Source of the DNA: an uncultured Gemmatimonadaceae bacterium
Lineage (GTDB): Bacteria; Gemmatimonadota; Gemmatimonadetes; Gemmatimonadales; Gemmatimonadaceae
Direction of reading: 5' to 3'
Assembly: GCA_963751275.1 (NCBI GenBank)
Contig: CAVVTZ010000009.1
Location: 96,001 to 160,000, forward strand
Length of the DNA stretch: 64,000 nucleotides
In this document: positions 1 through 64,000 of the stretch, in pieces
Numbering within the stretch: position 1 is the stretch's first letter
Layout of the letters: each line of letters starts with the position of its first letter
The notes under the pieces: model-generated
Told to the model about the DNA's origin: nothing
Seen by the model: the letters and a program-made list of their open reading frames with translations, nothing else
Databases searched by the model: none
Made by a program: the position numbers and the translations under genes

Positions 1-1315
1 AGGTGATCGAGTCGGCCAACCGGTCGATCTGGGTCGGCAGCGAGCGCACATCGATGTCGCTGCCGACGGGGCGTCCGGTGCCCACGTCGAGCACGGACAC
101 GGTCGCATGCACGGTGTCGGTACCGCGGAGCAGGCCGTACACGACGTAGTGCGCACCGGTGGCGCGTCCCAGCTCGGTGGCCGTGGCGAGATCCGAATGG
201 CCGGACCATCGCTTGATCACGATGCTCGGCGGCACGGTGCGCATGTCGCCGGCGCCGTCGAGATTGCGCGAGAGGACATCGACCATCCCATCCTGCCAGA
301 GCGCCAGGTCCGCACCAACGACATCGAACGGCGCGATGGCGACGAGATTGCCCTCGAGCGGGCGCCGCGAGTGCCAGGTGGCGTACAGCGCGCCGGCGGC
401 GAGCACGATGGCCGCGGCGGCCGCGATCCAGAGCTTCTTGCGCCCGCCGCCCGCCGCGGAAGCCGCGGAAGCGCCGAGCGCGTCGCGGAATTCCTCGGCG
501 GTGCGGTAGCGCTCGTCGGGCGACTTGGCGAGCGCCTTCGCGATGGCCGCGCTCACGTTCGCGGGCACGTCAGGGCGCGCCTTGTTCACGGGCGCCGGCG
601 GCGTGGTGAGATGCGCCGCGAGCATCGCCTGCGCGCTCGGTGCGCTGAAGGGGAGCTGGCCGGCGAGCATCTCGTAGCCCACGATCGCGAGTGCATAGAG
701 ATCGGCGCGCGCGTCGATGTGCCGCTCGCCGCTCGCCTGCTCGGGCGCCATGTAGGTGGGCGTCCCCACCGACATCCCGGTGCCCGTCATGCGCGGAAGG
801 TCCGCGCCGCTGCGCGCCTCGTCGATCGCGCGCGCGACGCCGAAGTCGGCGAGCACCGCGTGCCCGTCCTCGAGCAGGATGTTCTCGGGCTTGATGTCGC
901 GGTGGACGATGCCTTTCCGGTGCGCGTAGCCGAGCGCGTCGGCGACCTCGCGCAGGATCCGCGTCGCCTCTTCCACGGGCATCTTCGGGTTCTGCTCGAG
1001 ATGCTGCCGCAGCGATTCGCCGGCGACGAAGGGCATCACGTAGTAGAGCAGATCGTCCTTCGCGCCGGCGGCGAGGATGGGCAGGATGTGCGGATGCTGC
1101 AGATGCGCCGCGAGCTCGATCTCCTTCTTGAAGCGGGCGGCGCTCACATCGCTCGCGAGCTCCGGCGGCAGCACCTTGATCACGACGCGCCGGTTCAGCG
1201 ATGCTTCGAGCGCCACGAACAGGCGGCTCATCCCGCCGCCCGGAAGCTCGCGCTCCAGGCGGTAGGCGTCACCCATCGCGGTCTGAAGGCGGGTCGCTAG
1301 GAAAACGTCGGACAA
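1..1315 (-). CDS. Hanks-type Ser/Thr protein kinase with TM segment (3' end runs off window)
   Basis: Manual minus-strand translation from TTG 1315 (or ATG 1276): GGGMSRLF, VVIKVL, HRDIKPENILL, DFGVA, GTPTYMAPEQ, then a hydrophobic TM. Absent from the ORF track because it is open at the window edge. Confidence 0.93.
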   Translation of the reverse strand, partial: MSDVFLATRLQTAMGDAYRLERELPGGGMSRLFVALEASLNRRVVIKVLPPELASDVSAARFKKEIELAAHLQHPHILPILAAGAKDDLLYYVMPFVAGESLRQHLEQNPKMPVEEATRILREVADALGYAHRKGIVHRDIKPENILLEDGHAVLADFGVARAIDEARSGADLPRMTGTGMSVGTPTYMAPEQASGERHIDARADLYALAIVGYEMLAGQLPFSAPSAQAMLAAHLTTPPAPVNKARPDVPANVSAAIAKALAKSPDERYRTAEEFRDALGASAASAAGGGRKKLWIAAAAAIVLAAGALYATWHSRRPLEGNLVAIAPFDVVGADLALWQDGMVDVLSRNLDGAGDMRTVPPSIVIKRWSGHSDLATATELGRATGAHYVVYGLLRGTDTVHATVSVLDVGTGRPVGSDIDVRSLPTQIDRLADSIT

Positions 1316-1388
1316 CGGATCGGCGCCTCGTGAAGGACGTTCCAAGTTACGGTTTGAACGCCTCGCGGGGGAGGGTTATCAGCGAGGT

Positions 1389-1717
1389 GAGTGGTGACCC
1401 GAACTCCGTACGTCGTACCCCAAACGCCGTGAGGCGTGAGGCGTGCGTCGAACAGATTGAACGGCGTGATGCGAGACCCGAACGCCGTGAGTCGCGACCC
1501 GAACCACGTGATTCGTACCCCGAACTCCGCGAGTGCACTCACGACTGACGGACCACGGGGCGCGACGCACGGAGTTCGGGGGTCGTCTCACGGCGTTCGG
1601 GTCTCGCCTCACGCCTCACAGTCCGTTCGACGCACGCCTCACGTCTCACGGCGTTCGGGTCTCGCCTCACGCCTCACGGCGTTCGGGGTACGACGCACGG
1701 AGTTCGGGTCGCCACTC
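1389..1717. repeat. Long imperfect palindrome of 21-bp (3x7) CCCGAAC-containing units, family A copy 1
   Basis: Left arm gagtggtgacccgaactccgt, right arm acggagttcgggtcgccactc, central gagtgcactc at 1531-1540; homologous to 17604-17902. Confidence 0.85.
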
Positions 1718-1776
1718 TCGCGGTTCGTCTCGGCCTGAAGATTGACGAGAGCGCCTCTTGGGAATACGCTCCCCCG

Positions 1777-2475
1777 ATGCGCTACCGCGAACTGAGCAGC
1801 GCCGAGATCCTGAGCACCATCGAGACCCTGGAGCGCCGCGTCGGCGAGCGGTTCCCCGATTCGGGGCTCCGTCGCCTCTGCCGCGAGTTGCAGGCGGTCG
1901 CGGTGGATGCCCAACGCCGCGTCGAGTCGATCTCGCGGCCCAACCGCTCGCTGCGCGTCGGCGTGGGCGTATTGATCGCCGCGATCCTCGCGATCGTCTT
2001 CTCCGCGCTCTTCTCGCTGCACCTGCCGGCGACGGTGAACGACTTCGGCAGCTTCGCCCAGGCGCTCGACGCCGGCATCAACGACGTGATCTTCCTCGGC
2101 ATCGCGATCTTCTTCCTCGTCAGCCTCGAGCGCCGGATCAAGCGCCGCCGCGCGCTCCGCGCCCTGCACGAACTGCGCAGCCTCGCGCACATCGTGGACA
2201 TGCACCAGCTCACGAAGGGCCCCGAGCGCGCGAGCATCACCGCCTCCGAGGGCGACACGCCCAGCTCGCCCAAGCGCGACCTCACGCCATTCGAGCTGAG
2301 CCGGTATCTCGATTATTGCAGCGAGCTGCTCTCCCTCGTGAGCAAGATCGCCGCGCTGTACGTGCAGCGATTCGACGACGAAGTCACGCTCGGCGCCGTC
2401 AACGACCTCGAATCGTTGACGAGTGGATTGTCCAGGAAGATTTGGCAAAAGATCATGATCCTCGACGTTACCTAG
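1777..2475 (+). CDS. Conserved hypothetical membrane protein (2 TM)
   Basis: 232-aa ORF with typical codon usage, two hydrophobic helices and HIVDMHQLTK / YLDYCSELL motifs. Confidence 0.75.
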   Translation: MRYRELSSAEILSTIETLERRVGERFPDSGLRRLCRELQAVAVDAQRRVESISRPNRSLRVGVGVLIAAILAIVFSALFSLHLPATVNDFGSFAQALDAGINDVIFLGIAIFFLVSLERRIKRRRALRALHELRSLAHIVDMHQLTKGPERASITASEGDTPSSPKRDLTPFELSRYLDYCSELLSLVSKIAALYVQRFDDEVTLGAVNDLESLTSGLSRKIWQKIMILDVT

Positions 2476-2488
2476 CACGGCGTCCTTG

Positions 2489-2656
2489 GCACCCCGAAAT
2501 CCGTACTTGGTCCCCCGAACGCCGCGTGTAGCGTTGGCGTCTGGTCACGGCTGGGGCGTCCTTGGCATCGCCCGCACCCAGAACCGCCCGAGCCGTGACC
2601 ACACGCCAATGCTACACGCGGCGTTCGGGGGCCAAGTACGTGGTTCCGGGGTTCGC
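2489..2656. repeat. Short inverted-repeat element, family A-related
   Basis: Arms of about 64 bp (2489-2552 / 2591-2656); ends match the element at 12728. Confidence 0.8.
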
Positions 2657-2688
2657 CACCAGACGTGGATCGACCGTAGATTCCAATC

Positions 2689-3354
2689 ATGTCCCTCGCG
2701 CATTTCATTGCCGCCGCGTTGATCCTTGGCGCCATGCATAGCTTCGGCCCCGATCATCTCGCGGCGGTGTCGGTGTTCGTCAGCCGGCGGCCCGACTGGC
2801 GGCATGCGGCGGGGCTGGGTGCGCGCTGGGGGATGGGGCACTCGGCGTCGATCCTGCTGCTGGGCGGCGCGGTGGTGCTTTCAGGGATCCGGCTTCCCGA
2901 GCGGTTCGGGCCGGCCGCCGAGCGGATCATCGGCGTGGTGCTGATCGCGCTGGGGATCTCCGCGCTCTGGCGCGCGCGGAAGCTGCATGCGCATAGGCAC
3001 GCACACGACGGAGGCGAGCACTGGCACGTGCACTCGCACGCGAAAACGCCGGCGCACGATCACAGCCACGGCGCGCTGTTCGGGATCGGCATGCTGCATG
3101 GACTCGCCGGCACCGGCGTGCTCGTGGCGGCGCTTCCCTTGGCGATCGAGGGCTCGAAGACGAGCGGCCTGATCTACCTCGCGGCATTCGGCGTGGGCAC
3201 GATCTGCTCGATGGCGCTCTTCGCGGGAGTCGCCGGACATCTACTCACCGTGACCACGGCGGGGCGCAGTGGCTTCCAGCGCACCGCGCTGGGCGCCGCG
3301 GGCGCGCTGAGCGTGGGCGTCGGGATCTGGTGGCTCGCCTCCGGTGGCAACTAG
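2689..3354 (+). CDS. Ni/Co permease, UreH/NicO-like
   Basis: HSFGPDHLAAV, GHS and GMLHGLAG motifs, His-rich loop, multiple TMs. Confidence 0.8.
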   Translation: MSLAHFIAAALILGAMHSFGPDHLAAVSVFVSRRPDWRHAAGLGARWGMGHSASILLLGGAVVLSGIRLPERFGPAAERIIGVVLIALGISALWRARKLHAHRHAHDGGEHWHVHSHAKTPAHDHSHGALFGIGMLHGLAGTGVLVAALPLAIEGSKTSGLIYLAAFGVGTICSMALFAGVAGHLLTVTTAGRSGFQRTALGAAGALSVGVGIWWLASGGN

Positions 3355-3472
3355 ACGCGAGCCGCCCGCCACGCCGCCCTGCGACCTCTGCGGCGGGCCG
3401 ACGTGGTGGCGCAACTGCAAGCTGCTGTGCAAGGTCTGCGGCGCCATCCTGATGACGTGCGGGGATCTCTGA
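3344..3472 (+). CDS. 42-aa Cys-rich zinc-finger-like microprotein
   Basis: GTG start overlapping the upstream gene end; MATRREPPATPPCDLCGGPTWWRNCKLLCKVCGAILMTCGDL with CxxC..C..CxxC..C; GC3-rich codons. Confidence 0.7.
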   Translation: MATRREPPATPPCDLCGGPTWWRNCKLLCKVCGAILMTCGDL

Positions 3473-3558
3473 CTGCAGTGGTTGGTCGTACGCGTTTAGA
3501 ACTACTCCCGCCTCGGCGTACCAGACGCTCAGTTGCCAGACGCGCTTCTCAAGCGGTA

Positions 3559-5569
3559 CTAGTTGCCAGAAGCGCTCCTGAGCCGTTCGCCAAGCGCCGC
3601 ACCGTCGATGACCGGCGCGTCACACGCGTAATTCCGGCACACGTAGGCGGTCGCGCGGCCGCCGGCCATCGGGCGGTCCTTCAAGAGCGCGGCCACCGGC
3701 GGTTCGCTCGGCGCCGCCGCGGCGAGCACGAGTGATGGCAGGTAATGCTTCGCGACCTCGGCGAGCAGCGCGCGCGTGTCCTCGCGCGACGGGTCGCCGG
3801 CGATCGCGATCTCGATCGCGCCATCGAGCGACAGCTCCGCCGCGCCCAGCAGGTGCCCGAACGCCGGCCCGTAACGCGCGATCGGCTCCGCGAGCGTGTC
3901 GAGCACCCACGCGGCGCGCCGGCGGTACTCGCGGCGGTCGTCCACCTCGGCGATCCGCAGCACCAGCTCCACCGCGAGCAATGTGCCCGAGGGAACAGCG
4001 TTGTCGGTCACCTCGCGCGGGCGCGTGATCAGCCGTTCGGCGTCGCGCGCGGTGTCGAAGAACGCGCCCGCCGGCTCGTCCCAGAACCACTCGTTCATCG
4101 ACTCCGCGAGTTCGCGCGCGCGGGCGAGCCACGCCGGATCGAGGGTGAGTTCGTACACCGCCAGCGCGGCGAGGCCCAGCGCTGCATGGTCCTCGAGGAA
4201 GCCTCCGATCGCGGTGACGGCGGCGGTGCGCGTGCGCATCGCGCGGCCGTCGCGCACCGAATGCTCGAAGAGGAACTCCCCGTTGCGCACGGCGAGTTCG
4301 CGGTAATCGGCGCGGCCGAAGATGCGCGCGCAGTCTGCGACCGCGCGCAGCATGAGCCCGTTCCACGCGGCGAGCACCTTCTCGTCGCGGCCCGGGCGCA
4401 CGCGCTTCGCGCGCGCGGCGAGCAGCGCGGCGCGTGCGCGCGCCACGATCTCCGGCGGCGCCGGCGGGCCGGCGACGAAGAGGATGTTCGCGCCTTCGAA
4501 GTTCCCGCCGGCGGTCACTCCCCAGTGCGCCTTCATGACGGCGGCGTCGGCGCCGAGGATGGCGTCGATCTCGCCTTCGCTCCAGACGTAGAACTTCCCT
4601 TCGTGTCCTTCGCTGTCGGCGTCGAGGCTCGAATAGAAGCCGCCCTCGGCGGAGAGCATCTCGCGCGCCGCCCAGTCGACGGTGCCTTCGGCGGCGCGGC
4701 GGAATGCATCGTCGCCGGTGGCTTGCCAGAGGTGGGCGCCGAGGCGGGCGAAGAGGGCGTTGTCGTAGAGCATCTTCTCGAAGTGCGGCACGAGCCAGAT
4801 GGCGTCCACCGTGTAGCGGTGGATGCCGCCGCCGAGTTGGTCCGTGATGCCGCCGCGGGCCATCGCGAGGAAGGAGGTCGCGGGCAATGTCGAGGGCGTG
4901 CACGTCGCCGGTGCGGCGCCAGCGGCGGAGCGCGGCGTCGAGCGACATCGTCTGCGGGAATTTCGGCGCGCCTTCGAAGCCGCCGTGCTTGGGGTCGTAG
5001 CGTTCGGCGATCGAGGTCCACGCGCGGTCGAGCGTGGCGGCGCTGAGCGGGCCGGTGGAGCGGGCGGGGTCGGCGGCGTGGGTGTAGAGATCGCGCACGC
5101 GCTGGGTGGTGGCATCCACATCGCCGCGGCGTTCGCGGTAGGCGTCGGACACCGAGCGGAGCACGCGCGTGAAGCTCGGCATGCCGTGGCGGTCCTCGGG
5201 CGGGTAGTAGGTGCCGCCGAAGAAGGGAACGCCATCGGGCGTGAGGAAGACCGTCATCGGCCAGCCGCCCTGCCCGGTCATCGCCTGCACGGCGGTCATG
5301 TAGATCGCGTCGAGGTCGGGGCGCTCCTCGCGGTCGACCTTGATGTTGATGAAGCGTTCGTTCATGAGCGCGGCGGTCGCTTCGTTCTCGAAGGACTCGT
5401 GCGCCATGACGTGGCACCAGTGGCAGCTGCTGTAGCCAATGCTCAGCAATATCGGTCGGTCGGTCTCCCTGGCGCGCGCGAGCGTCTCCGCGGACCATTC
5501 GTTCCAGTCAACGGGGTTCTCCGCGTGTTGGCGCAAATAAGGGCTGCTGCTACTCCCAAGCTTGTTCAT
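3559..5569 (-). CDS. Thioredoxin-domain protein YyaL/SSP411 (DUF255), frameshift near 4875
   Basis: MNKL..SPYLRQHAENPVDW, CHWCHVM, GGWP in the 3620..5569 frame; VPHFEKMLYDNA and DEKVLAAWNG in the 3559..5235 frame. Confidence 0.9.
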
Positions 5570-5570
5570 G

Positions 5571-5594
5571 TTCGGGACTCGGGATTCGGGATTC
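5571..5594. repeat. Heptamer tandem (TCGGGA-type)
   Basis: ttcggga ctcggga ttcggga ttc. Confidence 0.7.
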
Positions 5595-5637
5595 GCTGGG
5601 GAGTAGTGACTGCGCCTGTCATTCGGTAAGTTCGTTC

Positions 5638-6015
5638 ATGCTCTTCGGGATCGCATTGGGCGGGGCGGCGGGGACGCTGGCGCGCTGGTGGCTGGGCGGG
5701 CTGGCGCAGCGGTACAGCGTCGCGTTCCCGTATGGGACGCTCACCATCAATGTAACCGGGTCGTTGCTGCTGGGATTCCTGGTGCGCTATCTGCTCGCGA
5801 GTCCGGCGAGTCCGGAGTTGCGCGCCGCGCTGACCATCGGATTCTGCGGCGGGTTCACGACCTTCTCGACATTCAGCTACGAGGCCGCGGCGCTGCTCGA
5901 GAGCGGGAGCTATGCGCGCGCCTTCACCTACATGGCGGCGAGCGTGCTGCTCTCGCTGGCCGCGGTGTTCGCCGGCTTCGCGATCGCGCGCGCGGTGCTC
6001 GCGCCGCGCGGCTGA
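5638..6015 (+). CDS. crcB: Fluoride channel Fluc/CrcB
   Basis: GGAAGTLAR, PYGTLTINVTGS and GFCGGFTTFSTF signatures. Confidence 0.95.
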   Translation: MLFGIALGGAAGTLARWWLGGLAQRYSVAFPYGTLTINVTGSLLLGFLVRYLLASPASPELRAALTIGFCGGFTTFSTFSYEAAALLESGSYARAFTYMAASVLLSLAAVFAGFAIARAVLAPRG

Positions 6016-6031
6016 GCCAAGGAGACGAGCC

Positions 6032-6376
6032 ATGCATGGACTGCCGGGGGAGCGCGTGCTGATGCGGATCCACATCGGGGAATCGGACCGATGGCACGGG
6101 AAGCCGCTGGAGGAGGCGATCGTGAGCGTGCTGCGCGAGCGCGGGCTGGCGGGGGCGACCGTGTTCCGCGGGATCATGGGCTTCGGCGCCACGGCGCGCG
6201 TGCACACCGACAAGATCCTGCGCTTGTCGATGGACCTGCCGGTGGTGGTGGAGTGCGTGGACACGAAGGAGCAGATCGACGCGATCCTGCCGGTGCTGGA
6301 TGAGATGATCGGCGGCGGGTTGATCACCCTCGAGAAGGTGCAGGTGATCGCGTACCGGCCGGGCGAGAAGAAGTGA
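6032..6376 (+). CDS. DUF190 PII-like protein
   Basis: RBS aaggag; GLAGATVFRGIMGFG and LSMDLPVVVECVD; classic crcB neighbour. Confidence 0.9.
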   Translation: MHGLPGERVLMRIHIGESDRWHGKPLEEAIVSVLRERGLAGATVFRGIMGFGATARVHTDKILRLSMDLPVVVECVDTKEQIDAILPVLDEMIGGGLITLEKVQVIAYRPGEKK

Positions 6377-6545
6377 CGGAGGGGGCAGCGGCAGCGAGCG
6401 TCGAGATGGTGGGATCGTCTTCGCGGGCTGTCGTCGGATAACGCCGTCTGGACCCTGTACACGCGCCGCCTACGACCGGATTGAGCAATGCCCGTGCGGG
6501 CGCGGATGTTATCGGGGTGCAACTCGTGCGCCCGGCGCTCTATGT

Positions 6546-7640
6546 GTGATCGCCCCGCTCAGCAATGTGCTCGATGCGTTCTCGCTGCTGTCGGTGCCGC
6601 AGCTGATCGCACTCACGGTCACGCTGATCGCGTACTACTCGCTCTGGCGATGGAGACGCGCGCGGAGCCGCGGCACGACGCGCTGGAGCGAATTCTGCGC
6701 GGCCAGCCGAGTGTTCGTCGTGTACCTCCTGCTCGTCGCGATGTCGGCGGTGCTGCCGCGTCCCATGGCCGCGCTGCGCGTGACGGATCCGGACGCGGTC
6801 ATCTTCGACGTGCACAGTCACACGAACTACTCGCACGATGCGAGCCATACCTTCACGGTGCAGGCGAACCGCGACTGGCATCGCGATGCGGGATTCGACG
6901 TGGCGTACATCACCGACCACCGCTGCTTCGACGGCGCAGCCGAGGGACTGCGCGGGAATCCGAAGCGCGCGGGCGATGGCACGGTGCTGCTGAGCGGCGT
7001 CGAGCTGCAAGGCGATGAGCAGCATCAGGTGGTCTTGGAGCCGCCCGATGCCATGGTGCCGAAGGGTTTCCTGGAAACGTGGTGCGTGCGCGCCGGAGCG
7101 GGCCGCGTTCCCGCGCGGCCGCCCGTTCGGGTGCAGACGATACCGGAAGATCTCTCGAAGATGCGCGTCGCCTCGCCGGCGATGCCGAACGGCGTGACCG
7201 CGATCGAGATCTCCGACGGCGCGCCGCGCGGTCTCGCGCAGGGGGATCGCGACGACAAGAAGCTCTGGGATCTCGCCTCGGTCAACCATCTCACGCGTGG
7301 TCGCCGGTTCGAACAATCACGGTTGGGGACGCACCGCGGTCGCCTGGAATGTCGTGCGCATCCCGGGATGGCGGTCGATGAGTCCCGATTCGCTCGGTCG
7401 AGCGATCGAGGATCGGCTCCGGTCCCGGCAGGTGAATGCCGTGCAGGTGGTCGAGCGGCGCCGATTCGCTTCACCGGAGCAATTCGATACCTCGCCATCG
7501 CGGCGTACGCGTTCATGCCGTTGATCTTCACGGCCATGGTGCTGCCTTCACGTCCCTGGCCGAGTGGCTCTCATGGTTCGCGTGGCTCGCGGCGGTCGTG
7601 CTCATCGCGAAGTTCGCGCGCCGCCGCCGGCCACGCGTGA
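6546..7640 (+). CDS. Membrane-anchored PHP-domain metallophosphoesterase, frameshifted near 7295 and in the C-terminus
   Basis: DVHSHTNYSHD, ITDH, GVE; GSNNHG continues in the 7297..7524 frame. Start and end uncertain. Confidence 0.65.
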   Translation: MIAPLSNVLDAFSLLSVPQLIALTVTLIAYYSLWRWRRARSRGTTRWSEFCAASRVFVVYLLLVAMSAVLPRPMAALRVTDPDAVIFDVHSHTNYSHDASHTFTVQANRDWHRDAGFDVAYITDHRCFDGAAEGLRGNPKRAGDGTVLLSGVELQGDEQHQVVLEPPDAMVPKGFLETWCVRAGAGRVPARPPVRVQTIPEDLSKMRVASPAMPNGVTAIEISDGAPRGLAQGDRDDKKLWDLASVNHLTRGRRFEQSRLGTHRGRLECRAHPGMAVDESRFARSSDRGSAPVPAGECRAGGRAAPIRFTGAIRYLAIAAYAFMPLIFTAMVLPSRPWPSGSHGSRGSRRSCSSRSSRAAAGHA

Positions 7641-9151
7641 CCGGCCACAACGCCCCGCGTCCCGTACTCACCCGCGCCATCGCGATCGCGCTGGGCGCCG
7701 CGGGGCTCCGCCTCGCAATGGCGGCGGTGATCACGCCGTTCCCCGACGAGACGTACTACTGGGAATGGTCGCGCCGGCTCGCCGGCGGATTCTTCGACCA
7801 TCCGCCGGGGATCGCCATCGCGATCCGCGCGGGCACGGCGCTCTTCGGCGACACGCCGTTCGGCATCCGCGTCGTACCCGTGCTGCTCGGACTCATCGCG
7901 GTGCTCTGCACGATCGAACTGGCGCGCCGCCTCGCCGGCGACGACGGCGCGCTCCGCGTCTCGATCGTGCTCGCCTGCCTCCCCCTCGCGAGCGCCGGAT
8001 TGGTGCTCGCGACGCCCGACGCACCGCTGCTCGCCTTCAGCGCGCTCGCGCTCCTGTGCATCGAGCGAGCGGTGGACGCCGCCGCCACGCCGCGCGCCGC
8101 GCTCGCGTGGTGGGCGCTCGCGGGACTCGCCTGCGGCGCGGCGATGGCATCGAAGTACACGGGCGTGCTGCTCCCCGCGTTCACGCTGGTCGCCATCGTC
8201 GCGATCCCGTCGCTCCGCCGCCAGCTCGCCATGCCCGGCCCGTACATCGCCGTCGCGCTCGCGTCGCTGGTGATGATCCCAGTGCTCTCGTGGAACACGC
8301 ACCACGACTGGATCTCCTTCCGCTTCCAGCTCGCCCACGGACTTGGGCAGGTCCGCGGCACCGGCATCAAACGCGAAGGCGATCTCCTGGGCGGCCAGCT
8401 CGGCCTCGTCACGCCGATCTTCTTCGTCATGATGGTGATCGCGGTGACCCGTTCGCTCCGAACGAGGAACGAGGCACGCGGAACGCTCTTCGCGGTCATC
8501 GCGACCCTCACATTTGCATTCTTCGTCTACAGCGCCTGGCGCCGCCCCGCCGAAGCGAACTGGCCCGCGCCGGCGTACATCCCGGCGCTGGCGCTGCTCG
8601 CAGCGTTCCCGGTCTCGCGCGCATGGAAGAACTGGCTCACTGCCGGCTGCGTACTCGGCGCGATCCTCGTGACCGCGACATACGTGCAGGCCGTCGCGCC
8701 GGTATTCCCGATCGCCGCACGCAAGGATCCCATGGCGCGCGGCGCCGGATTCCGCGAACTCGCCGCGCGCGTCACCACGCTTCGCGATTCCGTTTCACAC
8801 GATGGCAAAGCGGTGCTCGTCGCCGCGCAGAAGTATCAGGACGCCTCGGAACTCGCCTGGTGGATGCCCGGACACCCGGATATCCTCTCGATCAACACCG
8901 GCTACCGCGCGAATCAATACGATCTCTGGCCGCAGCTGCGCGACCGCGCGCAGCCCGGGAGCGCGCTCATCGTCGTCGGCCCGGCGGATGGCGCCGATTC
9001 CGCGATCGCAATGAACCCCGGGCTCACCGCTCTCGCGCCGGTGTATACGCGCGTGACGCTGCTCGGTATCTTCGAACTCGGCCGCGGCGGCTCGGTGCGG
9101 GAACGCAAACGCATCTGGCTCCTCGATCCTCTCACCGGTCCACTGCCATGA
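7637..9151 (+). CDS. ArnT/GT39-like membrane glycosyltransferase
   Basis: DETYYWEWSRRL, FDHPP, TPDAPL, SKYT; many TMs. Confidence 0.88.
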   Translation: MTGHNAPRPVLTRAIAIALGAAGLRLAMAAVITPFPDETYYWEWSRRLAGGFFDHPPGIAIAIRAGTALFGDTPFGIRVVPVLLGLIAVLCTIELARRLAGDDGALRVSIVLACLPLASAGLVLATPDAPLLAFSALALLCIERAVDAAATPRAALAWWALAGLACGAAMASKYTGVLLPAFTLVAIVAIPSLRRQLAMPGPYIAVALASLVMIPVLSWNTHHDWISFRFQLAHGLGQVRGTGIKREGDLLGGQLGLVTPIFFVMMVIAVTRSLRTRNEARGTLFAVIATLTFAFFVYSAWRRPAEANWPAPAYIPALALLAAFPVSRAWKNWLTAGCVLGAILVTATYVQAVAPVFPIAARKDPMARGAGFRELAARVTTLRDSVSHDGKAVLVAAQKYQDASELAWWMPGHPDILSINTGYRANQYDLWPQLRDRAQPGSALIVVGPADGADSAIAMNPGLTALAPVYTRVTLLGIFELGRGGSVRERKRIWLLDPLTGPLP

Positions 9152-10527
9152 CGTCACCACTCGCCCCCGACCTCGAGCAGTTCCTCGCCAAGAACGACAA
9201 GAAAGCGCACGAGGAACTGTTCGACTTCCTGCGCATGCCGAGTGTGAGCGCGCGTTCGGAACACACCCCCGACATCCGGAAGTGCGCCGCCTGGGTGCAG
9301 GCGGCGCTCAAGACCGCCGGGATGAAGGCGGAGATCATGGAGACCGGCGGGCATCCCGTGGTGCTGGGCGAGTGGCGCGGGGCGGGGGAGAAGGCGCCCA
9401 CCGTGCTGGTGTACGGGCACTACGACGTGCAGCCGGCCGAGCCGCTGGACCTGTGGACGACGCCGCCCTTCGAACCGGTGATCCGCGATGGCCGCATCTA
9501 CGCGCGCGGCTCGGTGGACGACAAGGGGCAGCTGTTCCTGCACATCAAGGCGATCCAGGCGCACCTGAGCGCGCGCGGCAAGCTGCCGGTGAACATGATC
9601 GTGCTCGCGGAGGGCGAAGAGGAGGTGGGGAGCGAGAATCTCGAGAAATTCATCGAGAAGCATTCCGAGCGGCTCGCGTGCGACTACGTGGTGATCTCGG
9701 ATTCGTCAATGTTCGCGCCGGGATTGCCGAGCATCCTGAGTTCGCTGCGCGGCCTCGCGTATTTCCAGATCGATGTGCAGGCGGCGGCGGGCGATCTGCA
9801 TTCGGGCAGCTATGGCGGCGCCGTGGCGAATCCGGCCACGGTGCTGGCGCGGATCATCGCCAGCTTCCATGACGCGAACGGCCACGTCGCGATCCCGGGT
9901 TTCTACGACAAAGTGCGCGAATGGGATGCCGCATCGCGCGAGGCGCTGCGCAAGCTGCCCTTCAGCGACAAGACTTTCCTGGAAGAAGCCACCGCGCCGG
10001 CCGCCGTTGGTGAGAAGGGCTATTCGACGCTCGAGCGCGTATGGGCACGGCCGACGTGCGAGGTGAACGGCCTGCTGAGCGGGTACACGGGCGAGGGCGC
10101 GAAGACGGTGCTGCCCGCGAAGGCGATGGCGAAGGTGAGCTGCCGCCTCGTGCCCGATCAGTCACCGACCGAGATCGAGCAATTGATGAAGGCGCATATC
10201 AAGGCCGTGACCCCGCCGGGTGTGACGGTGACGGTGGAGCATTTGCATGGCGGCCGTCCCTGGCGCGCGGAGCTCTCGGGGCCATTGTTCGACGCCGCGC
10301 GGCGCGCCTTGAAGACGGCGTTCGCGAAGGACCCGGTGATCGTGGGGGAGGGAGGGTCGATTCCCGTTGTCGGCGATTTCCAACGCGTGCTGGGGGCGCC
10401 TGTTCTGCTAGTGGGATTTGGATTGCCGGGGGAGAATGCGCATGCGCCGAATGAGTGGATGAGTGATGTGAATTTTGTGAAGGGGATGCGTGCGATGGCG
10501 GCGTTGTGGGATGAATTGAAAGGCTGA
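9148..10527 (+). CDS. M20 family dipeptidase
   Basis: YGHYDVQP, ARGSVDDKGQ, EGEEE, DLHSG, AHAPNE. Confidence 0.93.
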   Translation: MTSPLAPDLEQFLAKNDKKAHEELFDFLRMPSVSARSEHTPDIRKCAAWVQAALKTAGMKAEIMETGGHPVVLGEWRGAGEKAPTVLVYGHYDVQPAEPLDLWTTPPFEPVIRDGRIYARGSVDDKGQLFLHIKAIQAHLSARGKLPVNMIVLAEGEEEVGSENLEKFIEKHSERLACDYVVISDSSMFAPGLPSILSSLRGLAYFQIDVQAAAGDLHSGSYGGAVANPATVLARIIASFHDANGHVAIPGFYDKVREWDAASREALRKLPFSDKTFLEEATAPAAVGEKGYSTLERVWARPTCEVNGLLSGYTGEGAKTVLPAKAMAKVSCRLVPDQSPTEIEQLMKAHIKAVTPPGVTVTVEHLHGGRPWRAELSGPLFDAARRALKTAFAKDPVIVGEGGSIPVVGDFQRVLGAPVLLVGFGLPGENAHAPNEWMSDVNFVKGMRAMAALWDELKG

Positions 10528-10538
10528 ACTACAGTCCA

Positions 10539-10785
10539 TCACCTGCACGCTTCACGTTGCAGTAAACAGCAAACAGTCCCCAGAATGGCACGGCAGTCGA
10601 CAGTCAACAGTCAACAGCTCACAGCAATCCGATCACGAACGACGCGGGCCTCTCGATCCTGAATCGGAATCGAGAGGCCCGCTCGCCCGCTGTAATGTTT
10701 TCTGTGAACTGTTGACTGTTGACTGTCGACTGGCAGTCACTTGTGACTGTTTGCTGTTTACTGCAAAGTCAGGCGTGCAAGTGAC
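10539..10785. repeat. Long inverted repeat with ACAGTCA heptamer arrays and central 14-bp hairpin; possible bidirectional terminator
   Basis: gcagtaaacagcaaacagt / actgtttgctgtttactgc; cagtcgacagtcaacagtcaacag / ctgttgactgttgactgtcgactg; centre gcgggcctctcgat...atcgagaggcccgc; lies between convergent genes. Confidence 0.85.
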
Positions 10786-10805
10786 AGTAGTAAACAGTTC
10801 AGCGG

Positions 10806-12359
10806 CTAGAGCCCAGAGAGCAGCGCGTCGTTATTCGTCGTCGCCCCGATCCGCTTGATCAACCACTCCATCGCCGCCTGCGGCGGCATCTGCCCCAGCC
10901 CGCGGCGCAATGTATACACCGCCTCGATCTGGTCCGCCTTGAACAATTTCTCTTCCTTCCGCGTGCCCGACGTCGCGATATCGATCGCCGGATAGATCCG
11001 CTTCTCCGCAAGCGAGCGGTCGAGCTTGATCTCGCAATTGCCCGTTCCCTTGAACTCCTCGAAGATCACGTCGTCCATCCGCGAGCCCGTCTCCACGAGC
11101 GCGGTGGCGATGATCGTCAATGATCCGCCGCCGTTCTCGGGGGCGACGCAGCGCGCCGAACCGAAGAACGCCTTGGGTTTCGCCATCGCGGTCGCATCCA
11201 ATCCGCCGCTCAGCGTGCGTCCCGTGCCGCGCTCCACGGAATTGTACGCGCGCGCCATGCGGGTGAGCGAATCGAGCACGATCACGACATCCCGCCCGCT
11301 CTCCACCAGGCGCCGCGCGCGCTCGAGCACCATCTCGGTGACCTCGGTGTGCCGCTCCGCGGGCTGGTCGAAGCTCGACGCGATCACTTCGCCGCGTCCC
11401 CACGAGATCATTTCGCTCACTTCTTCGGGCCGCTCATCGACGAGCAGCACGAGCAGCGCCGCCTCGGGGTGATTGAGCGCCACGCCCTCCGTGATCGCCT
11501 GCAGCAGCATCGTCTTGCCGGCGCGCGCGGGCGCCACGATCAGCGCGCGCTGGCCGTAGCCAATGGGCGCGATGAGATCGATCGCGCGGCGCGTGAGCTC
11601 CGGTCCCCCCTTCGCGGGGCGGCCCGTCTCGAGGGTCAGTTTGCGGTCGGGATACGAGGCGATGAGCGCGGTGAAATCGGTGCGCTTGAGCGCGAGCGCC
11701 GGATCGGCCTCGTTGATCGTGAGGATCTCAGCGACGACGGTACGGCCCCGATGATCGTGCCCCGTGCTCGCTTCCACCAGATCGCCGCGGCGCAGCGCGA
11801 ACTGCCGCACCAAGTGCAGCGGGACGAACGCGTCGGCCGGCGTCGGGAGGTAACTCTCGGCGGCGCGGCGAATGTACCCGCCGTCGCGGCCCGCATCGAA
11901 CCATCCGAGCGTGGCGCCATCCGGGACGATCGGCACCGGCGGGCCGGAAGGCACGTGCTGCTGTTGCTGATTCTGATTCTGCTGATGATCCGGGCGGGGT
12001 CCGCCGCGTCCGCGGCCGCGCCGCCCGCGGCGGCCATTGTTCCGCTGTTCATTGTGCTGCTGCGGCCGGTGCTGGTGCCGCGGATTCTGATTCCCGCCGC
12101 TGTTCATCTCGCCGGCGCCGCTCCCGCCTCCGCCGCTTCCGCTGTCCGAAGGCATCGCCCCCTCGCCGCCGCCCGTCGCATCGGAAGCGCCTTGCTCCGT
12201 CCCGACGCTGAATGAGCCGCCGCCGCTCTCGCCGGAGGACGTAGGCTGGTCGTCGCGATAGGGACTCGATTCCATGTTCGGATCACGGTTGGGGTCACGG
12301 TTCGGGCGGTGCGGTCTATTCCCGCGACCGCGCCGGGGCGGACGTCTGCGTTCGTTCAT
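10806..12359 (-). CDS. rho: Transcription termination factor Rho with long low-complexity N-terminus
   Basis: APARAGKT, DERPEEV, LDSLTRMARAYN, ETGSRMDDVIFEEFKGTGN. Confidence 0.95.
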   Translation of the reverse strand: MNERRRPPRRGRGNRPHRPNRDPNRDPNMESSPYRDDQPTSSGESGGGSFSVGTEQGASDATGGGEGAMPSDSGSGGGGSGAGEMNSGGNQNPRHQHRPQQHNEQRNNGRRGRRGRGRGGPRPDHQQNQNQQQQHVPSGPPVPIVPDGATLGWFDAGRDGGYIRRAAESYLPTPADAFVPLHLVRQFALRRGDLVEASTGHDHRGRTVVAEILTINEADPALALKRTDFTALIASYPDRKLTLETGRPAKGGPELTRRAIDLIAPIGYGQRALIVAPARAGKTMLLQAITEGVALNHPEAALLVLLVDERPEEVSEMISWGRGEVIASSFDQPAERHTEVTEMVLERARRLVESGRDVVIVLDSLTRMARAYNSVERGTGRTLSGGLDATAMAKPKAFFGSARCVAPENGGGSLTIIATALVETGSRMDDVIFEEFKGTGNCEIKLDRSLAEKRIYPAIDIATSGTRKEEKLFKADQIEAVYTLRRGLGQMPPQAAMEWLIKRIGATTNNDALLSGL

Positions 12360-12727
12360 GCGGTGTGGCGTGATGGAAGGTGTGCGTCGCGCAGCGCCGC
12401 GCCGTCCCGATTGGACGGATGCCGGCCGCGCCTCGTGCTTCAATGTGTTGCTGCGATATGGTGCACTCTCTAGGAACAACGGGCCCGCGGGGCGCGGACA
12501 CTGCACGCGCGATCCGGGTTGCGACCAGCCATGATGCGTTGCGCGGCGCGAACGACGCGACCGCCAAACGGCACCGCCTGGGCCCTGCGATCTGACTTGG
12601 GATGGCCGACGGTCACCCGCTCCGCGGCCCCCTCAATTCTCGCCAATCCACCGCGATTCCGCAACACCCACCCTGACTACAGACCTGCCCGAACAAGCGC
12701 CGCGGTCGATCCTACAGACCGGCAGTA

Positions 12728-12918
12728 GCACCCCGAACTCCGTCCTTCGTCCCCCGAACTCCGCCATTGGCGATTGACGTGTGGTACCAGCTACGGCGTT
12801 GCTGGCATGGTGTAAACGCCATGCCAAGTACGTTTGAGCCGTTGCCACACCTTAGTGGCCAATAGCGGAGTTCGGGGGCCAACAACGTTGTTCGGGGTTC
12901 GACTAACGTTGTTCGGAC
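12728..12918. repeat. Inverted-repeat element, family A-related
   Basis: ccccgaactccgccattggc / gccaatagcggagttcgggg arms; central hairpin tggcatgg...ccatgcca. Confidence 0.75.
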
Positions 12919-12926
12919 CGCGCCCG

Positions 12927-13187
12927 CTACCTCTTATTCTTCTCCGCCACGGAGCGCTCAAGATCTCGCACCAGCGCAATGATCCGGCGCACGATGTCGA
13001 TCATGCGGTCCACCGCCGCGCCCTGCTCGGGGCCCAGCCCCGGCTCGGTGCGCAACAGCTGCGCCTCGGCGAGGAGCGCGGCCAACGGATTGTTGAGTTG
13101 ATGCTGCACGAGCGCCGTCAGCCGTTGCAATTCCGGCGACGAGAGCGGCTCCTGCTCTTTGGACGATGACTCTTTCGGCGGCGTCAC
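12927..13187 (-). CDS. Stand-alone HisKA (DHp) domain protein, about 86 aa
   Basis: H-box VQHQLNNPLAALL; strong RBS gaggggagg before GTG 13187. Confidence 0.7.
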   Translation of the reverse strand: MTPPKESSSKEQEPLSSPELQRLTALVQHQLNNPLAALLAEAQLLRTEPGLGPEQGAAVDRMIDIVRRIIALVRDLERSVAEKNKR

Positions 13188-13232
13188 GCGCGGTGCCTCC
13201 CCTCGGGTCTCTACTATATCTTCAGGACACTC

Positions 13233-13832
13233 ATGGGTTCCCCTAAGATACCGGGTGGCACCGCCGCCGAGCTCGCGAGCGCCGTGGAGAGCTATCGCGA
13301 GACGAACGATTTCTCCGTGCTCCTCGACCGGCTGCTCGCCATCTCGGTGGCCGCCGATCTCGAAGAACTGATCGCCGCCGTCGAGCCATACCGGACGATC
13401 CCGGAGATCGCCGGCCCGGTGTACGAGCGCGTGGTGGCGGAGCGTCCGCACGATGCCCGCGCGCTCGTGACGCTCGCCAACTCGTACTGGCTGAGCGGCC
13501 GCGGCGCCGAGGCCACCGGCGAACTCGCGCAGCGCGCGATGGCCGCCGACCCGGAGAATCGTGCGGCGTGGCATCTCTGGGCGCTCACCGAACCCGAGCC
13601 GCGCGCGCGCATGACGCGATGGAAGCAGGTGAGCGAGCGCTTTCCGGCCGACGACCTCGCGCGCGCGACGCTCGCCGACGCCGCCGCGAGCGTGGCCGGC
13701 GCCGAGCGGGACCGCGAGGCGCTGCAGCTGGCGATCCGGAGCTACGACGCACTGCTCAAGACGGCGGCTCTCCCGGAGCAGAAGGCCGCCCTTGAGAGTG
13801 CGCTAACTACGTTGCGCGCCTGGAATCTCTGA
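13233..13832 (+). CDS. TPR-like helical hypothetical protein
   Basis: ARALVTLANSYWLSGR...AMAADPEN TPR-like repeat. Confidence 0.7.
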   Translation: MGSPKIPGGTAAELASAVESYRETNDFSVLLDRLLAISVAADLEELIAAVEPYRTIPEIAGPVYERVVAERPHDARALVTLANSYWLSGRGAEATGELAQRAMAADPENRAAWHLWALTEPEPRARMTRWKQVSERFPADDLARATLADAAASVAGAERDREALQLAIRSYDALLKTAALPEQKAALESALTTLRAWNL

Positions 13833-13841
13833 ACCGCAGTC

Positions 13842-13862
13842 CTAGACGCTAGACGCTACACG
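13842..13862. repeat. Heptamer tandem CTAGACG
   Basis: ctagacg ctagacg ctacacg. Confidence 0.65.
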
Positions 13863-13884
13863 CTGTGACGCGGGATTCCGACCT

Positions 13885-14709
13885 TCAATGGAAATGAAAC
13901 ATGAACGGCATCTCCACCCATTGTGCCACCGGGCAACCGTTGGACATTGCCGGCGTCCACCGGTACTGCGCGACCGCGGCGATCACGGCGTCAACGTATT
14001 CCTTGTGCTTCCCTTCCACGGCGCGCACGCTGTCCATCACGGGGCGGCCATCGCGGCCCACCAGCACCTGCACGATCACGTCGTCCTCGACGCGCGCGTC
14101 CTCCAGCTTCTTCGGCCACTTCGGGTAGATGTTCGTGGGGATGAGGTGCGCGGAGCGGTCGATCGTGTTGAGCGGCCGCAGCGCCATCAGTTTCTGCGGA
14201 TAGAATCCGAGCGACGGATCGAGCGACAGCTGGATGCGCATCTGCAGGGTGTCGCGGCCGTCGGTGGAGAAGAAGCTCACCTTGTCGACGCCCATTTGTT
14301 CCGCGGCGTTGATCAGCGCCGAATCCATGCGCGCGTCGGCGGTGGTGAGTTTGAGATGGATCTTGTCCACGCGGCCGTCCGCGCTCTGCGTGAAGCGCAC
14401 TTGGCCCAGCATCGGCATGAACGTGTTCGCGCCGCTCGCGCGCAGCTTCACCATCGTCGCCGCGGCCGCCTGCATGGAACTGAGATCCATCGGCTGGATG
14501 AACCGCGCGACGTACTCCTGCAGCAGCGACCCTCGCAGCCGCCGCAGCTCCGCGCTCTCGGAACTATCCTGCGGTATCGAAGCGAACACGGTGAGGATCG
14601 GGCTGATCCCGTGTGAAGCGGGATCCGTGGCGCACTGCGCGCCCGGCGACTGCGCGGGAACGGAGACCAGAAGGCAGCTGAGAATCTGGACTCGCGCCGC
14701 CATTCTCAT
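13885..14709 (-). CDS. Secreted protein with TonB C-terminal domain
   Basis: Signal peptide; YPKWP...VQVLVGRDG...WTPAMSNGCPV...PFMF. Start uncertain. Confidence 0.7.
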   Translation of the reverse strand: MRMAARVQILSCLLVSVPAQSPGAQCATDPASHGISPILTVFASIPQDSSESAELRRLRGSLLQEYVARFIQPMDLSSMQAAAATMVKLRASGANTFMPMLGQVRFTQSADGRVDKIHLKLTTADARMDSALINAAEQMGVDKVSFFSTDGRDTLQMRIQLSLDPSLGFYPQKLMALRPLNTIDRSAHLIPTNIYPKWPKKLEDARVEDDVIVQVLVGRDGRPVMDSVRAVEGKHKEYVDAVIAAVAQYRWTPAMSNGCPVAQWVEMPFMFHFH

Positions 14710-14765
14710 TCGCACCCTCCGAACCGTTGGCGACAGCCGTCAGCCGTCAGTCTGCCGTTAGGCTC

Positions 14766-15167
14766 TTAGGCTCTCGCTCCCTTCTTCTTCCCCGCGAGCC
14801 CCGTCAGCACTCCCAACAGCTCCGTCAGATCGAACGGCTTCGCGATCACCGGGCATCCGCACGCGTCGATCAGGTCCATCGCGTGATCGCTCGAGTCGCC
14901 GGTGGTGAACACGGTGCACGCGCGCAGCTGCGGCTGCAGGCTCGCCGCCAGCTCGAAGAGCACGTCGCCGCGCATGTCCGGCACCCGCAGGTCCACCACC
15001 ATGAAGTCGAAGTGTTCGGTGCGCAACAGGGCGAGCGCCACCTCGCCGCTTTCGACGGCCCGCACGTCGTATCCGTTCCGCGTGAACGCGATGGTCAATG
15101 CGCGGCAGATGGACGGTTCATCGTCCACCACGAGGATCCGCGCATGCTCATTGAACAGCCTCATCAT
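14766..15167 (-). CDS. Single-domain response regulator (CheY-like)
   Basis: ILVVDDE, VVDLRVP, TG, KPF. Confidence 0.88.
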   Translation of the reverse strand: MMRLFNEHARILVVDDEPSICRALTIAFTRNGYDVRAVESGEVALALLRTEHFDFMVVDLRVPDMRGDVLFELAASLQPQLRACTVFTTGDSSDHAMDLIDACGCPVIAKPFDLTELLGVLTGLAGKKKGARA

Positions 15168-15948
15168 CCCTCTCTCCCTGACGGCGCATCATCGCCGTTA
15201 ACACTTCCATGAACCGCTCGGGCGGCAACCGCTCCCGAAGGGTCGACGGGGAAAGTCCCGTCGTCGCCCGCACCTGCCGCGAGAAGACCCGCGGCGAGGC
15301 GTACCCCAGCTTCTTCGTGATGTCCTCCAGCAGGTACCCTTTCTCTCCCAGATAGTGGTACGCCTGCGCGAGCCGCGCGGTGAAGATCAGCACTCTCGCC
15401 GAGGCGAGTCCCCGCTTCACCAGCCACCGGTCCAAGTTGCGGCGCGTCATGCCCGCGGCGTGCGCGAGCGATTCGACGCCCTGGATCAGGTGCGGCGCTT
15501 CGTACATCCGCGCGAGCGCCCGTTGCAGCAGCGGCATCGCGCCTTCCAACCGGTCGTTGATCGACGCCAGCGCCGCTCCGCCAAGCCGGTGCGCCGGCAG
15601 CCGCTCGAGCATCTCCTTCAAGCGGCGCGGTTCATCGTCGAAGCCGCGCAACACCACGTGCCGCACGCCGCGCTGCGCGAGCGATACGGTGGTCCTCAAC
15701 GTCTCCGCCGCGAGCGAGGTGTAGACCACCACCGGCAGCGTCGGATACCGCTCCATCAATTCGAACACCGGCTCGATCTCGGTGCTGCCATCGACCCGCG
15801 GGTCGATCACGAGCACATCGACGGGTTGCTTCCGCACGACGGAGATGAGTTCGGTCCAGCCGGTGACACCGGTCAGACCGTGCTCATCGCCCAGCACGCG
15901 GCGCAAATAGGCGAGGACGGGAGGAGGGAGGCGGGCGGCGACTTCCAA
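15148..15948 (-). CDS. AraC/XylS-family regulator with degenerate receiver-like N-domain
   Basis: C-terminal double HTH: LAHAAGMTRRNLDR...LEDITKKLGYASPRVFSRQVRATTGLSP; N-terminal DVLVID / VVVYTS. Confidence 0.85.
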   Translation of the reverse strand: MEVAARLPPPVLAYLRRVLGDEHGLTGVTGWTELISVVRKQPVDVLVIDPRVDGSTEIEPVFELMERYPTLPVVVYTSLAAETLRTTVSLAQRGVRHVVLRGFDDEPRRLKEMLERLPAHRLGGAALASINDRLEGAMPLLQRALARMYEAPHLIQGVESLAHAAGMTRRNLDRWLVKRGLASARVLIFTARLAQAYHYLGEKGYLLEDITKKLGYASPRVFSRQVRATTGLSPSTLRERLPPERFMEVLTAMMRRQGERDDEAVQ

Positions 15949-15964
15949 GGGGGGACACTAAGGT

Positions 15965-16029
15965 TGTCCTAAAAACGCACCTTACTGTCCGAAAATGCTC
16001 GTCTGCCCCGAAGAACGCTACGGTAGCTT
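15965..16029 (+). promoter_or_regulatory. Putative activator-dependent promoter: TGTCC direct repeats 21 bp apart plus -10-like TAGCTT
   Basis: TGTCCTAAAA at 15965, TGTCCGAAAA at 15986, TAGCTT at 16024; same geometry as 17517-17581. Confidence 0.6.
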
Positions 16030-16074
16030 TGCCTGCGAGTGGAACCGCCGTCCCAACTCCCACGCGAGGCTACC

Positions 16075-16206
16075 ATGATCCGTCGCCTGTTCGCCCTACT
16101 CGTTCTCGTCGCCGCCGCCTCTGCCGCCACGGCGTGCACTTCGCCCACCGCCCCGAAGGCCGACTGCGCCGTCACCGGCGGCAGCGGGAACTGCGCCAGC
16201 CGCTAG
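16075..16206 (+). CDS. 43-aa lipoprotein-signal peptide precursor
   Basis: GAGG RBS; MIRRLFALLVLVAAASAATA|CTSPTAPKADCAVTGGSGNCASR; followed by a terminator hairpin. Confidence 0.8.
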   Translation: MIRRLFALLVLVAAASAATACTSPTAPKADCAVTGGSGNCASR

Positions 16207-16226
16207 TTCGCGGCTGACTTTCACGC

Positions 16227-16260
16227 CGAAGGGCCGCGGGCGCCAACCCGCGGCCCTTCG
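16227..16260. terminator. Perfect 14-bp hairpin between convergent peptide and TPR genes
   Basis: cgaagggccgcggg-cgccaa-cccgcggcccttcg. Confidence 0.75.
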
Positions 16261-16267
16261 TGCATCG

Positions 16268-17509
16268 CTACACCTTGATGCCGGCGAGCTCGCGGATCTT
16301 CCGCACGCCCGCCGCCGCTTCTTCCACCATCGGCGTCGTCGCGGCCGGAACGGCCCCCTCGATGGCGATGCCGTCCTTCAAGTCTCCCAGCGCCTGCTCC
16401 GCGTGGAAGACCACCTGGCTCGATTGATGCTGGTGCGCGATCTCGAGCGCGCGCTCCAGTGCCACGCGCGCCTGCTCCGGCCGGTCGAACATCCGGAAGC
16501 CCTGCCCTGAATAGAAGAAGTACCAGGCCGAGAGCACCGGAGGCAGCGCGGCCGTGGAGAGCTCGCGGCGATACTGCTCGAACACCGGCTCGAAGTGATC
16601 CGCGCCGGCGAGCTCCATGAGGTTGATCGTCGCCTGCCAGCGCGTGAACTGCTCCTGCGCCGTGGCCGCGAGCACGAGGTTCGCGTCGCGCGCCGCGGTG
16701 TGCAGCCCGATCTCGAAGAAGCTGGCGGCGAGGTCGGCGAGCACTCGGTCGCGCGAATTGTCGGTGCGCACATCCTGCAGCGCGAGATACTGCATGGCGA
16801 TCGCCGCATCGTAGTCGCCGCGGCGGTGCGCGGTGTGCGCGCGGTCCTGCAGCGCCATCGCGCGGAGCTCCGTCATCCCGAGCTGCTCGGCGTCCAGGAT
16901 CGTCTGGTCGAGGATCGATTCCGCCTCAGGCAGATTGCCACGATCGGTGAGCACGTTCGCCTCGCCGATGCGCGCCTTGAGCATGCTCATGATGTCGCCC
17001 GTGAGCGCGGCGACTTCGCCGGCGCTGCCATACGCGTCCCACGCGTCGTCCCAGCGCGCGAGCGTGCGCGAGCAGGCGGCGATCATGAGGTTCGCGTTGA
17101 TCACGGTGTCCGCGTCGTTGAGCGGGTGGGCGTGCGCGAGCACCGTGCGGTACACATCGGTCGCGAGCGCCCATTCGCCATCCAGCTGCAGCGCGCGCGC
17201 GTACGCCATGAGGCGCGGCGTGACGAAGCGGACACTCGCGAAGGCGCCGGAGGGATCCATCGCCTCGAGGACCTTCAAGAGGAGCGCGCGGCTCGTGCTC
17301 CCATGGTCCATCGCTTCGACCGCTTCGCGCACCGCGCGCATCCCCCACGCATCGGGCGCCGCGACGTGCGGCCCTTCCATGACCCAGGCATCGACGAGTC
17401 GCAGCGTGACGAGTCCCGCGCTCATCGCGCGGAAGGTGGGGCTGCCCGCTTCGAGGTGGGAGATGCGCTCGAAGTACGGGAGATGAGAGAGCGAGGGGCC
17501 GGTGGTCAT
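16268..17509 (-). CDS. Cytoplasmic TPR-like protein, about 413 aa
   Basis: Helical repeats: GEANVLTDRGNLPEAESIL, DRAHTAHRRGDYDAAIA, QARVALERALEIA; no signal peptide or evident HTH. Confidence 0.8.
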   Translation of the reverse strand: MTTGPSLSHLPYFERISHLEAGSPTFRAMSAGLVTLRLVDAWVMEGPHVAAPDAWGMRAVREAVEAMDHGSTSRALLLKVLEAMDPSGAFASVRFVTPRLMAYARALQLDGEWALATDVYRTVLAHAHPLNDADTVINANLMIAACSRTLARWDDAWDAYGSAGEVAALTGDIMSMLKARIGEANVLTDRGNLPEAESILDQTILDAEQLGMTELRAMALQDRAHTAHRRGDYDAAIAMQYLALQDVRTDNSRDRVLADLAASFFEIGLHTAARDANLVLAATAQEQFTRWQATINLMELAGADHFEPVFEQYRRELSTAALPPVLSAWYFFYSGQGFRMFDRPEQARVALERALEIAHQHQSSQVVFHAEQALGDLKDGIAIEGAVPAATTPMVEEAAAGVRKIRELAGIKV

Positions 17510-17516
17510 GGCGCGC

Positions 17517-17581
17517 AAGTTCAGTCCGCGCGAAATGGGCTTCAAGCGTGAATCAGGACAATCAGCGGACGAATTAGGACA
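17517..17581 (-). promoter_or_regulatory. Putative promoter of the TPR gene with TGTCC direct repeats 21 bp apart
   Basis: Sense strand TGTCCTAATT (17581), TGTCCTGATT (17560), TTGAAG-N17-GAACTT. Confidence 0.6.
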
Positions 17582-17603
17582 TTCTTAACTGCCGAACTGC
17601 GAC

Positions 17604-17902
17604 AGTGGCCACCCGAACGCCGTCATTGGTCACCCGAACGCCATGAGGCGTGAGGCGTGCGTCGAACTGACTGTGAGGCGTGACACGAAGCCCGAAGGCC
17701 GTGAGGCGAACCCCGAATCACGTACGTGGCGCCCCAAACTCCGTACGTCGTGAGTGTACTCACGGACTTCGGGGTGCGAGTCACGGCCTTCGGGTCGCGA
17801 CTCGCGGAGTTAGGGATTCGAGTCACGCCCCACAATCAGTTCGGCGCACGCCTCACGCCTCACGGCGTTCGGGGTACCAATGACGGAGTTTGGGTCGCTA
17901 CT
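17604..17902. repeat. Long imperfect palindrome, family A copy 2
   Basis: Shares tgaggcgtgaggcgtgcgtcgaac and a central cgtgagtgtactcacg with 1389-1717. Confidence 0.85.
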
Positions 17903-17913
17903 CTCGCCCCTTC

Positions 17914-18842
17914 CTAGCGAGCGTGCGTCGGACCCGCGGACACATACCGATCCCCTTTCTTATCCAGCTTGTCGATCTCCTTCTCCAGTTCGTTCGCCCA
18001 CACTTCGACCCGCGGGATGGAATGCGGATCGAACTTGGGATCGAACGGGCTGCGCGCCGGGCCGCCGGCTACTTCGAGTACGGCAGCGTAGTCGTACGCG
18101 AGCACCTTGCCGGTCTTCGGATTCTTCCACTCGCCCTTCCACGCGAGCGAGCGCTCCTTGGGCCACGCCCCGAGTGGGAGGCAGAAGGTGAGCACCTTGT
18201 TGCCGGGAACGGCGGAATCGATCGCGAGCTGGCCGCGCGCGATCTGCTCCTGTACGACGGCGTCGGAGTACTTGCTGAGCTGCGCGTGCCAGAGCGTGTG
18301 ATTGCAGAGCTCGAAGCCGTGTTCATAGAGCCAGCGCACTTTCTTGAAGCGCCACGCGGTCTTCTGGCCGTCGACCCCGGTGTAGCCGAAGAAATTGTGG
18401 CCGGCGTTCGCGCCGCTCAGGAGGCAGAAGGTGGCCTTGTTCCCCCAGTCGGGGTGCGTCTTCTGGAAGTCGATCCAAATGCCGATCGCGCTCGTGGAGT
18501 CGATGATGAGCTCGCCGTTGCGTTCGATGTAGCGGAATTGCGAGGGCGAGGCATCGTCGAAGGTGAAGACGACGGGCGACAATCCCGCCGGCAGGTCGAT
18601 CTTCTTCGCGAGCAGATCGGAGACGTTCACCGGCCGGTAGCCGCGCTCGTACATGAATTCGAGATCGCGCCGGAAATGCTCGCGCGACACGGTGAAGCGG
18701 GCTTCGTAGGAACCGATCACGTGGTACTCTAATATCGGAATCCTTCCCATCTCGTTCGGGGGAGATGCTGAACGGCAGGCTGGTGGCTGTCGGCTGTCGC
18801 GAACACGACAAGCATCAACGCGGCGATGGACTTCCAGATCAC
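17914..18842 (-). CDS. Secreted polysaccharide deacetylase (CE4/NodB-like), frameshift in G5 run near 18760
   Basis: PNEMGRIPILEYH, TFDDA, NHTLWH; signal peptide from GTG 18842 is in another frame. Confidence 0.82.
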
Positions 18843-18943
18843 GGTCGGCTCCGAAATGAAATGAGGGCAGGGAACCATCCCCACCCCCAAATCTAAGTCG
18901 TTCGCCGGCGACGGCCGCCAGCCGCCAGCCTGCAGTTGGGAGC

Positions 18944-20173
18944 TTACACGATCCCCACCGATACGGGCGCGTAGCCCGGAAACACAGCAGGGAGCGGCGT
19001 CGCGCCGAGGTGGCCGGTGAGTAGTTCGTAGAACACCGAGCGAAAATCCGTCGTGAGCGCGAGATCGCGCCCCTCGTACAGCTGCTCCTTCGCGAGGCCC
19101 GGCCACTTGCCGTGCACCTTATGTCCCTTCACGGCGCCGCCCACCACGAACAGCGCGCCGGCGTGGCCGTGGTCGGTGCCGCCGTTGCCGTTCTGGCGCG
19201 CCATGCGGCCGAACTCGGACATCGACACGATCACCACGTCGTCCATCTTGTCGCCCAGGTCGGCCACCAGCGCCGCGATCGCTTGCGCGAAATCCGCGAG
19301 CCGCGCCGCGAGCTGGCCGGTGGCCGCGCCCTGGTTCACGTGCGTATCCCAGCCGCCCACATCCGCGAACGCGATCTCGAGCCCGACATTGCTCTTGATG
19401 AGCTGCGCGATCTGCCGGAGGTTCTGGCCGAAGGGCGAATTCGGATACTGCGCGCCGTGCTCCGGCGCGTAGCGCTGCGGGTCCGCCGCGCGCAGCATCT
19501 TCACGGCGTCGAAGGTCTCGGTGCCGGTGCCATGGATGAGATCCGCCGAGCCCGTGCGGTAGAGCGCCTCGAGCCGCTGCGCATCATCGCCCGTGGCGCG
19601 CACGGTGAAATCGTTCACGCTCGACATCGCGATCACCGGACTCGGCCCTTCGAGGATGCGCGGCGTTTGGGGCGAGAACGCCACCGCGCGGAAGGGCGAC
19701 TTGTTCACCTCGCATTCCGCGCACGTCCCCTTCGCCGCGAGATACCGGTTGAGCCAGCCGTCGGGCGTGGACTTCACGTCTGGCGTGCCCGTTTCCATGT
19801 AGTCCTGCGCGTCGAAGTGCGAGCGGGTGTTGCTCGGACTGCCCACCGCCGTTACCGGCGCGAGCATCCCGTTCGCCCAGAGCGGCTGCAGCGGCGCGAG
19901 CGACGGATGCAGCCCGAAGAACCCGTCGAGATCGATCGTCGCGTTCGCGGGGATGCCGATGGTCGGGCGCAGCGCGTAATACTCGCGCTCGCCGTGCGGC
20001 ACCAGGATGTTCAGTCCGTCGGCGGCGCCGCGCTGGAAGAGACAGATCAGCACTTTGCCCTTCTTCGCACCGCTGATCCCCTGCGCGTACACCGCCCGGC
20101 GGAGGAAGGTCGGCGACAAGCCCATCGTCACGAGCGCCAACGCGCCCGACTTCAGGAACACCCGTCGCCGCAT
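18944..20173 (-). CDS. DUF1501 family protein (Tat-like signal)
   Basis: MRRRVFLK; QRGAADGLN, RSHFDAQ, GGWDTH, SEFGR, GTDHGH. Confidence 0.9.
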   Translation of the reverse strand: MRRRVFLKSGALALVTMGLSPTFLRRAVYAQGISGAKKGKVLICLFQRGAADGLNILVPHGEREYYALRPTIGIPANATIDLDGFFGLHPSLAPLQPLWANGMLAPVTAVGSPSNTRSHFDAQDYMETGTPDVKSTPDGWLNRYLAAKGTCAECEVNKSPFRAVAFSPQTPRILEGPSPVIAMSSVNDFTVRATGDDAQRLEALYRTGSADLIHGTGTETFDAVKMLRAADPQRYAPEHGAQYPNSPFGQNLRQIAQLIKSNVGLEIAFADVGGWDTHVNQGAATGQLAARLADFAQAIAALVADLGDKMDDVVIVSMSEFGRMARQNGNGGTDHGHAGALFVVGGAVKGHKVHGKWPGLAKEQLYEGRDLALTTDFRSVFYELLTGHLGATPLPAVFPGYAPVSVGIV

Positions 20174-20183
20174 GTCGCCCTCC

Positions 20184-22211
20184 TTAGAATCGCTGGAATT
20201 CCGGCGCGCCCAGCGCGAGCCCCACGATCTGCGCGAAACCGGTGAGATCCACCGGCATCGCGAGCACATCGCGTCCGCGGCCGATGCCTGTCTTCATCAT
20301 CCCGCCGCCCGCCTTCTTCGCGGGCGGCGCGCCCATCTCCCCGCCGCTTTCCGGCGCCGCCGCACCGTCCTCGGGCGCACCCTGTCCTCTCATCGACGCA
20401 TCGACATCGTCCAGCGCCGCCAGCGAGTCCGCCAGCGCCTCCGACATGGTGTCGTGCTTCGGCGCGTTCGCGAGCATCGGGTTCACTCCATTCTCCAGAA
20501 TGCCGCGCGTCTCGGGACCCGCCTCGCCCTGCAGGATCAGCGCGATCACGCCATCCACCTGAAGATCGTGCGACTCGCGCATCAACGCCGCACCCTGCGG
20601 CCACGCGGCGAGCGTCGCGCCCGGCACATGGCCCGCCGCCACCGCGAGGCCGAAGTTGATCCGGTTCAGGATCGCGCCCGTGTTGATCCAGCTGTCGCCG
20701 GTGAGCGGATATCCATCCGGCGCCTGATGCAGATACAGCGGCTCGCCCAGCCGCGCGACGATCTGCGCGGTGCGCGGCGTCGGGTCCGGCGCCGCGTCCA
20801 CCGCGCGCAGCGCGCTTGCCACCAGCCGCAGCGGCGACTTCACCTTCGTATGGTACGCCGCACGCGAGAAGAACTCGGGGCTCGTCACGATCACGCGCAG
20901 CGTCTCGCGGATGTCGCCGCCCGTCGCGGTGAACTTCGCCGCGGCCGCCTCCACCAGCGACGGCGGCGGCGTGTCGCTCACGAACCGGATCACCATTTGC
21001 CGCGCGATGTGCTCCGCCGTGTGCGGATCGTTCGCGAGAATGTCCAGCACGTGCTCGCCATCTTCCAGCCCCTTGCCCGCCGGCAGATAATGCCCGAGCA
21101 CCACCTTCGAGCCCGCGTCGTGCCACTCCGGATGGAAGACGAACACGCCCACCTGCCGCGGCTTCTCGATCGACCAGCCGGTGAACGCGCGCGCGACCTC
21201 GATCACATCCTCCTGCGTGTACCCGCCGTCCACGCCCAGCGTGTGCAGCTCGAGCAGTTCACGCGCGTAATTCTCGTTGAGTCCCTTCGCCGGACCGCGC
21301 CGGATGGAATCGGCGCCGCGCGGCGCCGGGGGAGGACGCATGCCCGGCGGCGCTCCGCCGCGCGAGCCGCCGCCCATGCCGCCGCCACCGGGCGGTCGCC
21401 CGTAGCCACCGCCGCCCGGCGGACGGCCGCCGCCATATCCGCCGCCGCCCTGACCCGGCGCGCGTGCCACCGCGAGCGTCGGTTCGTTCGGGTTCGCGCG
21501 GCTCTCCCAGTTGTCGAGATAGAACAGCATCGCCGGGCTCTCCGCGACGGCGCCGAGCAGGCTGCGGAATTTGCCGAGCGCATAAGGACGGATCGCGCTG
21601 CGCTCGTACTGCGCGAGGTAGTAGCGCTCGGGTCCCTTGCCGGCGAAGACGTTGAAATGATTGAACCAGAAGTCGACCATGACCTCATTGAGCTGCCGCT
21701 CGCTCACCAGCGCGCGCCCCACTTTCGCCGCCTGCAGATCGGTGAGCAGCTTTCGCGAACGCTGCGCTTCCTTCTTGAGGGCCGCCGAGTCCGCCGCGGT
21801 CGGCGCGAGGCCCACCGCCTTTTTCTGTTCGGCGCCGGTCGGGATCTCGGCAAGGAGCGAGGGGATGCTGGCGCTCAGCAGCGGGAACTGCGCGACGAAC
21901 TGGTCGGCGGCGGGGTCGGGGATGCGCGCGGGCTCGAGCTGGCGCGCGATCCACACGTCCACGCCCATGGCGCGTACGCTGTCGTAGAGTCCGGGGCGCG
22001 GGCCCCACGTGAGGCGTTCGATCGCCTGCTTGATCTGCTCGTCGGCGTTCAGCTCGCGCGCCGCGACCTGCTCGGCTGATGGCAGCGGGACCGGCGCCTC
22101 GGGAGCGATCTCCGGCGGCGGGATGGGCGGGGCCGACGCCGTCTCGGGCGCCGGGGCGCTCGAGCAGGCGCACAGGATCAGAACAGCCAGGATTCCTTGG
22201 CGGGTCATCAT
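20184..22211 (-). CDS. DUF1800 family lipoprotein
   Basis: Lipobox LCAC; FWFNHFNV, MLFYLDN, NENYARELLELHTLG. Confidence 0.9.
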   Translation of the reverse strand: MMTRQGILAVLILCACSSAPAPETASAPPIPPPEIAPEAPVPLPSAEQVAARELNADEQIKQAIERLTWGPRPGLYDSVRAMGVDVWIARQLEPARIPDPAADQFVAQFPLLSASIPSLLAEIPTGAEQKKAVGLAPTAADSAALKKEAQRSRKLLTDLQAAKVGRALVSERQLNEVMVDFWFNHFNVFAGKGPERYYLAQYERSAIRPYALGKFRSLLGAVAESPAMLFYLDNWESRANPNEPTLAVARAPGQGGGGYGGGRPPGGGGYGRPPGGGGMGGGSRGGAPPGMRPPPAPRGADSIRRGPAKGLNENYARELLELHTLGVDGGYTQEDVIEVARAFTGWSIEKPRQVGVFVFHPEWHDAGSKVVLGHYLPAGKGLEDGEHVLDILANDPHTAEHIARQMVIRFVSDTPPPSLVEAAAAKFTATGGDIRETLRVIVTSPEFFSRAAYHTKVKSPLRLVASALRAVDAAPDPTPRTAQIVARLGEPLYLHQAPDGYPLTGDSWINTGAILNRINFGLAVAAGHVPGATLAAWPQGAALMRESHDLQVDGVIALILQGEAGPETRGILENGVNPMLANAPKHDTMSEALADSLAALDDVDASMRGQGAPEDGAAAPESGGEMGAPPAKKAGGGMMKTGIGRGRDVLAMPVDLTGFAQIVGLALGAPEFQRF

Positions 22212-22247
22212 CAGGTAGGACGAGTCGGGAAGGTGTTCGTTAAGGAG

Positions 22248-22365
22248 GTTCCATGTGCCGGGTGCCGCGTGCCTCGAAAACACAGAGGCCGGTTGCCGGG
22301 GAACTCCTACCCCACAACCGGCCGCCTGAGCCGTTTCGCGGCACGAGGAACGCGGAACGAGGAAC
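22248..22365. repeat. Inverted heptamer arrays (GT(T/G)CC(G/T)C x4) around a hairpin
   Basis: gttccat gtgccgg gtgccgc gtgcctc gaaa ... tttc gcggcac gaggaac gcggaac gaggaac; centre ggccggttg...caaccggcc. Confidence 0.75.
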
Positions 22366-23060
22366 TACTCGTCCACCGTATACCCGACCCCTCTCACCGT
22401 CTTAATGAGCGGTAGTCCCTTGGATTCCCCGAGTTTCTTGCGCAGGTAGTTGATGTAGACGTCCACCACGTTCGTGAGCGGGTCGAGGCGGTGCTTCCAC
22501 ACGTGCTCGCCGATCATGTCACGGGAGACCGTGCGGCCGGCGTTGCGCACGAGGTACTCGAGCAGCAGATACTCCTTCTGCGTGAGCGGGATCTCCTTGC
22601 CGCCGCGCTCCACGCGCCGTGTGATCGGATCCACCGTGAGGTCACGCACGGTGAGGCGCGCGCTCGCGGTGACGAGCTGCGAGCGGCGCAGCAGCGCCTT
22701 GACGCGCGCGATCAGCTCCGCGTGCTCGAACGGCTTGGGCAGATAGTCATCGGCTCCCGCGTCCAGCCCGCTCACGCGGTCGGTGACGGTGCCGCGCGCC
22801 GTGAGCATGAGCATGGGGGCGGTGAATCCGCGCGCGCGCAGGTCGCGCGCCACCGCGTGGCCGTCCTTGCCCGGCAGGCCCACGTCGAGGATCACCAGCT
22901 GCGGCGCGAAGTCGAGCGCCGTCGCCACGCCCTGCTCGCCGTCCTCGGCGCGCAGCACGCGGTAGCCCTCGGCTTCCAGGATGCGCCGAAGGACCGACTG
23001 GAGATCGGTGTCGTCTTCGACTACGAGAATGGCGGCGGCGCGAACCGTTGCTTGCGGCAT
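22365..23060 (-). CDS. OmpR-family response regulator
   Basis: VVEDD, LDVGLP, LTAR, GADDYLPKPF, winged helix IKTVRGVGY. Confidence 0.93.
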   Translation of the reverse strand: MPQATVRAAAILVVEDDTDLQSVLRRILEAEGYRVLRAEDGEQGVATALDFAPQLVILDVGLPGKDGHAVARDLRARGFTAPMLMLTARGTVTDRVSGLDAGADDYLPKPFEHAELIARVKALLRRSQLVTASARLTVRDLTVDPITRRVERGGKEIPLTQKEYLLLEYLVRNAGRTVSRDMIGEHVWKHRLDPLTNVVDVYINYLRKKLGESKGLPLIKTVRGVGYTVDE

Positions 23061-23139
23061 CGCGCATAACGATACGCCCCGCGAGCGGCACTGCAAGTCG
23101 GGCCGTTGCGCAGCTTGAGGCCCCGGCTAGACTACGGTC

Positions 23140-23586
23140 GTGATCCGCCAGCAGATACGGGACGGCGCGAGGGCCGGTGCGGTGGCCGCGGCGGCGACGG
23201 CCGGCGCGCTCATCGCGCTCGGCTACGCGCACGGCGCCGCGCTGCGGCCGCTGAACTCGGTGGCGCACATCGTGACCGGCAGCCGCGCCTACTATATGGA
23301 ACGGTTCGGCGGGATCACCGTGGTCGCGCTCCTCGTGCACGTCGTATCGGTGATCGTGTGGGGGATCGTGTTCGCCGCGCTCACGCGGAAGATCCGCGGT
23401 GCCGTGCTCTACGCGCTTGCGATCGCGTTCGCCGCCGCCACATGGGTCGTCGACTACCGGATCGTGCCCGACCGGCTGAAGCCCGGATTCGAGTCGGGGC
23501 TCTCCGGCGCGGAGATCGGCCTCGTCTATCTCGTGCTGGGCCTGAGCCTGGCGTGGGCGCTCGACCGGGAGCGGAACGAAATGTGA
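23140..23586 (+). CDS. Small membrane protein (4 TM)
   Basis: 148-aa hydrophobic ORF with typical codon usage. Confidence 0.7.
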   Translation: MIRQQIRDGARAGAVAAAATAGALIALGYAHGAALRPLNSVAHIVTGSRAYYMERFGGITVVALLVHVVSVIVWGIVFAALTRKIRGAVLYALAIAFAAATWVVDYRIVPDRLKPGFESGLSGAEIGLVYLVLGLSLAWALDRERNEM

Positions 23587-23780
23587 TGGTGACGGCGGCG
23601 CATCGCGCACTATACTGCGCGCGTCGCACTTTGCGATTGGAACTTGGGAACTAAGTTCCACGTCATGCGTTGGAGTGGTAGACGCGCGCGATCCGTCTGG
23701 CACCGGACTTGCTCTTGAATGAGGGCAACCGCGGTCGAGCCTCACTGAACGAATGCGCCGCGTCTGCAAGGAGGGGTGGA

Positions 23781-24296
23781 ATGGACTTTCTTGTCATGCT
23801 GGAGGACCCCGCGGAGAGCGCGCCGCTCGCGCGGGTGGATTCGGTTCCCGAGGGTGAAGCTTCGTCGTCGCCGGTACGTGACGTGGTAACACTCTACGGG
23901 ACGCCAAGAGTGGAATCGCTGGCGCTCGCGCTGGCGGCGGCGGTGGAGAGTCACCGCCGTGTGCCGGTGGGCAGTTCCGCGATGCATTTGGGTCTTTGGC
24001 CGGAGCGGGGCGCGGTGGGCGACACGGCGTTCCGCGACAGCACCACCGGCGAGCTCATCACGCGGGATCTCCTGATCCCGCTGGAGGTGCTCACGGCGAC
24101 GGCGGATGGCTTGCTCATGGAGTTCGGGACGTTGCTGCGAAAGCTCGTCGCCGGGCTCGCGATGCCGGACTGGCCCGAGGGAGCGTGGCGCGCGATCTCC
24201 CTCACCCTCCCGCGACCGGTGTTGGCCGGCGCCGAGGGAGCGCTCGATGACATGCGGCAGGCAGACCAGTTCACCTTCGAGTACGAGGACGACTAG
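23781..24296 (+). CDS. Hypothetical protein
   Basis: Strong RBS aaggagggg before ATG 23781; followed by a hairpin. Confidence 0.6.
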   Translation: MDFLVMLEDPAESAPLARVDSVPEGEASSSPVRDVVTLYGTPRVESLALALAAAVESHRRVPVGSSAMHLGLWPERGAVGDTAFRDSTTGELITRDLLIPLEVLTATADGLLMEFGTLLRKLVAGLAMPDWPEGAWRAISLTLPRPVLAGAEGALDDMRQADQFTFEYEDD

Positions 24297-24322
24297 CGAG
24301 TCATTCCGCGTCAGAGCGTGTC

Positions 24323-24353
24323 CGCGGGGGGCGTCGATGTGACGCCCCCCGCG
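24323..24353. terminator. 13-bp GC hairpin
   Basis: cgcggggggcgtc-gatgt-gacgccccccgcg; no U-tract. Confidence 0.5.
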
Positions 24354-24361
24354 TTGCATCG

Positions 24362-24870
24362 GTTCATCGCGCGGGTCCGGCGGGCGGCTTGCTCCATCCT
24401 GGCGGCGGAGAGCTCGAACCGCTTCGAGCCTCGGGGGTTCATCGCGCGGGTCCGGCGGGCGGCGCACTCCCTCGCAGCGGCCGACGCTCAAACCGCTTCG
24501 AGCCTCGCGCACACTACGCGCGAGTCTCTCGCTTTTCGCTGAGGCCGCGCTCGGGAGCGCGCCGCCCGCCTGGGGATCGAGAACGGCGATCCGCTGGCGG
24601 GACGATCTCACCGCGCGCTCACATTGTCGCCAGGCGCGCAAGCCCGTGTTCCTCTGCTGCACCGAGCGCGCGGGGGGCGCGCTCGACTTGAAAGCGCGCG
24701 CGCTTTGGCTCCTTGGGTGGGTCGTGATCGACGCAGGGAGCGGGGCCGCTGCCAGCGCGGCCGCCTCAGCGAAAAGCGAGAGACTCGCGCGCAGTTCGCG
24801 CGAGGCTCGAAGCGGTTTGAGCGTCGGCGGCCAAGCGGCGGCGGTCCCGCGACCGGCGCCACGATGGCAA
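24362..24870. repeat. GC-rich palindromic intergenic element, family B copy 1
   Basis: Arms of about 72 bp (24481-24552 / 24755-24827); near-identical to 26355-26765. Confidence 0.88.
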
Positions 24871-24942
24871 CCACTCACGCGCGCCGCGTGACTAAGTTTC
24901 GCGAGCATCACCCGCATCATCCTCCCGAACTCCGAGATCCCC

Positions 24943-26350
24943 ATGCGCCTGTACGTTTCTCTTGCCGGCGTAGTCGGCATCGCGCTCATCGGTTCCGCGC
25001 TCGGCGCACAATCCGTCGTCGTGAACGGCGCCCAGGCCGTCGCGGCCGATTCGGCGCTGCGATCGCTGGAGAAGGAGGGATTCTCCGGCGTCGTCCTCGT
25101 GGTCAACAAGGGTACGGTGGTACTGCGGAAGGGATACGGCCTCGCGGTGCGCGAGCGGAGAGTGCCGTTCAGGCCGGGCACCGTCGTGCAGATCGGCTCC
25201 AACACCAAGGATTTCACCGCCGTCGCGATCCTGCAGCTGCAGGAGCAGGGGAAGCTGCGGGTGACCGATTCACTGGGCCACTTCTTTCCGCAGGCGCCGG
25301 CGGACAAGCGCGGGATCACGCTCATGCAGCTCATGAAGCATTCGTCGGGCTTCGAGCCGAATCTCGCCGGCGGCGATTTCCGGGCGCTCGAGCGCGACCA
25401 GTTCCTGGCGCTCGCCTTCGCGTCCAAACTCCTCTATACGCCGGGGCAGGGCGAGCGGTACTCGAATCTGGGGTACTCCATGCTGGCGGCGGTGATCGAA
25501 GTGGTCACCGGCGATTCGTACGGCACGTTCCTCCAGAGGAACATTCTGGCAGCCGCTGCACATGGAGCGGACGGGGCTGCTCTTCCCGAAGTACGACACT
25601 GCGGCGATGGCGCACGGATACAACGGGTCGCAGGACGAAGGGACGATGCTCGACAAGCCCCACGCGAAGGACGGTCCGTACTGGAACCTGCGCGGCAACG
25701 GCGGCTACCTGTCGACCGTGGACGAGATGTACCACTTCTACGATGTGCTCTTCCACACCGACTCGCTGCTGCGTCCGGGGGAGCGCGACCTCAAGTTCCC
25801 GCCGAACCAGCCGATGATCCTGGCCGGGTCGGACATGATCAATTTCTTCCTGTACAATCTCGAGCCGATGCAGGGGATCACGATGATCCTCGCGTCGAAC
25901 GCGAGCGATTTCCCGGCGCCGCGTGCGCGCGACGCGATCGCGCCGATCTTCGGCCTGCCGGTGCCGAACGGGCGGCGCATTGGGAAGGGCGGCGGCGCAC
26001 CCGTGGCGGGCGCCGCAGCGATCGCGCTGCCCGACACGCCAGCGGGACGGCGGGCCCAGGAGTACGTCGCGATGTTCAATCGCGGCGACTCGGCGGCGGC
26101 CGTGGCGTTCATCGGGTCAGCGATGGCGCCGAATCCCGAAGACAAACGGACCCCGGAGCAGCGCGCCGGCGCCATGCGCACCATGCGCGGCCGCCTCGGC
26201 GCGATGACGCCGACCGCGGTCGTGTCGCAGAGTCCCACGGAGATCGTGTTCACCGTGCGCGCGGAGAACGAGCCGTCGGCGACGATCACGATGAACATCG
26301 AGGCGAGCGCGCCATATCGGATCACCGGGCTGCGGCTCATGGTGGAGTAG
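24943..26350 (+). CDS. Secreted serine hydrolase (beta-lactamase/PBP-like), frameshift near 25553
   Basis: Signal peptide; GSNTK (SxxK), YSN; continues in the 25562..26350 frame. Confidence 0.85.
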
Positions 26351-26354
26351 GCCG

Positions 26355-26765
26355 AGTTCATCGCGCGGGTCCGGCGGGCGGCGGGCTCCCTCGCAGCGGC
26401 CGACGCTCGAACCGCTTCGAGCCTCGCGGCTGAACGGCGCCGCGAGTCTCTCGCTTCTCGCTGAGGCCGCGCTCTGGAGCCCGCCGCCCGCCTGGGGATC
26501 GTGAACTGCGTTCCGCCGGCGGGCCGATCTTCCTTCGCGCTCACATTTTGGGCGGGCGCGCAAGCCCGTCTCTCTCTGCTGGAAGCAGCGATCACGCGCG
26601 CGAGCTCCCCGAGCAAGTCTTGATCAATGCAGGGAGCGGGGCCGCCGCCAGCGCGGCCGCCTCAGCGAAAAGCGAGAGACTCGCGCGTCGTTCGCGCGAG
26701 GCTCGAAGCGGTTTGAGCGTCGGCGGCCAAGCGGCGGCGGTCCCGCGACCGGCGACGCGATGGCA
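26355..26765. repeat. Family B palindromic element copy 2
   Basis: Colinear homology with 24437-24870. Confidence 0.88.
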
Positions 26766-26846
26766 CGAATGTGCAAGCGGAACCAAGATGATCGTCTTAC
26801 GGGAACGCCTGATCGTGCGCATTCTCGTAGGCAACCGGAGGTCGTC

Positions 26847-27557
26847 ATGAAACGCTATCTGCTCGCACTGCTCTCCCTTCCAGCCGCGATCTCGGCGCAG
26901 ACCGCCGCGACGCCGACGCCGACCTCGATCAGTGTCGGCAGCCGCGCCGAGGTTCGCATACCGGCGGACCACGCGACGCTCGTCATTGCCGTGGAGACGC
27001 GGGCGCCCACTGCCGCCGCGGCGGCGTCCGACAACGCGCGCATCAACAACGCGGTGCTGGCGGCGCTCAAGGGCGCCGGAGTCGAACAATCGCAGATCGG
27101 GAGCGCGGGCTACATCGTGCGCCAGAACTGGCGATACGACAATCCGACCCGCCAGCAAAAGCTCGACGGCTACATCGCCGAGAATTCCATTCGCCTCGAG
27201 ATCTCGAAGCTGGACCGGATCGGCGCGTACATCGATACCGCGCTCGCCGCCGGCGCCACGCGCGCGAGCGACCTTTCGTTCAGCGCCACCGCCAGCGAGC
27301 AGGCGCGCCACACCGCGCTCGCCAACGCAATGAGCATTGCGCGCGGCGATGCCGCCGTGATAGCGAAGTCCGCCGGCGGATCGCTCGGCCGCCTGCTGGA
27401 CGCCAACTCGATGACGATGACCCCCATGCCCCAGATGCGCATGGAGGCCGCCGTGAGCATTAGGTCCGAAGCCGCCAGTGAGCCGACCACGATCCTCCCG
27501 CGCGAGATCATCGTGGCCGCCACCGTCAACACGCGCTGGCAAGTCGACTTCCCATGA
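26847..27557 (+). CDS. SIMPL/DUF541 periplasmic protein
   Basis: ggagg RBS; signal peptide; SISVGSRAEV..PAD, AVIAKSAGGSLG, VNTRW. Confidence 0.85.
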   Translation: MKRYLLALLSLPAAISAQTAATPTPTSISVGSRAEVRIPADHATLVIAVETRAPTAAAAASDNARINNAVLAALKGAGVEQSQIGSAGYIVRQNWRYDNPTRQQKLDGYIAENSIRLEISKLDRIGAYIDTALAAGATRASDLSFSATASEQARHTALANAMSIARGDAAVIAKSAGGSLGRLLDANSMTMTPMPQMRMEAAVSIRSEAASEPTTILPREIIVAATVNTRWQVDFP

Positions 27558-27640
27558 CCGCCGTTCAGCCCGTGCGGAGGCATTGGAGTAGCGTGTAGGG
27601 GCTCCTCGTGGAATCGGCGTCGCGCCCGCCACCCCCGGCA

Positions 27641-27745
27641 CGCCGCCTCAGCGAGAAGCGAGAGATTCGCGGCGCCGTTCAGCCGCGAAGCTCGAAGCGG
27701 TTCGAGCGTCGGCGGCTGTGCCGGGGGTGGCGGGCGCGACGGACC
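27641..27745. repeat. Family B element, right arm only
   Basis: gccgcctcagcgagaagcgagaga...ctcgaagcggttcgagcgtcggcggc. Confidence 0.8.
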
Positions 27746-27765
27746 ATCCGATGAGCCCCTACTTC

Positions 27766-29322
27766 CTACTCCCGCCAGCGCGCGCCCATGCGAGAAATGA
27801 ACTCGTCCGCGATCTTCGGCCCCCACGTGCCCGCCGCGTAGTTCGGGAAGTGGTCCGGTTTCTTGTTCGCCCAATACGCGATGATCGGGTCCACCGCGCT
27901 CCACGCCGCCTCCACCTCATCGCTGCGCGTGAAGCGCGTCGCGTCGCCGAGCATCGCGTCGAGCAGCAGCGTTTCGTAGGCATCGTGGCTCACGGACGAG
28001 AACGCCTCGTCATACCCGAAGTCCATGAGCACGCTCGCCGGATTCATCCCCGGCCCCGGCGTCTTCACCTCGAAACGGATCGCGATCTTCTCCTCGGGCT
28101 GGATCCCGATCACCAGCACGTTCGGCGCGATCTCCTCGCCGGCCGCCAGCGGGAACATCAGGTGCGGCGGCTGACGGAACTGGATGGCGATCTCGGTCGT
28201 GCGGCGGTTGAGCCGTTTGCCCGACCGCAGGTAGAACGGCACGCCCTGCCAGCGCCAATTGTCCACCATGAAGCGCACCGCGGCGTACGTCGCAATGCCC
28301 GATGCGGGACTCACGCCCTGCTCCTCACGGTAGCCCGGCACGGCCTTCCCGTCGATGATCCCCGCCGCGTACTGCCCGCGCACCACATACTCGTGCATCT
28401 CCTCGGGGCTCGGGCTCCGCAACGCGCGCAGCACCTTCACCTTCTCGTCGCGCACGGCGTCGGCGCTGAACGTCACCGGCGGCTCCATCGCCGCGAGCGT
28501 GAGCAACTGCAGCAGGTGGTTCTGGAACATGTCGCGCACTACGCCGGCCTGTTCGTAGTAGCCGCCGCGATGCTCCACCCCCACGCTCTCCGCCGCCGTG
28601 ATCTGCACGTGATGCACGTGCTGCCGGTTCCACACGGGCTCGAAGATCGAATTGGCGAAGCGGAACATCAGCAGGTTCTGGACGGTCTCCTTGCCCAGAT
28701 AATGATCGAGCCGGTAGATCTGCCGCTCGGAGAACGCCGCCTGCACCTCGCGGTTCAGCGTGCGCGCACTCTCGAGACTCGTGCCGAACGGCTTCTCGAT
28801 GAGCACGCGGCGGTACGGCTTGTGTGCCGGCCCCGTGGTGCGCGGCGCCACGCCGCTCGCCGAGAGCTGGGCGATGGTGGAGGGATACAGCTGCGGCGGG
28901 ATCGCGAGATAGAACAGGTGTCCGCTCCCCTCGGGCAGCGCGCATCCATCGAGCATGCTCGCGAGCCGCGCGTACGTGCCTGGATCGTTGAGCTCGCCCT
29001 GCACGTAGAAGAGCTGTTGCTCCAGCGAGAGCCAGGTCTTCGTGTCCAGCGTGCCGGGTCCGAACTCGGTGCAGCCTTTGAGCATCGCCGCGCGGAAGCT
29101 CCCCGTGTCGAGCGGCTCGCGCGCCACGCCGATCACCGCCATCTGCTCCGGCAGCACGCCGTCGGCGCGCATGTGGTAGAGCGCGGGCATCAGCTTGCGC
29201 CGCGTGAGGTCGCCGCCCGCGCCGAAGATCACGAGCGCGCACGGCTCGGCTTCGCGCGTCACGCCCGTGAGCGCCGGCATCGCGGTGGTGACGCGCACCT
29301 GCACCGAGGGGCGCGCGGTCAT
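27766..29322 (-). CDS. zwf: Glucose-6-phosphate dehydrogenase
   Basis: GAGGDL, IEKPFG, RLDHYLGKE, WRWQGVPFYLRSGK. Confidence 0.95.
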   Translation of the reverse strand: MTARPSVQVRVTTAMPALTGVTREAEPCALVIFGAGGDLTRRKLMPALYHMRADGVLPEQMAVIGVAREPLDTGSFRAAMLKGCTEFGPGTLDTKTWLSLEQQLFYVQGELNDPGTYARLASMLDGCALPEGSGHLFYLAIPPQLYPSTIAQLSASGVAPRTTGPAHKPYRRVLIEKPFGTSLESARTLNREVQAAFSERQIYRLDHYLGKETVQNLLMFRFANSIFEPVWNRQHVHHVQITAAESVGVEHRGGYYEQAGVVRDMFQNHLLQLLTLAAMEPPVTFSADAVRDEKVKVLRALRSPSPEEMHEYVVRGQYAAGIIDGKAVPGYREEQGVSPASGIATYAAVRFMVDNWRWQGVPFYLRSGKRLNRRTTEIAIQFRQPPHLMFPLAAGEEIAPNVLVIGIQPEEKIAIRFEVKTPGPGMNPASVLMDFGYDEAFSSVSHDAYETLLLDAMLGDATRFTRSDEVEAAWSAVDPIIAYWANKKPDHFPNYAAGTWGPKIADEFISRMGARWRE

Positions 29323-31292
29323 GCGGTCACCTTGGCGGCCGCGGTCCGGCGCACGGCGGTGAGCCGTCGCCAGGCGCGCAGCGTCTCGGCGACGCTCCAC
29401 GCCTGCGCGGGACAGCCGCGCGCCGCGTGCGGCGCGTCGCCATCGAAGATCTCGGAGATCTGCTCCATGCATGCCTCATCGAGATGATGTTGCAACCCGG
29501 TGAACGATCCCTGCAGCCGCGCGCGCGCGGCGTTGGTATCGCCGTCCCCATATAATGATGCATCCACGAACGCGCCAAGCAGCCAGGGCCAAACGGTACC
29601 TTGGTGGTACGCGCCGTCGCGCGACTCGGGGTCGCCCTCGCATTGGCCGCGGTACTGCGGATCCGAGGGCGCGAGTGTGCGGAGCCCCACCGGCGTCAGC
29701 AGATGCTGCGTGACGAACTTGATCATGCGCGACGCCTGCGCGCGCGCGAGCAGCGGGTACGGGAGCGACGCGGCGAAGATCTGATTGGGGCGCACGCTCA
29801 GGTCGCGTCCGCCATCGGGCGCGATCACATCATAGAGCGAGCCCGTGCCCTCATCCCAGAAGGTGGCCAGGAACGCCTCGCGCGTCCGCTCGGCGAGGCG
29901 GCGCGTCTTCGCGGCGTCCTTCTTCGTGCCGCGACGCGACTGGATCTCGCTCAGCACGCGGCGCGCGTTGTACCAGAGCGCGTTGATCTCCACCGCCTTC
30001 CCGCGGCGCGGGGTGATCACGCGGCCGTTCACGCGCGCGTCCATCCACGTGAGCGCCACGCCGTCCGCACCCTGGGTCACGAGACCGTCGGCATCCTCGC
30101 GGATCCCGAAATCGGTGCCGGCCGAGTACGCGAGCACGATGGACTCGAGCGCATCGCCGAGGGCGCCATCGGCGAGCGCGGTGTCGCCGCCCGCCAGGCG
30201 GAAATGGTGCAACGCCACGGCGAACCAGAGGCTCGCGTCCACGGTGTTGTATTCCGCTTCGGCGCCGGTGTCGGAGAAGCGGTTGGGGAGGAGCCCGCGG
30301 CGCGTGTTCGCGGCGAAGGTGGTGAGGATGCGCGCCGCATCGTCGAGACGGCCGGTGGCGCGCGTGAGCCCGGGCAGGGCGATCATCGCATCGCGCCCCC
30401 AGTCGCCGAACCACGGATAGCCCGCGATCACGGACATTCCGCGCGGCGGGCGCGCGACGGTGAACGCGGTCGCGGCCACCGCGAGGCGGCGCGTGAATGC
30501 GTCATCGGGCGTCACCTGCGCAGCCACGGTGGCGCGGCGTTTGGTCTCCGCGGCTTCGAGCGCGTCCGCGGACGCGGAGGCGCGGCCCGAGGCGTTGTAG
30601 ATGAGATCGGCCGATTTCCCCGTGGCGAGCGCGAGTTCGATCACGAACGGCGCGAAGGCATCCTCGTGGAACGCGAGCCCGCGCTCCATTTCGCGAAGGT
30701 ATTCGAAGCGCCGGAACCACTGCGGATCGCTGCGCAGATTCGCGTCGCCATAGTGCAGCGCCAGCGCGACGCCGCCCAGCGATGAGGCGCACTTCGCGAT
30801 GCCGTTCGCCGCGGCGACGTCCACCGTCCAACCATTGGCCTCGCTCCGCCGCGCGTGATGATCGCGGCACACGAAGAACGGCCGCACCGCCAGCGTGCAC
30901 GGGGCGCCTTCGAGGAGTTTGTACCGAACCACCGTGCTGTTCGCGCCGCGCACCATGAAGAGACGCCGCTCGATGCGCGCGTCGCCCACGCGATACACCC
31001 ACGTCGGGAATGGCGCGGCGCTGAACGATTCGATGTGCGTCCAGCCGTCCGGTGACACGGCGCCGGGGTACTGATGCGCCGAAAGGTAGACCGGCGGATC
31101 GCGCACGATCCACTCATCCCACGTCGTGATGATCAGCTCGCGTTCCGCGGGCGACCGGTTGTTCGCGACGAGCAATCCGTGATAGCCGCGCGTGCCCGCG
31201 CCGGACACGGTGCCCATTGCGTAGCCGCCCAGTCCGTTCGTCTCGAGCCACTCGAGCGCGGCGAGCGACGCGAAGTCGGAGGGGAGCGTCAC
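29319..31292 (-). CDS. Amylo-alpha-1,6-glucosidase (glycogen debranching enzyme, GH133-type)
   Basis: EWLETNGLGGY, AGYPWFGDWGRD, TWMDA, YHQGTVWPW, AQAWSVAE. Confidence 0.92.
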   Translation of the reverse strand: MTLPSDFASLAALEWLETNGLGGYAMGTVSGAGTRGYHGLLVANNRSPAERELIITTWDEWIVRDPPVYLSAHQYPGAVSPDGWTHIESFSAAPFPTWVYRVGDARIERRLFMVRGANSTVVRYKLLEGAPCTLAVRPFFVCRDHHARRSEANGWTVDVAAANGIAKCASSLGGVALALHYGDANLRSDPQWFRRFEYLREMERGLAFHEDAFAPFVIELALATGKSADLIYNASGRASASADALEAAETKRRATVAAQVTPDDAFTRRLAVAATAFTVARPPRGMSVIAGYPWFGDWGRDAMIALPGLTRATGRLDDAARILTTFAANTRRGLLPNRFSDTGAEAEYNTVDASLWFAVALHHFRLAGGDTALADGALGDALESIVLAYSAGTDFGIREDADGLVTQGADGVALTWMDARVNGRVITPRRGKAVEINALWYNARRVLSEIQSRRGTKKDAAKTRRLAERTREAFLATFWDEGTGSLYDVIAPDGGRDLSVRPNQIFAASLPYPLLARAQASRMIKFVTQHLLTPVGLRTLAPSDPQYRGQCEGDPESRDGAYHQGTVWPWLLGAFVDASLYGDGDTNAARARLQGSFTGLQHHLDEACMEQISEIFDGDAPHAARGCPAQAWSVAETLRAWRRLTAVRRTAAAKVTA

Positions 31293-32533
31293 GAAGCGGA
31301 GGCGGCGGAGCGGCGCGCGGCGCGCGGCTGCCGGCCAGCGACGCGCTCGAGACCGCAGCGCACGCGCAGGTCCTGGATCACGTGCATGTAGTAGATGTAC
31401 GCGTCGTACGGCGAGCCGTAGGGGCTGAAATACTTGTGGACGTCGCCGTCCGCGAACCACTTGAGGCACATGTAATAGAAGTGGTCGCTCGTGAGCAGCC
31501 GGCGCCAATCCTGCAGCAGCGCGGCGTCACCCAGCGCGAGCACCGGCTCGCGCAGCGCATAGATCGCCTTCGCCGCTTCGGTCTGCAGGCTGTTGCCCAT
31601 CCACGCCGTGAGGTCGCGGTCCACATCCGCCCACGAGATCCATTCGGGGCAGTGGAGCACGTCGCGCGCGGGCAGATCGTGCACGAGCTCGGACGGCGTC
31701 GCGAAGCGCAGCTGCGGGTAGCGCAGGATCTCGCCCGGCAGGGCGCGCAGGAAATCGAAGATCCCCGTGGCTTGCCACTGGTGCTCGCCGAACGTCTCGT
31801 AATCGAGGAAGAGGTTCACCGTCTCCATCGATCCGTCGAGCGCGCGCACCCACGCCGCGAACTTCGGCGCGGTGAGCGGCCAGTCGCGCCAGCTGCGCTC
31901 GGAGAAGCGGAACGCGATGTCGTCGGAGAGCTGCGCGTACTTGGTGAGCACCACGAGCTGCTCGGCGCCGGCGGCCTTGAACGCCTGGCCCGGCGAGCGG
32001 CCCGCGAGCACGCGCGGCACGCCGTCGGCGAGCACACCCGCGAATCCGAGCTGCGCGACGTGCTCCGCGAGCCGGTCGCTGTAGATGAGCTCGGTGTTCC
32101 GGAAGACCGTGGGCGCCCGTCCGGTGAGCGCGGTGATGCGTGCGCGGTGCGCGGCTACCTCGAGATCGAATTCCTCCCAGTCACTCAGCGCGCTGAGCGA
32201 GTGATTGTCCGTCTCGCACAGGAATTCGACGCAGCCGGTGCGCGCGAGCGCCTCGAAGCTCCGCACGACGTCGGGCGCGTACGCGGCGAGCTGGTCGAGC
32301 ACGGTGCCGGTGATGCTGAAGCTCACCTTGAACCGGCCGGCGTGCCGGTCGATGAGCTCGAGCAGCAGGCGGTTCGTGGGCGTGTAGCACTTGGCCGCGA
32401 CGCGCTGCAGGATGCCGGCGTTCTTCTCGTCGTCGAAGTAGTGCGCCGCCTTGCCGACGCCCACGTCGAAGGTGGAGAAATGGCGGAGCCGGTACGGCTG
32501 GTGCACCTGGAAATAGAAACAGACCGCGGCCAT
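31289..32533 (-). CDS. GH57 alpha-amylase-like
   Basis: YFQVHQP, FRNTELIY, DYETFGEH, SDHFYYM. Confidence 0.92.
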   Translation of the reverse strand: MAAVCFYFQVHQPYRLRHFSTFDVGVGKAAHYFDDEKNAGILQRVAAKCYTPTNRLLLELIDRHAGRFKVSFSITGTVLDQLAAYAPDVVRSFEALARTGCVEFLCETDNHSLSALSDWEEFDLEVAAHRARITALTGRAPTVFRNTELIYSDRLAEHVAQLGFAGVLADGVPRVLAGRSPGQAFKAAGAEQLVVLTKYAQLSDDIAFRFSERSWRDWPLTAPKFAAWVRALDGSMETVNLFLDYETFGEHQWQATGIFDFLRALPGEILRYPQLRFATPSELVHDLPARDVLHCPEWISWADVDRDLTAWMGNSLQTEAAKAIYALREPVLALGDAALLQDWRRLLTSDHFYYMCLKWFADGDVHKYFSPYGSPYDAYIYYMHVIQDLRVRCGLERVAGRQPRAARRSAASAS

Positions 32534-32534
32534 G

Positions 32535-33677
32535 TCAGCGGCTCCCGGCGAGCAGCGGCGCGTACAGCTCCGTGATCCGCGCGCCCGCGCGCTCCCAGCT
32601 CCATTTCTCCACACTCGCGCGGCCGCGCGCGGCGAGTTCGCGCCGCAGCGTGGGGTAGGTGAGCGCCGCCAGGATCCGGTCGGCCATTTGCCGCACGTTC
32701 CAGAAGTCCACGAGCAGCACGTCGCGCGCGACCTCGGTCACGCCGGCGCCGCGGTCGAGGATCACCGGCGTCCCGGCGCGCAGCGCCTCGAGCGCCGCGA
32801 TCCCGAACGGTTCCGACACACTCGGCATCACGAACACGTCGGCGCTCGCGAGCAAACGCGCGGCATTGTCGGGGGGCACGAAGCCGGTGAACAGGATGCT
32901 CTTCCCCAGCTCCAGGCCGGCCACGTGCTGCATCAGCCGGCCGCGCATGTCGCCGTCGCCCGCCACCACGAACAGCACCTCCGGTTCGTGCTGCAGCACG
33001 AGGCGCGCCGCCTCCACGAAATAGTCGGGCCCCTTCTGGAAGGTGACGCGCCCCAGGAAGAGCACCATCGGGCGGTGCGGCGTGTCGTCAGCCCCATCGG
33101 CGAGCCAGGGCGCGTCGCGGTCCACGGAGTTGTGCACCACGTGCACGCGCGACGGATCGGCGCCGTAGCGGCGGATCACGATGTCGCGCGTGTACGCGCT
33201 CACGGCGATCACCGCCGACGCGCTGTGCACCGCCGCGCGCTCGATGGCCATCACGCCCTCGTTGCCATGCTCGCCGGCGCGGTCGAACTCGGTGGCGTGC
33301 ACGTGCAGCACCCACGGCCGATGATGCTCCGCCGCGATCCGCATCGCCGCCGGCGCGGTGAGCCAATCGTGCGCGTGGATCACGTCGAAGCGCACGGTGC
33401 GCGCGATCGCCGACGCCGCGATCGCGTACTGCTCCACCGCGCCGAACATGCCGTACAGCGCTTCGCCCGCGCCCTCATAGCCGCCGGGCGCCCCTTCACG
33501 GAACACGCCGTGCACGGTGAGGTGCGGCGCGCCGGCCGCACCCTCCGCGTTCGCCACGATCAACTGCACCTCGAGCCCGGCCGCGAGCAACCCGCGCACG
33601 ATGCCGGCGGTGGCCGGCGCCAACCCCCCCGTCACGTGCGGCGGATATTCCCAGCCGAGCATCAGGACGGTGGTCAC
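32535..33677 (-). CDS. GT4 glycosyltransferase (putative alpha-glucan synthase)
   Basis: GWEYPP..GGL, HAHDW, QKG, SEPFGI. Confidence 0.9.
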   Translation of the reverse strand: MTTVLMLGWEYPPHVTGGLAPATAGIVRGLLAAGLEVQLIVANAEGAAGAPHLTVHGVFREGAPGGYEGAGEALYGMFGAVEQYAIAASAIARTVRFDVIHAHDWLTAPAAMRIAAEHHRPWVLHVHATEFDRAGEHGNEGVMAIERAAVHSASAVIAVSAYTRDIVIRRYGADPSRVHVVHNSVDRDAPWLADGADDTPHRPMVLFLGRVTFQKGPDYFVEAARLVLQHEPEVLFVVAGDGDMRGRLMQHVAGLELGKSILFTGFVPPDNAARLLASADVFVMPSVSEPFGIAALEALRAGTPVILDRGAGVTEVARDVLLVDFWNVRQMADRILAALTYPTLRRELAARGRASVEKWSWERAGARITELYAPLLAGSR

Positions 33678-35707
33678 GGCACGGCACGCAGGATGTCCGT
33701 GAGGCGGCCGAGCCGCGCCGTCTCCTGGCCGCAGGTGGGACAGACGCTGAAGCGGCCGGCGCGCACCATGTACTCGCGTACGGCGCGCACATACGCGGCA
33801 TGGCTCCATGTGAGCGGCGACACCGAGAGCGGCTCGCCCGTGTACGGATCGAGCTGCTCGGCCATCACTCCCGAGGTGAACGCGCGATCCGCCGCCCACT
33901 CGAGCAGTTTCCGCGCCTTGGAGAGTTCTTCGGTGCTCCGCGCGCGCATCACGTGGTAGCGCGCCATCCAGAGCGTGCAGATGAACCACGGATTCCCGGG
34001 CACGCGCTTGGTGTCGCTCTTCTCCACCTGGTGGTAATAGTCGTTCTCGTAGCGCGCGAGGCCGCCGATGTCGGTCTGCACCCAGAGCCGCTCCTCCACC
34101 TGCCGCAGCGTGCTCGCGACGTACGGCGACTCGATCGACAGCACCGAGAACTCGGTGAGCGCATAGAGCGCAGAGTCGATCGTCATGTCGAGCGTGTACC
34201 CGTTGGGGCCCGGCGTCGCCATGCGCGCGAAACGCTGGTCCTTCTCGCTCCACATGATCGACATCATCGCCTCGACCATCCGCTCGGCGCCCGCGTGACA
34301 GCGCGCGGCGCGCTGCTCCTCGCCGAACGCCGAGGCCACCTGCGCGGCGGCGCGGAGCCCCGAGATCACCGTGCACACCGTGTAGAAGTGCACCCCCCAG
34401 CGCTCTTCCCAGAGATCCCACGAAGGGAGCGGGAGGCCCGTCGCCTGGTCCACGTGGCGCAGGAGGAAATCGGCCGGTCGCGTGACGAGCGCGCGGTAGA
34501 AGGGCGCCGTCTCCTCCACGCGCTGGAAGAGCGTGAAGTACTGCCACACCGCCCACACGACGAGCGCGGTCTCGTCCTCCTGGATGGGGAGCACCGTGTG
34601 GCCGTCGCGCATCGCGCCGTGCCACGAGGAGGCGACCATCCCGTCGGGATTGTACTTGTGCCGCAGATAGCCTTCCGGCGTGACGGCCTTCGCGCAGAAC
34701 TCGAAGAACTTCGTGGCCGCGCCCATGTGGCCCGTGCTCATGAGCGCGGACATCACGAGCGCGCCGTCGCGCGGCCACATGTACGCGTAGGTGTCGCGCG
34801 CGAGCTGCGCGATGTCGGAATCGGTGGCGGCGATCACGGCGCCATCGTGGTCCACGTGCGAGCGGATGATCAGCAGGCTCTGGCGATAGCGCTCCACGAC
34901 GCTCGCCGGGAGATCGGCCGTGGCGCGCTGCTCGCGGCTCACCCAGAGCTGCCAATAGTGCCGCGTGCGGCGGAGCAGTTCCTCGGGCGACTTGGTGCGC
35001 ACGACCTGGTCGATGGTCGTCGACCTCGGCCATGTCGCGCCCCGCCGCCATCCAGTAGTAGACCTCGCGTTCCGCGTTCGCGCCGACCGTGAGCGCGATG
35101 CCCATGGTGGAATCCACCGAGCCCTGCGCGATCGCGTTGCCGCTGAGGTTCCCATCCTCGGCGTCGCGCCACGTGCCCTCGGCGGAGCCGACGTCCTTCG
35201 TGCCGCAGGCGTACGACGTCATGCCGACCTTGTCGCCGATGCGGCAGTTCATCAGGAAGTAGCGGTCATCCTTGTAATGGATGAGCGATCCCGTTTCCGG
35301 CGAGAACATTGCCGTGTCGCCCACTTCGTGGCCGAGGATCCGGAAGTTGTGGTGGTAGAAGAGGCGGACCTCGCGCGGGTGATCGGCGAGATTGTGCACG
35401 ACCACGCGCCGCACGAGCACGTTCTCGAAGAAATCCACGGCGTCGGCGCACGTAGAGCGAGATCGCGCAGCTCGCGGCTGATCGCGCTGACCTCGGTGGA
35501 CATCGAGTCCTCGGCATACCGCATGTCGAGTTCCCAATCGGGGCCCATCCAGCGGCACGTCCCGTCGACGAAGACGCCGAAGCGGAAGGGGCGGCCGACC
35601 GCGTGATTCTCCTTGCCGACGCGCGGGAAGTAGATGTCGCGGAGAACGTACTGTCGGTCGAAGGCGACGTGCAGCCGGCCATTCGAGAGCGGGAGGTCAC
35701 GCGGCAT
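33674..35707 (-). CDS. GH15 glucoamylase-like, frameshifts near 35455 and 35020
   Basis: MPRDLPLSNG, YMWPRDGA, DLWEER, MAEQ, SPLTWSHA spread across three frames. Confidence 0.88.
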
Positions 35708-35811
35708 GCGCGGCACGGTCTGAGAACGGGCGCATCCTAGGTACCTAAGTGCCGGAGATTGGGGGACTCGCAATGTACCGCCCACGCGGAGCCGGACGCT
35801 AGGAGACGAGC

Positions 35812-35935
35812 CGTTCGGGAGTCGGGAGTCGGGAATCAACGGCCCCGAACAAAGCCCCCTTGCCTCGCCCCTACGGGGAGGCATCTTCGTTCTCCCGGGC
35901 GTCGCCGTCGATTCCCGACTCCCGACTCCCGAACG
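35812..35935. repeat. Inverted TCGGGA-heptamer arrays (32-bp IR, 1 mismatch) around a hairpin in the divergent promoter region
   Basis: cgttcgggagtcgggagtcgggaatcaacggc / gccgtcgattcccgactcccgactcccgaacg. Confidence 0.85.
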
Positions 35936-35939
35936 CGGA

Positions 35940-36539
35940 ATGCCTGTGAGCCCCCTTCCCCTCGTCTATCTCGCCCGCCACGGGGAAACGGAGTGGAGTC
36001 TCAGCGGAAGACACACCGGCCTCACGGACATTCCCCTCACCGCGCGCGGGGAGGCGGCGGCGCGCGCCCTGGGCCCGCCGCTTCGGGGGATCCAGTTCAC
36101 GCAGGTGCGCACGAGCCCGTTACAGCGCGCCAGCCGCACCTGCGAGCTGGCCGGGTTCGCGTCGGTCGCATTGGTCGATCCCGATCTCGTCGAGTGGAAC
36201 TACGGGAATTATGAAGGACGGAAGACGGATGAGATCCTCGCCGAGCGGCCGGGGTGGCAGCTCTTTCGCGACGGCTGCCCGGGTGGGGAATCGCCCGCCG
36301 ATGTCGGCGCGCGCGCCGACCGCGTGGTGGCGCGCGCGCGGGCGGCGGGCGGCAATGTGCTGCTCTTCTCGAGCGGCCACTTCCTGCGCACCCTCGCGGC
36401 GCGGTGGCTCGGGCTGCCCCCGGCCGATGGCCGCCTGCTCTATCTCGCGACGGCCACCTTGAGCACGTTGGGGTACGAGCATAGTCTCACAGAACCGGTA
36501 TTGCGGCTCTGGAACTCCATTCCCGCCACGCGGACCTGA
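35940..36539 (+). CDS. Histidine phosphatase (PGM family, sugar-phosphate phosphatase-like)
   Basis: RHGETEWS, SPLQRA, EWNYG, SGH. Confidence 0.9.
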   Translation: MPVSPLPLVYLARHGETEWSLSGRHTGLTDIPLTARGEAAARALGPPLRGIQFTQVRTSPLQRASRTCELAGFASVALVDPDLVEWNYGNYEGRKTDEILAERPGWQLFRDGCPGGESPADVGARADRVVARARAAGGNVLLFSSGHFLRTLAARWLGLPPADGRLLYLATATLSTLGYEHSLTEPVLRLWNSIPATRT

Positions 36540-36543
36540 AGCC

Positions 36544-37630
36544 ATGAACGCCACACGGACACTCCACGACCTCGGCCAGAGTCTCTGGCTCGACAATATC
36601 ACGCGCGGGCTGCTCTCGAGCGGCACGCTGAAGCGCTACATCGACGAACTCTCGGTGACGGGACTCACGTCCAATCCGACGATCTTCGATCTCGCGCTCA
36701 AGGGCAGCACCGACTACGACGCCGACATTCTCGAAGAAGCTGAAGCAGGGCAAGTCGGGCGAGTCACTCTTCTTCGAGCTGGCGATCGACGATCTCACGC
36801 GCGCGGCCGATCTCTTCCGCCCGGTGCACGACAAGACCGCCGGGGTGGACGGTTGGGTCTCGCTCGAGGTGTCGCCGCTGCTGGCGTACGACACGAAGAC
36901 CACGCTCGCGATGGCGAAGAGCCTGCACGCGAGCGCCGGCCGCCCGAATCTCTTCATCAAGATCCCCGGCACGAAGGAGGGATTGCCGGCCATCGAGGAA
37001 GCGACCTTCGCGGGCGTGCCGATCAACGTCACGCTGCTCTTCTCGCGCGAGCAATACCTCGCGGCGGCGGAGGCCTATCTGCGCGGCATCGAGCGGCGCA
37101 TCGCGGCGGGGCTGTCGCCGAACGTCACGTCGGTGGCATCGGTGTTCATCAGCCGGTGGGACGCCGCGGTCGCCGCGAAGGTCCCGCCGGAGCTCGTGAA
37201 CAAGCTCGGCATCGCGATCAGCCGGCGCTGCTACAAGGCGTATCTCGATCTCATCCAGTCGCCGCGCTATCTCGCGGTGCTGAACGCCGGCGCGCGGCCG
37301 CAGCGGCTGCTGCTCGCGAGCACCGGCACGAAGGATCCCAAGGCGAGCGACGTGATGTACATCGAGGCGCTCGCCGCGCCGTTCACGGTGAACACGATCC
37401 CCGAGGCGACGCTCAAGGCGTTCGCCGACCACGGGAAACCGGGCGCGACGATGCCGCGCGACGGCGGCGACTGCGAGCAGGTGCTCGCCCAGTTCACGAA
37501 GGCCGGTGTGAACATCGATGAGGTGGCCGCGAAGCTGCAGAGCGACGGCGCCGCGTCGTTCGTGAAGTCATGGAACGAGTTGATGGCCGGACTCGAAGCC
37601 AAGAGCGCCACGCTCAAGAAGGCCGGCTGA
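36544..37630 (+). CDS. tal: Transaldolase, frameshift near 36733
   Basis: GQSLWLD, GLTSNPTIF, VSLEVSP, FIKIP, NVTLLFS. Confidence 0.93.
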
Positions 37631-37631
37631 G

Positions 37632-38288
37632 ATGCACGTGCTCGCGGTGGACGTGGGCGGCACGAACGTGAAGATCCTCGCCTCCGGTCAAACGGAGGCG
37701 AGGCGCTTTCCGTCCGGCACCGGCCTCACACCGAAGGAGATGGTGGCCGGCGTGAAGAAACTCGCGAAAGGCTGGGAGTTCGAGGCGGTCTCGATCGGCT
37801 ATCCCGGGCTCGTCATTCGCGGCAAGCCGATCGCCGACCCGCACAATCTCGCGCCGGGATGGGTCGGCTTCGATTTCGCGGCGGCCTTCGGCTGCCCCGT
37901 GAAGGTGATCAACGATGCCGCGATGCAGGCGCTGGGCAGCTATCAGGGCGGCCGCATGCTCTTCCTGGGACTCGGCACGGGACTCGGCACCGCGCTCATC
38001 GATGACGGCGAGTTGGAACCGATGGAACTGGCGCACGTGCCGTACAAGAAGAAGACGTACGAGGATTACGTGGGCGCGCGCGCGCAGAAGAAATTCGGCA
38101 AGAAGAAGTGGCGGAAGAACGTCGAAGAGGTCGTCGAGAACCTGCGCGGCATCTTCGAGCCCACCGACATCGTGCTGGGCGGCGGGAACGTGAAGCAGCT
38201 CAAGGAACTTCCCGCCGGATGCCGCGCCGGCGACAATGCGAACGCGTTCACCGGCGGCTTCCGCCTGTGGGAGCAGCGCGGCGCGTGA
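37632..38288 (+). CDS. ROK-family (polyphosphate) glucokinase
   Basis: DVGGT, NDAA, GLGTGLG, ELAH, GGGN. Confidence 0.85.
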
Positions 38289-39910
38289 GCACCGCCGCCA
38301 GCCATCCCGCCTGGAAGGCGCTGCAGGCGCACGCCACGGCGGTCAAGGCGGCGTCGCTGCGCGACCTCTTCGCCGCGGACCCGAAGCGCGGCGAGCGCTG
38401 CACGCTCGACGCGGCCGGCCTGTTCCTGGACTACTCGAAGAACCGCATCACCGACGAGACGCTGCCGCTGCTGCTGCGGCTGGCCGATGAGTGCGGCCTG
38501 CGCGCGCGCATCGATGCGATGTTCCGCGGCGACAAGATCAACATCACCGAGGATCGCGCCGTGCTCCACGTGGCGCTGCGCGCCCCGCGCGATGCGGTGA
38601 TCACGGTGGACGGGAAGAACGTCGTGCCCGACGTGCACGCGGTGCTCGACAAGATGTCCGCGTTCGCCGAGCGCATCCGGAGCGGCGCCTGGACCGGCCA
38701 CACGGGCCAGCGCATCAAGAACGTGATCAACATCGGGATCGGCGGCTCCGACCTCGGCCCGGTGATGGCCTATGAGGCCCTGCGCTTCTACAGCGACCGC
38801 TCGCTCACCTTCCGCTTCGTCTCCAACGTGGACGGCACGGACATCGCCGAGGCGACACGCGATCTCGCGGCGGCCGAGACGCTGTTCATCGTCTCGTCGA
38901 AGACCTTCACGACACTCGAGACGATGACCAACGCCGGCACCGCACGCGACTGGCTGCTCAAGGGGCTGGGCGGCGATGCGAAGGCGGTCGCGAAGCACTT
39001 TGTGGCGGTGTCCACCAACGCGGAGAAGGTCGCGGCGTTCGGCATCGACACCGCCAACATGTTCGGCTTCTGGGACTGGGTGGGTGGCCGCTATTCGATG
39101 GATGCCGCGATCGGCCTCTCGACGATGATCGCGGTCGGCCCGGAGAACTTCCGCGCGATGCTGCGCGGCTTCCACGAGATGGACGAGCACTTCCGCACGG
39201 CACCGTTCGCACAGAACATGCCGGTGCTCATGGGATTGCTCACGGTCTGGTACACGGACTTCTTCAACGCGCAAACGGTCGCCGTCCTCCCCTACGAGCA
39301 GTACCTCAAGCGCTTTCCCGCGTACCTGCAGCAGCTCACCATGGAGAGCAACGGCAAGCACGTCACGCTCGAGGGCGAAGCGGTGGGCTGCGACACGAGC
39401 CCGGTCTACTGGGGCGAGCCCGGCACGAACGGCCAGCATTCCTTCTATCAGCTCATCCACCAGGGGACGCGCCTCATCCCGTGCGACTTCATCGCGTTCG
39501 TGCACGCGCTGAATCCCGTGGGGCGCCACCACGACATGCTCATCGCCAACGTGCTCGCGCAAACGGAAGCGCTCGCGTTCGGGAAGACCGCGCAGCAGGT
39601 GAAGGCGGAAGGCACGCCCGACTGGCTGGTGCCGCACCGCGTGTTCGAAGGCAACCGCCCATCGAACACGATCCTCGCGGACCGTCTCACCCCCGAAGCG
39701 CTCGGCCGGCTCGTGGCGCTCTACGAGCACAGCGTCTTCACGCAGGGCGCGATCTGGAACATCGATTCGTTCGATCAGTGGGGCGTGGAACTGGGCAAAC
39801 AGCTCGCGCAGCGCATCATCCCGGAACTCGAGAGCGCTGCCGATCCGAAACTCGCGCACGACAGCTCGACCAACGCGCTCATCCGGCGCTACCGGAAGCT
39901 CAAGAAATGA
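38285..39910 (+). CDS. pgi: Glucose-6-phosphate isomerase
   Basis: [34 protein letters not shown]. Confidence 0.97.
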
Positions 39911-39939
39911 TGCGGAGCGGGACCAACTAAGGAGAACGC

Positions 39940-41010
39940 ATGCAACTCGCGATGATCGGACTGGGCCGCATGGGCGCCAACATGGTGCGCCGGCTCACCA
40001 AGGGCGGACACGACTGCGTCGTCTACGACCGCTCGCCGGAAGCGGTGAAGGATCTCGCGAAGGGCAAGATCGCGGGCGCGGACTCGCTCGAGGATCTCGT
40101 GAAGAAGCTGCGCAAGCCGCGCACGGTGTGGCTCATGGTGCCGGCGGCCGTCGTGGACCACAGCATCGCCGATCTCGCGCCGCTGCTCGCGAGCGGCGAC
40201 ACGATCATTGACGGCGGGAATTCCTACTACGTGGATGACATCCGTCGCGCGGAGACGCTCGCCAAGAAAGGCATCCACTACGTGGACGTGGGCACGAGCG
40301 GCGGCGTATGGGGGCTCAAGCGCGGCTATTGCATGATGATCGGCGGCGAACCGAAGATCGTGAAGCGCCTCGATCCCGTCTTCGCCACGCTCGCGCCGGG
40401 CATCGGCAGGATCGAACGCACGCCCGGCCGCGAGAAGATCGGCGGCACCGCGGAGAACGGCTATCTCCACTGCGGGCCCAACGGCGCCGGCCACTTCGTG
40501 AAGATGGTGCACAACGGCATCGAGTACGGGCTCATGGCCGCCTATGCCGAGGGGCTCGGCGTGCTCGCCGAGGCGAACATCGGCAAGAAGACGCACGAGG
40601 TGGACGCCGAGACGACGCCGCTCCGCGACCCGGAGCACTACCAGTACGACATCAACCTGCGCGACGTGGCCGAAGTGTGGCGGCGCGGCAGCGTGATATC
40701 GTCGTGGCTGCTGGACCTCACGGCGGCGGCGTTGGTGAAGGATCAGAAGCTCGGCGACTTCGGCGGACGCGTCTCCGATTCCGGCGAAGGGCGCTGGACG
40801 ATCAAGGCGTCGATCGACGAAGGCGTGCCCACGCCGGTGCTCACCGCGGCGCTGTACGAGCGATTCAGCTCGCGTGGGCAGGCCGACTATCAGAACCGGC
40901 TGCTCTCCGCGATGCGGTTCGCGTTCGGCGGCCACCTCGAGAAGCCGGCGGATGGCGCGGCGCCGCAAGCGGCCGCGCCCAAGGCGCCGGCGAAGAAGAA
41001 GAAAGCATGA
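39940..41010 (+). CDS. gnd: 6-phosphogluconate dehydrogenase (short type)
   Basis: GLGRMG, DGGNS, KMVHNGIEY, FGGH. Confidence 0.95.
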   Translation: MQLAMIGLGRMGANMVRRLTKGGHDCVVYDRSPEAVKDLAKGKIAGADSLEDLVKKLRKPRTVWLMVPAAVVDHSIADLAPLLASGDTIIDGGNSYYVDDIRRAETLAKKGIHYVDVGTSGGVWGLKRGYCMMIGGEPKIVKRLDPVFATLAPGIGRIERTPGREKIGGTAENGYLHCGPNGAGHFVKMVHNGIEYGLMAAYAEGLGVLAEANIGKKTHEVDAETTPLRDPEHYQYDINLRDVAEVWRRGSVISSWLLDLTAAALVKDQKLGDFGGRVSDSGEGRWTIKASIDEGVPTPVLTAALYERFSSRGQADYQNRLLSAMRFAFGGHLEKPADGAAPQAAAPKAPAKKKKA

Positions 41011-42396
41011 GCGACCGGCCCCACTCCGGCGCGCTGGTCTTCTTCGGCGCCACCGGCGACCTCGCGTACAAGAAGATCTTCCCCGCGCTGCAGGCGATGA
41101 TCAAGCGCGGGCATCTCGATGTCCCGGTCATCGGCGTCGCGAAGTCGTCGTGGAATTGCGACCAGCTCGTCGCGCGCGCGAAGGACAGTCTGGAGCATCA
41201 CGGCGGCCTCGATGCCGCGGCGTTCGCGAAGCTCACGAAGCTGCTGCGCTACGTGGACGGCGATTACAACGACGCCGGCACTTACGAGAAGATCAAGCAG
41301 GAGCTGCGCGGCGCCGAGCGGCCGGCGCATTACCTCGCGATCCCGCCGGTTTTGTTCGGCGTCGTCGTGGAGCACCTGCGCAACGCGGGGCTCACGAAGG
41401 AAGCGCGCGTCATCGTGGAGAAGCCGTTCGGCACCGACCTCGCCTCGGCGCGCGCGCTGAACGCCATTCTGCTCAGCGCCTTCGACGAGACGTCGATCTT
41501 CCGCATCGACCACTATCTGGGCAAGCGGCCGGTGCACAACATGCTCTTCTTCCGCTTCGCGAACCTCTTCCTCGAGTCGTTCTGGAACCGCACGCACATC
41601 GAGAGCGTGCAGATCACCATGGCCGAGGACTTCGGCGTGCAGGGGCGCGGTGCGTTCTACGACCAGACCGGCACCATGCGCGACGTGGTGCAGAACCATC
41701 TCTTCCAGGTGATGTGCAACCTCGCGATGGAGCCGCCGGTGCGCACCGACAGCGAATCCATTCGCGATGAGAAGGTGAAGGTGCTCAAGGCGATCCCCAC
41801 GCTCGACGTGAAGAACATCGTGCGCGGACAGTTCACCGGCTACCTGAAGGAAGACCGGCGTGAAGCCGGGATCCACCACCGAGACCTTCTCCGCCGTGAA
41901 GCTCGCGATCAACTCGTGGCGCTGGCAGGACGTGCCGTTCTACATCCGCGCCGGCAAGTGCCTGCCGGTGACGTGCACGGAGATCTTCGTGCGCCTCCGC
42001 CGCCCGCCGGCGCTCTATCCCACCGACGGCCAGCAGCCGAACTACTTCCGCTTCCGCATCAGCCCCGACGTCACCACGGCGATCGGCATGAACGTCATGG
42101 GGCCCGGCGAGGAAGAGATGCACGGCGCCATGACCGAGATGGTCGCGAGCTCGCACCCGGCCGCGAACGAGATGGATGCCTACGAGCGCGTCCTCGGCGA
42201 TGCTATGGTGGGCGACGCGACGCTCTTCGCGCGCGAGGACTACGTCGAGGAAGCGTGGCGGATCGTGGACGCGGTGCTCAAGGCGACGACGCCGGTCTAC
42301 CCGTACGCGCCGGGCACGTGGGGGCCGAAAGAGGCGGCCGCGATCGCGCCCGACGGCGGCTGGCACGATCCGGTGCTCGGACCGCCCACGCCGTGA
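41007..42396 (+). CDS. zwf: Second glucose-6-phosphate dehydrogenase, frameshift near 41853
   Basis: GATGDL, EKPFG, RIDHYLGK; C-terminal WRWQDVPFYIRAGK in the 41860..42396 frame. Confidence 0.92.
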
Positions 42397-43088
42397 AGAT
42401 CGAGATCCTGCCCGACGCCATCGCGGTAGCGGTGCGCGCGGCGGAGATCATCGCCGACGATGCGCGCGCGGCGATCGGCGCGCGGGGAGCGTTCACCTTC
42501 GCGGTGAGCGGCGGGAACACGCCCTGGCAGATGCTGCGTGCGCTCGCGCAGCAGCCGGTGCCGTGGAGCGCGGTGCAGCTCTTCCAGGTGGATGAGCGGA
42601 TCGCGCCCGACGGCGACCCCGACCGCAACCTCACGCACATCCGTGAGACGCTGCTGGGCGCCGTGAACATCCCTCCGCAGAACGTGCACGCGATGCCGGT
42701 GAACGATCCTGATCCCGCCGCCGCGGCGGGGCGCTACGCGCACGAGATCGAGCGCACCGCGGGTGCGCCGCCGGTGTTCGATCTGGTGCATCTCGGCCTC
42801 GGGCCGGACGGCCACACCGCGTCGCTCGTGCCCGGCGATCCCGCGCTGTTCGTGACCAACAGCGAGGTCGCGCTCGCCGGCCCGTACATGGGACATTGCC
42901 GGATGACGCTCACCTATCCGGTGCTCGACGGCGCGCGCCGCGTGCTGTGGGTGGTGACGGGCGCGGAGAAGGCGCGCATGCTCTCGCTGCTGCGCGCCGG
43001 CGACCGCACGATCCCGGCGGGGCGCGTGAACGCGATGCACGCCACGCTCCTCGCGGACCGCGCCGCCGCGCTCACGCACGCGGGCTAG
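42393..43088 (+). CDS. pgl: 6-phosphogluconolactonase
   Basis: SGGNTP, DER, GLGPDGHTASL, RMTLT. Confidence 0.92.
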   Translation: MKIEILPDAIAVAVRAAEIIADDARAAIGARGAFTFAVSGGNTPWQMLRALAQQPVPWSAVQLFQVDERIAPDGDPDRNLTHIRETLLGAVNIPPQNVHAMPVNDPDPAAAAGRYAHEIERTAGAPPVFDLVHLGLGPDGHTASLVPGDPALFVTNSEVALAGPYMGHCRMTLTYPVLDGARRVLWVVTGAEKARMLSLLRAGDRTIPAGRVNAMHATLLADRAAALTHAG

Positions 43089-43097
43089 GGGGAACGC

Positions 43098-45799
<2,702 letters not shown>

Positions 45800-45803
<4 letters not shown>

Positions 45804-47419
45804 GCACGGTGCTGCTGTCGCGCGGGCAGTTCGCGCTCACGATCGCGTTCCATTTCATCTTCCCGCCGATCACGATCGGGCTCGGGCTGGTGCTGGTGTT
45901 CATGCAGGCGATGCGCCTCCGCACCGGGAACCCGCTCTACACCGGCATGGCGCATTTCTGGACGAAGATCTTCGGCCTCATCTTCGCGATCGGCGTCGCG
46001 ACCGGCATCCCGATGGAATTCCAGTTCGGCACGAACTGGGCGAACTACGCGCGCTTCGTCGGCGACATCTTCGGCAGCCCGCTCGCGATCGAGGGCGTAT
46101 ACGCCTTCTTCCTCGAGTCGGGCTTCCTCGCGATCCTGCTCTTCGGCTGGAACAAGGTGGGACCGCGCATGCATTTCCTCGCAACCTGTCTCGTGGCGCT
46201 CGGCGCGCATTTCAGCGCGATCTGGATCATCGTCGCGAACTCCTGGATGCAGACGCCGGCGGGATACCATCTCGCGCGCTCGGTGAAGGAGATCGCGAGC
46301 GGGCAGCAGTTCCCCATGGGCGCCGAGTTGGGCAACACCGCCTTCACCGTGAAGGAGATCCCGCTTCCCGCCGGCTACGTGGTGCAGCCGTCGGACCTGG
46401 GCAACGTGCGCGCGGTGGTGGACGATTTCGCGAAGGCGATCCTCAACCCCTCCACCCTCGACCGGCTCACGCACACGATCATCGCGTGCTGGATCATCGG
46501 CGCGCTCGTGGTGGCATCGGTGAGCGCGTTCTGGCTGCTCAAACGGCGGCACATCGACACCGCGCGCGTGTCGCTCAAGATCGGGCTCGCCGTCGCCGCG
46601 GCGGCATCACTGTTGCAGCTGATCTCGGCGGACATCACCGCGACCGGCGTCGCGCGCCACCAGCCGGAGAAGCTCGCGGCCATGGAAGGACTCGCGGCCA
46701 CGCGCTCCGAAGCGCCGATGGGGATCGTCGGCGTCGTGCGCTGGCAGCACGATTCCACGGGCCGCATCACCGGACTCGATGAGCACGTGCTGCGCGTGCC
46801 GGCGCTGCTGAGCATCCTGGTCTCGGGCGACTTCCTGCATCCGGCGCAAGGCGCGAAGACCGTCGTGCCCGGGCTCAACGATCTCCCCTCGGATTCCTTT
46901 CTTCGCACGCGCCACCCTGGCGCGACGGACGCGGAGCTCATGGCGATCCGGCCGAACTACTGGCCGAGCGTACCGTGGGTGTTCCAGTCGTACCATCTGA
47001 TGATCGCGATCGGTGTGTTCCTGGTCGCGATGACGCTGCTGGGGTTGCTGCTGTGGAAGACGGGCCGGCTCTGGCAACCGGAAAAGCGATTGGTGCGCAT
47101 GTATCTCTGGCTGCTCGTCTTCTCGCCGGCGCTCGCGGAGATCGCGACGCAGGCAGGCTGGTTCACCGCGGAGGTGGGACGCCAGCCATGGATCGTCTGG
47201 CACGTGCTGGCCACGCATGATGCGACGAGCGCGGTGGTGCACTCGGGACAGATCGCGCGCTCGATCGTGCTCTTCTGTCTCATCTATGCGCTGCTCGCCG
47301 CGCTCTTCGTGACGCTCTTCACGCGGATCGTGCAGAAGGGGCCGCCGCACGACAAGCCGGATGCCGGCCTGCCGGAGAAGTTCGAACCGCTGTCACTCAA
47401 GTCCGGGCGCGAAACATGA
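45800..47419 (+). CDS. cydA: Cytochrome bd oxidase subunit I
   Basis: QFALTIAFHFIF, MEFQFGTNW, NSWMQTP, QPEKLAAME, EVGRQPW. Confidence 0.95.
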
Positions 47420-47429
47420 GGACCGGCGC

Positions 47430-48449
47430 ATGGATCTGAACACCATCTGGTTCCTCCTCGTGGGCACGCTGCTCACGGGGTACGCCGTGCTCGACGGCTT
47501 CGACCTCGGCACCGGCGCGCTGATCCTCTTCCTGAACGATGACACCGAGCGGCGCATCTTCTTCAATGCGATCGGGCCGGTGTGGAACGGCAATGAAGTG
47601 TGGCTCGTGACGGGAGGCGGCGCGCTCTTCGCGGCCTTCCCGAACGTGTACGCGACCGTGTTCTCCGGCTTCTACGACGCGTTCATGCTCCTGCTGGCCG
47701 CGCTGATCTTCCGCGCGGCGGCCATCGAGTTCCGCAGCCAGTATCCCGGCGCGCGCTGGCGCGCGATGTGGGACACCGTGTTCGCGGTCGCGAGCGTGTC
47801 CGGCGCGCTGCTCATCGGCGTCGCCATCGGCAATCTGGTGTGGGGGATCCCGCTGGACGCGCACCACGAGTTCCGCGGCGACTTCTTCACGCTGCTCAAA
47901 CCGTACACGCTGCTGGTAGCGCTCACCGGGCTCGCGCTCTTCGCGATGCACGCGAATCTCTACCTGCTCCTGAAAACGGGGGGCGCGCTGCAGCAGCGGC
48001 TCGCCGGCTGGACGAAGCGCACGATCCCCATCTATCTCACGCTCTTCGCCTTGATGAACATCGCCACCGTGATCGCGCGGCCGATGGTGCACGACGCGCT
48101 GCGGTCGCGGGGGCCGCTGCTCGGCGCCATCCTCCTCGTGTCCGTCGCGATCACCTTCAACATCGTGCGCCTGGTCAAACGGGAGCGGTACGGCCTCGCC
48201 TTCATCAGTTCGGCGGGCTCCATCGTGACGCTCATGATGCTCTTCGGCGCGGCAGTCTATCCGAACCTGGTCTTCTCCTGGCCCGAGCCGGCGAACAGCT
48301 TGAACATCGTGAACGGCGCGTCCACCGCGCCGTCGCTCAAGTTCATGCTCGTCGTCGCACTCATCGGCGTGCCGATCGTGCTCGCGTACACGGCATCCAT
48401 CTACTACGTGTTCCGCGGCAAGGTCACGCTCACCGACCATTCGTATTGA
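47430..48449 (+). CDS. cydB: Cytochrome bd oxidase subunit II
   Basis: LDGFDLG, GPVWNGNEVW, FAAFP, VFRGKV. Confidence 0.95.
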   Translation: MDLNTIWFLLVGTLLTGYAVLDGFDLGTGALILFLNDDTERRIFFNAIGPVWNGNEVWLVTGGGALFAAFPNVYATVFSGFYDAFMLLLAALIFRAAAIEFRSQYPGARWRAMWDTVFAVASVSGALLIGVAIGNLVWGIPLDAHHEFRGDFFTLLKPYTLLVALTGLALFAMHANLYLLLKTGGALQQRLAGWTKRTIPIYLTLFALMNIATVIARPMVHDALRSRGPLLGAILLVSVAITFNIVRLVKRERYGLAFISSAGSIVTLMMLFGAAVYPNLVFSWPEPANSLNIVNGASTAPSLKFMLVVALIGVPIVLAYTASIYYVFRGKVTLTDHSY

Positions 48450-48500
48450 CTAGTCCGGCCAACAGGGGAATGCTGTTGTCGCAAGCGGGCGGTACGAGTC

Positions 48501-48599
48501 GATCATGTCAATCATGTTCATCCTGTCGGAAGTTGTTTCCGCTCGCCTCCAGGAACTGCTTTTGACAGGATTAACATGATGTACATGATGTTCATGATG
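48501..48599. repeat. Inverted 9-bp-periodic arrays (CATGATNNN type)
   Basis: atcatgtcaatcatgttcatcctgtc ... gacaggattaacatgatgtacatgatgttcatgatg. Confidence 0.75.
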
Positions 48600-48676
48600 G
48601 CGGGTAAAGATGGAACGGCCTTGCCCGAATATCGCCTGATCATTCACTGGAGCAATGGACGCCGCCGGGAGACACC

Positions 48677-49135
48677 ATGAAGATCGGCATCGCCACGGAT
48701 CACGGCGGATTCCCGCTCAAGGAAGAACTGGCCGCGCGGTTGCGCGCCGCGAAGCACGAAGTGGTGGATTTCGGCGCGCACGCGCTCAACGACGGCGATG
48801 ACTATCCGGATTTCGTGATCCCGCTCGCGAACGCGGTGGTCGCGGGGCAGGTGGAGCGCGGCATCGCGTGCTGCGGCAGCGGCGTGGGCGCTTCGGTGTG
48901 CGCCAACAAGGTGCCCGGCGTCCACGCGGCGCTCATCGCCGACCACTTCTCCGCGCGCCAGGGCGTGGAGGACGACCATATGAACATCATCTGCCTGGGC
49001 GCGCGCACCGAGGGGATCGAGCTGGCGTGGGATCTCGTTCAGCAGTTCCTGGCCGCGGAGTACAGCAGCGCCGAGCGGCATCTGCGCCGGCTGGCGAAGG
49101 TCGCGAAGCTGGAAGCCAAACATTCTTCGAAGTGA
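48677..49135 (+). CDS. rpiB: Ribose-5-phosphate isomerase B
   Basis: DHGG, DDYPD, CGSGVG..ANK, RHLRR. Confidence 0.93.
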   Translation: MKIGIATDHGGFPLKEELAARLRAAKHEVVDFGAHALNDGDDYPDFVIPLANAVVAGQVERGIACCGSGVGASVCANKVPGVHAALIADHFSARQGVEDDHMNIICLGARTEGIELAWDLVQQFLAAEYSSAERHLRRLAKVAKLEAKHSSK

Positions 49136-49140
49136 CCGCC

Positions 49141-51198
49141 GTGGCTGACAAGGATATCTCGCAGATCTCGATCAATACCATCCGCACGCTCTCCATCGAT
49201 GCCGTGCAGCAGGCGAAGTCCGGGCATCCGGGAACGCCGATGGCGCTGGCGCCGTTGGTGTACGCGCTGTGGAACCGCGTGATGCGCTTCGATCCCGCGG
49301 ATCCCATCTGGCCGGATCGCGATCGCTTCGTGCTGTCGAACGGGCACGCGTCCATGCTGCTGTGGTCCGTGCTGCATCTCAGCGGCACGCGCGCCGTGAA
49401 CGCCGAGTACGAGCGGCTGGGCGATCCCGCGGTGTCGCTCGAGGACATCAAGCATTTCCGCCAGCTGGGAAGCAAGGCGCCGGGGCATCCGGAGTATCGG
49501 TATACCTCCGGCGTGGAGACGACGTCCGGCCCGCTGGGGCAGGGGATCGCGACGAGCGTCGGCATGGCGATCGCGCAGCGCTGGCTCGCGGCGCGCTACA
49601 ACAAGCCGGGCTTCGACGTGTTCGACTACGACATCTTCGCCGTGTGCGGCGATGGGTGTCTCATGGAAGGCGTCGGATCGGAGGCGGCGTCGCTCGCCGG
49701 CCATCTCGCGCTCGACAATCTCTGCTGGATCTACGACAACAACCACATCACGATCGAAGGGAACACCAACATCACCTTCACCGAGGATGTGGCGGCGCGT
49801 TTCATGGGCTATGGGTGGAACGTGCTGCGTGTGGGCGACGCGAACGACTTGGGGTTGATCGAGCGCGCGGTCGCCACGTTCAAGGGCACGAAGGGCCGGC
49901 CGACGATCGTCATTCTCGACAGTCATATCGGCTACGGTTCGCCGCACAAGCAGGACACCGCCGCCGCGCACGGCGAGCCGCTGGGCGAGGAGGAGGTGAA
50001 ACTCACGAAGCGCGCGTACGGCTGGCCCGAGGATGCGAAGTTCCTCGTGCCCGACGGTGTGCGCGAGGATTTCGCCGCGGGCGTGGGTGCGCGCGGCGCC
50101 GCGGCGCACGCGGCGTGGACGGAACTCTTCGGGCGTTACCGTACGGCGTTCCCCGCACTCGCCACCGAGATCGACCAAATGCAGCGGCGCGAGCTGCCGC
50201 CGGGATGGGACAAGAACCTCCCGGTATTCCCCGCGGACGCGAAGGGGATCGCCGGCCGCGATGCGAGCGGCAAAGTGCTCAACGTGCTCGCACAGAACGT
50301 CCCGTGGCTCCTTGGCGGATCCGCCGACCTCGGCTCGTCGAACAAGACCACGCTGCTCTTCGAGGGCGCGGGAGATCTCGAGCCGGATACGCCGGGCGGG
50401 CGCAACATGCATTTCGGCATTCGCGAGCACGCGATGGGCGCGGCGCTCAACGGCATGGCGCTCACCAAGCTGCGCGCGTTCGGCGCGACGTTCTTCATTT
50501 TCAGCGATTATTGCCGCCCCACCATCCGGCTCTCGGCGCTGATGGAATTGCCGGTGATCTGGGTGTTCACGCACGAAGCGATGAGCGACGGCGAGGACGG
50601 CCCCACGCACCAGCCGGTGGAGCAACTCGCGTCGCTGCGCGCGATGCCGGGGCTCATCCTGTTCCGCCCGGCCGACGCGAACGAAGTGGTGGAAGCGTAC
50701 CGCGTGATCATGCAGCTCCGGCACGAGCCGGCCGTGCTCGCGCTCTCGCGCCAGCCGCTGCCCACCATCGACCGCGCGAAGTACGCGAGCGCCGCCGGCG
50801 TCGCGAAGGGCGCGTACGTGCTCGCCGATGCGCCGGGCGGGAAGCCGGAGGTGATCCTGATCGCGACGGGGAGCGAAGTGGTGCTCGCGCTGCAGGCGCA
50901 CGAACAACTCACGGCGGCGGGGATCAAGTCGCGGGTGGTGTCGATGCCATCGTGGGAGTTATTCGATCATCAGACGCCGGAGTATCGAGAGCAGGTGCTG
51001 CCGCGTGCGGTGCGGGCGAGAGTTTCCATTGAGCAGGCGTCGACGATGGGATGGGAGCGTTATGTGGGGGACGGAGGGAAGATGATCGGGATGAAGACTT
51101 TTGGTGCTTCCGCTCCTCTGAAAGAGCTCGAGAAACACTTCGGGTTTGAGCCGGGGGCGATCGTCTCAGCGGCGAAATCGCTACTCGCTACGACCTAA
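49141..51198 (+). CDS. tkt: Transketolase
   Basis: SGHPG, SNGH, GDGCLMEG, FGIREH, GEDGPTHQ, FGASAP. Confidence 0.96.
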   Translation: MADKDISQISINTIRTLSIDAVQQAKSGHPGTPMALAPLVYALWNRVMRFDPADPIWPDRDRFVLSNGHASMLLWSVLHLSGTRAVNAEYERLGDPAVSLEDIKHFRQLGSKAPGHPEYRYTSGVETTSGPLGQGIATSVGMAIAQRWLAARYNKPGFDVFDYDIFAVCGDGCLMEGVGSEAASLAGHLALDNLCWIYDNNHITIEGNTNITFTEDVAARFMGYGWNVLRVGDANDLGLIERAVATFKGTKGRPTIVILDSHIGYGSPHKQDTAAAHGEPLGEEEVKLTKRAYGWPEDAKFLVPDGVREDFAAGVGARGAAAHAAWTELFGRYRTAFPALATEIDQMQRRELPPGWDKNLPVFPADAKGIAGRDASGKVLNVLAQNVPWLLGGSADLGSSNKTTLLFEGAGDLEPDTPGGRNMHFGIREHAMGAALNGMALTKLRAFGATFFIFSDYCRPTIRLSALMELPVIWVFTHEAMSDGEDGPTHQPVEQLASLRAMPGLILFRPADANEVVEAYRVIMQLRHEPAVLALSRQPLPTIDRAKYASAAGVAKGAYVLADAPGGKPEVILIATGSEVVLALQAHEQLTAAGIKSRVVSMPSWELFDHQTPEYREQVLPRAVRARVSIEQASTMGWERYVGDGGKMIGMKTFGASAPLKELEKHFGFEPGAIVSAAKSLLATT

Positions 51199-51200
51199 CG

Positions 51201-51729
51201 GCAGACGTCGACTGACGATTGACGACTGACGCCTGCCTCGGGCTGGCGCATGGTGCGGTATCGATGCGCAACGGATCGATGGGGCACCTATCAACGGTGG
51301 ATACATCGTTGGCGGTATGACATATCCGCCATTGCCAGATGGGCACCGTCGCTTGATCGTTTGGCAGCGCGCACTCGAACTGACGATGGAGTGCTACGCG
51401 ATTGCGAGGTTGCTCCCCGATATCGAACGCAGGGGCCTCGCTGATCAGATCCGGCGCGCAGCGGCGTCGGTGCCCGCGAACATCGCGGAAGGGAACGGGC
51501 AGTACTACTCGCGCGCGTACGGGCGACATCTATCGATCGCGCGCGGCTCCCTCATGGAATTGGACACCCACATCGAGATCGCGTTGCGCGCGGGGTACGT
51601 CAACCATGCCGCTACGGCAAAGTCGTTCACGCTCATCGATCAGGTCGGCCGCATGCTGACCCGCCTCTCCAAGGCTATCGCCCCCAGAGAGCCGAACTAG
51701 CAGGCGTCAGTCGTCAGTCGTCAGTCTGC
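51201..51729. mobile_element. Putative cassette: four-helix-bundle gene between inverted GACTGAC heptamer arrays
   Basis: Left gactgac gattgac gactgac gcctgc (51201-51236); right reverse complement gca gactgac gactgac gactgac gcctgc (51700-51729). Mobility is inferred. Confidence 0.5.
51317..51700 (+). CDS. Four-helix-bundle protein (23S rRNA-IVP / bAvd-like)
   Basis: LIVWQRA, DQIRRAAASVPANIAEG, IARGSLMELDT. Confidence 0.92.
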   Translation: MTYPPLPDGHRRLIVWQRALELTMECYAIARLLPDIERRGLADQIRRAAASVPANIAEGNGQYYSRAYGRHLSIARGSLMELDTHIEIALRAGYVNHAATAKSFTLIDQVGRMLTRLSKAIAPREPN

Positions 51730-51738
51730 TATTCGCAG

Positions 51739-52551
51739 TTAGAAGTGAAACGCGAACGCAACCTCCGGCCCAAAGATGTTCATGTCGTAAATGAACGTGT
51801 CCGATCCCGATCCCGACGAGTAGTTCAGCCCTAGCCAGCGGTATTGAAGCGCCGTCTCGAACAGCTTGCTCCACCGGTATCCCACCGATGGCAGCACCTG
51901 ATACGTCCAGTTGTTCCCGCTCGTGCCGCCGATGTCGGAGAAGAGCACGAGATGCCAACGGTCGGCATCCACCGGCGTCCAGCGGAATCCGACCACGGGA
52001 AGGGCCCACGTCTTCTGCTTGCTGTTGCTCTGGGGGGTCGGGCCAGGCGCCAGGATGGTGATCGTCCCGCTCGCCTGGATGCTGTTCACGAGACCGCCGA
52101 CCACCGCTTCGAAGCCGTGGCTGATCTCCTTGATGGCGAAGGCCTCCGCGGCGTATTGCTTCATGGTCACGCTGCCATTCACCCAGGTTCCTCCGGGATT
52201 CACGTCCTGCTTCAGGTCCATGTAGATCTGATCCAACACGAACGCCCACTGTCCCTTTCTCGCCTGGATATAGAGCATCCCGCCGAAGTGGAGGTGCGAG
52301 AAGATGTCGCTCGGGCTCGCGTCCACGTGCAGCAGCGGCAGGTTCCCGATCCCCGTGGTCCCCTGCATCGTCGGCATCAGCAGGTACGGTGCGATGGTCC
52401 ATTGCCAATGATCGGAGTCGGCCGGCGCCATCGGCGGCGGTGCCCACGCGCCAACGGCCGGCGCGAGAGCGTAATTCGTCGTTTGTGCCGCGAGCGGCGA
52501 TGACGCCGCGATCAGGATGGCAAAGAGAGGGAATCGGCGGAAGACTTTCAT
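51739..52551 (-). CDS. Outer-membrane beta-barrel protein
   Basis: Signal peptide, amphipathic strands, C-terminal AFAFHF. Confidence 0.75.
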   Translation of the reverse strand: MKVFRRFPLFAILIAASSPLAAQTTNYALAPAVGAWAPPPMAPADSDHWQWTIAPYLLMPTMQGTTGIGNLPLLHVDASPSDIFSHLHFGGMLYIQARKGQWAFVLDQIYMDLKQDVNPGGTWVNGSVTMKQYAAEAFAIKEISHGFEAVVGGLVNSIQASGTITILAPGPTPQSNSKQKTWALPVVGFRWTPVDADRWHLVLFSDIGGTSGNNWTYQVLPSVGYRWSKLFETALQYRWLGLNYSSGSGSDTFIYDMNIFGPEVAFAFHF

Positions 52552-52621
52552 TGGCGCCTCGATGATCAAGTTGTGTCCCGTGAAGCTGCGTCGGCTGGTG
52601 TAACAGCCTGCCGTCAGGCTT

Positions 52622-53425
52622 TTAGAAGTGAAACACCGCCGCCAGCTGCGGCCCATACGTCAGCGTCCGATACTGCAGATATCCCTCATCCGTGAACGTC
52701 GGCGTCGGCGGCGAGCCGTTGATGTATTCCACGTACAGCGCCCGGTACTGCGCCGAGATCTCGAGCATCTTGTTCACCTTGTAGCCCGCGGTGGGGAGCA
52801 GCTGCCAGGTCCAGTTCTTGCCGCTCCAACCGCCGACGTCGCCGAACACGGTCACGTGCCAACGGTCGCCGTCCACCGGCGTCCAGCGTCCCGCCGCCAC
52901 GGCCGTAAGCCAGGCATGCGGGTAGTTCTCGGCCACCGGCTCTTCGACGATGACATCGCCGGTCATCTCCTCGAACGTGCCGTTGATGATGGTGCCGACC
53001 CGGTGTCCGTTGACGCCGAGCGCCACATCCCACGCCTTCGCGGCGTGCCGGAAGAGATACGCGTCGAACGCGGTCTGGTTCGTTCCGAGCGTTCCCTCCA
53101 GCGTGTTGTCGCCCACCGCCACGAGCGGATTCGGCTCGATGGTCTGGTTCAGCGAGACGTTGCTCGCATTGAGCGCGAACGACCACGCGCCGCCCCTCAC
53201 TTCGAGATAGACCCCGCCGCCGGCCTGCAGTCCCTTGAACGGCCCCGGCGAGCGGTTCACACTCGCCGCCGGCCACTCCTCGATCGCGACGGTGCCGCTC
53301 ATGCCCGCGAACATCACATAGGGCGCGATGGTCCATTCGATTGGCGCCGCCGCCGCTTGCCCTCGCGCCGAAAGGGCGGAACCGAGGATCAGGATCGCCA
53401 CGCTGCCCAACCGGAAATGTTTCAT
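52622..53425 (-). CDS. Outer-membrane beta-barrel protein, paralogue of the previous gene
   Basis: Shared WTIAPY, RWTPVDxDRWH, QYR; C-terminal AVFHF. Confidence 0.75.
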   Translation of the reverse strand: MKHFRLGSVAILILGSALSARGQAAAAPIEWTIAPYVMFAGMSGTVAIEEWPAASVNRSPGPFKGLQAGGGVYLEVRGGAWSFALNASNVSLNQTIEPNPLVAVGDNTLEGTLGTNQTAFDAYLFRHAAKAWDVALGVNGHRVGTIINGTFEEMTGDVIVEEPVAENYPHAWLTAVAAGRWTPVDGDRWHVTVFGDVGGWSGKNWTWQLLPTAGYKVNKMLEISAQYRALYVEYINGSPPTPTFTDEGYLQYRTLTYGPQLAAVFHF

Positions 53426-53707
53426 GTGCCTCATCATGGGAGAACGTTGCCCGATACTTCCTCCCCAGAAGATGGCACCCCGCCACCCATGATTCAAACC
53501 ACCCCGGACATTCCCTGACAAGAAACGCTATTTCTCACTTCGTCCGCCGGTCGATCCCGGAGCCATCTCTAGCTATACCCCCCGGCCGCGCCGGACTTGC
53601 AGTCCGCCGGCGACAGCCGCCAGCCCGCCGTGGCACTTGTTCTACTTGCCCTCCCACCGAACCTTGGGTACGATAGAAAAAACACCCCAGTCCTGAGGAC
53701 TGAGCAT

Positions 53708-55816
53708 ATGAGAGAATTCGGCAGTGCGGAGATCCGCAACGTGGCGGTCGTCGGGCATGGTGCGAGCGGGAAGACCACATTGGTCGACGCGCTCGCTTTC
53801 GTTTCCGGGTCGTCCAAACGGCACGGCTCCATAAAGGAAGGCACCACCCTCACGGACTTCTCCCCCGAAGAGATCGAACGCAAATACTCCATCAACGCCG
53901 GCTGCGCGTACGCCGAGTGGATGGACAGCAAGATCAATCTCATCGACACCCCGGGATACGCCGACTTCATGGGCGACGCGGTGGCCGGACTCGCGGCTGC
54001 CGACGGCGCGCTCGTCGTGGTGAGCGCCACCGCCGGCGTCGAGGTCGGAACCGAGTCGATGTTCCGCGAAGCTGTGGCCCGGAAGGATCCCGTGCTCTTC
54101 GTCGTCTCCCTGCTCGACAAGGAGCACGCGTCCTTCGACATGGCCTACGAGAGCATCAAGGCGCGACTCACGCCCAACGTCATCCCCGTGGAAGTGCCCA
54201 TCGGCGAAGGCGCCGCCTTCCGCGGCGTGCTCAATCTCTTCTCGCGCAAGGCGCACCTCTATAAGAAGGGCACCAAGGCCGGCGAATACGATGAGACGGA
54301 CATCCCCGCCGACCAGCAGGCGATGTTCGACAAGTATTACGAGCAGCTCGTCGAGACGATCGCGAGTACCGACGACGCGATGCTCGAGCGCTACCTCGAA
54401 GGGAAGGAGATCGGCCGCGACGAAGCGATCGCCGCCATGAAAGAAGGGATGAAGCGCGGCGACCTCTTCCCGCTCTTCTGCGTGAGCGCCGAGCAGACCT
54501 TCGGCACGCGCGCGCTGCTCACGAAGATCGTGGAGCTCATGCCGAGCGCGTTCGAGATGGAAGAGCTGCACGCGCTCAAGGGCGCGGAAGGCGACAAGAC
54601 GGTGGAGATCCACGCGAAGGACGACGCGCCCTTCGCGGCGTGGGTCTTCAAGACGCAGTCGGAGCCACACGTCGGCGATGTCTCCTTCTTCCGGATCCTC
54701 TCGGGCTCGGTGGTGAACGGCGCCGAGGTGTTCAACGCAACCCGCAACGGCGTCGAGAAACTCGGCCACATCGCGGTGGCGCAGGGGAAGGACCGCACCG
54801 AGATCAACAAGCTGCACGCCGGCGACATCGGCTGCGTGGCCAAGCTCAAGAACACGCACACGAACGACACGCTCAGCACGAAGGACCATCCGGTGCGCCT
54901 GCCGGCCGTGAAGTTCCCCGAGCCGCTCGTGGAATTCGCGGTGCACGCCTCGGTGCGCAACGACGAAGAGAAACTCCAGGCCGGACTGCACCGGCTGCAC
55001 GACGAGGACCCCACCTTCGAGATGCACTACGATCCCGAGACGCACGAGACGATCGTCACCGGGCTCGGCGAGCGCCATCTCGAAGTGAACATGGCCAAGC
55101 TGCACCGGAAGTTCGGCGTCACCGGCGATCTCACGAAACCGCGCATCGCCTACCGCGAGACGATCCGCGGCAAGGGCGAAGGGCAGGGACGCCACAAGAA
55201 GCAGTCCGGCGGGCGCGGCCAGTTCGGCGACTGCTGGGTGCGCTTCGCGCCACTGCCGCGCGGCGAGGGCTACGTGTTCCAGGATGAGATCGTGGGCGGC
55301 TCGATCCCGAACAAATTCATTCCCGCCGTGGACCGCGGCATCCAGGAAGCCTCGGCGCGCGGGATATTGGCGGGCTATCCACTGGTGGATTTCACCGTCG
55401 AGTGCTTCGACGGCTCATATCACTCGGTGGACTCGAACGAGATGAGCTTCAAGATGGCCGGCATCCTCGCCTTCAAGGCGGTGGCGCCGAAGTGCAAGCC
55501 GGTGCTGCTCGAGCCGCTGGATGAGCTCGAGATCAGCACGCCGGGCGATTGCCTCGGCGACGTGATGGGCGATATCTCGGCGCGTCGCGGGCACATCCTG
55601 GGCTCCGATGCGCTCCCCGACAATCGCGGCACCTTGGTGCGCGCCGTGATCCCGCGGGCCTCGCTGCACCTCTACGCGACCGACCTCAGCAGCATGACCC
55701 ACGGCCGCGCCAGCTTCACCAAGAAATTCCGCGGCTACGAAGAGGCCCCCGGCGACGAGACGCAGAAGATCATCGCCGAGTCCGCCAAGGGAGAGGAGGT
55801 CCTCGCCGAGGCGTGA
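53708..55816 (+). CDS. fusA: Elongation factor G-like protein (EF-G II)
   Basis: GHGASGKTT, DTPGYADF, KKQSGGRGQFG, DGSYHSVDS. Confidence 0.92.
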   Translation: MREFGSAEIRNVAVVGHGASGKTTLVDALAFVSGSSKRHGSIKEGTTLTDFSPEEIERKYSINAGCAYAEWMDSKINLIDTPGYADFMGDAVAGLAAADGALVVVSATAGVEVGTESMFREAVARKDPVLFVVSLLDKEHASFDMAYESIKARLTPNVIPVEVPIGEGAAFRGVLNLFSRKAHLYKKGTKAGEYDETDIPADQQAMFDKYYEQLVETIASTDDAMLERYLEGKEIGRDEAIAAMKEGMKRGDLFPLFCVSAEQTFGTRALLTKIVELMPSAFEMEELHALKGAEGDKTVEIHAKDDAPFAAWVFKTQSEPHVGDVSFFRILSGSVVNGAEVFNATRNGVEKLGHIAVAQGKDRTEINKLHAGDIGCVAKLKNTHTNDTLSTKDHPVRLPAVKFPEPLVEFAVHASVRNDEEKLQAGLHRLHDEDPTFEMHYDPETHETIVTGLGERHLEVNMAKLHRKFGVTGDLTKPRIAYRETIRGKGEGQGRHKKQSGGRGQFGDCWVRFAPLPRGEGYVFQDEIVGGSIPNKFIPAVDRGIQEASARGILAGYPLVDFTVECFDGSYHSVDSNEMSFKMAGILAFKAVAPKCKPVLLEPLDELEISTPGDCLGDVMGDISARRGHILGSDALPDNRGTLVRAVIPRASLHLYATDLSSMTHGRASFTKKFRGYEEAPGDETQKIIAESAKGEEVLAEA

Positions 55817-55845
55817 TCGTTCGTTGCGCCGGGGCGGGGAGTACT

Positions 55846-56050
55846 ACAACTGCTTGCACGCGGATCGCGCGGATTGCGCGGATCACGCGGTTTGCTCCAT
55901 GCACGATGAAGGCTTCTTGCCGGTGATCCAGCGGTTGTTTTTGTTGTTAACAACAGAAACGAATGCTGAACTACATCCGGGGAGCCTTCATCGCACAATG
56001 AGCATTCCGCGCGATCCGCGGATTCCGCGTCATCCGCGTGCAAGCAGTTG
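55846..56050. repeat. About 200-bp hairpin with 9-bp-periodic GCGGAT arrays
   Basis: caactgcttgcacgcggat... / ...atccgcgtgcaagcagttg; gatgaaggct / agccttcatc; centre gttaac. Confidence 0.82.
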
Positions 56051-56157
56051 CTGTTCAAGCACTCGCCGGCCTCATGCGGCCCCTCCGCGCGCGTGATACG
56101 TTTGGTGCTTCGATTCCACAACAATTCTCGAGGACACTGATGATCTCTGCTCTTGTC

Positions 56158-57678
56158 ATGCGCCGCGCGTTTGTCGGGATCCTGGTCTTCGCACCGGCGC
56201 TCTACTCGCAATCCCCGGCGAAGACGAAGGCCGCCGACCCGCTGGCGGGGTTCGATGCGTACGTCGCGAAGGGGATGAAGGATTGGGACGTGCCCGGGAT
56301 GGAGATCGCGGTCGTGAAGGACGACTCGGTCACCTTCATCAAGGGCTACGGCGTGAAGACCGTGGGCGGGCACGATTCGGTGAACATCCACACCCTTTTC
56401 GCGAACGCGTCCACCACGAAGGCCTTCGGGTCGTACGTGACGATGCTCATGGTGGACAGCGGCAAGCTCTCGCTGGAGTCCCGCGTCGCCGACCGGATGC
56501 CGCAGTTGCAGCTCATGTCCCCCTATGTGACATCCGAACTCACCGAGCGCGATCTGCTCACGCACCGCACCGGCCTCCCCGAGGCGGGCTACCTCTGGTA
56601 CGGCACCAGCTACGACTTCAACGAGATCGCGAAGAAGCTGCGCCTCGTGAAGCCCACGTACTCCTTCCGCGAACACTTCCAGTACCAGAACGAGACGTAC
56701 GCGGCCGGCGTGTTCATCGCGGCCGACGCCGCCAAGGAGAACTGGGAGGCGATGTACAAGCGGGACATCTTCACGCCCCTCGGCATGAACGAGACCGTCA
56801 CCAACACCGCGGCCGCGGCCGCCAGCAGGAACGTGGCGACGCCGCACTTCCTGATCGACGACACGGTACGCGCCATCGACCGGTATCCGACGGACAACAT
56901 CGGCCCCGCGGGCGCGATGTACTCGTCGGTGTATGACATGGCCAAATGGCTGCGCTTCTTGCTCGACAGCACGCGCATCGGCGGCAAGCGCATGCTCAGC
57001 GCCGCGAATTTCGCCGAGTTGTGGAAGCTGCAGCAGATCGTTGGCCCCGATGAGTTCTATCCCACCGCGCGGCTCACGCACCCGAACTACACCGCGTACG
57101 GGCTCGGCTGGTTCCTTGAGGATTACCGGGGCGAGGCCGTGGTCTTCCACACCGGCAGCATCGATGGCTTCGTCGCGATCGTCGGGCTGATCCCGAGCCG
57201 CAAGCTCGGCGTGGTGATCTTCGAGAACCTCGATCACGCCGAACTGCGCCACGCGCTCATGTACACCGTGTTCGACCGTTACATGGGCGGCGGGACGCAC
57301 GACTGGAGCGCCGAGCTGAAGAAGATGTACGACGCCGCGCGGGCGCAGCGCGCGCAGGCGGTGGCGGCCGAGGCGAAGAAGCGCGTGATGGGCACCAAGC
57401 CATCATTGCCCCTCGAGGCCTACGCCGGCGTCTACAAGGATCCGCTCTACGGCACCACCACCATCAAGATGAAGGATGGCAAGTTGTGGGTGGATGATCC
57501 GTTCGCGACCGCGACCGTGGAGCACTGGAACTACGACACGTTCGAGTTCAAGTACAGCAAGCGCTGGTTCGGGACACAACTGGTCACGTTCCAGATCGGC
57601 ACCGATGGGAAGGTCTCTGGGATCGATCTCGGTGATGGCGTGGTCATCGCGCGCGTGGCGGATCCCGCGAGTAAGTAG
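56158..57678 (+). CDS. Secreted serine hydrolase with DUF3471-like C-terminus
   Basis: ASTTK (SxxK), YQN, HTG; LPLEAYAGVY..YG. Confidence 0.9.
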   Translation: MRRAFVGILVFAPALYSQSPAKTKAADPLAGFDAYVAKGMKDWDVPGMEIAVVKDDSVTFIKGYGVKTVGGHDSVNIHTLFANASTTKAFGSYVTMLMVDSGKLSLESRVADRMPQLQLMSPYVTSELTERDLLTHRTGLPEAGYLWYGTSYDFNEIAKKLRLVKPTYSFREHFQYQNETYAAGVFIAADAAKENWEAMYKRDIFTPLGMNETVTNTAAAAASRNVATPHFLIDDTVRAIDRYPTDNIGPAGAMYSSVYDMAKWLRFLLDSTRIGGKRMLSAANFAELWKLQQIVGPDEFYPTARLTHPNYTAYGLGWFLEDYRGEAVVFHTGSIDGFVAIVGLIPSRKLGVVIFENLDHAELRHALMYTVFDRYMGGGTHDWSAELKKMYDAARAQRAQAVAAEAKKRVMGTKPSLPLEAYAGVYKDPLYGTTTIKMKDGKLWVDDPFATATVEHWNYDTFEFKYSKRWFGTQLVTFQIGTDGKVSGIDLGDGVVIARVADPASK

Positions 57679-57692
57679 GGAGTGGGAAGGGC

Positions 57693-57852
57693 AACTGCAT
57701 TGGACAGGATGAACATGATGGTCATGATGAACCGCAACGACGACCAACAGCGGTTGATGTTGTAACTGCGCGTGTAGTTCACAACAGCAGTGGGGTGTTG
57801 TTGGCCGTTGCCGTTCATCATGACCATCATGTTCATCCTGTCAAATGCAGTT
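57693..57852. repeat. Hairpin with 9-bp-periodic CATGAT arrays
   Basis: aactgcattggacaggatgaacatgatggtcatgatgaac / gttcatcatgaccatcatgttcatcctgtcaaatgcagtt. Confidence 0.85.
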
Positions 57853-57910
57853 CACCACGAACTACTTTGACATGATGACGGGATAGCGGCAGGATGATCA
57901 GGATGACTAC

Positions 57911-58531
57911 CTAACGATGCTTTCTCAACCGTTTGAGGCGGACGTGCTCTTCGCGCTCACGCTCATCGAGCGTCGAGCGCACCCATGAGATCCGCGAACG
58001 AAGCGATGGCTCGATGCGCTGCTCGAGCGTTCGGAGCTGGCGCGTGGATCGCGCTACCGCGTCGCCGAGGCGCTGGATCTGCTGCTCGCGGGCTGCGGCG
58101 CTGATCAGGAGATCCACCAGCGTCTCGAATTCCTCGGCGGCGGCCGACACCGCACCGGCGCCGGCGGTGAATCCGCGCGATTCCGGCGTGCGCTTCACGG
58201 GGCCGCGCTCCACGATCTCGGCTACCGGGATCCCCCACACGAACGCCGGACGCACGCTCAGCTGCACGGTGCGCGACGGCCATCCGAAGGCGCGCGTGCC
58301 CAATGATCCGTGGGTCGCGAGCGCTTCCAACAGCGCCGGATACGCATTGCCCGCCTGCTTCGCGATCTCGGCGCGCGCGCCCATCGCGGGACGCGCCAGC
58401 TTGAACAATTCGCCCACCAGCGCTTCGCGCTTCCGCCGCACCAATTCGGCGCCCTTCTCCACCTGCGCGAGCTGCTTGCGCGAGCGGAGCAGGTTCACGC
58501 GCGTCGGCGCGATGTGCTCGCGGTCGCTCAC
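57911..58531 (-). CDS. V/A-type ATPase subunit D
   Basis: APTRVNLL, LVRRKREAL, LDEREREE; operon position. Confidence 0.9.
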   Translation of the reverse strand: MSDREHIAPTRVNLLRSRKQLAQVEKGAELVRRKREALVGELFKLARPAMGARAEIAKQAGNAYPALLEALATHGSLGTRAFGWPSRTVQLSVRPAFVWGIPVAEIVERGPVKRTPESRGFTAGAGAVSAAAEEFETLVDLLISAAAREQQIQRLGDAVARSTRQLRTLEQRIEPSLRSRISWVRSTLDEREREEHVRLKRLRKHR

Positions 58532-59961
58532 CCGCCCCTCGCCTTCACCACCGCGTCGCGCGCGGCCCAGCTCTTCGCGCTCAAGCGGTGCAGCTCGGAG
58601 CGCGGTACGGTCTCGAGCAACTTCCATCCCACTTCGAAGGTCTCGGCGATCGTGCGCCGCGTGCCGCCCTGGTTCACGAATTCCTTCTCGAACTGGTCGG
58701 CGAAGTCGAGCGCGCGCCGCTCCTCCTCGGGCAACCCGGTCGCGCCGAGGATCGCGCTCATCACGCGCGCCTCGCGGCCGCGTGCGTACACGGCGTACAG
58801 CTGGTCGCTCCATTCGCGGTGCTCGGGACTCGTCTTCCCGGCGCCGATCCCCGCGCTCATCAATCGCGACAGACTCGGCAGCACATCGATCGGCGGCTCC
58901 ACGCCGCGGCGGTGCAGCTCGCGGCTCAGCACGATCTGCCCCTCGGTGATGTAGCCCGTGAGGTCGGGGATCGGATGCGTGATGTCGTCGTCCGGCATCG
59001 TGACGATCGGGATCTGCGTGATCGAACCGGCCTTCCCTTCGATCACCCCCGCGCGCTCGTAGATGCTCGCGAGGTCGGTGTACATGTAACCCGGGAACCC
59101 GCGTCGGCCGGGGATCTCGTCGCGCGCCGTCGCGATCTCGCGCAGGGCCTCGCAGTAATGCGTCATGTCGGCGATCACGACGAGCACGTGCATGCCGAGG
59201 TCGAACGCGAGGTACTCGGCGGCGGTGAGACCGAGACGGGGGGCGAGCAGGCGCTCGACTGCGGGGTGGCCGGCCTCGTTCAAATACAAGACAGTGCGCT
59301 CCATCGCTTCGCTGTGCTGGAAGCGGTCGAGGAAGGCGGCGGTCTCGCGTGCGGTGATGCCGACGCCGACAAATACGACTGCGAAGTCCACTGCAGGCTG
59401 GGGGCTGTCGGCTGTCGGTGCCTGCGCTGAGGGGCGAGTGGGGACGCGGGCGTGCTCAACGATCTCGGCGGCGATCTCGAGACCCGGGAGACCGGGTCCC
59501 GAGAAGACGGGGAGTTTCTGGCCCCGTACCAACGTGTTCATCGCATCGATCGCGGAGAATCCCGTCTCGATGAAATCGCCGGGACGGGCGCGGCGCACGG
59601 GGTTCATCGGCGAGCCACCGATCGGACGGATCGCTTCGCCGATCGGGGCGGGGAGGCCGTCAACCGGCACGCCCAATCCCGAGAAGGCGCGGCCGAGGAG
59701 GTCGCGGCCGACCACGGTGGTCGCGACTTCGCCGGAGAGAATGAGATCGCTCCTGCCGGGTGCGAGGCCGATCGTGTCGCCGAGTACTTGTACGACGGTG
59801 ACCGTCTGGCTCACTTCGAGCACCTGGCCGCGGCGGTCGGGCTGGCCTTCGCTGCGGATCGTGACCCATTCGCCGAGCGCGCCGTGGCGCGCGCCTTCGA
59901 GGAAGAGGAGCGGGCCGGCAGCCGCGTGCGCGCCGTGATAGGTGCGGGAGACGGTGCTCAT
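58528..59961 (-). CDS. V/A-type ATPase subunit B
   Basis: NTLVRGQKLPVFSG, GRRGFPGYMYTDL, THPIPDLTGYITEGQ. Confidence 0.96.
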   Translation of the reverse strand: MSTVSRTYHGAHAAAGPLLFLEGARHGALGEWVTIRSEGQPDRRGQVLEVSQTVTVVQVLGDTIGLAPGRSDLILSGEVATTVVGRDLLGRAFSGLGVPVDGLPAPIGEAIRPIGGSPMNPVRRARPGDFIETGFSAIDAMNTLVRGQKLPVFSGPGLPGLEIAAEIVEHARVPTRPSAQAPTADSPQPAVDFAVVFVGVGITARETAAFLDRFQHSEAMERTVLYLNEAGHPAVERLLAPRLGLTAAEYLAFDLGMHVLVVIADMTHYCEALREIATARDEIPGRRGFPGYMYTDLASIYERAGVIEGKAGSITQIPIVTMPDDDITHPIPDLTGYITEGQIVLSRELHRRGVEPPIDVLPSLSRLMSAGIGAGKTSPEHREWSDQLYAVYARGREARVMSAILGATGLPEEERRALDFADQFEKEFVNQGGTRRTIAETFEVGWKLLETVPRSELHRLSAKSWAARDAVVKARGG

Positions 59962-61697
59962 GTAAGCTCCTTCGCGGCCTTCATCGCGAGTTCCTTCGCG
60001 GCGGCGAATTCATTCTCTGGCGCGTCGCGCAGCGCCGCGAGCGCGTTCTCGGCGCGCGCGATGTCGAGCTTCGCCATCGGCGTGCCGGCGGCGAGCGCGG
60101 TCTCGCCCGCGCGCAGCAGCTCGCGCGCCACCGAGGCGAGTGCGTACGTGCGCTGCGGCGTGCTTGCGCAGTCCACGGCGTGGTAAGCGTTCTGCCGGAG
60201 GATCACTTCACGCACCACGCCGGCCACGGCGAGCGTGAGCCGGTCCTTGTCCTCGAGCGCCTCCGGGCCGACGAGCGCGGCAATGTCGCGCAGTTCACGC
60301 TCGCGCTGGAGGAGCGCCATGAGATCGCGGCGCAGATCGTTCCAGTCGGCGCCTACATTCTTTGCGAACCAGGGCGCGAGCGCGTTCGCCTGCAGCGAGT
60401 AGCTCGTCTCCCAATCCACGGCGGGGAAGTGCCGCTGGTGCGCGAGTGCGGGATCGAGCGCCCACAGGGCGCCCGTCACGCGCAGCGCGGCTTGCGTCAC
60501 CGGCTCGGAGAAATCGCCGCCCGGCGGCGAGATCGCACCGATGATCGTCACCGCGCCGTCGCGCGCGGGTGAGCCGGCCGCGCGTACGCGCCCGGCGCGC
60601 TCGAAGAACGCGCCGAGCCGCGACGCGAGCGACGTGGGATACCCTTCTTCGCCCGGCATCTCCTGCATGCGCGCCGCGAGTTCGCGCAGCGCCTCGGCCC
60701 AGCGGCTCGCGCTGTCCACCATGAGCGCCACGCGGTAGCCCATGTCGCGGAAATACTCGGCCACCGTCGCGCCGAGATAGATCGACGTCTCGCGCGCCGC
60801 GACCGGCATGTTGCTCGTGTTGACGATGAGCACCGCGCGGTCCATCACCGGCCGGCCGGTGCGCGTGTCGATCAGCTTCGGGAATTCGGTGAGCACTTCG
60901 GTCATCTCGTTGCCGCGCTCGCCGCAGCCGACGTACACCACGATGTCGGCGTCGGCGTACTTCGCGAGCGACTGCTCGATGATGGTCTTGCCGGTGCCGA
61001 AGCCGCCGGGGACGGCGGCGCTGCCGCCTTCGGCGAGGGGGAAGAGGAGGTCGAAGATCCTTTGACCCGTGAGGAACGGACGACTGCTGGCTGTCGGCTG
61101 TCGGCTGTCGCCTGCCGGGCGCGGGATCCTAACCGGCCACGCGTGGGCGAGTCTCAGAATTGTGCCGTCGACCAGCGTGCCGATCGGGTCCACGACACTG
61201 AATGCACCGGAGTTCAACTCCTTGATCGTTCCCTTCACGCCGGGCGGGACCATCACGTGGTGTTTGAGGCCCGGTTTCTCATCAATCGTGCCGAGCACAT
61301 CGCCGCCGGTCACTTCGGCGCCGGCTTTCAATGTGGGCGTGAACTGCCACTTCTTCTCCGGGTCCAGCGTCGGGGCGGTCGCGCCGGCGGCGATGAAGTC
61401 GCCGAACTGCGCAGCGACACGGGCGAGCGGGCGTCCGACGCCGTCGAGCACGGCGCCGAGCAGGCCGGGGCCGAGTGTTACGGCGAGCGTGCCGCCTTCG
61501 GTCTCCACCGGCTCGCCGAGGGTGAGGCCGTTCGTGTCCTCGTACACTTGGAGCGTGCCCACATCGCCGGTCACGCGCACCACTTCGGCCATGAGCTTCC
61601 GCGAGCCTACGTGCGCGAGCTCGTAGAGCGACGCGTCCGGGAGCGGCGCCGCTTCCACGAGCGCGCCGGCGACGCGCGTGATGCGCGCCGCGCTCAT
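59958..61697 (-). CDS. V/A-type ATPase subunit A
   Basis: GGFGTGKT, CGERGNE, NTSNMPVAARE, PAVDW. Confidence 0.96.
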   Translation of the reverse strand: MSAARITRVAGALVEAAPLPDASLYELAHVGSRKLMAEVVRVTGDVGTLQVYEDTNGLTLGEPVETEGGTLAVTLGPGLLGAVLDGVGRPLARVAAQFGDFIAAGATAPTLDPEKKWQFTPTLKAGAEVTGGDVLGTIDEKPGLKHHVMVPPGVKGTIKELNSGAFSVVDPIGTLVDGTILRLAHAWPVRIPRPAGDSRQPTASSRPFLTGQRIFDLLFPLAEGGSAAVPGGFGTGKTIIEQSLAKYADADIVVYVGCGERGNEMTEVLTEFPKLIDTRTGRPVMDRAVLIVNTSNMPVAARETSIYLGATVAEYFRDMGYRVALMVDSASRWAEALRELAARMQEMPGEEGYPTSLASRLGAFFERAGRVRAAGSPARDGAVTIIGAISPPGGDFSEPVTQAALRVTGALWALDPALAHQRHFPAVDWETSYSLQANALAPWFAKNVGADWNDLRRDLMALLQRERELRDIAALVGPEALEDKDRLTLAVAGVVREVILRQNAYHAVDCASTPQRTYALASVARELLRAGETALAAGTPMAKLDIARAENALAALRDAPENEFAAAKELAMKAAKELT

Positions 61698-62026
61698 TGC
61701 AGCCTCACGCGGTAGCCGATCGCGCGCTGCAGCAGCGCGAGGATGTATTCGGCGGGCTCCGCCGGCGCCGCGTCCCAGAGCGGTGCGGGGAAGGGCACGA
61801 CGATCGGCACCGCGCGCTTCGCGATCTCGAGGCGGTCCTCGTCGGAGAGCAGGCGCATCAGTGTGTCTTCCACCAGCAACAGCGCGGTGCCGGCCGCGCG
61901 CGCGAGCGTCGCGATGCGCGCCCCCGCCGCGCCGTCGGCCACGAGCTCTGTGACCGGAAGACCGGCGAGCGCGAAGCCCGAGGCGATGCCCGGCCGCGCG
62001 ACGACCTTCACATCGCCCGTCATCAT
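61694..62026 (-). CDS. V/A-type ATPase subunit F
   Basis: GFALAG, QRAIGY; operon position. Confidence 0.85.
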   Translation of the reverse strand: MMTGDVKVVARPGIASGFALAGLPVTELVADGAAGARIATLARAAGTALLLVEDTLMRLLSDEDRLEIAKRAVPIVVPFPAPLWDAAPAEPAEYILALLQRAIGYRVRLQ

Positions 62027-62949
62027 GGCGAGATCACTCCGCCCGCGAGCACCGTGCGGGGCGCGTCGAGCGACACGCCCCACGCGATGCGCGTGAGATC
62101 GCGCAGCTCGGCGCGCAGCCGCGCGAGGAAGTAGAGCACGGGCCCGAGTCCCAGCGGCTCGCGGCGCGCGTTGGCGCGCTGCGCCTTGAGCAGCGTCTGC
62201 AGCGAGGCGCGCTCGATCGCGTCGGCGGTGGGAACGCCCTTGGCGATCGCGCGGGAGAGCGGCGTGCCGGGCATCTCCGCGCGCAGCGGCGCGAGCTCCT
62301 TCTCCGGATCGGCCGCGAGCAGCGCGGTGAAGGCCCGCTGCGAGAGCGACGAGATCTTGATGAGATCCTTGAGCGCGCGGTCGCCCTTCTTCGCGGCGGC
62401 CGCCTCGCGCTCCGCGTAGGCAGCATCGAGCGCGCGCTCCAGCACGTAGAGATCCGGCTGTTCGCGCCGCGCTTCGGTGAGGATCGCGCCGGCAAGCGGA
62501 TGTTCCCATGCCGCGAGGAGCGCCGCGACGGCCGCGGGCGTCGGCTGACGGCAGAGTTCGTCCAGCGCCTGATCGCCGAGCGATGGCGTGGCGATGAGCC
62601 CCGCGCGCCGCTCTTCGGGCGCCGTGCCGGCCGCCGCGCCGCGCAGCGCCGCACGAATGGAGCGATGATCCTCGGCGTCGAACACGGGCACGAGCGCGTC
62701 CACGCGGTCGCCGCACCAGCGCATCAGGATCGCCAGGCGCGACTGCGCCTCGCGCCGCGTCGCGAGCTCAATGCCCAGCGGCGACGGCGGATCCCCCGCC
62801 GCGATCTCCGGCGCCGCGCGCGCGAGCGCGTCAGCGAGCGCGCGTACGTCGTGGGCGCCGGCGAGATCGCGCAGCCGCGCACCACCCAGCAGCCGCGTGC
62901 TCAACCCGCGCGCCCGTGCGCTCACATCGCCCCACCCGGTGCTCGTCAT
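62023..62949 (-). CDS. V/A-type ATPase subunit C/d
   Basis: ARARGLSTRLL, LERALDAAY, ELRDLTRI; operon position. Confidence 0.82.
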   Translation of the reverse strand: MTSTGWGDVSARARGLSTRLLGGARLRDLAGAHDVRALADALARAAPEIAAGDPPSPLGIELATRREAQSRLAILMRWCGDRVDALVPVFDAEDHRSIRAALRGAAAGTAPEERRAGLIATPSLGDQALDELCRQPTPAAVAALLAAWEHPLAGAILTEARREQPDLYVLERALDAAYAEREAAAAKKGDRALKDLIKISSLSQRAFTALLAADPEKELAPLRAEMPGTPLSRAIAKGVPTADAIERASLQTLLKAQRANARREPLGLGPVLYFLARLRAELRDLTRIAWGVSLDAPRTVLAGGVISP

Positions 62950-63512
62950 CGCTGCTCCACCGCGCGCACGATCTCGATCGCCAGCGCCGCGCGCATCCGA
63001 TCCAGCCGCGCCTCGGCGGTCCCATCCACGCGCAACGTGCCATCGCTCATTGCCACGATCACTCCCGCCTGGATCTCTGCGTCCACCGTCACGGTCGTAT
63101 GCTGCCGTCCCGCCGCGGCCTTCTTAACCGCCGCGAGATCCTTCTTCGCGCACCGCAATTCCGCCCCACCCTCCGGCAGATATTCGAGTGCGGCCGCCAC
63201 CTGCCGCTGAAGCCACGCATCGGTGGCTGCGCCAGCAAGCAGCTGCCGTGTGCGTTGCAGTACGCCGTTCACCACTCGCTCCCGAATCCCGAATCCCGAT
63301 TCCCGAGCCCTGCCGCGTGCTTTGAGCCGTTCGGCACTCTCGGCCGCCTGAAGTTCCTCGGAGCGCCGCAGCTTTCGCTCTTCGAGGTCGCGTGTCAGCC
63401 GCGCCGCGCTCTCCCCGTCGATGCGCGCCGCCTCCTCGCGCGCCTTCGCGATCACCGCGCGCGCCTCGGCCTCGCCCTCCGCCGCCAGGACCTCGAGCAG
63501 GGTCGTGGTCAC
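62946..63512 (-). CDS. V/A-type ATPase subunit E
   Basis: N-terminal coiled coil; GVIV...VDGT..RL. Confidence 0.82.
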   Translation of the reverse strand: MTTTLLEVLAAEGEAEARAVIAKAREEAARIDGESAARLTRDLEERKLRRSEELQAAESAERLKARGRARESGFGIRERVVNGVLQRTRQLLAGAATDAWLQRQVAAALEYLPEGGAELRCAKKDLAAVKKAAAGRQHTTVTVDAEIQAGVIVAMSDGTLRVDGTAEARLDRMRAALAIEIVRAVEQR

Positions 63513-63736
63513 CCGCCCGTTCCCGAGCGCAGGATGATGAGCACCGCCACCACGAAGCCGAGGATGACCATCGTCTCCGGGATCGCCACGAGGATCACGG
63601 CGGTCGCGGAAAGTTCCGGTTTCTCGGCGAGAGTGGCGGAGATCGCCGCCCCGATGCGCGATTGCGCCCAGGCGGTCGCCAACGCCGCGAGCGCCATGAC
63701 GCCCGCCGCCGCCAATGCAGTCCAGACCGTGTTCAT
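63509..63736 (-). CDS. V/A-type ATPase proteolipid subunit K/c
   Basis: Single hairpin AQSRIG...IPET. Confidence 0.9.
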   Translation of the reverse strand: MNTVWTALAAAGVMALAALATAWAQSRIGAAISATLAEKPELSATAVILVAIPETMVILGFVVAVLIILRSGTGG

Positions 63737-63755
63737 AGTTCGCTCCAGTGAGAGA

Positions 63756-64000
63756 TCACCGCGGCGCGCCGGCGTGCCAGCGCGTCAACGGGTGGTACGG
63801 CAGCCCGCCCGGGCTGTAGAACTTCCCGAAGAACTCCACGTAATGCAGACGCAGCGCGTGGATCGTCGGGCCGAACAGACCGATCGCGAAATTCACGAGG
63901 TGGAAGAGCAGCGCGAAGACCAATCCCACGGCCACGCTCCCCAACGCCCCCACCATCCGGTTCGCCACGGCCGCGAGCATCACGCTGGCCGTGCCGAGCG
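63756..64000 (-). CDS. V/A-type ATPase subunit I (C-terminal part; starts beyond window)
   Basis: IHALRLHYVEFFGKFY. Confidence 0.92.
   Translation of the reverse strand, partial: LGTASVMLAAVANRMVGALGSVAVGLVFALLFHLVNFAIGLFGPTIHALRLHYVEFFGKFYSPGGLPYHPLTRWHAGAPR

Follow-up and report, generated by a model that had tools for sequence, protein, structure and literature searches.

Why should a peptidase gene that elsewhere uses C-ending codons give them up almost completely in its last 46 codons, where it runs into a periodic palindrome? A preliminary description of this 64-kb stretch of DNA (the window) proposed that the repeats focus strand-biased mutagenesis on neighbouring sequence. We weighed that proposal against selection on strand composition, using the window and related genomes.

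The C-poor codon tail and its palindrome

The locus comprises two convergent genes and the hairpin between them:

9148–10527, plus strand: intact M20/M25/M40 peptidase gene (Pfam PF01546, E = 4.2e-38; PF07687)
10387–10524, plus strand: C3-free tail of that gene, 46 codons with one ending in C (codon listing, segment score, C content)
10523–10805: stop-to-stop palindrome, one long hairpin of 281 nt (TRF, inverted repeats, RNA fold)
10528–10643: left arm, CAGTCAA-type heptamers, C39 G22
10644–10682: central GC hairpin
10683–10805: right arm
10806–12506, minus strand: rho gene, convergent with M20 (Pfam PF07497, PF00006)

The preliminary description counted a single C-ending codon among the last 40 (10405–10524), and recounting agrees, with third bases A5 C1 G24 T10. 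It also described Phe, Asn, His and Asp as T-ending there and the start of the gene as using C-ending codons; all nine two-fold pyrimidine codons in the last 46 do end in T (T9 C0), and third-position C (C3) is 156/413 in codons 1–413. Leucine is written TTG in three of six cases within the last 46 codons, and the four-fold sites of the tail are G17 A3 T3 C1. Among 16,423 forty-codon windows from 54 gene models (mean C3 18.2), just 9 have a C3 of 0 or 1, and all lie inside this tail, since the runner-up locus, in the transketolase gene (tkt), never falls below 2. The top C3-depleted segment in M20, 10387–10521, scores 22.1, against a maximum of 21.9 in 100 within-gene synonymous shuffles run window-wide (mean 12.4, 95th percentile 17.3). 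The tail is also the lowest-C 120-nt stretch on either strand of the window (10% C versus 34.0 ± 4.8%).

Two-fold sites ending in a purine show no shift (G6 A2, versus 57:12 in the remainder of the gene), so C is avoided specifically and without general AT drift; relaxed codon bias was rejected on the same ground. The encoded tail aligns with 15 orthologues and contains the conserved GENAHAPxEW motif, and its amino-acid divergence is not raised (tail/body ratio 0.94; orthologue range 0.80–1.29). At the first and second codon positions its C fraction is 0.185, the lowest among 16 sequences (others 0.228–0.304). Judged from these alignments, the tail belongs to the native protein and is constrained to the usual degree.

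The palindrome fills the entire gap between the convergent stop codons and is common to both genes. Its inverted repeats (I1, I2, I9) are 87–94% complementary, and RNA of 10380–10810 folds at −208.9 kcal/mol (z −9.3), with none of 100 shuffles equally stable. No T run was found after the long stem. The sole terminator-like match (hairpin plus T run) in 10000–11300 is an 8-pair stem within the right arm, and a single match is what chance would give (0.9 ± 0.8 expected). Terminators of the hairpin-plus-T-run type show no enrichment (6 versus 8.3 ± 2.7 and 10 versus 9.2 ± 3.4 expected). The whole 64-kb window gave no Rfam match.

Several structural and coding readings of the tail were rejected. 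It is not a heptamer array hidden in coding sequence: the lag-7 autocorrelation has z −0.9 in the M20 tail and 0.0 in the tkt block described below; the genuine arrays inside the V-ATPase B, A and E genes give z of 2.1 to 3.7. Pairing with the adjoining C/A-rich arm was dropped, because 196 of 200 shuffles fold better than the tail plus left arm. An extension of the palindrome into both genes yields one 24-nt pair in register only, and its register peak (55/136) is tied by another codon-phase register, so that it reflects third-position composition. A duplex between the M20 tail and the rho flank (−95.6 kcal/mol) is no better than those of body segments (−96.1 ± 9.0) or shuffles. No minus-strand open reading frame of at least 100 amino acids overlaps 10387–10527, which removes an antisense gene.

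Arrays and gene tails in the window and its relatives

Beyond M20, four array features and one further depleted block enter the comparison:

50911–51126, plus strand: second significant C3-depleted block, within tkt (C3 6/72, score 23.4)
51205–51240: CGACTGA heptamer arm right after the tkt stop (TRF), pairing with 51700–51726
51700–51730: CAGTCGT heptamer arm (TRF), partner of 51210–51236
17546–17913: periodic palindrome with mirrored flank skew (deacetylase tail C3 0.25, TPR gene head C3 0.60)
14716–14765: short CAGCCGT/CAGTCTG array adjoining a response-regulator tail (14772–14831, score 7.8)

The tkt 3′ end had been named as a second site of C3 drift up to its array. The drift is confirmed, but the depleted block lies 72–288 nt upstream of the stop and does not reach the array; the 24 codons adjoining the array are less affected (C3 7/24). 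Its antisense C/G ratio of 4.5 is the second highest in the window, and its four-fold sites carry excess T (8/41). Identity to the nearest relative is 67/72 in the block and 587/615 outside; the best relative with DNA is 73% identical at the protein level, and proteins 95–96% identical to tkt exist. The array arms form an inverted repeat (I1, 27 nt, 96% complementary) around a 23S-rRNA-IVP-family gene at 51317–51700 (PF05635, E = 5.4e-32). They stand 463 nt apart, which makes hairpin extrusion unlikely there, and structure around the block is not elevated (z +1.2). A DGR, with the PF05635 gene after tkt as an Avd-like component, was rejected: the 56 proteins include no RT domain and the window holds no template copy. 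Searches of the window for similarity to the M20 tail or the tkt block gave best E-values of 0.2–0.5, and no sigma-70-like promoter was found near either.

Only these two loci exceed the window-wide shuffle null. The other sites put forward as similar fared less well. The rho 3′ end, with C3 9/40 in its last 40 codons and a segment score of 8.0, falls inside the null (the last 60 codons, with 14 C and 39 G at third positions, are slightly poor in C3 and rich in G3). The end of 13233–13832 (13/40 in the last 40 codons) and the yyaL 5′ end (16/40 in the first 40) are individually not significant. V-E near 63200 has C3 10/50, but the whole gene is already at 0.26, and in the true minus-strand frame V-B near 59300 (31/50) and V-A near 61200 (21/50) show no depletion. 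Around the 17546–17913 palindrome, the C-over-G stretches at 17934–18011 (plus) and 17429–17506 (minus) are among the eight strongest in the window. Arrays also occur beside unremarkable tails (C3 0.60 in EF-G, 0.55 in CydB).

Across gene tails in the window, C3 falls further from gene middle to tail where the tail lies within 80 nt of an array (−0.135, n = 10) than elsewhere (−0.042, n = 31; p = 0.035). This window effect is not significant once M20 and tkt are left out (p = 0.15), nor is an all-position 90-nt skew test near arrays (p = 0.34). Among relatives, the 11 tails near an array differ from the 119 farther away in both C (change of −0.096 versus −0.004, p = 0.0067) and G (+0.082 versus −0.007, p = 0.0045), and the effect holds within array-bearing loci alone (p = 0.013 to 0.04). 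It is limited to the last 30–45 codons. Orthologues that lack the array give the same direction: tail C3 in the window is lower in 9/9 comparisons for M20, 3/3 for the 13233 gene and 3/3 for the polysaccharide deacetylase. The proposed link between arrays and low C3 thus keeps its direction in the window, in relatives and against orthologues, with moderate support, while most of the individual sites named for it are weak or wrong. The C depletion of the M20 tail itself is absent from 16/16 Gemmatimonadota M20 orthologues, including one (L014) in which M20 and rho are also convergent. Nor is it a property of convergent tails across the phylum, as 52 convergent and 77 tandem tails in relatives do not differ in skew (p = 1.0).

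These results bear on whether there is a single cause at all. M20 and tkt could be unrelated oddities, such as an imported patch or an embedded element, with the array link a by-product of transcription-unit ends. That just two loci beat the null would fit, as would the mild C3 poverty of window tails far from arrays (0.386 in the last 20 codons versus 0.48 deep in genes) and a block in the relative L010 (18060–18299, score 18.0) that lies 5.6 kb from any array and whose amino-acid identity to its closest relative drops from 0.79 outside to 0.64 inside, as an import would give. We nevertheless regard this as quite improbable. Import was rejected for both window loci, since amino-acid identity is the same within the M20 and tkt blocks as in the rest of each protein and the unaffected purine-ending codons make a low-GC donor unlikely. 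Neither block has a second copy in the window, an Rfam match or a 7-nt periodicity, and the array effect repeats in relatives, also among array-bearing loci alone.

Mutation, antisense RNA and possible Rho-dependent termination

The mutational explanation holds that a hairpin-prone palindrome exposes one strand on each side, with C loss much raised there and the protein kept by purifying selection; stalled or queued RNA polymerase, R-loops, or resection following hairpin cleavage are the proposed routes. The base composition of the two patches speaks for it. In a four-state mutation and fixation equilibrium model fitted to the window background, a 100-fold C-to-T rate predicts A 0.05, C 0.045, G 0.69 and T 0.22 at four-fold sites, close to the A 0.11, C 0.05, G 0.68 and T 0.17 of the 65 sites in the pooled patches (G44 T11 A7 C3), where T makes up 11/65, compared with roughly 3% in the background. 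A model with only a cost on C fits worse (G 0.85, T 0.06), and the pooled two-fold pyrimidine sites are T14 C2. Skew is mirrored on both sides of some elements whatever the gene orientation, as at 17546–17913, and the array effect decays over the 30–45 codons given above. A G cluster, GGGGGAGGGAGGG (10343–10355), stands ahead of the G-rich M20 tail, and G clusters favour R-loop initiation.

Relatives tell against it. Near arrays they swap C for G (four-fold C 0.372, G 0.557, versus 0.452 and 0.453 elsewhere), and T is not raised at four-fold (0.023 versus 0.044) or two-fold sites (T-ending codons 0.118 versus 0.149), a shift that fits selection for antisense C-richness and not deamination. Two-fold pyrimidine sites are equally unchanged in window tails besides M20 and tkt (T 0.254 versus 0.257). 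Amino-acid replacements are not in excess in the M20 tail or the tkt block, and the equally strong palindromes of the EF-G, CydB and 1777 genes have no halo. In tkt, 72 nt separate the block from an array whose arms are far apart, and the explanation needs a sustained, roughly 100-fold rise in rate confined to 140–220 bp with sharp edges. Cytosine deamination is therefore not supported as a general cause, and could account for the M20 and tkt patches alone. On balance we consider a mutational halo unlikely. Slightly less probable is its full form, in which periodic palindromes would be foci of strand-specific hypermutation, with C loss raised about 100-fold on the strand running 5′ to 3′ into the hairpin, and this would, over evolutionary time, strip C from all silent sites over some 140 bp, with the protein kept intact by selection.

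The RNA antisense to the M20 tail suggests another cause. Its 141 nt contain C61 and G18, with 37 YC dinucleotides (top 0.8% of windows), and the minus-strand RNA 10526–10449 (C34 G5) has a C/G ratio of 6.8, the maximum among 127,846 windows of 78 nt. It is largely unstructured, with a minimum free energy of −12.1 kcal/mol against −47.9 ± 8.4 for 136-nt antisense M20 segments; the sense tail is less extreme (−35.5 versus −54.4 ± 7.2). In the opposite direction, the antisense of the rho tail is only moderately skewed (C36 G23). Around the window elements, mean (C−G)/(C+G) is −0.152 in the 90 nt before and +0.105 in the 90 nt after (paired p = 0.011 over 15 transcript-direction events, three convergent pairs being mirror duplicates, so that the effective n is below 15).

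This arrangement matches the layout reported for Rho-dependent terminators. In E. coli, Rho-dependent 3′ ends lie just past stable stem-loops without U tracts, with rut sites directly downstream, according to Dar and Sorek 2018 (PMC6061677); the accessible text of an M. tuberculosis Rho paper (PMC13650167) offers general statements only. Here the M20/rho stem is stable and lacks a trailing U-rich tract, a C-over-G stretch of about 80 nt lies directly downstream of it in rho-direction RNA, and that candidate rut RNA, the antisense M20 tail, has little structure. On either strand, read 5′ to 3′, the 90–140 nt or so ahead of the stem-loop would be G-rich and C-poor and the sequence past it C-rich and G-poor. 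The palindrome would act as a stem-loop without a U tract that protects the RNA 3′ end, and Rho would load on the C-rich, G-poor, unstructured RNA just past it, not ahead of it. As the hairpin fills the gap from stop to stop, the rho-direction loading site would have to be the antisense M20 tail, whose silent sites would be pushed to G where the codon permits and to T otherwise, leaving the protein unaltered.

We tentatively take strand composition selected around terminator hairpins as the best reading of the C-free tail, one that these sequence features make plausible rather than probable. The M20 tail is best explained as the most pronounced instance of a strand-composition trend at periodic palindromes, and it looks more like a selected termination signal than a mutation scar; we infer that Rho may use the antisense tail as a rut site and that selection, not mutation, may be the cause. 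Several observations count against a Rho-selected composition. The depletion is missing from all 16 M20 orthologues, L014 included; convergent tails in relatives show no skew; the window array effect loses significance without M20 and tkt, and the 90-nt test is null. The tkt block stands 72 nt off its array with a four-fold T excess, and C-to-T pressure outfits a pure C cost on the pooled patches. In tandem pairs, moreover, the tail is G-rich in 6/7 and the exit C-rich in 5/7, the tail being at least as marked, and a loading site on an antisense transcript cannot account for such tails.

The tandem tails are accommodated, with no convergent transcript expected, if selection acts on the sense mRNA, where a C-poor, weakly structured stretch would delay Rho until the stem-loop is made, or keep the stop-codon region open, the antisense properties being a by-product. 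The M20 sense tail is indeed 2.6 s.d. less structured than the gene body, and tail plus left arm folds worse than nearly all shuffles. We hold this improbable: translating ribosomes should protect a coding tail from Rho, the left arm right after the M20 stop is itself C-rich, the structural effect is far stronger on the antisense RNA, and the weaknesses in generality are the same as for Rho-selected composition.

Known systems and significance

The locus resembles the E. coli terminators in its stem-loop without a U tract, its C-rich, G-poor, unstructured RNA downstream and the presence of a rho gene (PMC6061677). It differs in that the stem-loop is a 281-nt heptamer-array palindrome, and in that the candidate rut is the antisense of a convergent coding tail, written in synonymous sites. 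Terminal GC skew and R-loops at human gene 3′ ends, as presented in the available parts of Ginno et al. 2013 (PMC3787257), share the excess of non-template G over C at gene 3′ ends and the link to termination. Those cases are eukaryotic, lie in non-coding DNA past poly(A) sites and have mapped R-loops (PMC3787257); the skew described here falls within the translated coding tail of a bacterial gene.

Single-strand deamination gradients, with C to T and A to G changes, are described for mitochondrial genomes in the accessible text of PMC3269015. They are alike in their strand-specific C loss, strongest at third positions, with G and T enriched on one strand. The known gradients are genome-scale and modest, whereas here a block of 140–220 bp has sharp edges and near-total C3 loss, and relatives show no T gain. 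In E. coli, the non-transcribed strand also shows single-strand deamination.

REP/BIME and cyanobacterial STRR are families of intergenic repeats or palindromic units. TAACTGA repeats occur in Beggiatoaceae, Cyanobacteria and Bacteroidetes, mostly just upstream of start codons, according to the available part of MacGregor 2015 (PMC4679880). They too are intergenic tandem 7-mers, and CGACTGA and CAGTCAA resemble TAACTGA or its complement; here, however, the unit differs per locus, and inverted pairs flank a GC hairpin, mostly at gene 3′ ends. The portions available of texts on the TAACTGA, REP/BIME and STRR families do not mention an effect on the codon usage of neighbours.

Whether the cause is selective or mutational, the M20 tail offers a compact and clean object for tests: it has 46 codons, its protein is conserved and a single hairpin adjoins it. 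If the cause were mutational, it would be a rare natural case in which DNA structure concentrates strand-specific mutation within some 100 bp, and hypermutation would make it a natural parallel, in bacteria, to structure-targeted mutation clusters. If instead composition has been selected for termination, a terminator can override codon choice in the genes beside it, and each gene of a convergent pair would harbour, at silent sites, the place where Rho loads for the other. Such a pattern would call for caution in methods that take local codon anomalies as foreign DNA or relaxed selection, and would make Rho-dependent termination accessible from sequence alone in a phylum that is uncultured and high in GC.

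Palindromic elements and gene map

Gene models were derived from codon statistics and then checked against Pfam (56 proteins); four with doubtful frames (6546–7640, a HisKA fragment, the GH15 head and a G6PD–PGL fusion) were dropped, and genes of fewer than 150 codons were left out of the tail tests. The window has 68% G+C, and 88% of its codons end in G or C (18,529 codons; C3, the share ending in C, 0.449; G3 0.432). At least five genes have Pfam domains divided over two frames (3559–5569, 24943–26433, 36544–37630, 41007–43088 and 43748–45803: yyaL/DUF255, a beta-lactamase-like gene, transaldolase, G6PD and an MGH1-like glycosidase), which are either assembly indel errors or pseudogenes; unlike these, the M20 and tkt frames are intact.

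9148–10527, plus strand: M20 peptidase gene
10806–12506, minus strand: rho, on which the M20 gene converges
1377–1760, 2476–2688, 10523–10805, 12707–12926, 17546–17913, 35805–35939, 48480–48610, 55850–56045 and 57690–57880: long imperfect palindromes filling intergenic regions
59403–59418, 61084–61118 and 63280–63306: heptamer arrays inside the genes for V-ATPase subunits B, A and E (GACAGCC, TTCGGGA in sense)

About 16 elements share a common plan, each with its own 7- or 9-nt unit: arms of tandem 7-, 9- or 21-nt units (CCCGAAC-type, CAGTCAA, CATGATG or CGCGGATCG, depending on the locus) surround a central GC hairpin. The intergenic palindromes fold as DNA at −0.19 to −0.42 kcal/mol per nt. 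The plan recurs in three related loci (L001, L003 and L010), nearly always at the 3′ end of a gene (11 tails versus 1 head). A single palindrome (10523–10805), with arms of CAGTCAA-type heptamers and a GC hairpin at its centre, occupies the whole M20–rho gap; its stem begins 2 bases ahead of the stop codon of M20 and finishes 2 bases before that of rho. The folding energy of its RNA is −208.9 kcal/mol (z −9.3).

CATGATG-type 9-mer arrays hold promoter-like matches to TTGACA-16-CATGAT (9–10 of 12 positions) at 48562–48589 (+), 57701–57728 (+) and 57844–57817 (−); one is directed at rpiB–tkt, and two point inward in the palindrome separating the beta-lactamase-like gene from V-ATPase D. A separate, partly palindromic repeat of about 400 bp has two copies (24362–24888 and 26356–26765; pieces 85–96% identical) and a partial, inverted third (27641–27718; 78 nt with 95% complementarity). 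Downstream of tkt, a PF05635 gene (23S rRNA intervening-sequence protein, Avd-like; 51317–51700 within 51205–51730) is enclosed by inverted heptamer arms (27 nt, 96% complementary), the arrangement of stem and ORF that rRNA intervening sequences have. The neighbouring paralogues 51739–52656 and 52622–53521 (−), without a Pfam match, both end in FHF, as is typical of outer-membrane beta-barrel proteins, and a short array or hairpin comes next after each.

Depletion of C-ending codons

The preliminary description had reported a single C-ending codon among the last 40 of the M20 gene, and the count is exact (10405–10524: A5 C1 G24 T10, compared with C3 of 156/413 in codons 1–413). Over the last 46 codons, two-fold pyrimidine-ending codons are T-ending in 9 of 9 cases, as stated for Phe, Asn, His and Asp; four-fold sites are G17 A3 T3 C1, and Leu is TTG in 3 of 6 codons (background about 8%). 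Only 9 of 16,423 forty-codon windows have one C3 or fewer, every one inside this tail, whose 10% C is the lowest among 120-nt stretches of both strands (34.0 ± 4.8%). The maximal depleted segment scores 22.1; in the window-wide null from 100 synonymous shuffles, the 95th percentile is 17.3 and no score exceeds 21.9. The two highest scores among the 55,894 codons of 10 related loci are 18.0 and 12.1. The depletion is far beyond chance.

At tkt the depletion is also real (50911–51126, C3 6/72, score 23.4). It is weaker in the 24 codons closest to the array (7/24). The nearest relative is identical at 67/72 positions inside this block and 587/615 outside; the final ~8 Tkt residues deviate from 95%-identical relatives. 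Elsewhere the observation was overstated. The rho tail (9/40), the end of 13233–13832 (13/40) and the yyaL head (16/40) lean toward depletion yet lie inside the null. V-ATPase B near 59300 (31/50) and A near 61200 (21/50) show none in their true minus-strand frames, the plus strand looking C-poor there because of the in-gene arrays (GACAGCC in sense), and V-ATPase E has low C3 along its entire length (0.26). These arrays, which look like array DNA inserted in frame, code for brief low-complexity segments, among them PAGDSRQPTASS and ESGFGIRE.

Among DNA relatives of the M20 gene, the nearest ones found come from Gemmatimonadota MAGs (top protein identity 73%). Its tail aligns with 15 orthologues at a tail/body divergence ratio of 0.94 (orthologue range 0.80–1.29); judged from this alignment, the encoded protein is native and constrained, with ordinary divergence. 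None of 16 orthologues is depleted (C3 0.30–0.61), including those of L002 and L006, with arrays downstream, and L014, in which M20 and rho converge. At the first and second codon positions of the M20 tail the share of C is 0.185, the lowest among 16 sequences (others 0.228–0.304). An imported patch, misassembly or damage to the DNA would act regardless of codon position; replacement-site C is retained here. The tail is not a hidden repeat (7-nt periodicity is absent), does not base-pair with the neighbouring arm (196 of 200 shuffles are more structured than the two together) and is not part of a palindrome continued into the two genes; it has no further copy within the window and no Rfam match. 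Separately, an 80-codon block of a polysaccharide deacetylase orthologue in L010 (18060–18299; C3 0.18, T3 0.24), where the genome's GC3 is about 96% and the nearest array lies 5.6 kb away, has protein identity to its closest relative of 0.64 inside and 0.79 outside, and so looks like an imported patch.

Association with arrays

The proposed link to arrays, with its dependence on distance, is moderately supported by three comparisons, all with small numbers. In the window, C3 in tails minus middles is −0.135 for the 10 tails no more than 80 nt from an array and −0.042 for 31 others (p = 0.035; p = 0.037 with a manual array list). The contrast weakens to p = 0.15 without M20 and tkt, and a test over all three codon positions was not significant (p = 0.34). 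Near-array tails have lower C3 and G3 and higher A3 and T3, like gene ends generally, and a modest C3 deficit extends to tails far from arrays (28/39 genes, p = 0.006). Fourteen Gemmatimonadota loci were tried as relatives, of which L002, L006, L009 and L013 could not be trained for gene calling; L004 and L007 served only in the M20 tail comparison, and loci of other phyla (L015, L018–L080) were left out. The signal is cleaner in these relatives: near arrays (11 tails from 4 loci) C3 changes by −0.096 and G3 by +0.082, versus −0.004 and −0.007 in 119 others (p = 0.0067 and 0.0045). The effect persists inside array-bearing loci alone (p = 0.013 to 0.04) and is limited to the last 30–45 codons. 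For three genes with an array beside the window copy and none beside orthologues, C3 is lower in the window tail in 9/9, 3/3 and 3/3 comparisons.

Mutation, selection and Rho

The preliminary description attributed the C-poor blocks to strand-biased mutation such as cytosine deamination, which is not supported in general and which we consider unlikely. Four-fold sites near arrays in relatives exchange C for G and gain no T (C 0.372, G 0.557, T 0.023 versus 0.452, 0.453, 0.044; Fisher p = 0.0017), and T-ending two-fold codons do not rise there. Leaving the two blocks aside, two-fold pyrimidine sites of the window show no change, and two-fold purine-ending codons show none even inside the blocks; replacement divergence in the blocks is not elevated, and several strong palindromes show no effect (tail C3 0.60 for EF-G, 0.55 for CydB). 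The two extreme blocks nonetheless fit a deamination model. A naive comparison favoured avoidance over one-step conversion and was replaced by an equilibrium model of mutation and fixation, in which raising the C-to-T rate 100-fold yields frequencies of A 0.05, C 0.045, G 0.69, T 0.22 (observed 0.11, 0.05, 0.68, 0.17; four-fold T 11/65), whereas a pure cost on C predicts G 0.85 and T 0.06. M20 alone (T 3/24) appears, by eye, compatible with the cost model; tkt (8/41) matches it less well. Unrelated local causes of the two blocks are less probable still.

The antisense RNA of the M20 tail (C61 G18 in 141 nt, 37 YC dinucleotides) has the highest C/G ratio of 127,846 78-nt windows, the tkt-block antisense being second, and is nearly structure-free (−12.1 versus −47.9 ± 8.4 kcal/mol). 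Two other strongly C-rich, G-poor plus-strand stretches are 12613–12690 (C40 G11 in 78 nt), non-coding DNA that lies upstream of rho with a palindrome to its right, and 53420–53583, antisense to the head of 52622–53521 and upstream of EF-G. Hairpin-plus-T-run terminators are no more frequent than chance in the whole window; no T run follows the long stem of the M20–rho palindrome, and the one terminator-like hit nearby (10732–10751, a short stem within the right arm) is a chance-level count. In E. coli, transcripts that depend on Rho have their 3′ ends just past stable stem-loops lacking U-tracts, and the rut site comes directly next (PMC6061677). For a transcript from rho, this position past the stem-loop corresponds exactly to the M20-tail antisense. 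The hairpin spans stop to stop and therefore leaves no non-coding room for a rut site; a rut-like loading site for the rho-direction transcript would sit in the antisense of the M20 coding tail.

Across 15 transcript-direction events at window elements, which count three convergent pairs twice as mirror images, the skew (C−G)/(C+G) averages −0.152 (G-rich) over the 90 nt leading in and +0.105 (C-rich) over the 90 nt leading out (paired p = 0.011). Selection could instead act on the sense mRNA, a C-poor tail delaying Rho until the hairpin is made. In tandem pairs G-richness on entry (6/7) is no less clear than C-richness on exit (5/7), so that on this evidence the sense-tail version is equally plausible; the M20 sense strand folds only 2.6 sd more weakly than controls. 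Overall we regard that version as improbable, ranking it below strand-biased mutation and above unrelated local causes. The best explanation, which we hold tentatively, is that strand composition is selected around terminator hairpins and that this selection is tied to Rho.

Follow-up and report, generated by a model that had tools for sequence, protein, structure and literature searches.

In an uncultured soil bacterium of the Gemmatimonadaceae, the genes for a small exported lipopeptide and for a cytoplasmic TPR protein each lie behind a copy of the same operator, and the AraC-type regulator encoded beside them probably binds both copies and switches the two genes on together. The window examined here is the whole 64,000-nucleotide stretch that contains this locus. 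As judged from sequence comparison, there is good support for the adjacent receiver-like AraC protein as the common regulator of the two genes, since the operator is conserved, co-varies between lineages, and tracks both the AraC tree and recognition helix 1 of the regulator. The sites, their conservation, their co-variation, and their confinement to the locus were all obtained by computation. Coordinates are collected in Table 1.

Table 1. Features of the AraC/lipopeptide/TPR locus, in positions of the window
Feature	Position	Strand	Remarks
Canonical single-domain receiver protein, 133 aa	14766..15167	-	Pfam Response_reg, E=1.3e-17, 64.4 bits
Regulator, receiver-like (beta-alpha)5 N-terminal domain plus AraC-type double helix-turn-helix	15148..15948	-	TTG start
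GGACA-N7-TGTCC palindrome	15953..15969		Read directly
Peptide promoter, distal 21-bp repeat unit	15965..15985	+	TGTCCTAAAA core plus weak second box; kept in 74 loci
Peptide promoter, proximal 21-bp repeat unit	15986..16006	+	TGTCCGAAAA from 15986; 3' end at would-be -35 hexamer
Peptide promoter, -10-like hexamer TAGCTT	16024..16029	+	38 nt after proximal-unit start
Precursor of small exported protein, 43 aa	16075..16206	+	MxRR n-region, hydrophobic core, lipobox-like ..TAC
Perfect G+C-rich hairpin, 13-bp stem, 6-nt loop	16228..16259		Between convergent peptide and TPR genes
Cytoplasmic TPR protein, 413 aa	16268..17509	-	N-terminal helical region, ~9 TPR pairs, C-terminal helix
TPR promoter, -10-like hexamer GAACTT	17517..17522	-	38 nt past 17560; 7 nt upstream of ATG
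TPR promoter, proximal 21-bp repeat unit	17540..17560	-	TGTCCTGATT...CTTG
TPR promoter, distal 21-bp repeat unit	17561..17581	-	TGTCCTAATT...

The four TGTCC units of the locus would constitute two copies of one operator, each a 21-bp direct-repeat pair that stands before a weak promoter and extends, with its proximal unit, to -35. The sequence-only reading had assigned coordinates and spacings to both repeat pairs, to the -10-like hexamers, and to a palindrome facing araC, and all of these match a direct reading of the sequence. Its geometric claim likewise holds: two 21-bp units, the proximal one reaching -35, are the arrangement of XylS/AraC-type activators. In this genome all units have a poorly conserved second box. 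A consensus scan of positions 15800-17700 found no sigma-70 promoter or terminator, and the lack of a consensus sigma-70 promoter in that interval fits activator dependence of both promoters. The position of GAACTT, so near the ATG, implies a leaderless TPR mRNA in this genus.

How often would such a pattern arise by chance? TGTCC alone is not enriched in the window (86 found versus 105 expected). TGTCC-N16-TGTCC has two matches there, against a mean of 0.09 in 100 dinucleotide shuffles, none of which contained two or more. The whole genome holds 17 matches to this loose pattern, and repeat spacings in multiples of 3 are over-represented there; the remaining 15 matches lie in G+C-rich sequence that looks coding when judged by eye. 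A genome-wide motif scan had been proposed as a way to define the regulon, and it returned only two strong paired sites, both at the two promoters. In that position-weight scan, for unit pairs of more than 14 bits, the peptide promoter scored 38.4, the TPR promoter 27.7, and the next pair 14.9; the scan covered a 3.1-Mb genome whose assembly is 83% complete, so a further operator site could be missing from it. With an extended pattern, four of the five genomes of the genus had exactly two sites each; a control pattern had 0 matches. With the regulon apparently confined to the locus in this genome, the module would form a closed, self-referential circuit.

Which protein owns the operator? The AraC-type protein is the only DNA-binding protein or domain found in the conserved module, and the case that it is the one binding the repeats is strong. 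It has the ~100-aa C-terminal domain with two helix-turn-helix motifs by which AraC/XylS regulators are recognized: Pfam HTH_18 covers residues 161-240 (48.4 bits; cut-off, 33.6), the helices span 158-254 in the structural model, and the PDB profile matches include the DNA-binding domains of AdpA, VirS, RamA, SoxS, and MarA. At the other end of the model (pLDDT 90), five beta-alpha units in residues 2-116 make up a CheY-like fold, which Foldseek pairs with the receivers of FixJ, PorX, HupR, NtrX, and FleR. The Pfam Response_reg score of the regulator is 21.5 bits, below the cut-off of 30.2. At least 90% of 45 sequences retain a phospho-acceptor-like residue, Asp49, and the consensus of these 45 reads xVxAxLP at the acidic-pair positions and FDDEP at the Lys position; the full phospho-acceptor pocket (N-terminal acidic pair, Asp at the end of beta3, Thr/Ser, Lys) is not found in this domain. 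As the acidic pair and the Lys are missing and the Pfam score falls short, the domain is a degenerate (pseudo-)receiver. The gene for the canonical single-domain receiver overlaps the end of the AraC gene and adjoins AraC in 77 unique loci, and the two genes probably form one operon.

AraC I1-I2 and XylS sites share a 21-bp periodicity. XylS at Pm uses two recognition helices on a pair of direct repeats, both of which consist of a box A and a box B (PMC5481539). Like XylS-Pm and AraC-araI1-I2, the operator described here appears to combine two direct-repeat units, whose two boxes would be read by both recognition helices of a single monomer, with a proximal unit that reaches -35, and it also lies beside the gene for its presumed regulator, a protein with a C-terminal double helix-turn-helix (Pfam HTH_18 and PDB matches). 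It differs in that the N-terminal domain is modeled as a degenerate receiver fold instead of a cupin or sugar-/benzoate-binding domain, in that it serves genes for a micro-lipoprotein and a TPR protein instead of catabolic genes, and in that the regulon is apparently confined to the module. A receiver followed by an AraC helix-turn-helix is also the plan of YesN-type regulators and of Bacteroidota hybrid two-component systems, and the PDB profile matches of the regulator include the DNA-binding domains of a "hybrid two-component system protein" and a "two-component response regulator." Unlike in YesN-type regulators, however, the receiver here has neither the acidic pair near the N terminus nor the conserved Lys, scores below the Pfam cut-off, and is accompanied by a separately encoded canonical receiver.

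The order AraC/small ORF/TPR is kept in 81 of the 85 unique related loci with enough flanking sequence. The sequence-only reading had pointed to motif conservation in orthologous loci as a check, and the outcome is that the position of the motif is kept while its sequence co-varies between lineages. Over the peptide promoters of 74 loci, the family consensus is TGTCctAAAA.tGCACat for the distal unit and TGtC..AAAATG.gCgTTTaC for the proximal unit, followed by a TA.CTT element at offset 38 in 59/74 loci and at offset 39 in 7/74. The TPR promoters carry a cAa.TT element at offset 39 in 30/46 loci and at offset 38 in 4/46. Depending on the lineage, the repeat core is TGTCC, TGGCAC, TGTCAC, or TGYCGC. 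Does the TPR promoter follow the peptide promoter in these changes? In 48/57 loci it holds a pair of the peptide promoter's own 5-mer cores, 20-22 bp apart, versus 169/2136 cross-locus pairs with disjoint cores and 101/2850 cases in shuffled sequence. The other 9/57 loci, mostly more distant ones, have no matching core pair at the TPR promoter under the same criterion, and in a second family of loci the TPR-side repeats are unclear. Repeat units and small ORFs were chosen throughout by purpose-written heuristics.

The core also follows the regulator. Core class clusters on the AraC tree, a quick tree in which 30 of 76 branches are unresolved, with 14 changes compared with 38.6 after shuffling; since related loci are not independent, shared descent inflates both this clustering and the co-variation. 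Recognition helix 1 of the AraC protein reads RRxLDRW where the cores are TGTCY, RRTxYR where they are TGGCR or TGTCA, and RRTCERW where they are YGYCG. It is very improbable that the repeats belong to another factor altogether, be it sigma-54 at the TGGCAC cores or an unlinked regulator, or that they stem from gene conversion between duplicated promoters. TGGCAC-N5-TGCA in some lineages does resemble a sigma-54 -24/-12 element. We rejected the sigma-54 reading, however, because TGTCC, the core of most lineages, lacks the GG of the -24 element and because the tandem pairs stand 38 nt upstream of a -10-like element rather than 12 nt from a start; an unlinked regulator is also at odds with a core type that follows the tree and recognition helix of the adjacent AraC. 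As for gene conversion, the spacers differ between the two promoters and only the core and second box are kept, which speaks for selection on contacts and not conversion.

We return, then, to the adjacent regulator, in which a degenerate receiver domain is fused to the AraC-type double helix-turn-helix that would read the operator. Two regulator subunits would bind head-to-tail, each touching a TGTCC box and, roughly one helical turn further along, a second box. Placed there in class II fashion, they would recruit RNA polymerase to both promoters, and the exported lipopeptide and the cytoplasmic TPR protein would be switched on together. The earlier proposal that the AraC protein co-activates both genes thus survives as far as the identity of the regulator goes, given the shared operator, the adjacent sole DNA-binding protein, and the tracking of tree and helix, while the sign of regulation is something we infer: activation is the effect that we favor with moderate confidence. 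A site overlapping -35 could repress rather than activate. We consider it quite unlikely that AraC binding represses by occluding -35, or that it acts mainly on the divergent araC promoter. The proximal unit does cover the -35 position, in 53/74 loci 14-17 nt separate the distal unit from the start codon of AraC (16 nt from the TTG in the window), and the CTAG-centered -10 region can be read, by consensus, as TAnnnT on both strands. Weighing against these points, both promoters have weak -35-like and -10-like elements that form no consensus promoter, as is typical of activator-dependent promoters, and the identical phasing at two unrelated genes, in direct and not inverted repeats, is the known layout of AraC/XylS activators (for XylS, PMC5481539).

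The distance from the distal unit to the regulator start suggests that the AraC and receiver operon is probably controlled from the same site, and autoregulation of AraC is, weakly, indicated. The palindrome had been noted as a further element facing the AraC start. It is present, but it is not conserved: when the reverse complement of the local core was sought in the 25 nt that precede the distal repeat, 4 of 74 loci had it, 3 of them from the window's own genus. We therefore rejected GGACA-N7-TGTCC as an araC operator; on this comparison it is probably specific to the genus, and a functional role is unlikely.

What do the two co-regulated genes encode? In the 43-aa precursor, the lipobox-like ..TAC is followed by CTSPTAP and then a C-x8-C loop. 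All 81/81 loci with a complete AraC-TPR interval contain a small ORF that has a GGAG-type ribosome-binding site and codes for a lipoprotein-type signal, a number that tells only whether every locus has one, as the ORFs were picked by a signal-peptide/lipobox regular expression. All of the 80 distinct peptides carry ..[ASTGVI][ASG]C after the hydrophobic core, and a linker, xxPT[AG]P, is conserved. Exactly two further Cys residues occur in 66/80 peptides and no other Cys in 14/80, so the lipobox Cys is not conserved for the sake of a disulfide. A signal peptide with a lipobox and an invariant Cys at +1 mark the product as a predicted bacterial lipoprotein, and the genome has a signal peptidase II gene (55.3 bits). 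Neither Pfam nor NCBIfam has a family that matches the peptide.

The TPR protein is equally anonymous. Pfam assigns it to TPR_12 and generic TPR families only, NCBIfam assigns no family, its homologues carry no other names than "hypothetical" or "TPR repeat protein," and the ESM Atlas returns only Gemmatimonadota TPR clusters named "hypothetical." No DNA-binding domain was recognized in it. In searches with the AlphaFold2 model (pLDDT 92), NprR and Rap match with Z scores of 20-23, the Rap alignments spanning model residues 23-364, N-terminal helices included; LGN (23-25), MalT domain III (20), and anaphase-promoting-complex subunits score similarly, so the fold match is not specific. Among the best 60 of 123 PDB sequence-profile matches are LGN, OGT, and kinesin light chain but neither Rap nor NprR. 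As modeled, the protein is a generic superhelix without a diagnostic Rap/NprR match. A protein search for fused longer forms found none at E<=0.001, which is weak evidence. Two ORFs of ~610 aa in another family have an N-terminal extension without a Pfam match; L135, the fifth locus in that comparison, gave no TPR match.

Together with the peptide tail, the TPR protein is the fastest-diverging part of the locus. Over 39 close locus pairs, identity is 0.775 for the TPR protein and 0.715 for the tail, compared with 0.888 for AraC, 0.911 for the receiver, 0.878 for a deacetylase neighbor, and 0.861 for the signal peptide. TPR and tail identities correlate weakly, with a Spearman coefficient of 0.33, or a partial correlation of 0.38 given AraC, in these 39 non-independent pairs. 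Within the TPR protein, the variable positions fall in residues 201-260 and 321-413. As a sign of signaling, such fast divergence is only suggestive.

Why should a lipopeptide and a TPR protein share an operator at all? It may be, although we are doubtful, that no cell-cell signal is involved: the lipopeptide would be an output, a small envelope or surface lipoprotein produced when needed, and the TPR protein a cytoplasmic co-regulator of AraC, either co-activator or anti-activator, that senses an internal cue. The receiver would provide a phosphorylation input, and co-regulation of the TPR gene would tune the sensitivity of the regulator. The invariant lipobox Cys, the linker, the Cys pair, and the signal peptidase II all fit a structural, tethered product; the canonical receiver, taken as co-transcribed with AraC in the 77 loci, and the retained Asp49 fit such an input. 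In type III secretion, AraC activators are paired with TPR chaperone co-activators (MxiE-IpgC, InvF-SicA), and SycD/LcrH-type chaperones are ~150-170 aa long. Those systems are alike in uniting an activator, a TPR partner, and an exported protein and in coupling export to transcription. They differ in that the TPR protein of this locus, 413 aa long, falls outside the SycD/LcrH family (TIGR02552: 17.1 bits versus a cut-off of 104.8, over one repeat only) and in that a Sec- or lipoprotein-type signal peptide marks the exported protein. Also arguing against this reading are the hypervariable tail, unexpected in a purely structural lipopeptide, and the confinement of the regulon to the module, which leaves no other obvious output and would be unusual for a stress or envelope response.

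Full autoinduction, the logic put forward in the sequence-only reading and an extension of the explanation preferred here, is likewise possible at best, and on balance we doubt it. Here the exported and processed peptide, with its variable C-terminal part, would be a cell-cell signal that the TPR protein senses, after re-import or indirectly, and the TPR protein would in turn free or activate AraC; the result would be positive feedback as in Rap-Phr and other RRNPP systems, with the DNA-binding part on the separate AraC protein. Rap acts on Spo0F, and the locus resembles rap-phr in its layout, with a ~400-aa cytoplasmic TPR protein beside the gene for a ~45-aa secreted precursor and a single-domain receiver nearby. 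A small secreted-propeptide gene next to the TPR gene, an arrangement by which RRNPP systems are recognized, is present in all 81 of the loci above, whose ORFs were preselected by signal-peptide/lipobox expression. The presence of Rap, NprR, and phage Rap structures among the fold matches, the fast divergence of TPR protein and tail, up to five paralogous TPR copies per genome, the one Opp/Dpp-type binding protein (SBP_bac_5) encoded in this genome, and the placing of would-be signal and sensor under one operator all point the same way. Other features set the locus apart from Rap-Phr or weigh in the other direction. No match to an RRNPP receptor family (Rap, NprR, PlcR, PrgX, Rgg) was seen at the sequence level (Pfam, NCBIfam, and the best 60 of 123 PDB matches), the fold match is not specific to Rap and NprR, output lies with a separate AraC regulator while the TPR protein has no recognized DNA-binding domain, and fast evolution is common in TPR proteins without special reason. 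The lipobox Cys and the usual Cys pair suggest that the product is periplasmic, tethered to the membrane, and closed by a disulfide, which sets it apart from the short linear peptides that are re-imported (Opp) and bound in the TPR groove of RRNPP receptors, and a diderm host such as a member of the Gemmatimonadota would need extra steps for release and re-import. Enterococcal sex pheromones, too, link a lipoprotein-type precursor to peptide signaling, as the lipopeptide here may do. They are cut from the signal peptides of ordinary lipoproteins, but in our peptides conservation lies in the signal peptide and variation in the short mature tail. That the TPR protein feeds back on AraC with the lipopeptide as its cue is weakly suggested.

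A bolder version is unlikely in our estimation: an RRNPP-type pheromone circuit with split parts in a diderm phylum outside Bacillota, in which the signal is a hypervariable, disulfide-looped lipopeptide, the receptor a TPR protein that co-diverges fast with it, and the output a pseudo-receiver-AraC protein that drives both genes through a co-evolving operator. If it were true, paralogous copies with different operator cores would make up insulated "pherotype" channels within Gemmatimonadota. A comparison of paralogues (20 loci from 9 genomes, plus L018, the first copy of G016) found an AraC match beside the TPR gene in 18/20 loci; with a repeat finder that is unreliable on divergent copies, one genome had the same core (TGATAGGAAA) in two copies and another had different cores.

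Gemmatimonadota abound in soil, few of them have been cultured, and we know of no characterized transcription factor operator in the phylum. A TPR profile (E<=1e-20) finds the module in 122 of the 301 genomes sampled from the phylum; a MAG titled Gemmatimonas aurantiaca (L054) also carries it. A literature search found no published description of an AraC/micro-lipopeptide/TPR/receiver module, which is widespread in the phylum and without a curated family name. It offers a concrete, testable regulator-operator pair, and the core variants matched to changes in the recognition helix would amount to a ready-made specificity code for one AraC-family protein. A search for RRNPP systems in Gram-negative bacteria found only Gram-positive work, and PMC10075063 describes these systems for Bacillota and their mobile elements. 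If the lipopeptide were a signal, genetically encoded peptide signaling with cytoplasmic TPR receptors would reach beyond Bacillota.

Two further elements of the locus deserve mention. A 309-nt palindrome adjoins the TPR operator and was rejected as a part of it, being a dispersed repeat found in 67 places. The hairpin between the convergent genes has no T-run and is absent from the consensus terminator scan; it is also present in loci L002 and L003.

The promoters of the small lipoprotein-type ORF and of the TPR gene carry the same paired repeat. The sequence-only reading had placed TGTCC repeats at both and counted 38 nt from the second TGTCC to the start of each -10-like hexamer, and direct reading of the window bore out all of its coordinates and both distances. 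How unusual is this arrangement? TGTCC singly is not enriched in the window (86 observed, 105 expected). TGTCC-N16-TGTCC matches twice, against a mean of 0.09 in 100 dinucleotide shuffles, none of which held two. The assembly of this genome (3.1 Mb, 14 contigs, 68% G+C, 83% complete) contains 17 matches to the loose pattern; multiple-of-three repeat spacings are over-represented in that scan, and the remaining 15 matches lie, as judged by eye, in G+C-rich, coding-looking surroundings. When the genome was scanned for paired units with a position-weight matrix made from related sites, three pairs exceeded 14 bits, and the peptide promoter (38.4) and TPR promoter (27.7) stood far above the next (14.9). 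This third pair, at G000:C11:123446 (+) in the window's genome but outside the window, has a spacing of 22. The extended pattern TGTCCKRAWW-N11-TGTCCKRAWW has exactly two matches per genome, both orthologous promoters, in four of the five genomes of the genus, and the reversed control pattern has none in the genus genomes; the boxes of the fifth genome differ slightly.

Features of the module and its two promoters in the window
Feature	Position	Strand	Sequence or description	Basis
Receiver gene	14766-15167	-	canonical single-domain receiver; overlaps end of regulator gene	Pfam
AraC-type regulator gene	15148-15948	-	266 aa; HTH_18 at 48.4 bits against a 33.6 cut-off; receiver match weak, 21.5 bits against a 30.2 cut-off	Pfam
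Palindrome	15953-15969		GGACA-N7-TGTCC	direct reading
Distal repeat, peptide promoter	start 15965	+	TGTCCTAAAA	direct reading
Proximal repeat, peptide promoter	start 15986	+	TGTCCGAAAA	direct reading
-10-like hexamer, peptide promoter	16024-16029	+	TAGCTT	direct reading
Peptide gene	16075-16206	+	43-aa precursor of predicted small exported protein	sequence reading
Hairpin	16228-16259		perfect, 13 bp, between convergent peptide and TPR genes	direct reading
TPR gene	16268-17509	-	413 aa, without signal peptide	Pfam, AlphaFold2 model
-10-like hexamer, TPR promoter	17522-17517	-	GAACTT	direct reading
Proximal repeat, TPR promoter	start 17560	-	TGTCCTGATT	direct reading
Distal repeat, TPR promoter	start 17581	-	TGTCCTAATT	direct reading

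The motif is also conserved in orthologous loci. Alignments anchored on the proximal unit show paired units at both promoters, with the consensus TGTCctAAAA.tGCACat / TGtC..AAAATG.gCgTTTaC, then ..CGCgACCcTA.CTT, for 74 peptide promoters and TGTCctAAAatg / TGTCctAAAa..gt.cTTG, then cAa.TT, for 46 TPR promoters. Within each 21-bp unit, a length that is also the period of XylS and AraC sites, a 5' box is followed by an A-rich spacer and, about one helical turn on, by a second box; such a pattern would suit a single AraC-type monomer reading with both of its recognition helices. At its 3' end the proximal unit coincides with a weak -35-like TTTACn or TTGnnn. The -10-like element follows at offset 38 in 59 of 74 peptide promoters (39 in seven) and at offset 39 in 30 of 46 TPR promoters (38 in four). 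No sigma-70 consensus promoter was found in the module region, which fits activator-dependent promoters. Within the window's genus, 7 nt separate the -10-like hexamer from the start codon of TPR, a distance that implies a leaderless TPR mRNA; in most other lineages that codon lies 83-102 nt past the start of the proximal unit, implying a leader, and the examples inspected contain a ribosome-binding site. The GGACA-N7-TGTCC palindrome, also picked out in the sequence-only reading, is present but occurs in only 4 of 74 loci, and it was rejected as a conserved element. In the peptide promoter, CTAG lies at the centre of the -10 region (16018-16030 in the window; ACCcTAgCTT in the family consensus), so that a TAnnnT hexamer is legible on both strands and may mark a second promoter, placed back to back, that serves the regulator's operon.

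TPR homologues are present in 33 of 61 relatives. Of 301 genomes sampled from the phylum, 122 match a TPR profile (E<=1e-20), some as many as five times; the window's family accounts for 41 (of 69 genomes), a second family for 72 (of 125), and few matches fall elsewhere (the unpublished genomes G102 and G216 count solely in these tallies). The 110 loci gathered, 100 of them unique, include one row, L006, from the unpublished genome G012. AraC position and orientation are kept in 81 of 85 unique loci with enough flank, the receiver gene comes next after AraC in 77 unique loci, and wherever the interval is complete (81 loci) it contains a small ORF that has a ribosome-binding site and encodes a lipoprotein-type signal peptide. 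The 80 distinct peptides have mature lengths of 19-43 aa; 66 contain two further Cys and no more, spaced C-x6-10-C close to the C-terminus, 14 contain none, and 67 carry a C..T[AG]P motif. TPR homologues are named "hypothetical" or "TPR repeat protein," nothing more specific, and NCBIfam has no family for the AraC-type regulator, the peptide or the TPR protein. Titles of records with related loci read Gemmatimonadaceae or Gemmatimonadota nearly always. One locus (L080, CAVXJL010000012.1) is titled "uncultured Actinomycetota bacterium," probably through a binning or labelling error; its module is typical of Gemmatimonadaceae and its AraC falls within a clade from that family. In another, from a 63% complete genome of the same genus (L005, G002:C19:78852-82880), TPR and AraC are split over several frames with in-frame TGA codons, reflecting either decay or assembly errors. 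Several genomes hold two to five paralogous TPR copies, in one case as a tandem pair, and an AraC match lies beside TPR in 18 of 20 fetched loci (L111-L130, including L124 at G120:C96:28500-36100); the paralogues' operator cores appear to differ in some genomes and to be identical in one.

What protein reads the repeats? The regulator's AlphaFold2 model (pLDDT 90) has a five-unit beta-alpha receiver fold (residues 2-116) followed by the helices of a double helix-turn-helix; Foldseek matches it to the FixJ, PorX and HupR receivers, and sequence profiles to the DNA-binding domains of AdpA, VirS, RamA and SoxS. Because an alignment of 45 orthologues retains the phospho-acceptor-like Asp49 and lacks the acidic pair and Lys of a true receiver, the N-terminal domain is, by sequence, a degenerate receiver. 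The regulator gene starts with TTG or GTG in most loci (15946-15948 in the window), and no ribosome-binding site is visible upstream in the window's genome.

The repeat core differs by lineage (TGTCC; TGGCAC; TGTCAC, TGTCAT or TGTCAG; TGATAnGAAA; TGYCGC in the second family) and shifts jointly at the two promoters. By statistics that overstate independence because the loci are kin, 48 of 57 TPR promoters carry the paired 5-mer cores of their own peptide promoter at a spacing of 20-22 bp, against 169 of 2136 cross-locus pairs with disjoint cores and 101 of 2850 in shuffled sequence, and core class clusters on the AraC tree (79 proteins, quick maximum-likelihood; 14 changes vs 38.6 shuffled). 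One operator is common to both promoters, and several distinct switches, kinship notwithstanding, hit both promoters and the AraC protein together. In recognition helix 1, TGTCY cores go with RRxLDRW, TGGCR and TGTCA cores with RRTxYR, and YGYCG cores with RRTCERW; D173 and W175, two of the four columns that are most informative in the alignment, fall within this helix.

The most likely binder of both promoters is the adjacent receiver-like AraC protein, which would bind as two head-to-tail subunits. Co-regulation by AraC, which the sequence-only reading took to be co-activation, finds support in the shared, co-varying operator that tracks the AraC tree and helix 1; activation itself, from a site overlapping -35, is probable. 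The predicted head-to-tail binding on two direct repeats overlapping -35 resembles XylS at Pm, which activates from two -35-overlapping direct repeats, each made up of boxes A and B (PMC5481539). In 53 of 74 loci, 14-17 nt separate the distal unit from the TTG/GTG start codon of the regulator, so the araC-receiver operon may well be controlled from the same site.

What, then, do the peptide and the TPR protein do? The precursor has a ribosome-binding site (GGAG-type, always present in this gene), an MxRR n-region, a hydrophobic core and a lipobox-like ..TAC, with CTSPTAPKADCAVTGGSGNCASR as its mature part; the genome also encodes signal peptidase II. In the TPR model (pLDDT 92), about nine TPR pairs lie between an N-terminal helical region and a C-terminal helix. 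The autoinduction logic of the sequence-only reading would make the lipopeptide a signal and the TPR protein its receptor. The gene layout does recall rap-phr, the Bacillota gene pair of the RRNPP group, a single Opp/Dpp-type binding protein is encoded in the genome, and the TPR fold matches include Rap, NprR and phage Rap structures (Z 20-23). However, equally good matches come from LGN (Z 23-25), MalT domain III (Z 20) and subunits of the anaphase-promoting complex, so that the fold is that of any long TPR superhelix, and Rap/NprR chains are absent among the best 60 sequence-profile matches listed. Unlike the linear imported peptides of known RRNPP systems, the peptide has an invariant lipobox Cys and a frequent Cys pair, which predict a membrane-tethered, disulfide-closed periplasmic product.

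Divergence offers the signal-receptor reading some support: across 39 close locus pairs (AraC identity at least 80%), mean identity is lowest for the peptide tail (0.715) and the TPR protein (0.775), compared with 0.861 for the signal peptide, 0.878 for a deacetylase neighbour, 0.888 for AraC and 0.911 for the receiver protein. TPR and tail identities correlate weakly over these non-independent pairs (Spearman 0.33; partial 0.38 given AraC), and TPR variability is focused at residues 201-260 and 321-413. For the input side, peptide autoinduction and a reading with the lipopeptide as an output and the TPR protein as an internal co-regulator are candidates of nearly equal, rather low probability, the former marginally the lower; a good part of the probability falls on neither.

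AraC-type activators that act on direct repeats belong to a kind of system already known. As far as the searches reach, what is new is the combination of pseudo-receiver-AraC, canonical receiver, micro-lipopeptide and 413-aa TPR protein as a module, its restriction to Gemmatimonadota, its closed regulon and the natural series of operator/recognition-helix variants. No literature on RRNPP in Gemmatimonadetes was found, and among the papers listed for Gemmatimonas with AraC, tetratricopeptide and quorum sensing, none bore on the module, as judged from titles and the opening of abstracts; nor did anything listed in further searches. The RRNPP_detector paper places such systems in Bacillota and their mobile elements (PMC10075063).

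Immediately upstream of the TPR operator lies a 309-nt imperfect palindrome (17599-17907; 146-nt arms, 79% complementary) composed of sub-repeats of about 21 nt (CCGAAC..CCGTCATTGG), with a smaller copy at 12751-12878. Its relatives occupy 67 distinct 1-kb places in the genome, marking it as an element that is dispersed and REP- or MITE-like. In this genome a gene for a TonB C-terminal domain protein (13885-14715, -; Pfam) lies between those of the receiver and a small TPR protein; it had no tblastn match in the other loci, many of them with short flank on that side. The small TPR ORF (13233-13832, +; 199 aa, TPR_19), conserved in 45 loci, overlaps an opposite-strand ORF (12927-13574, -) by about 340 nt. 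The HisKA match of the latter is confined to its C-terminal part, so its true start probably lies further in.
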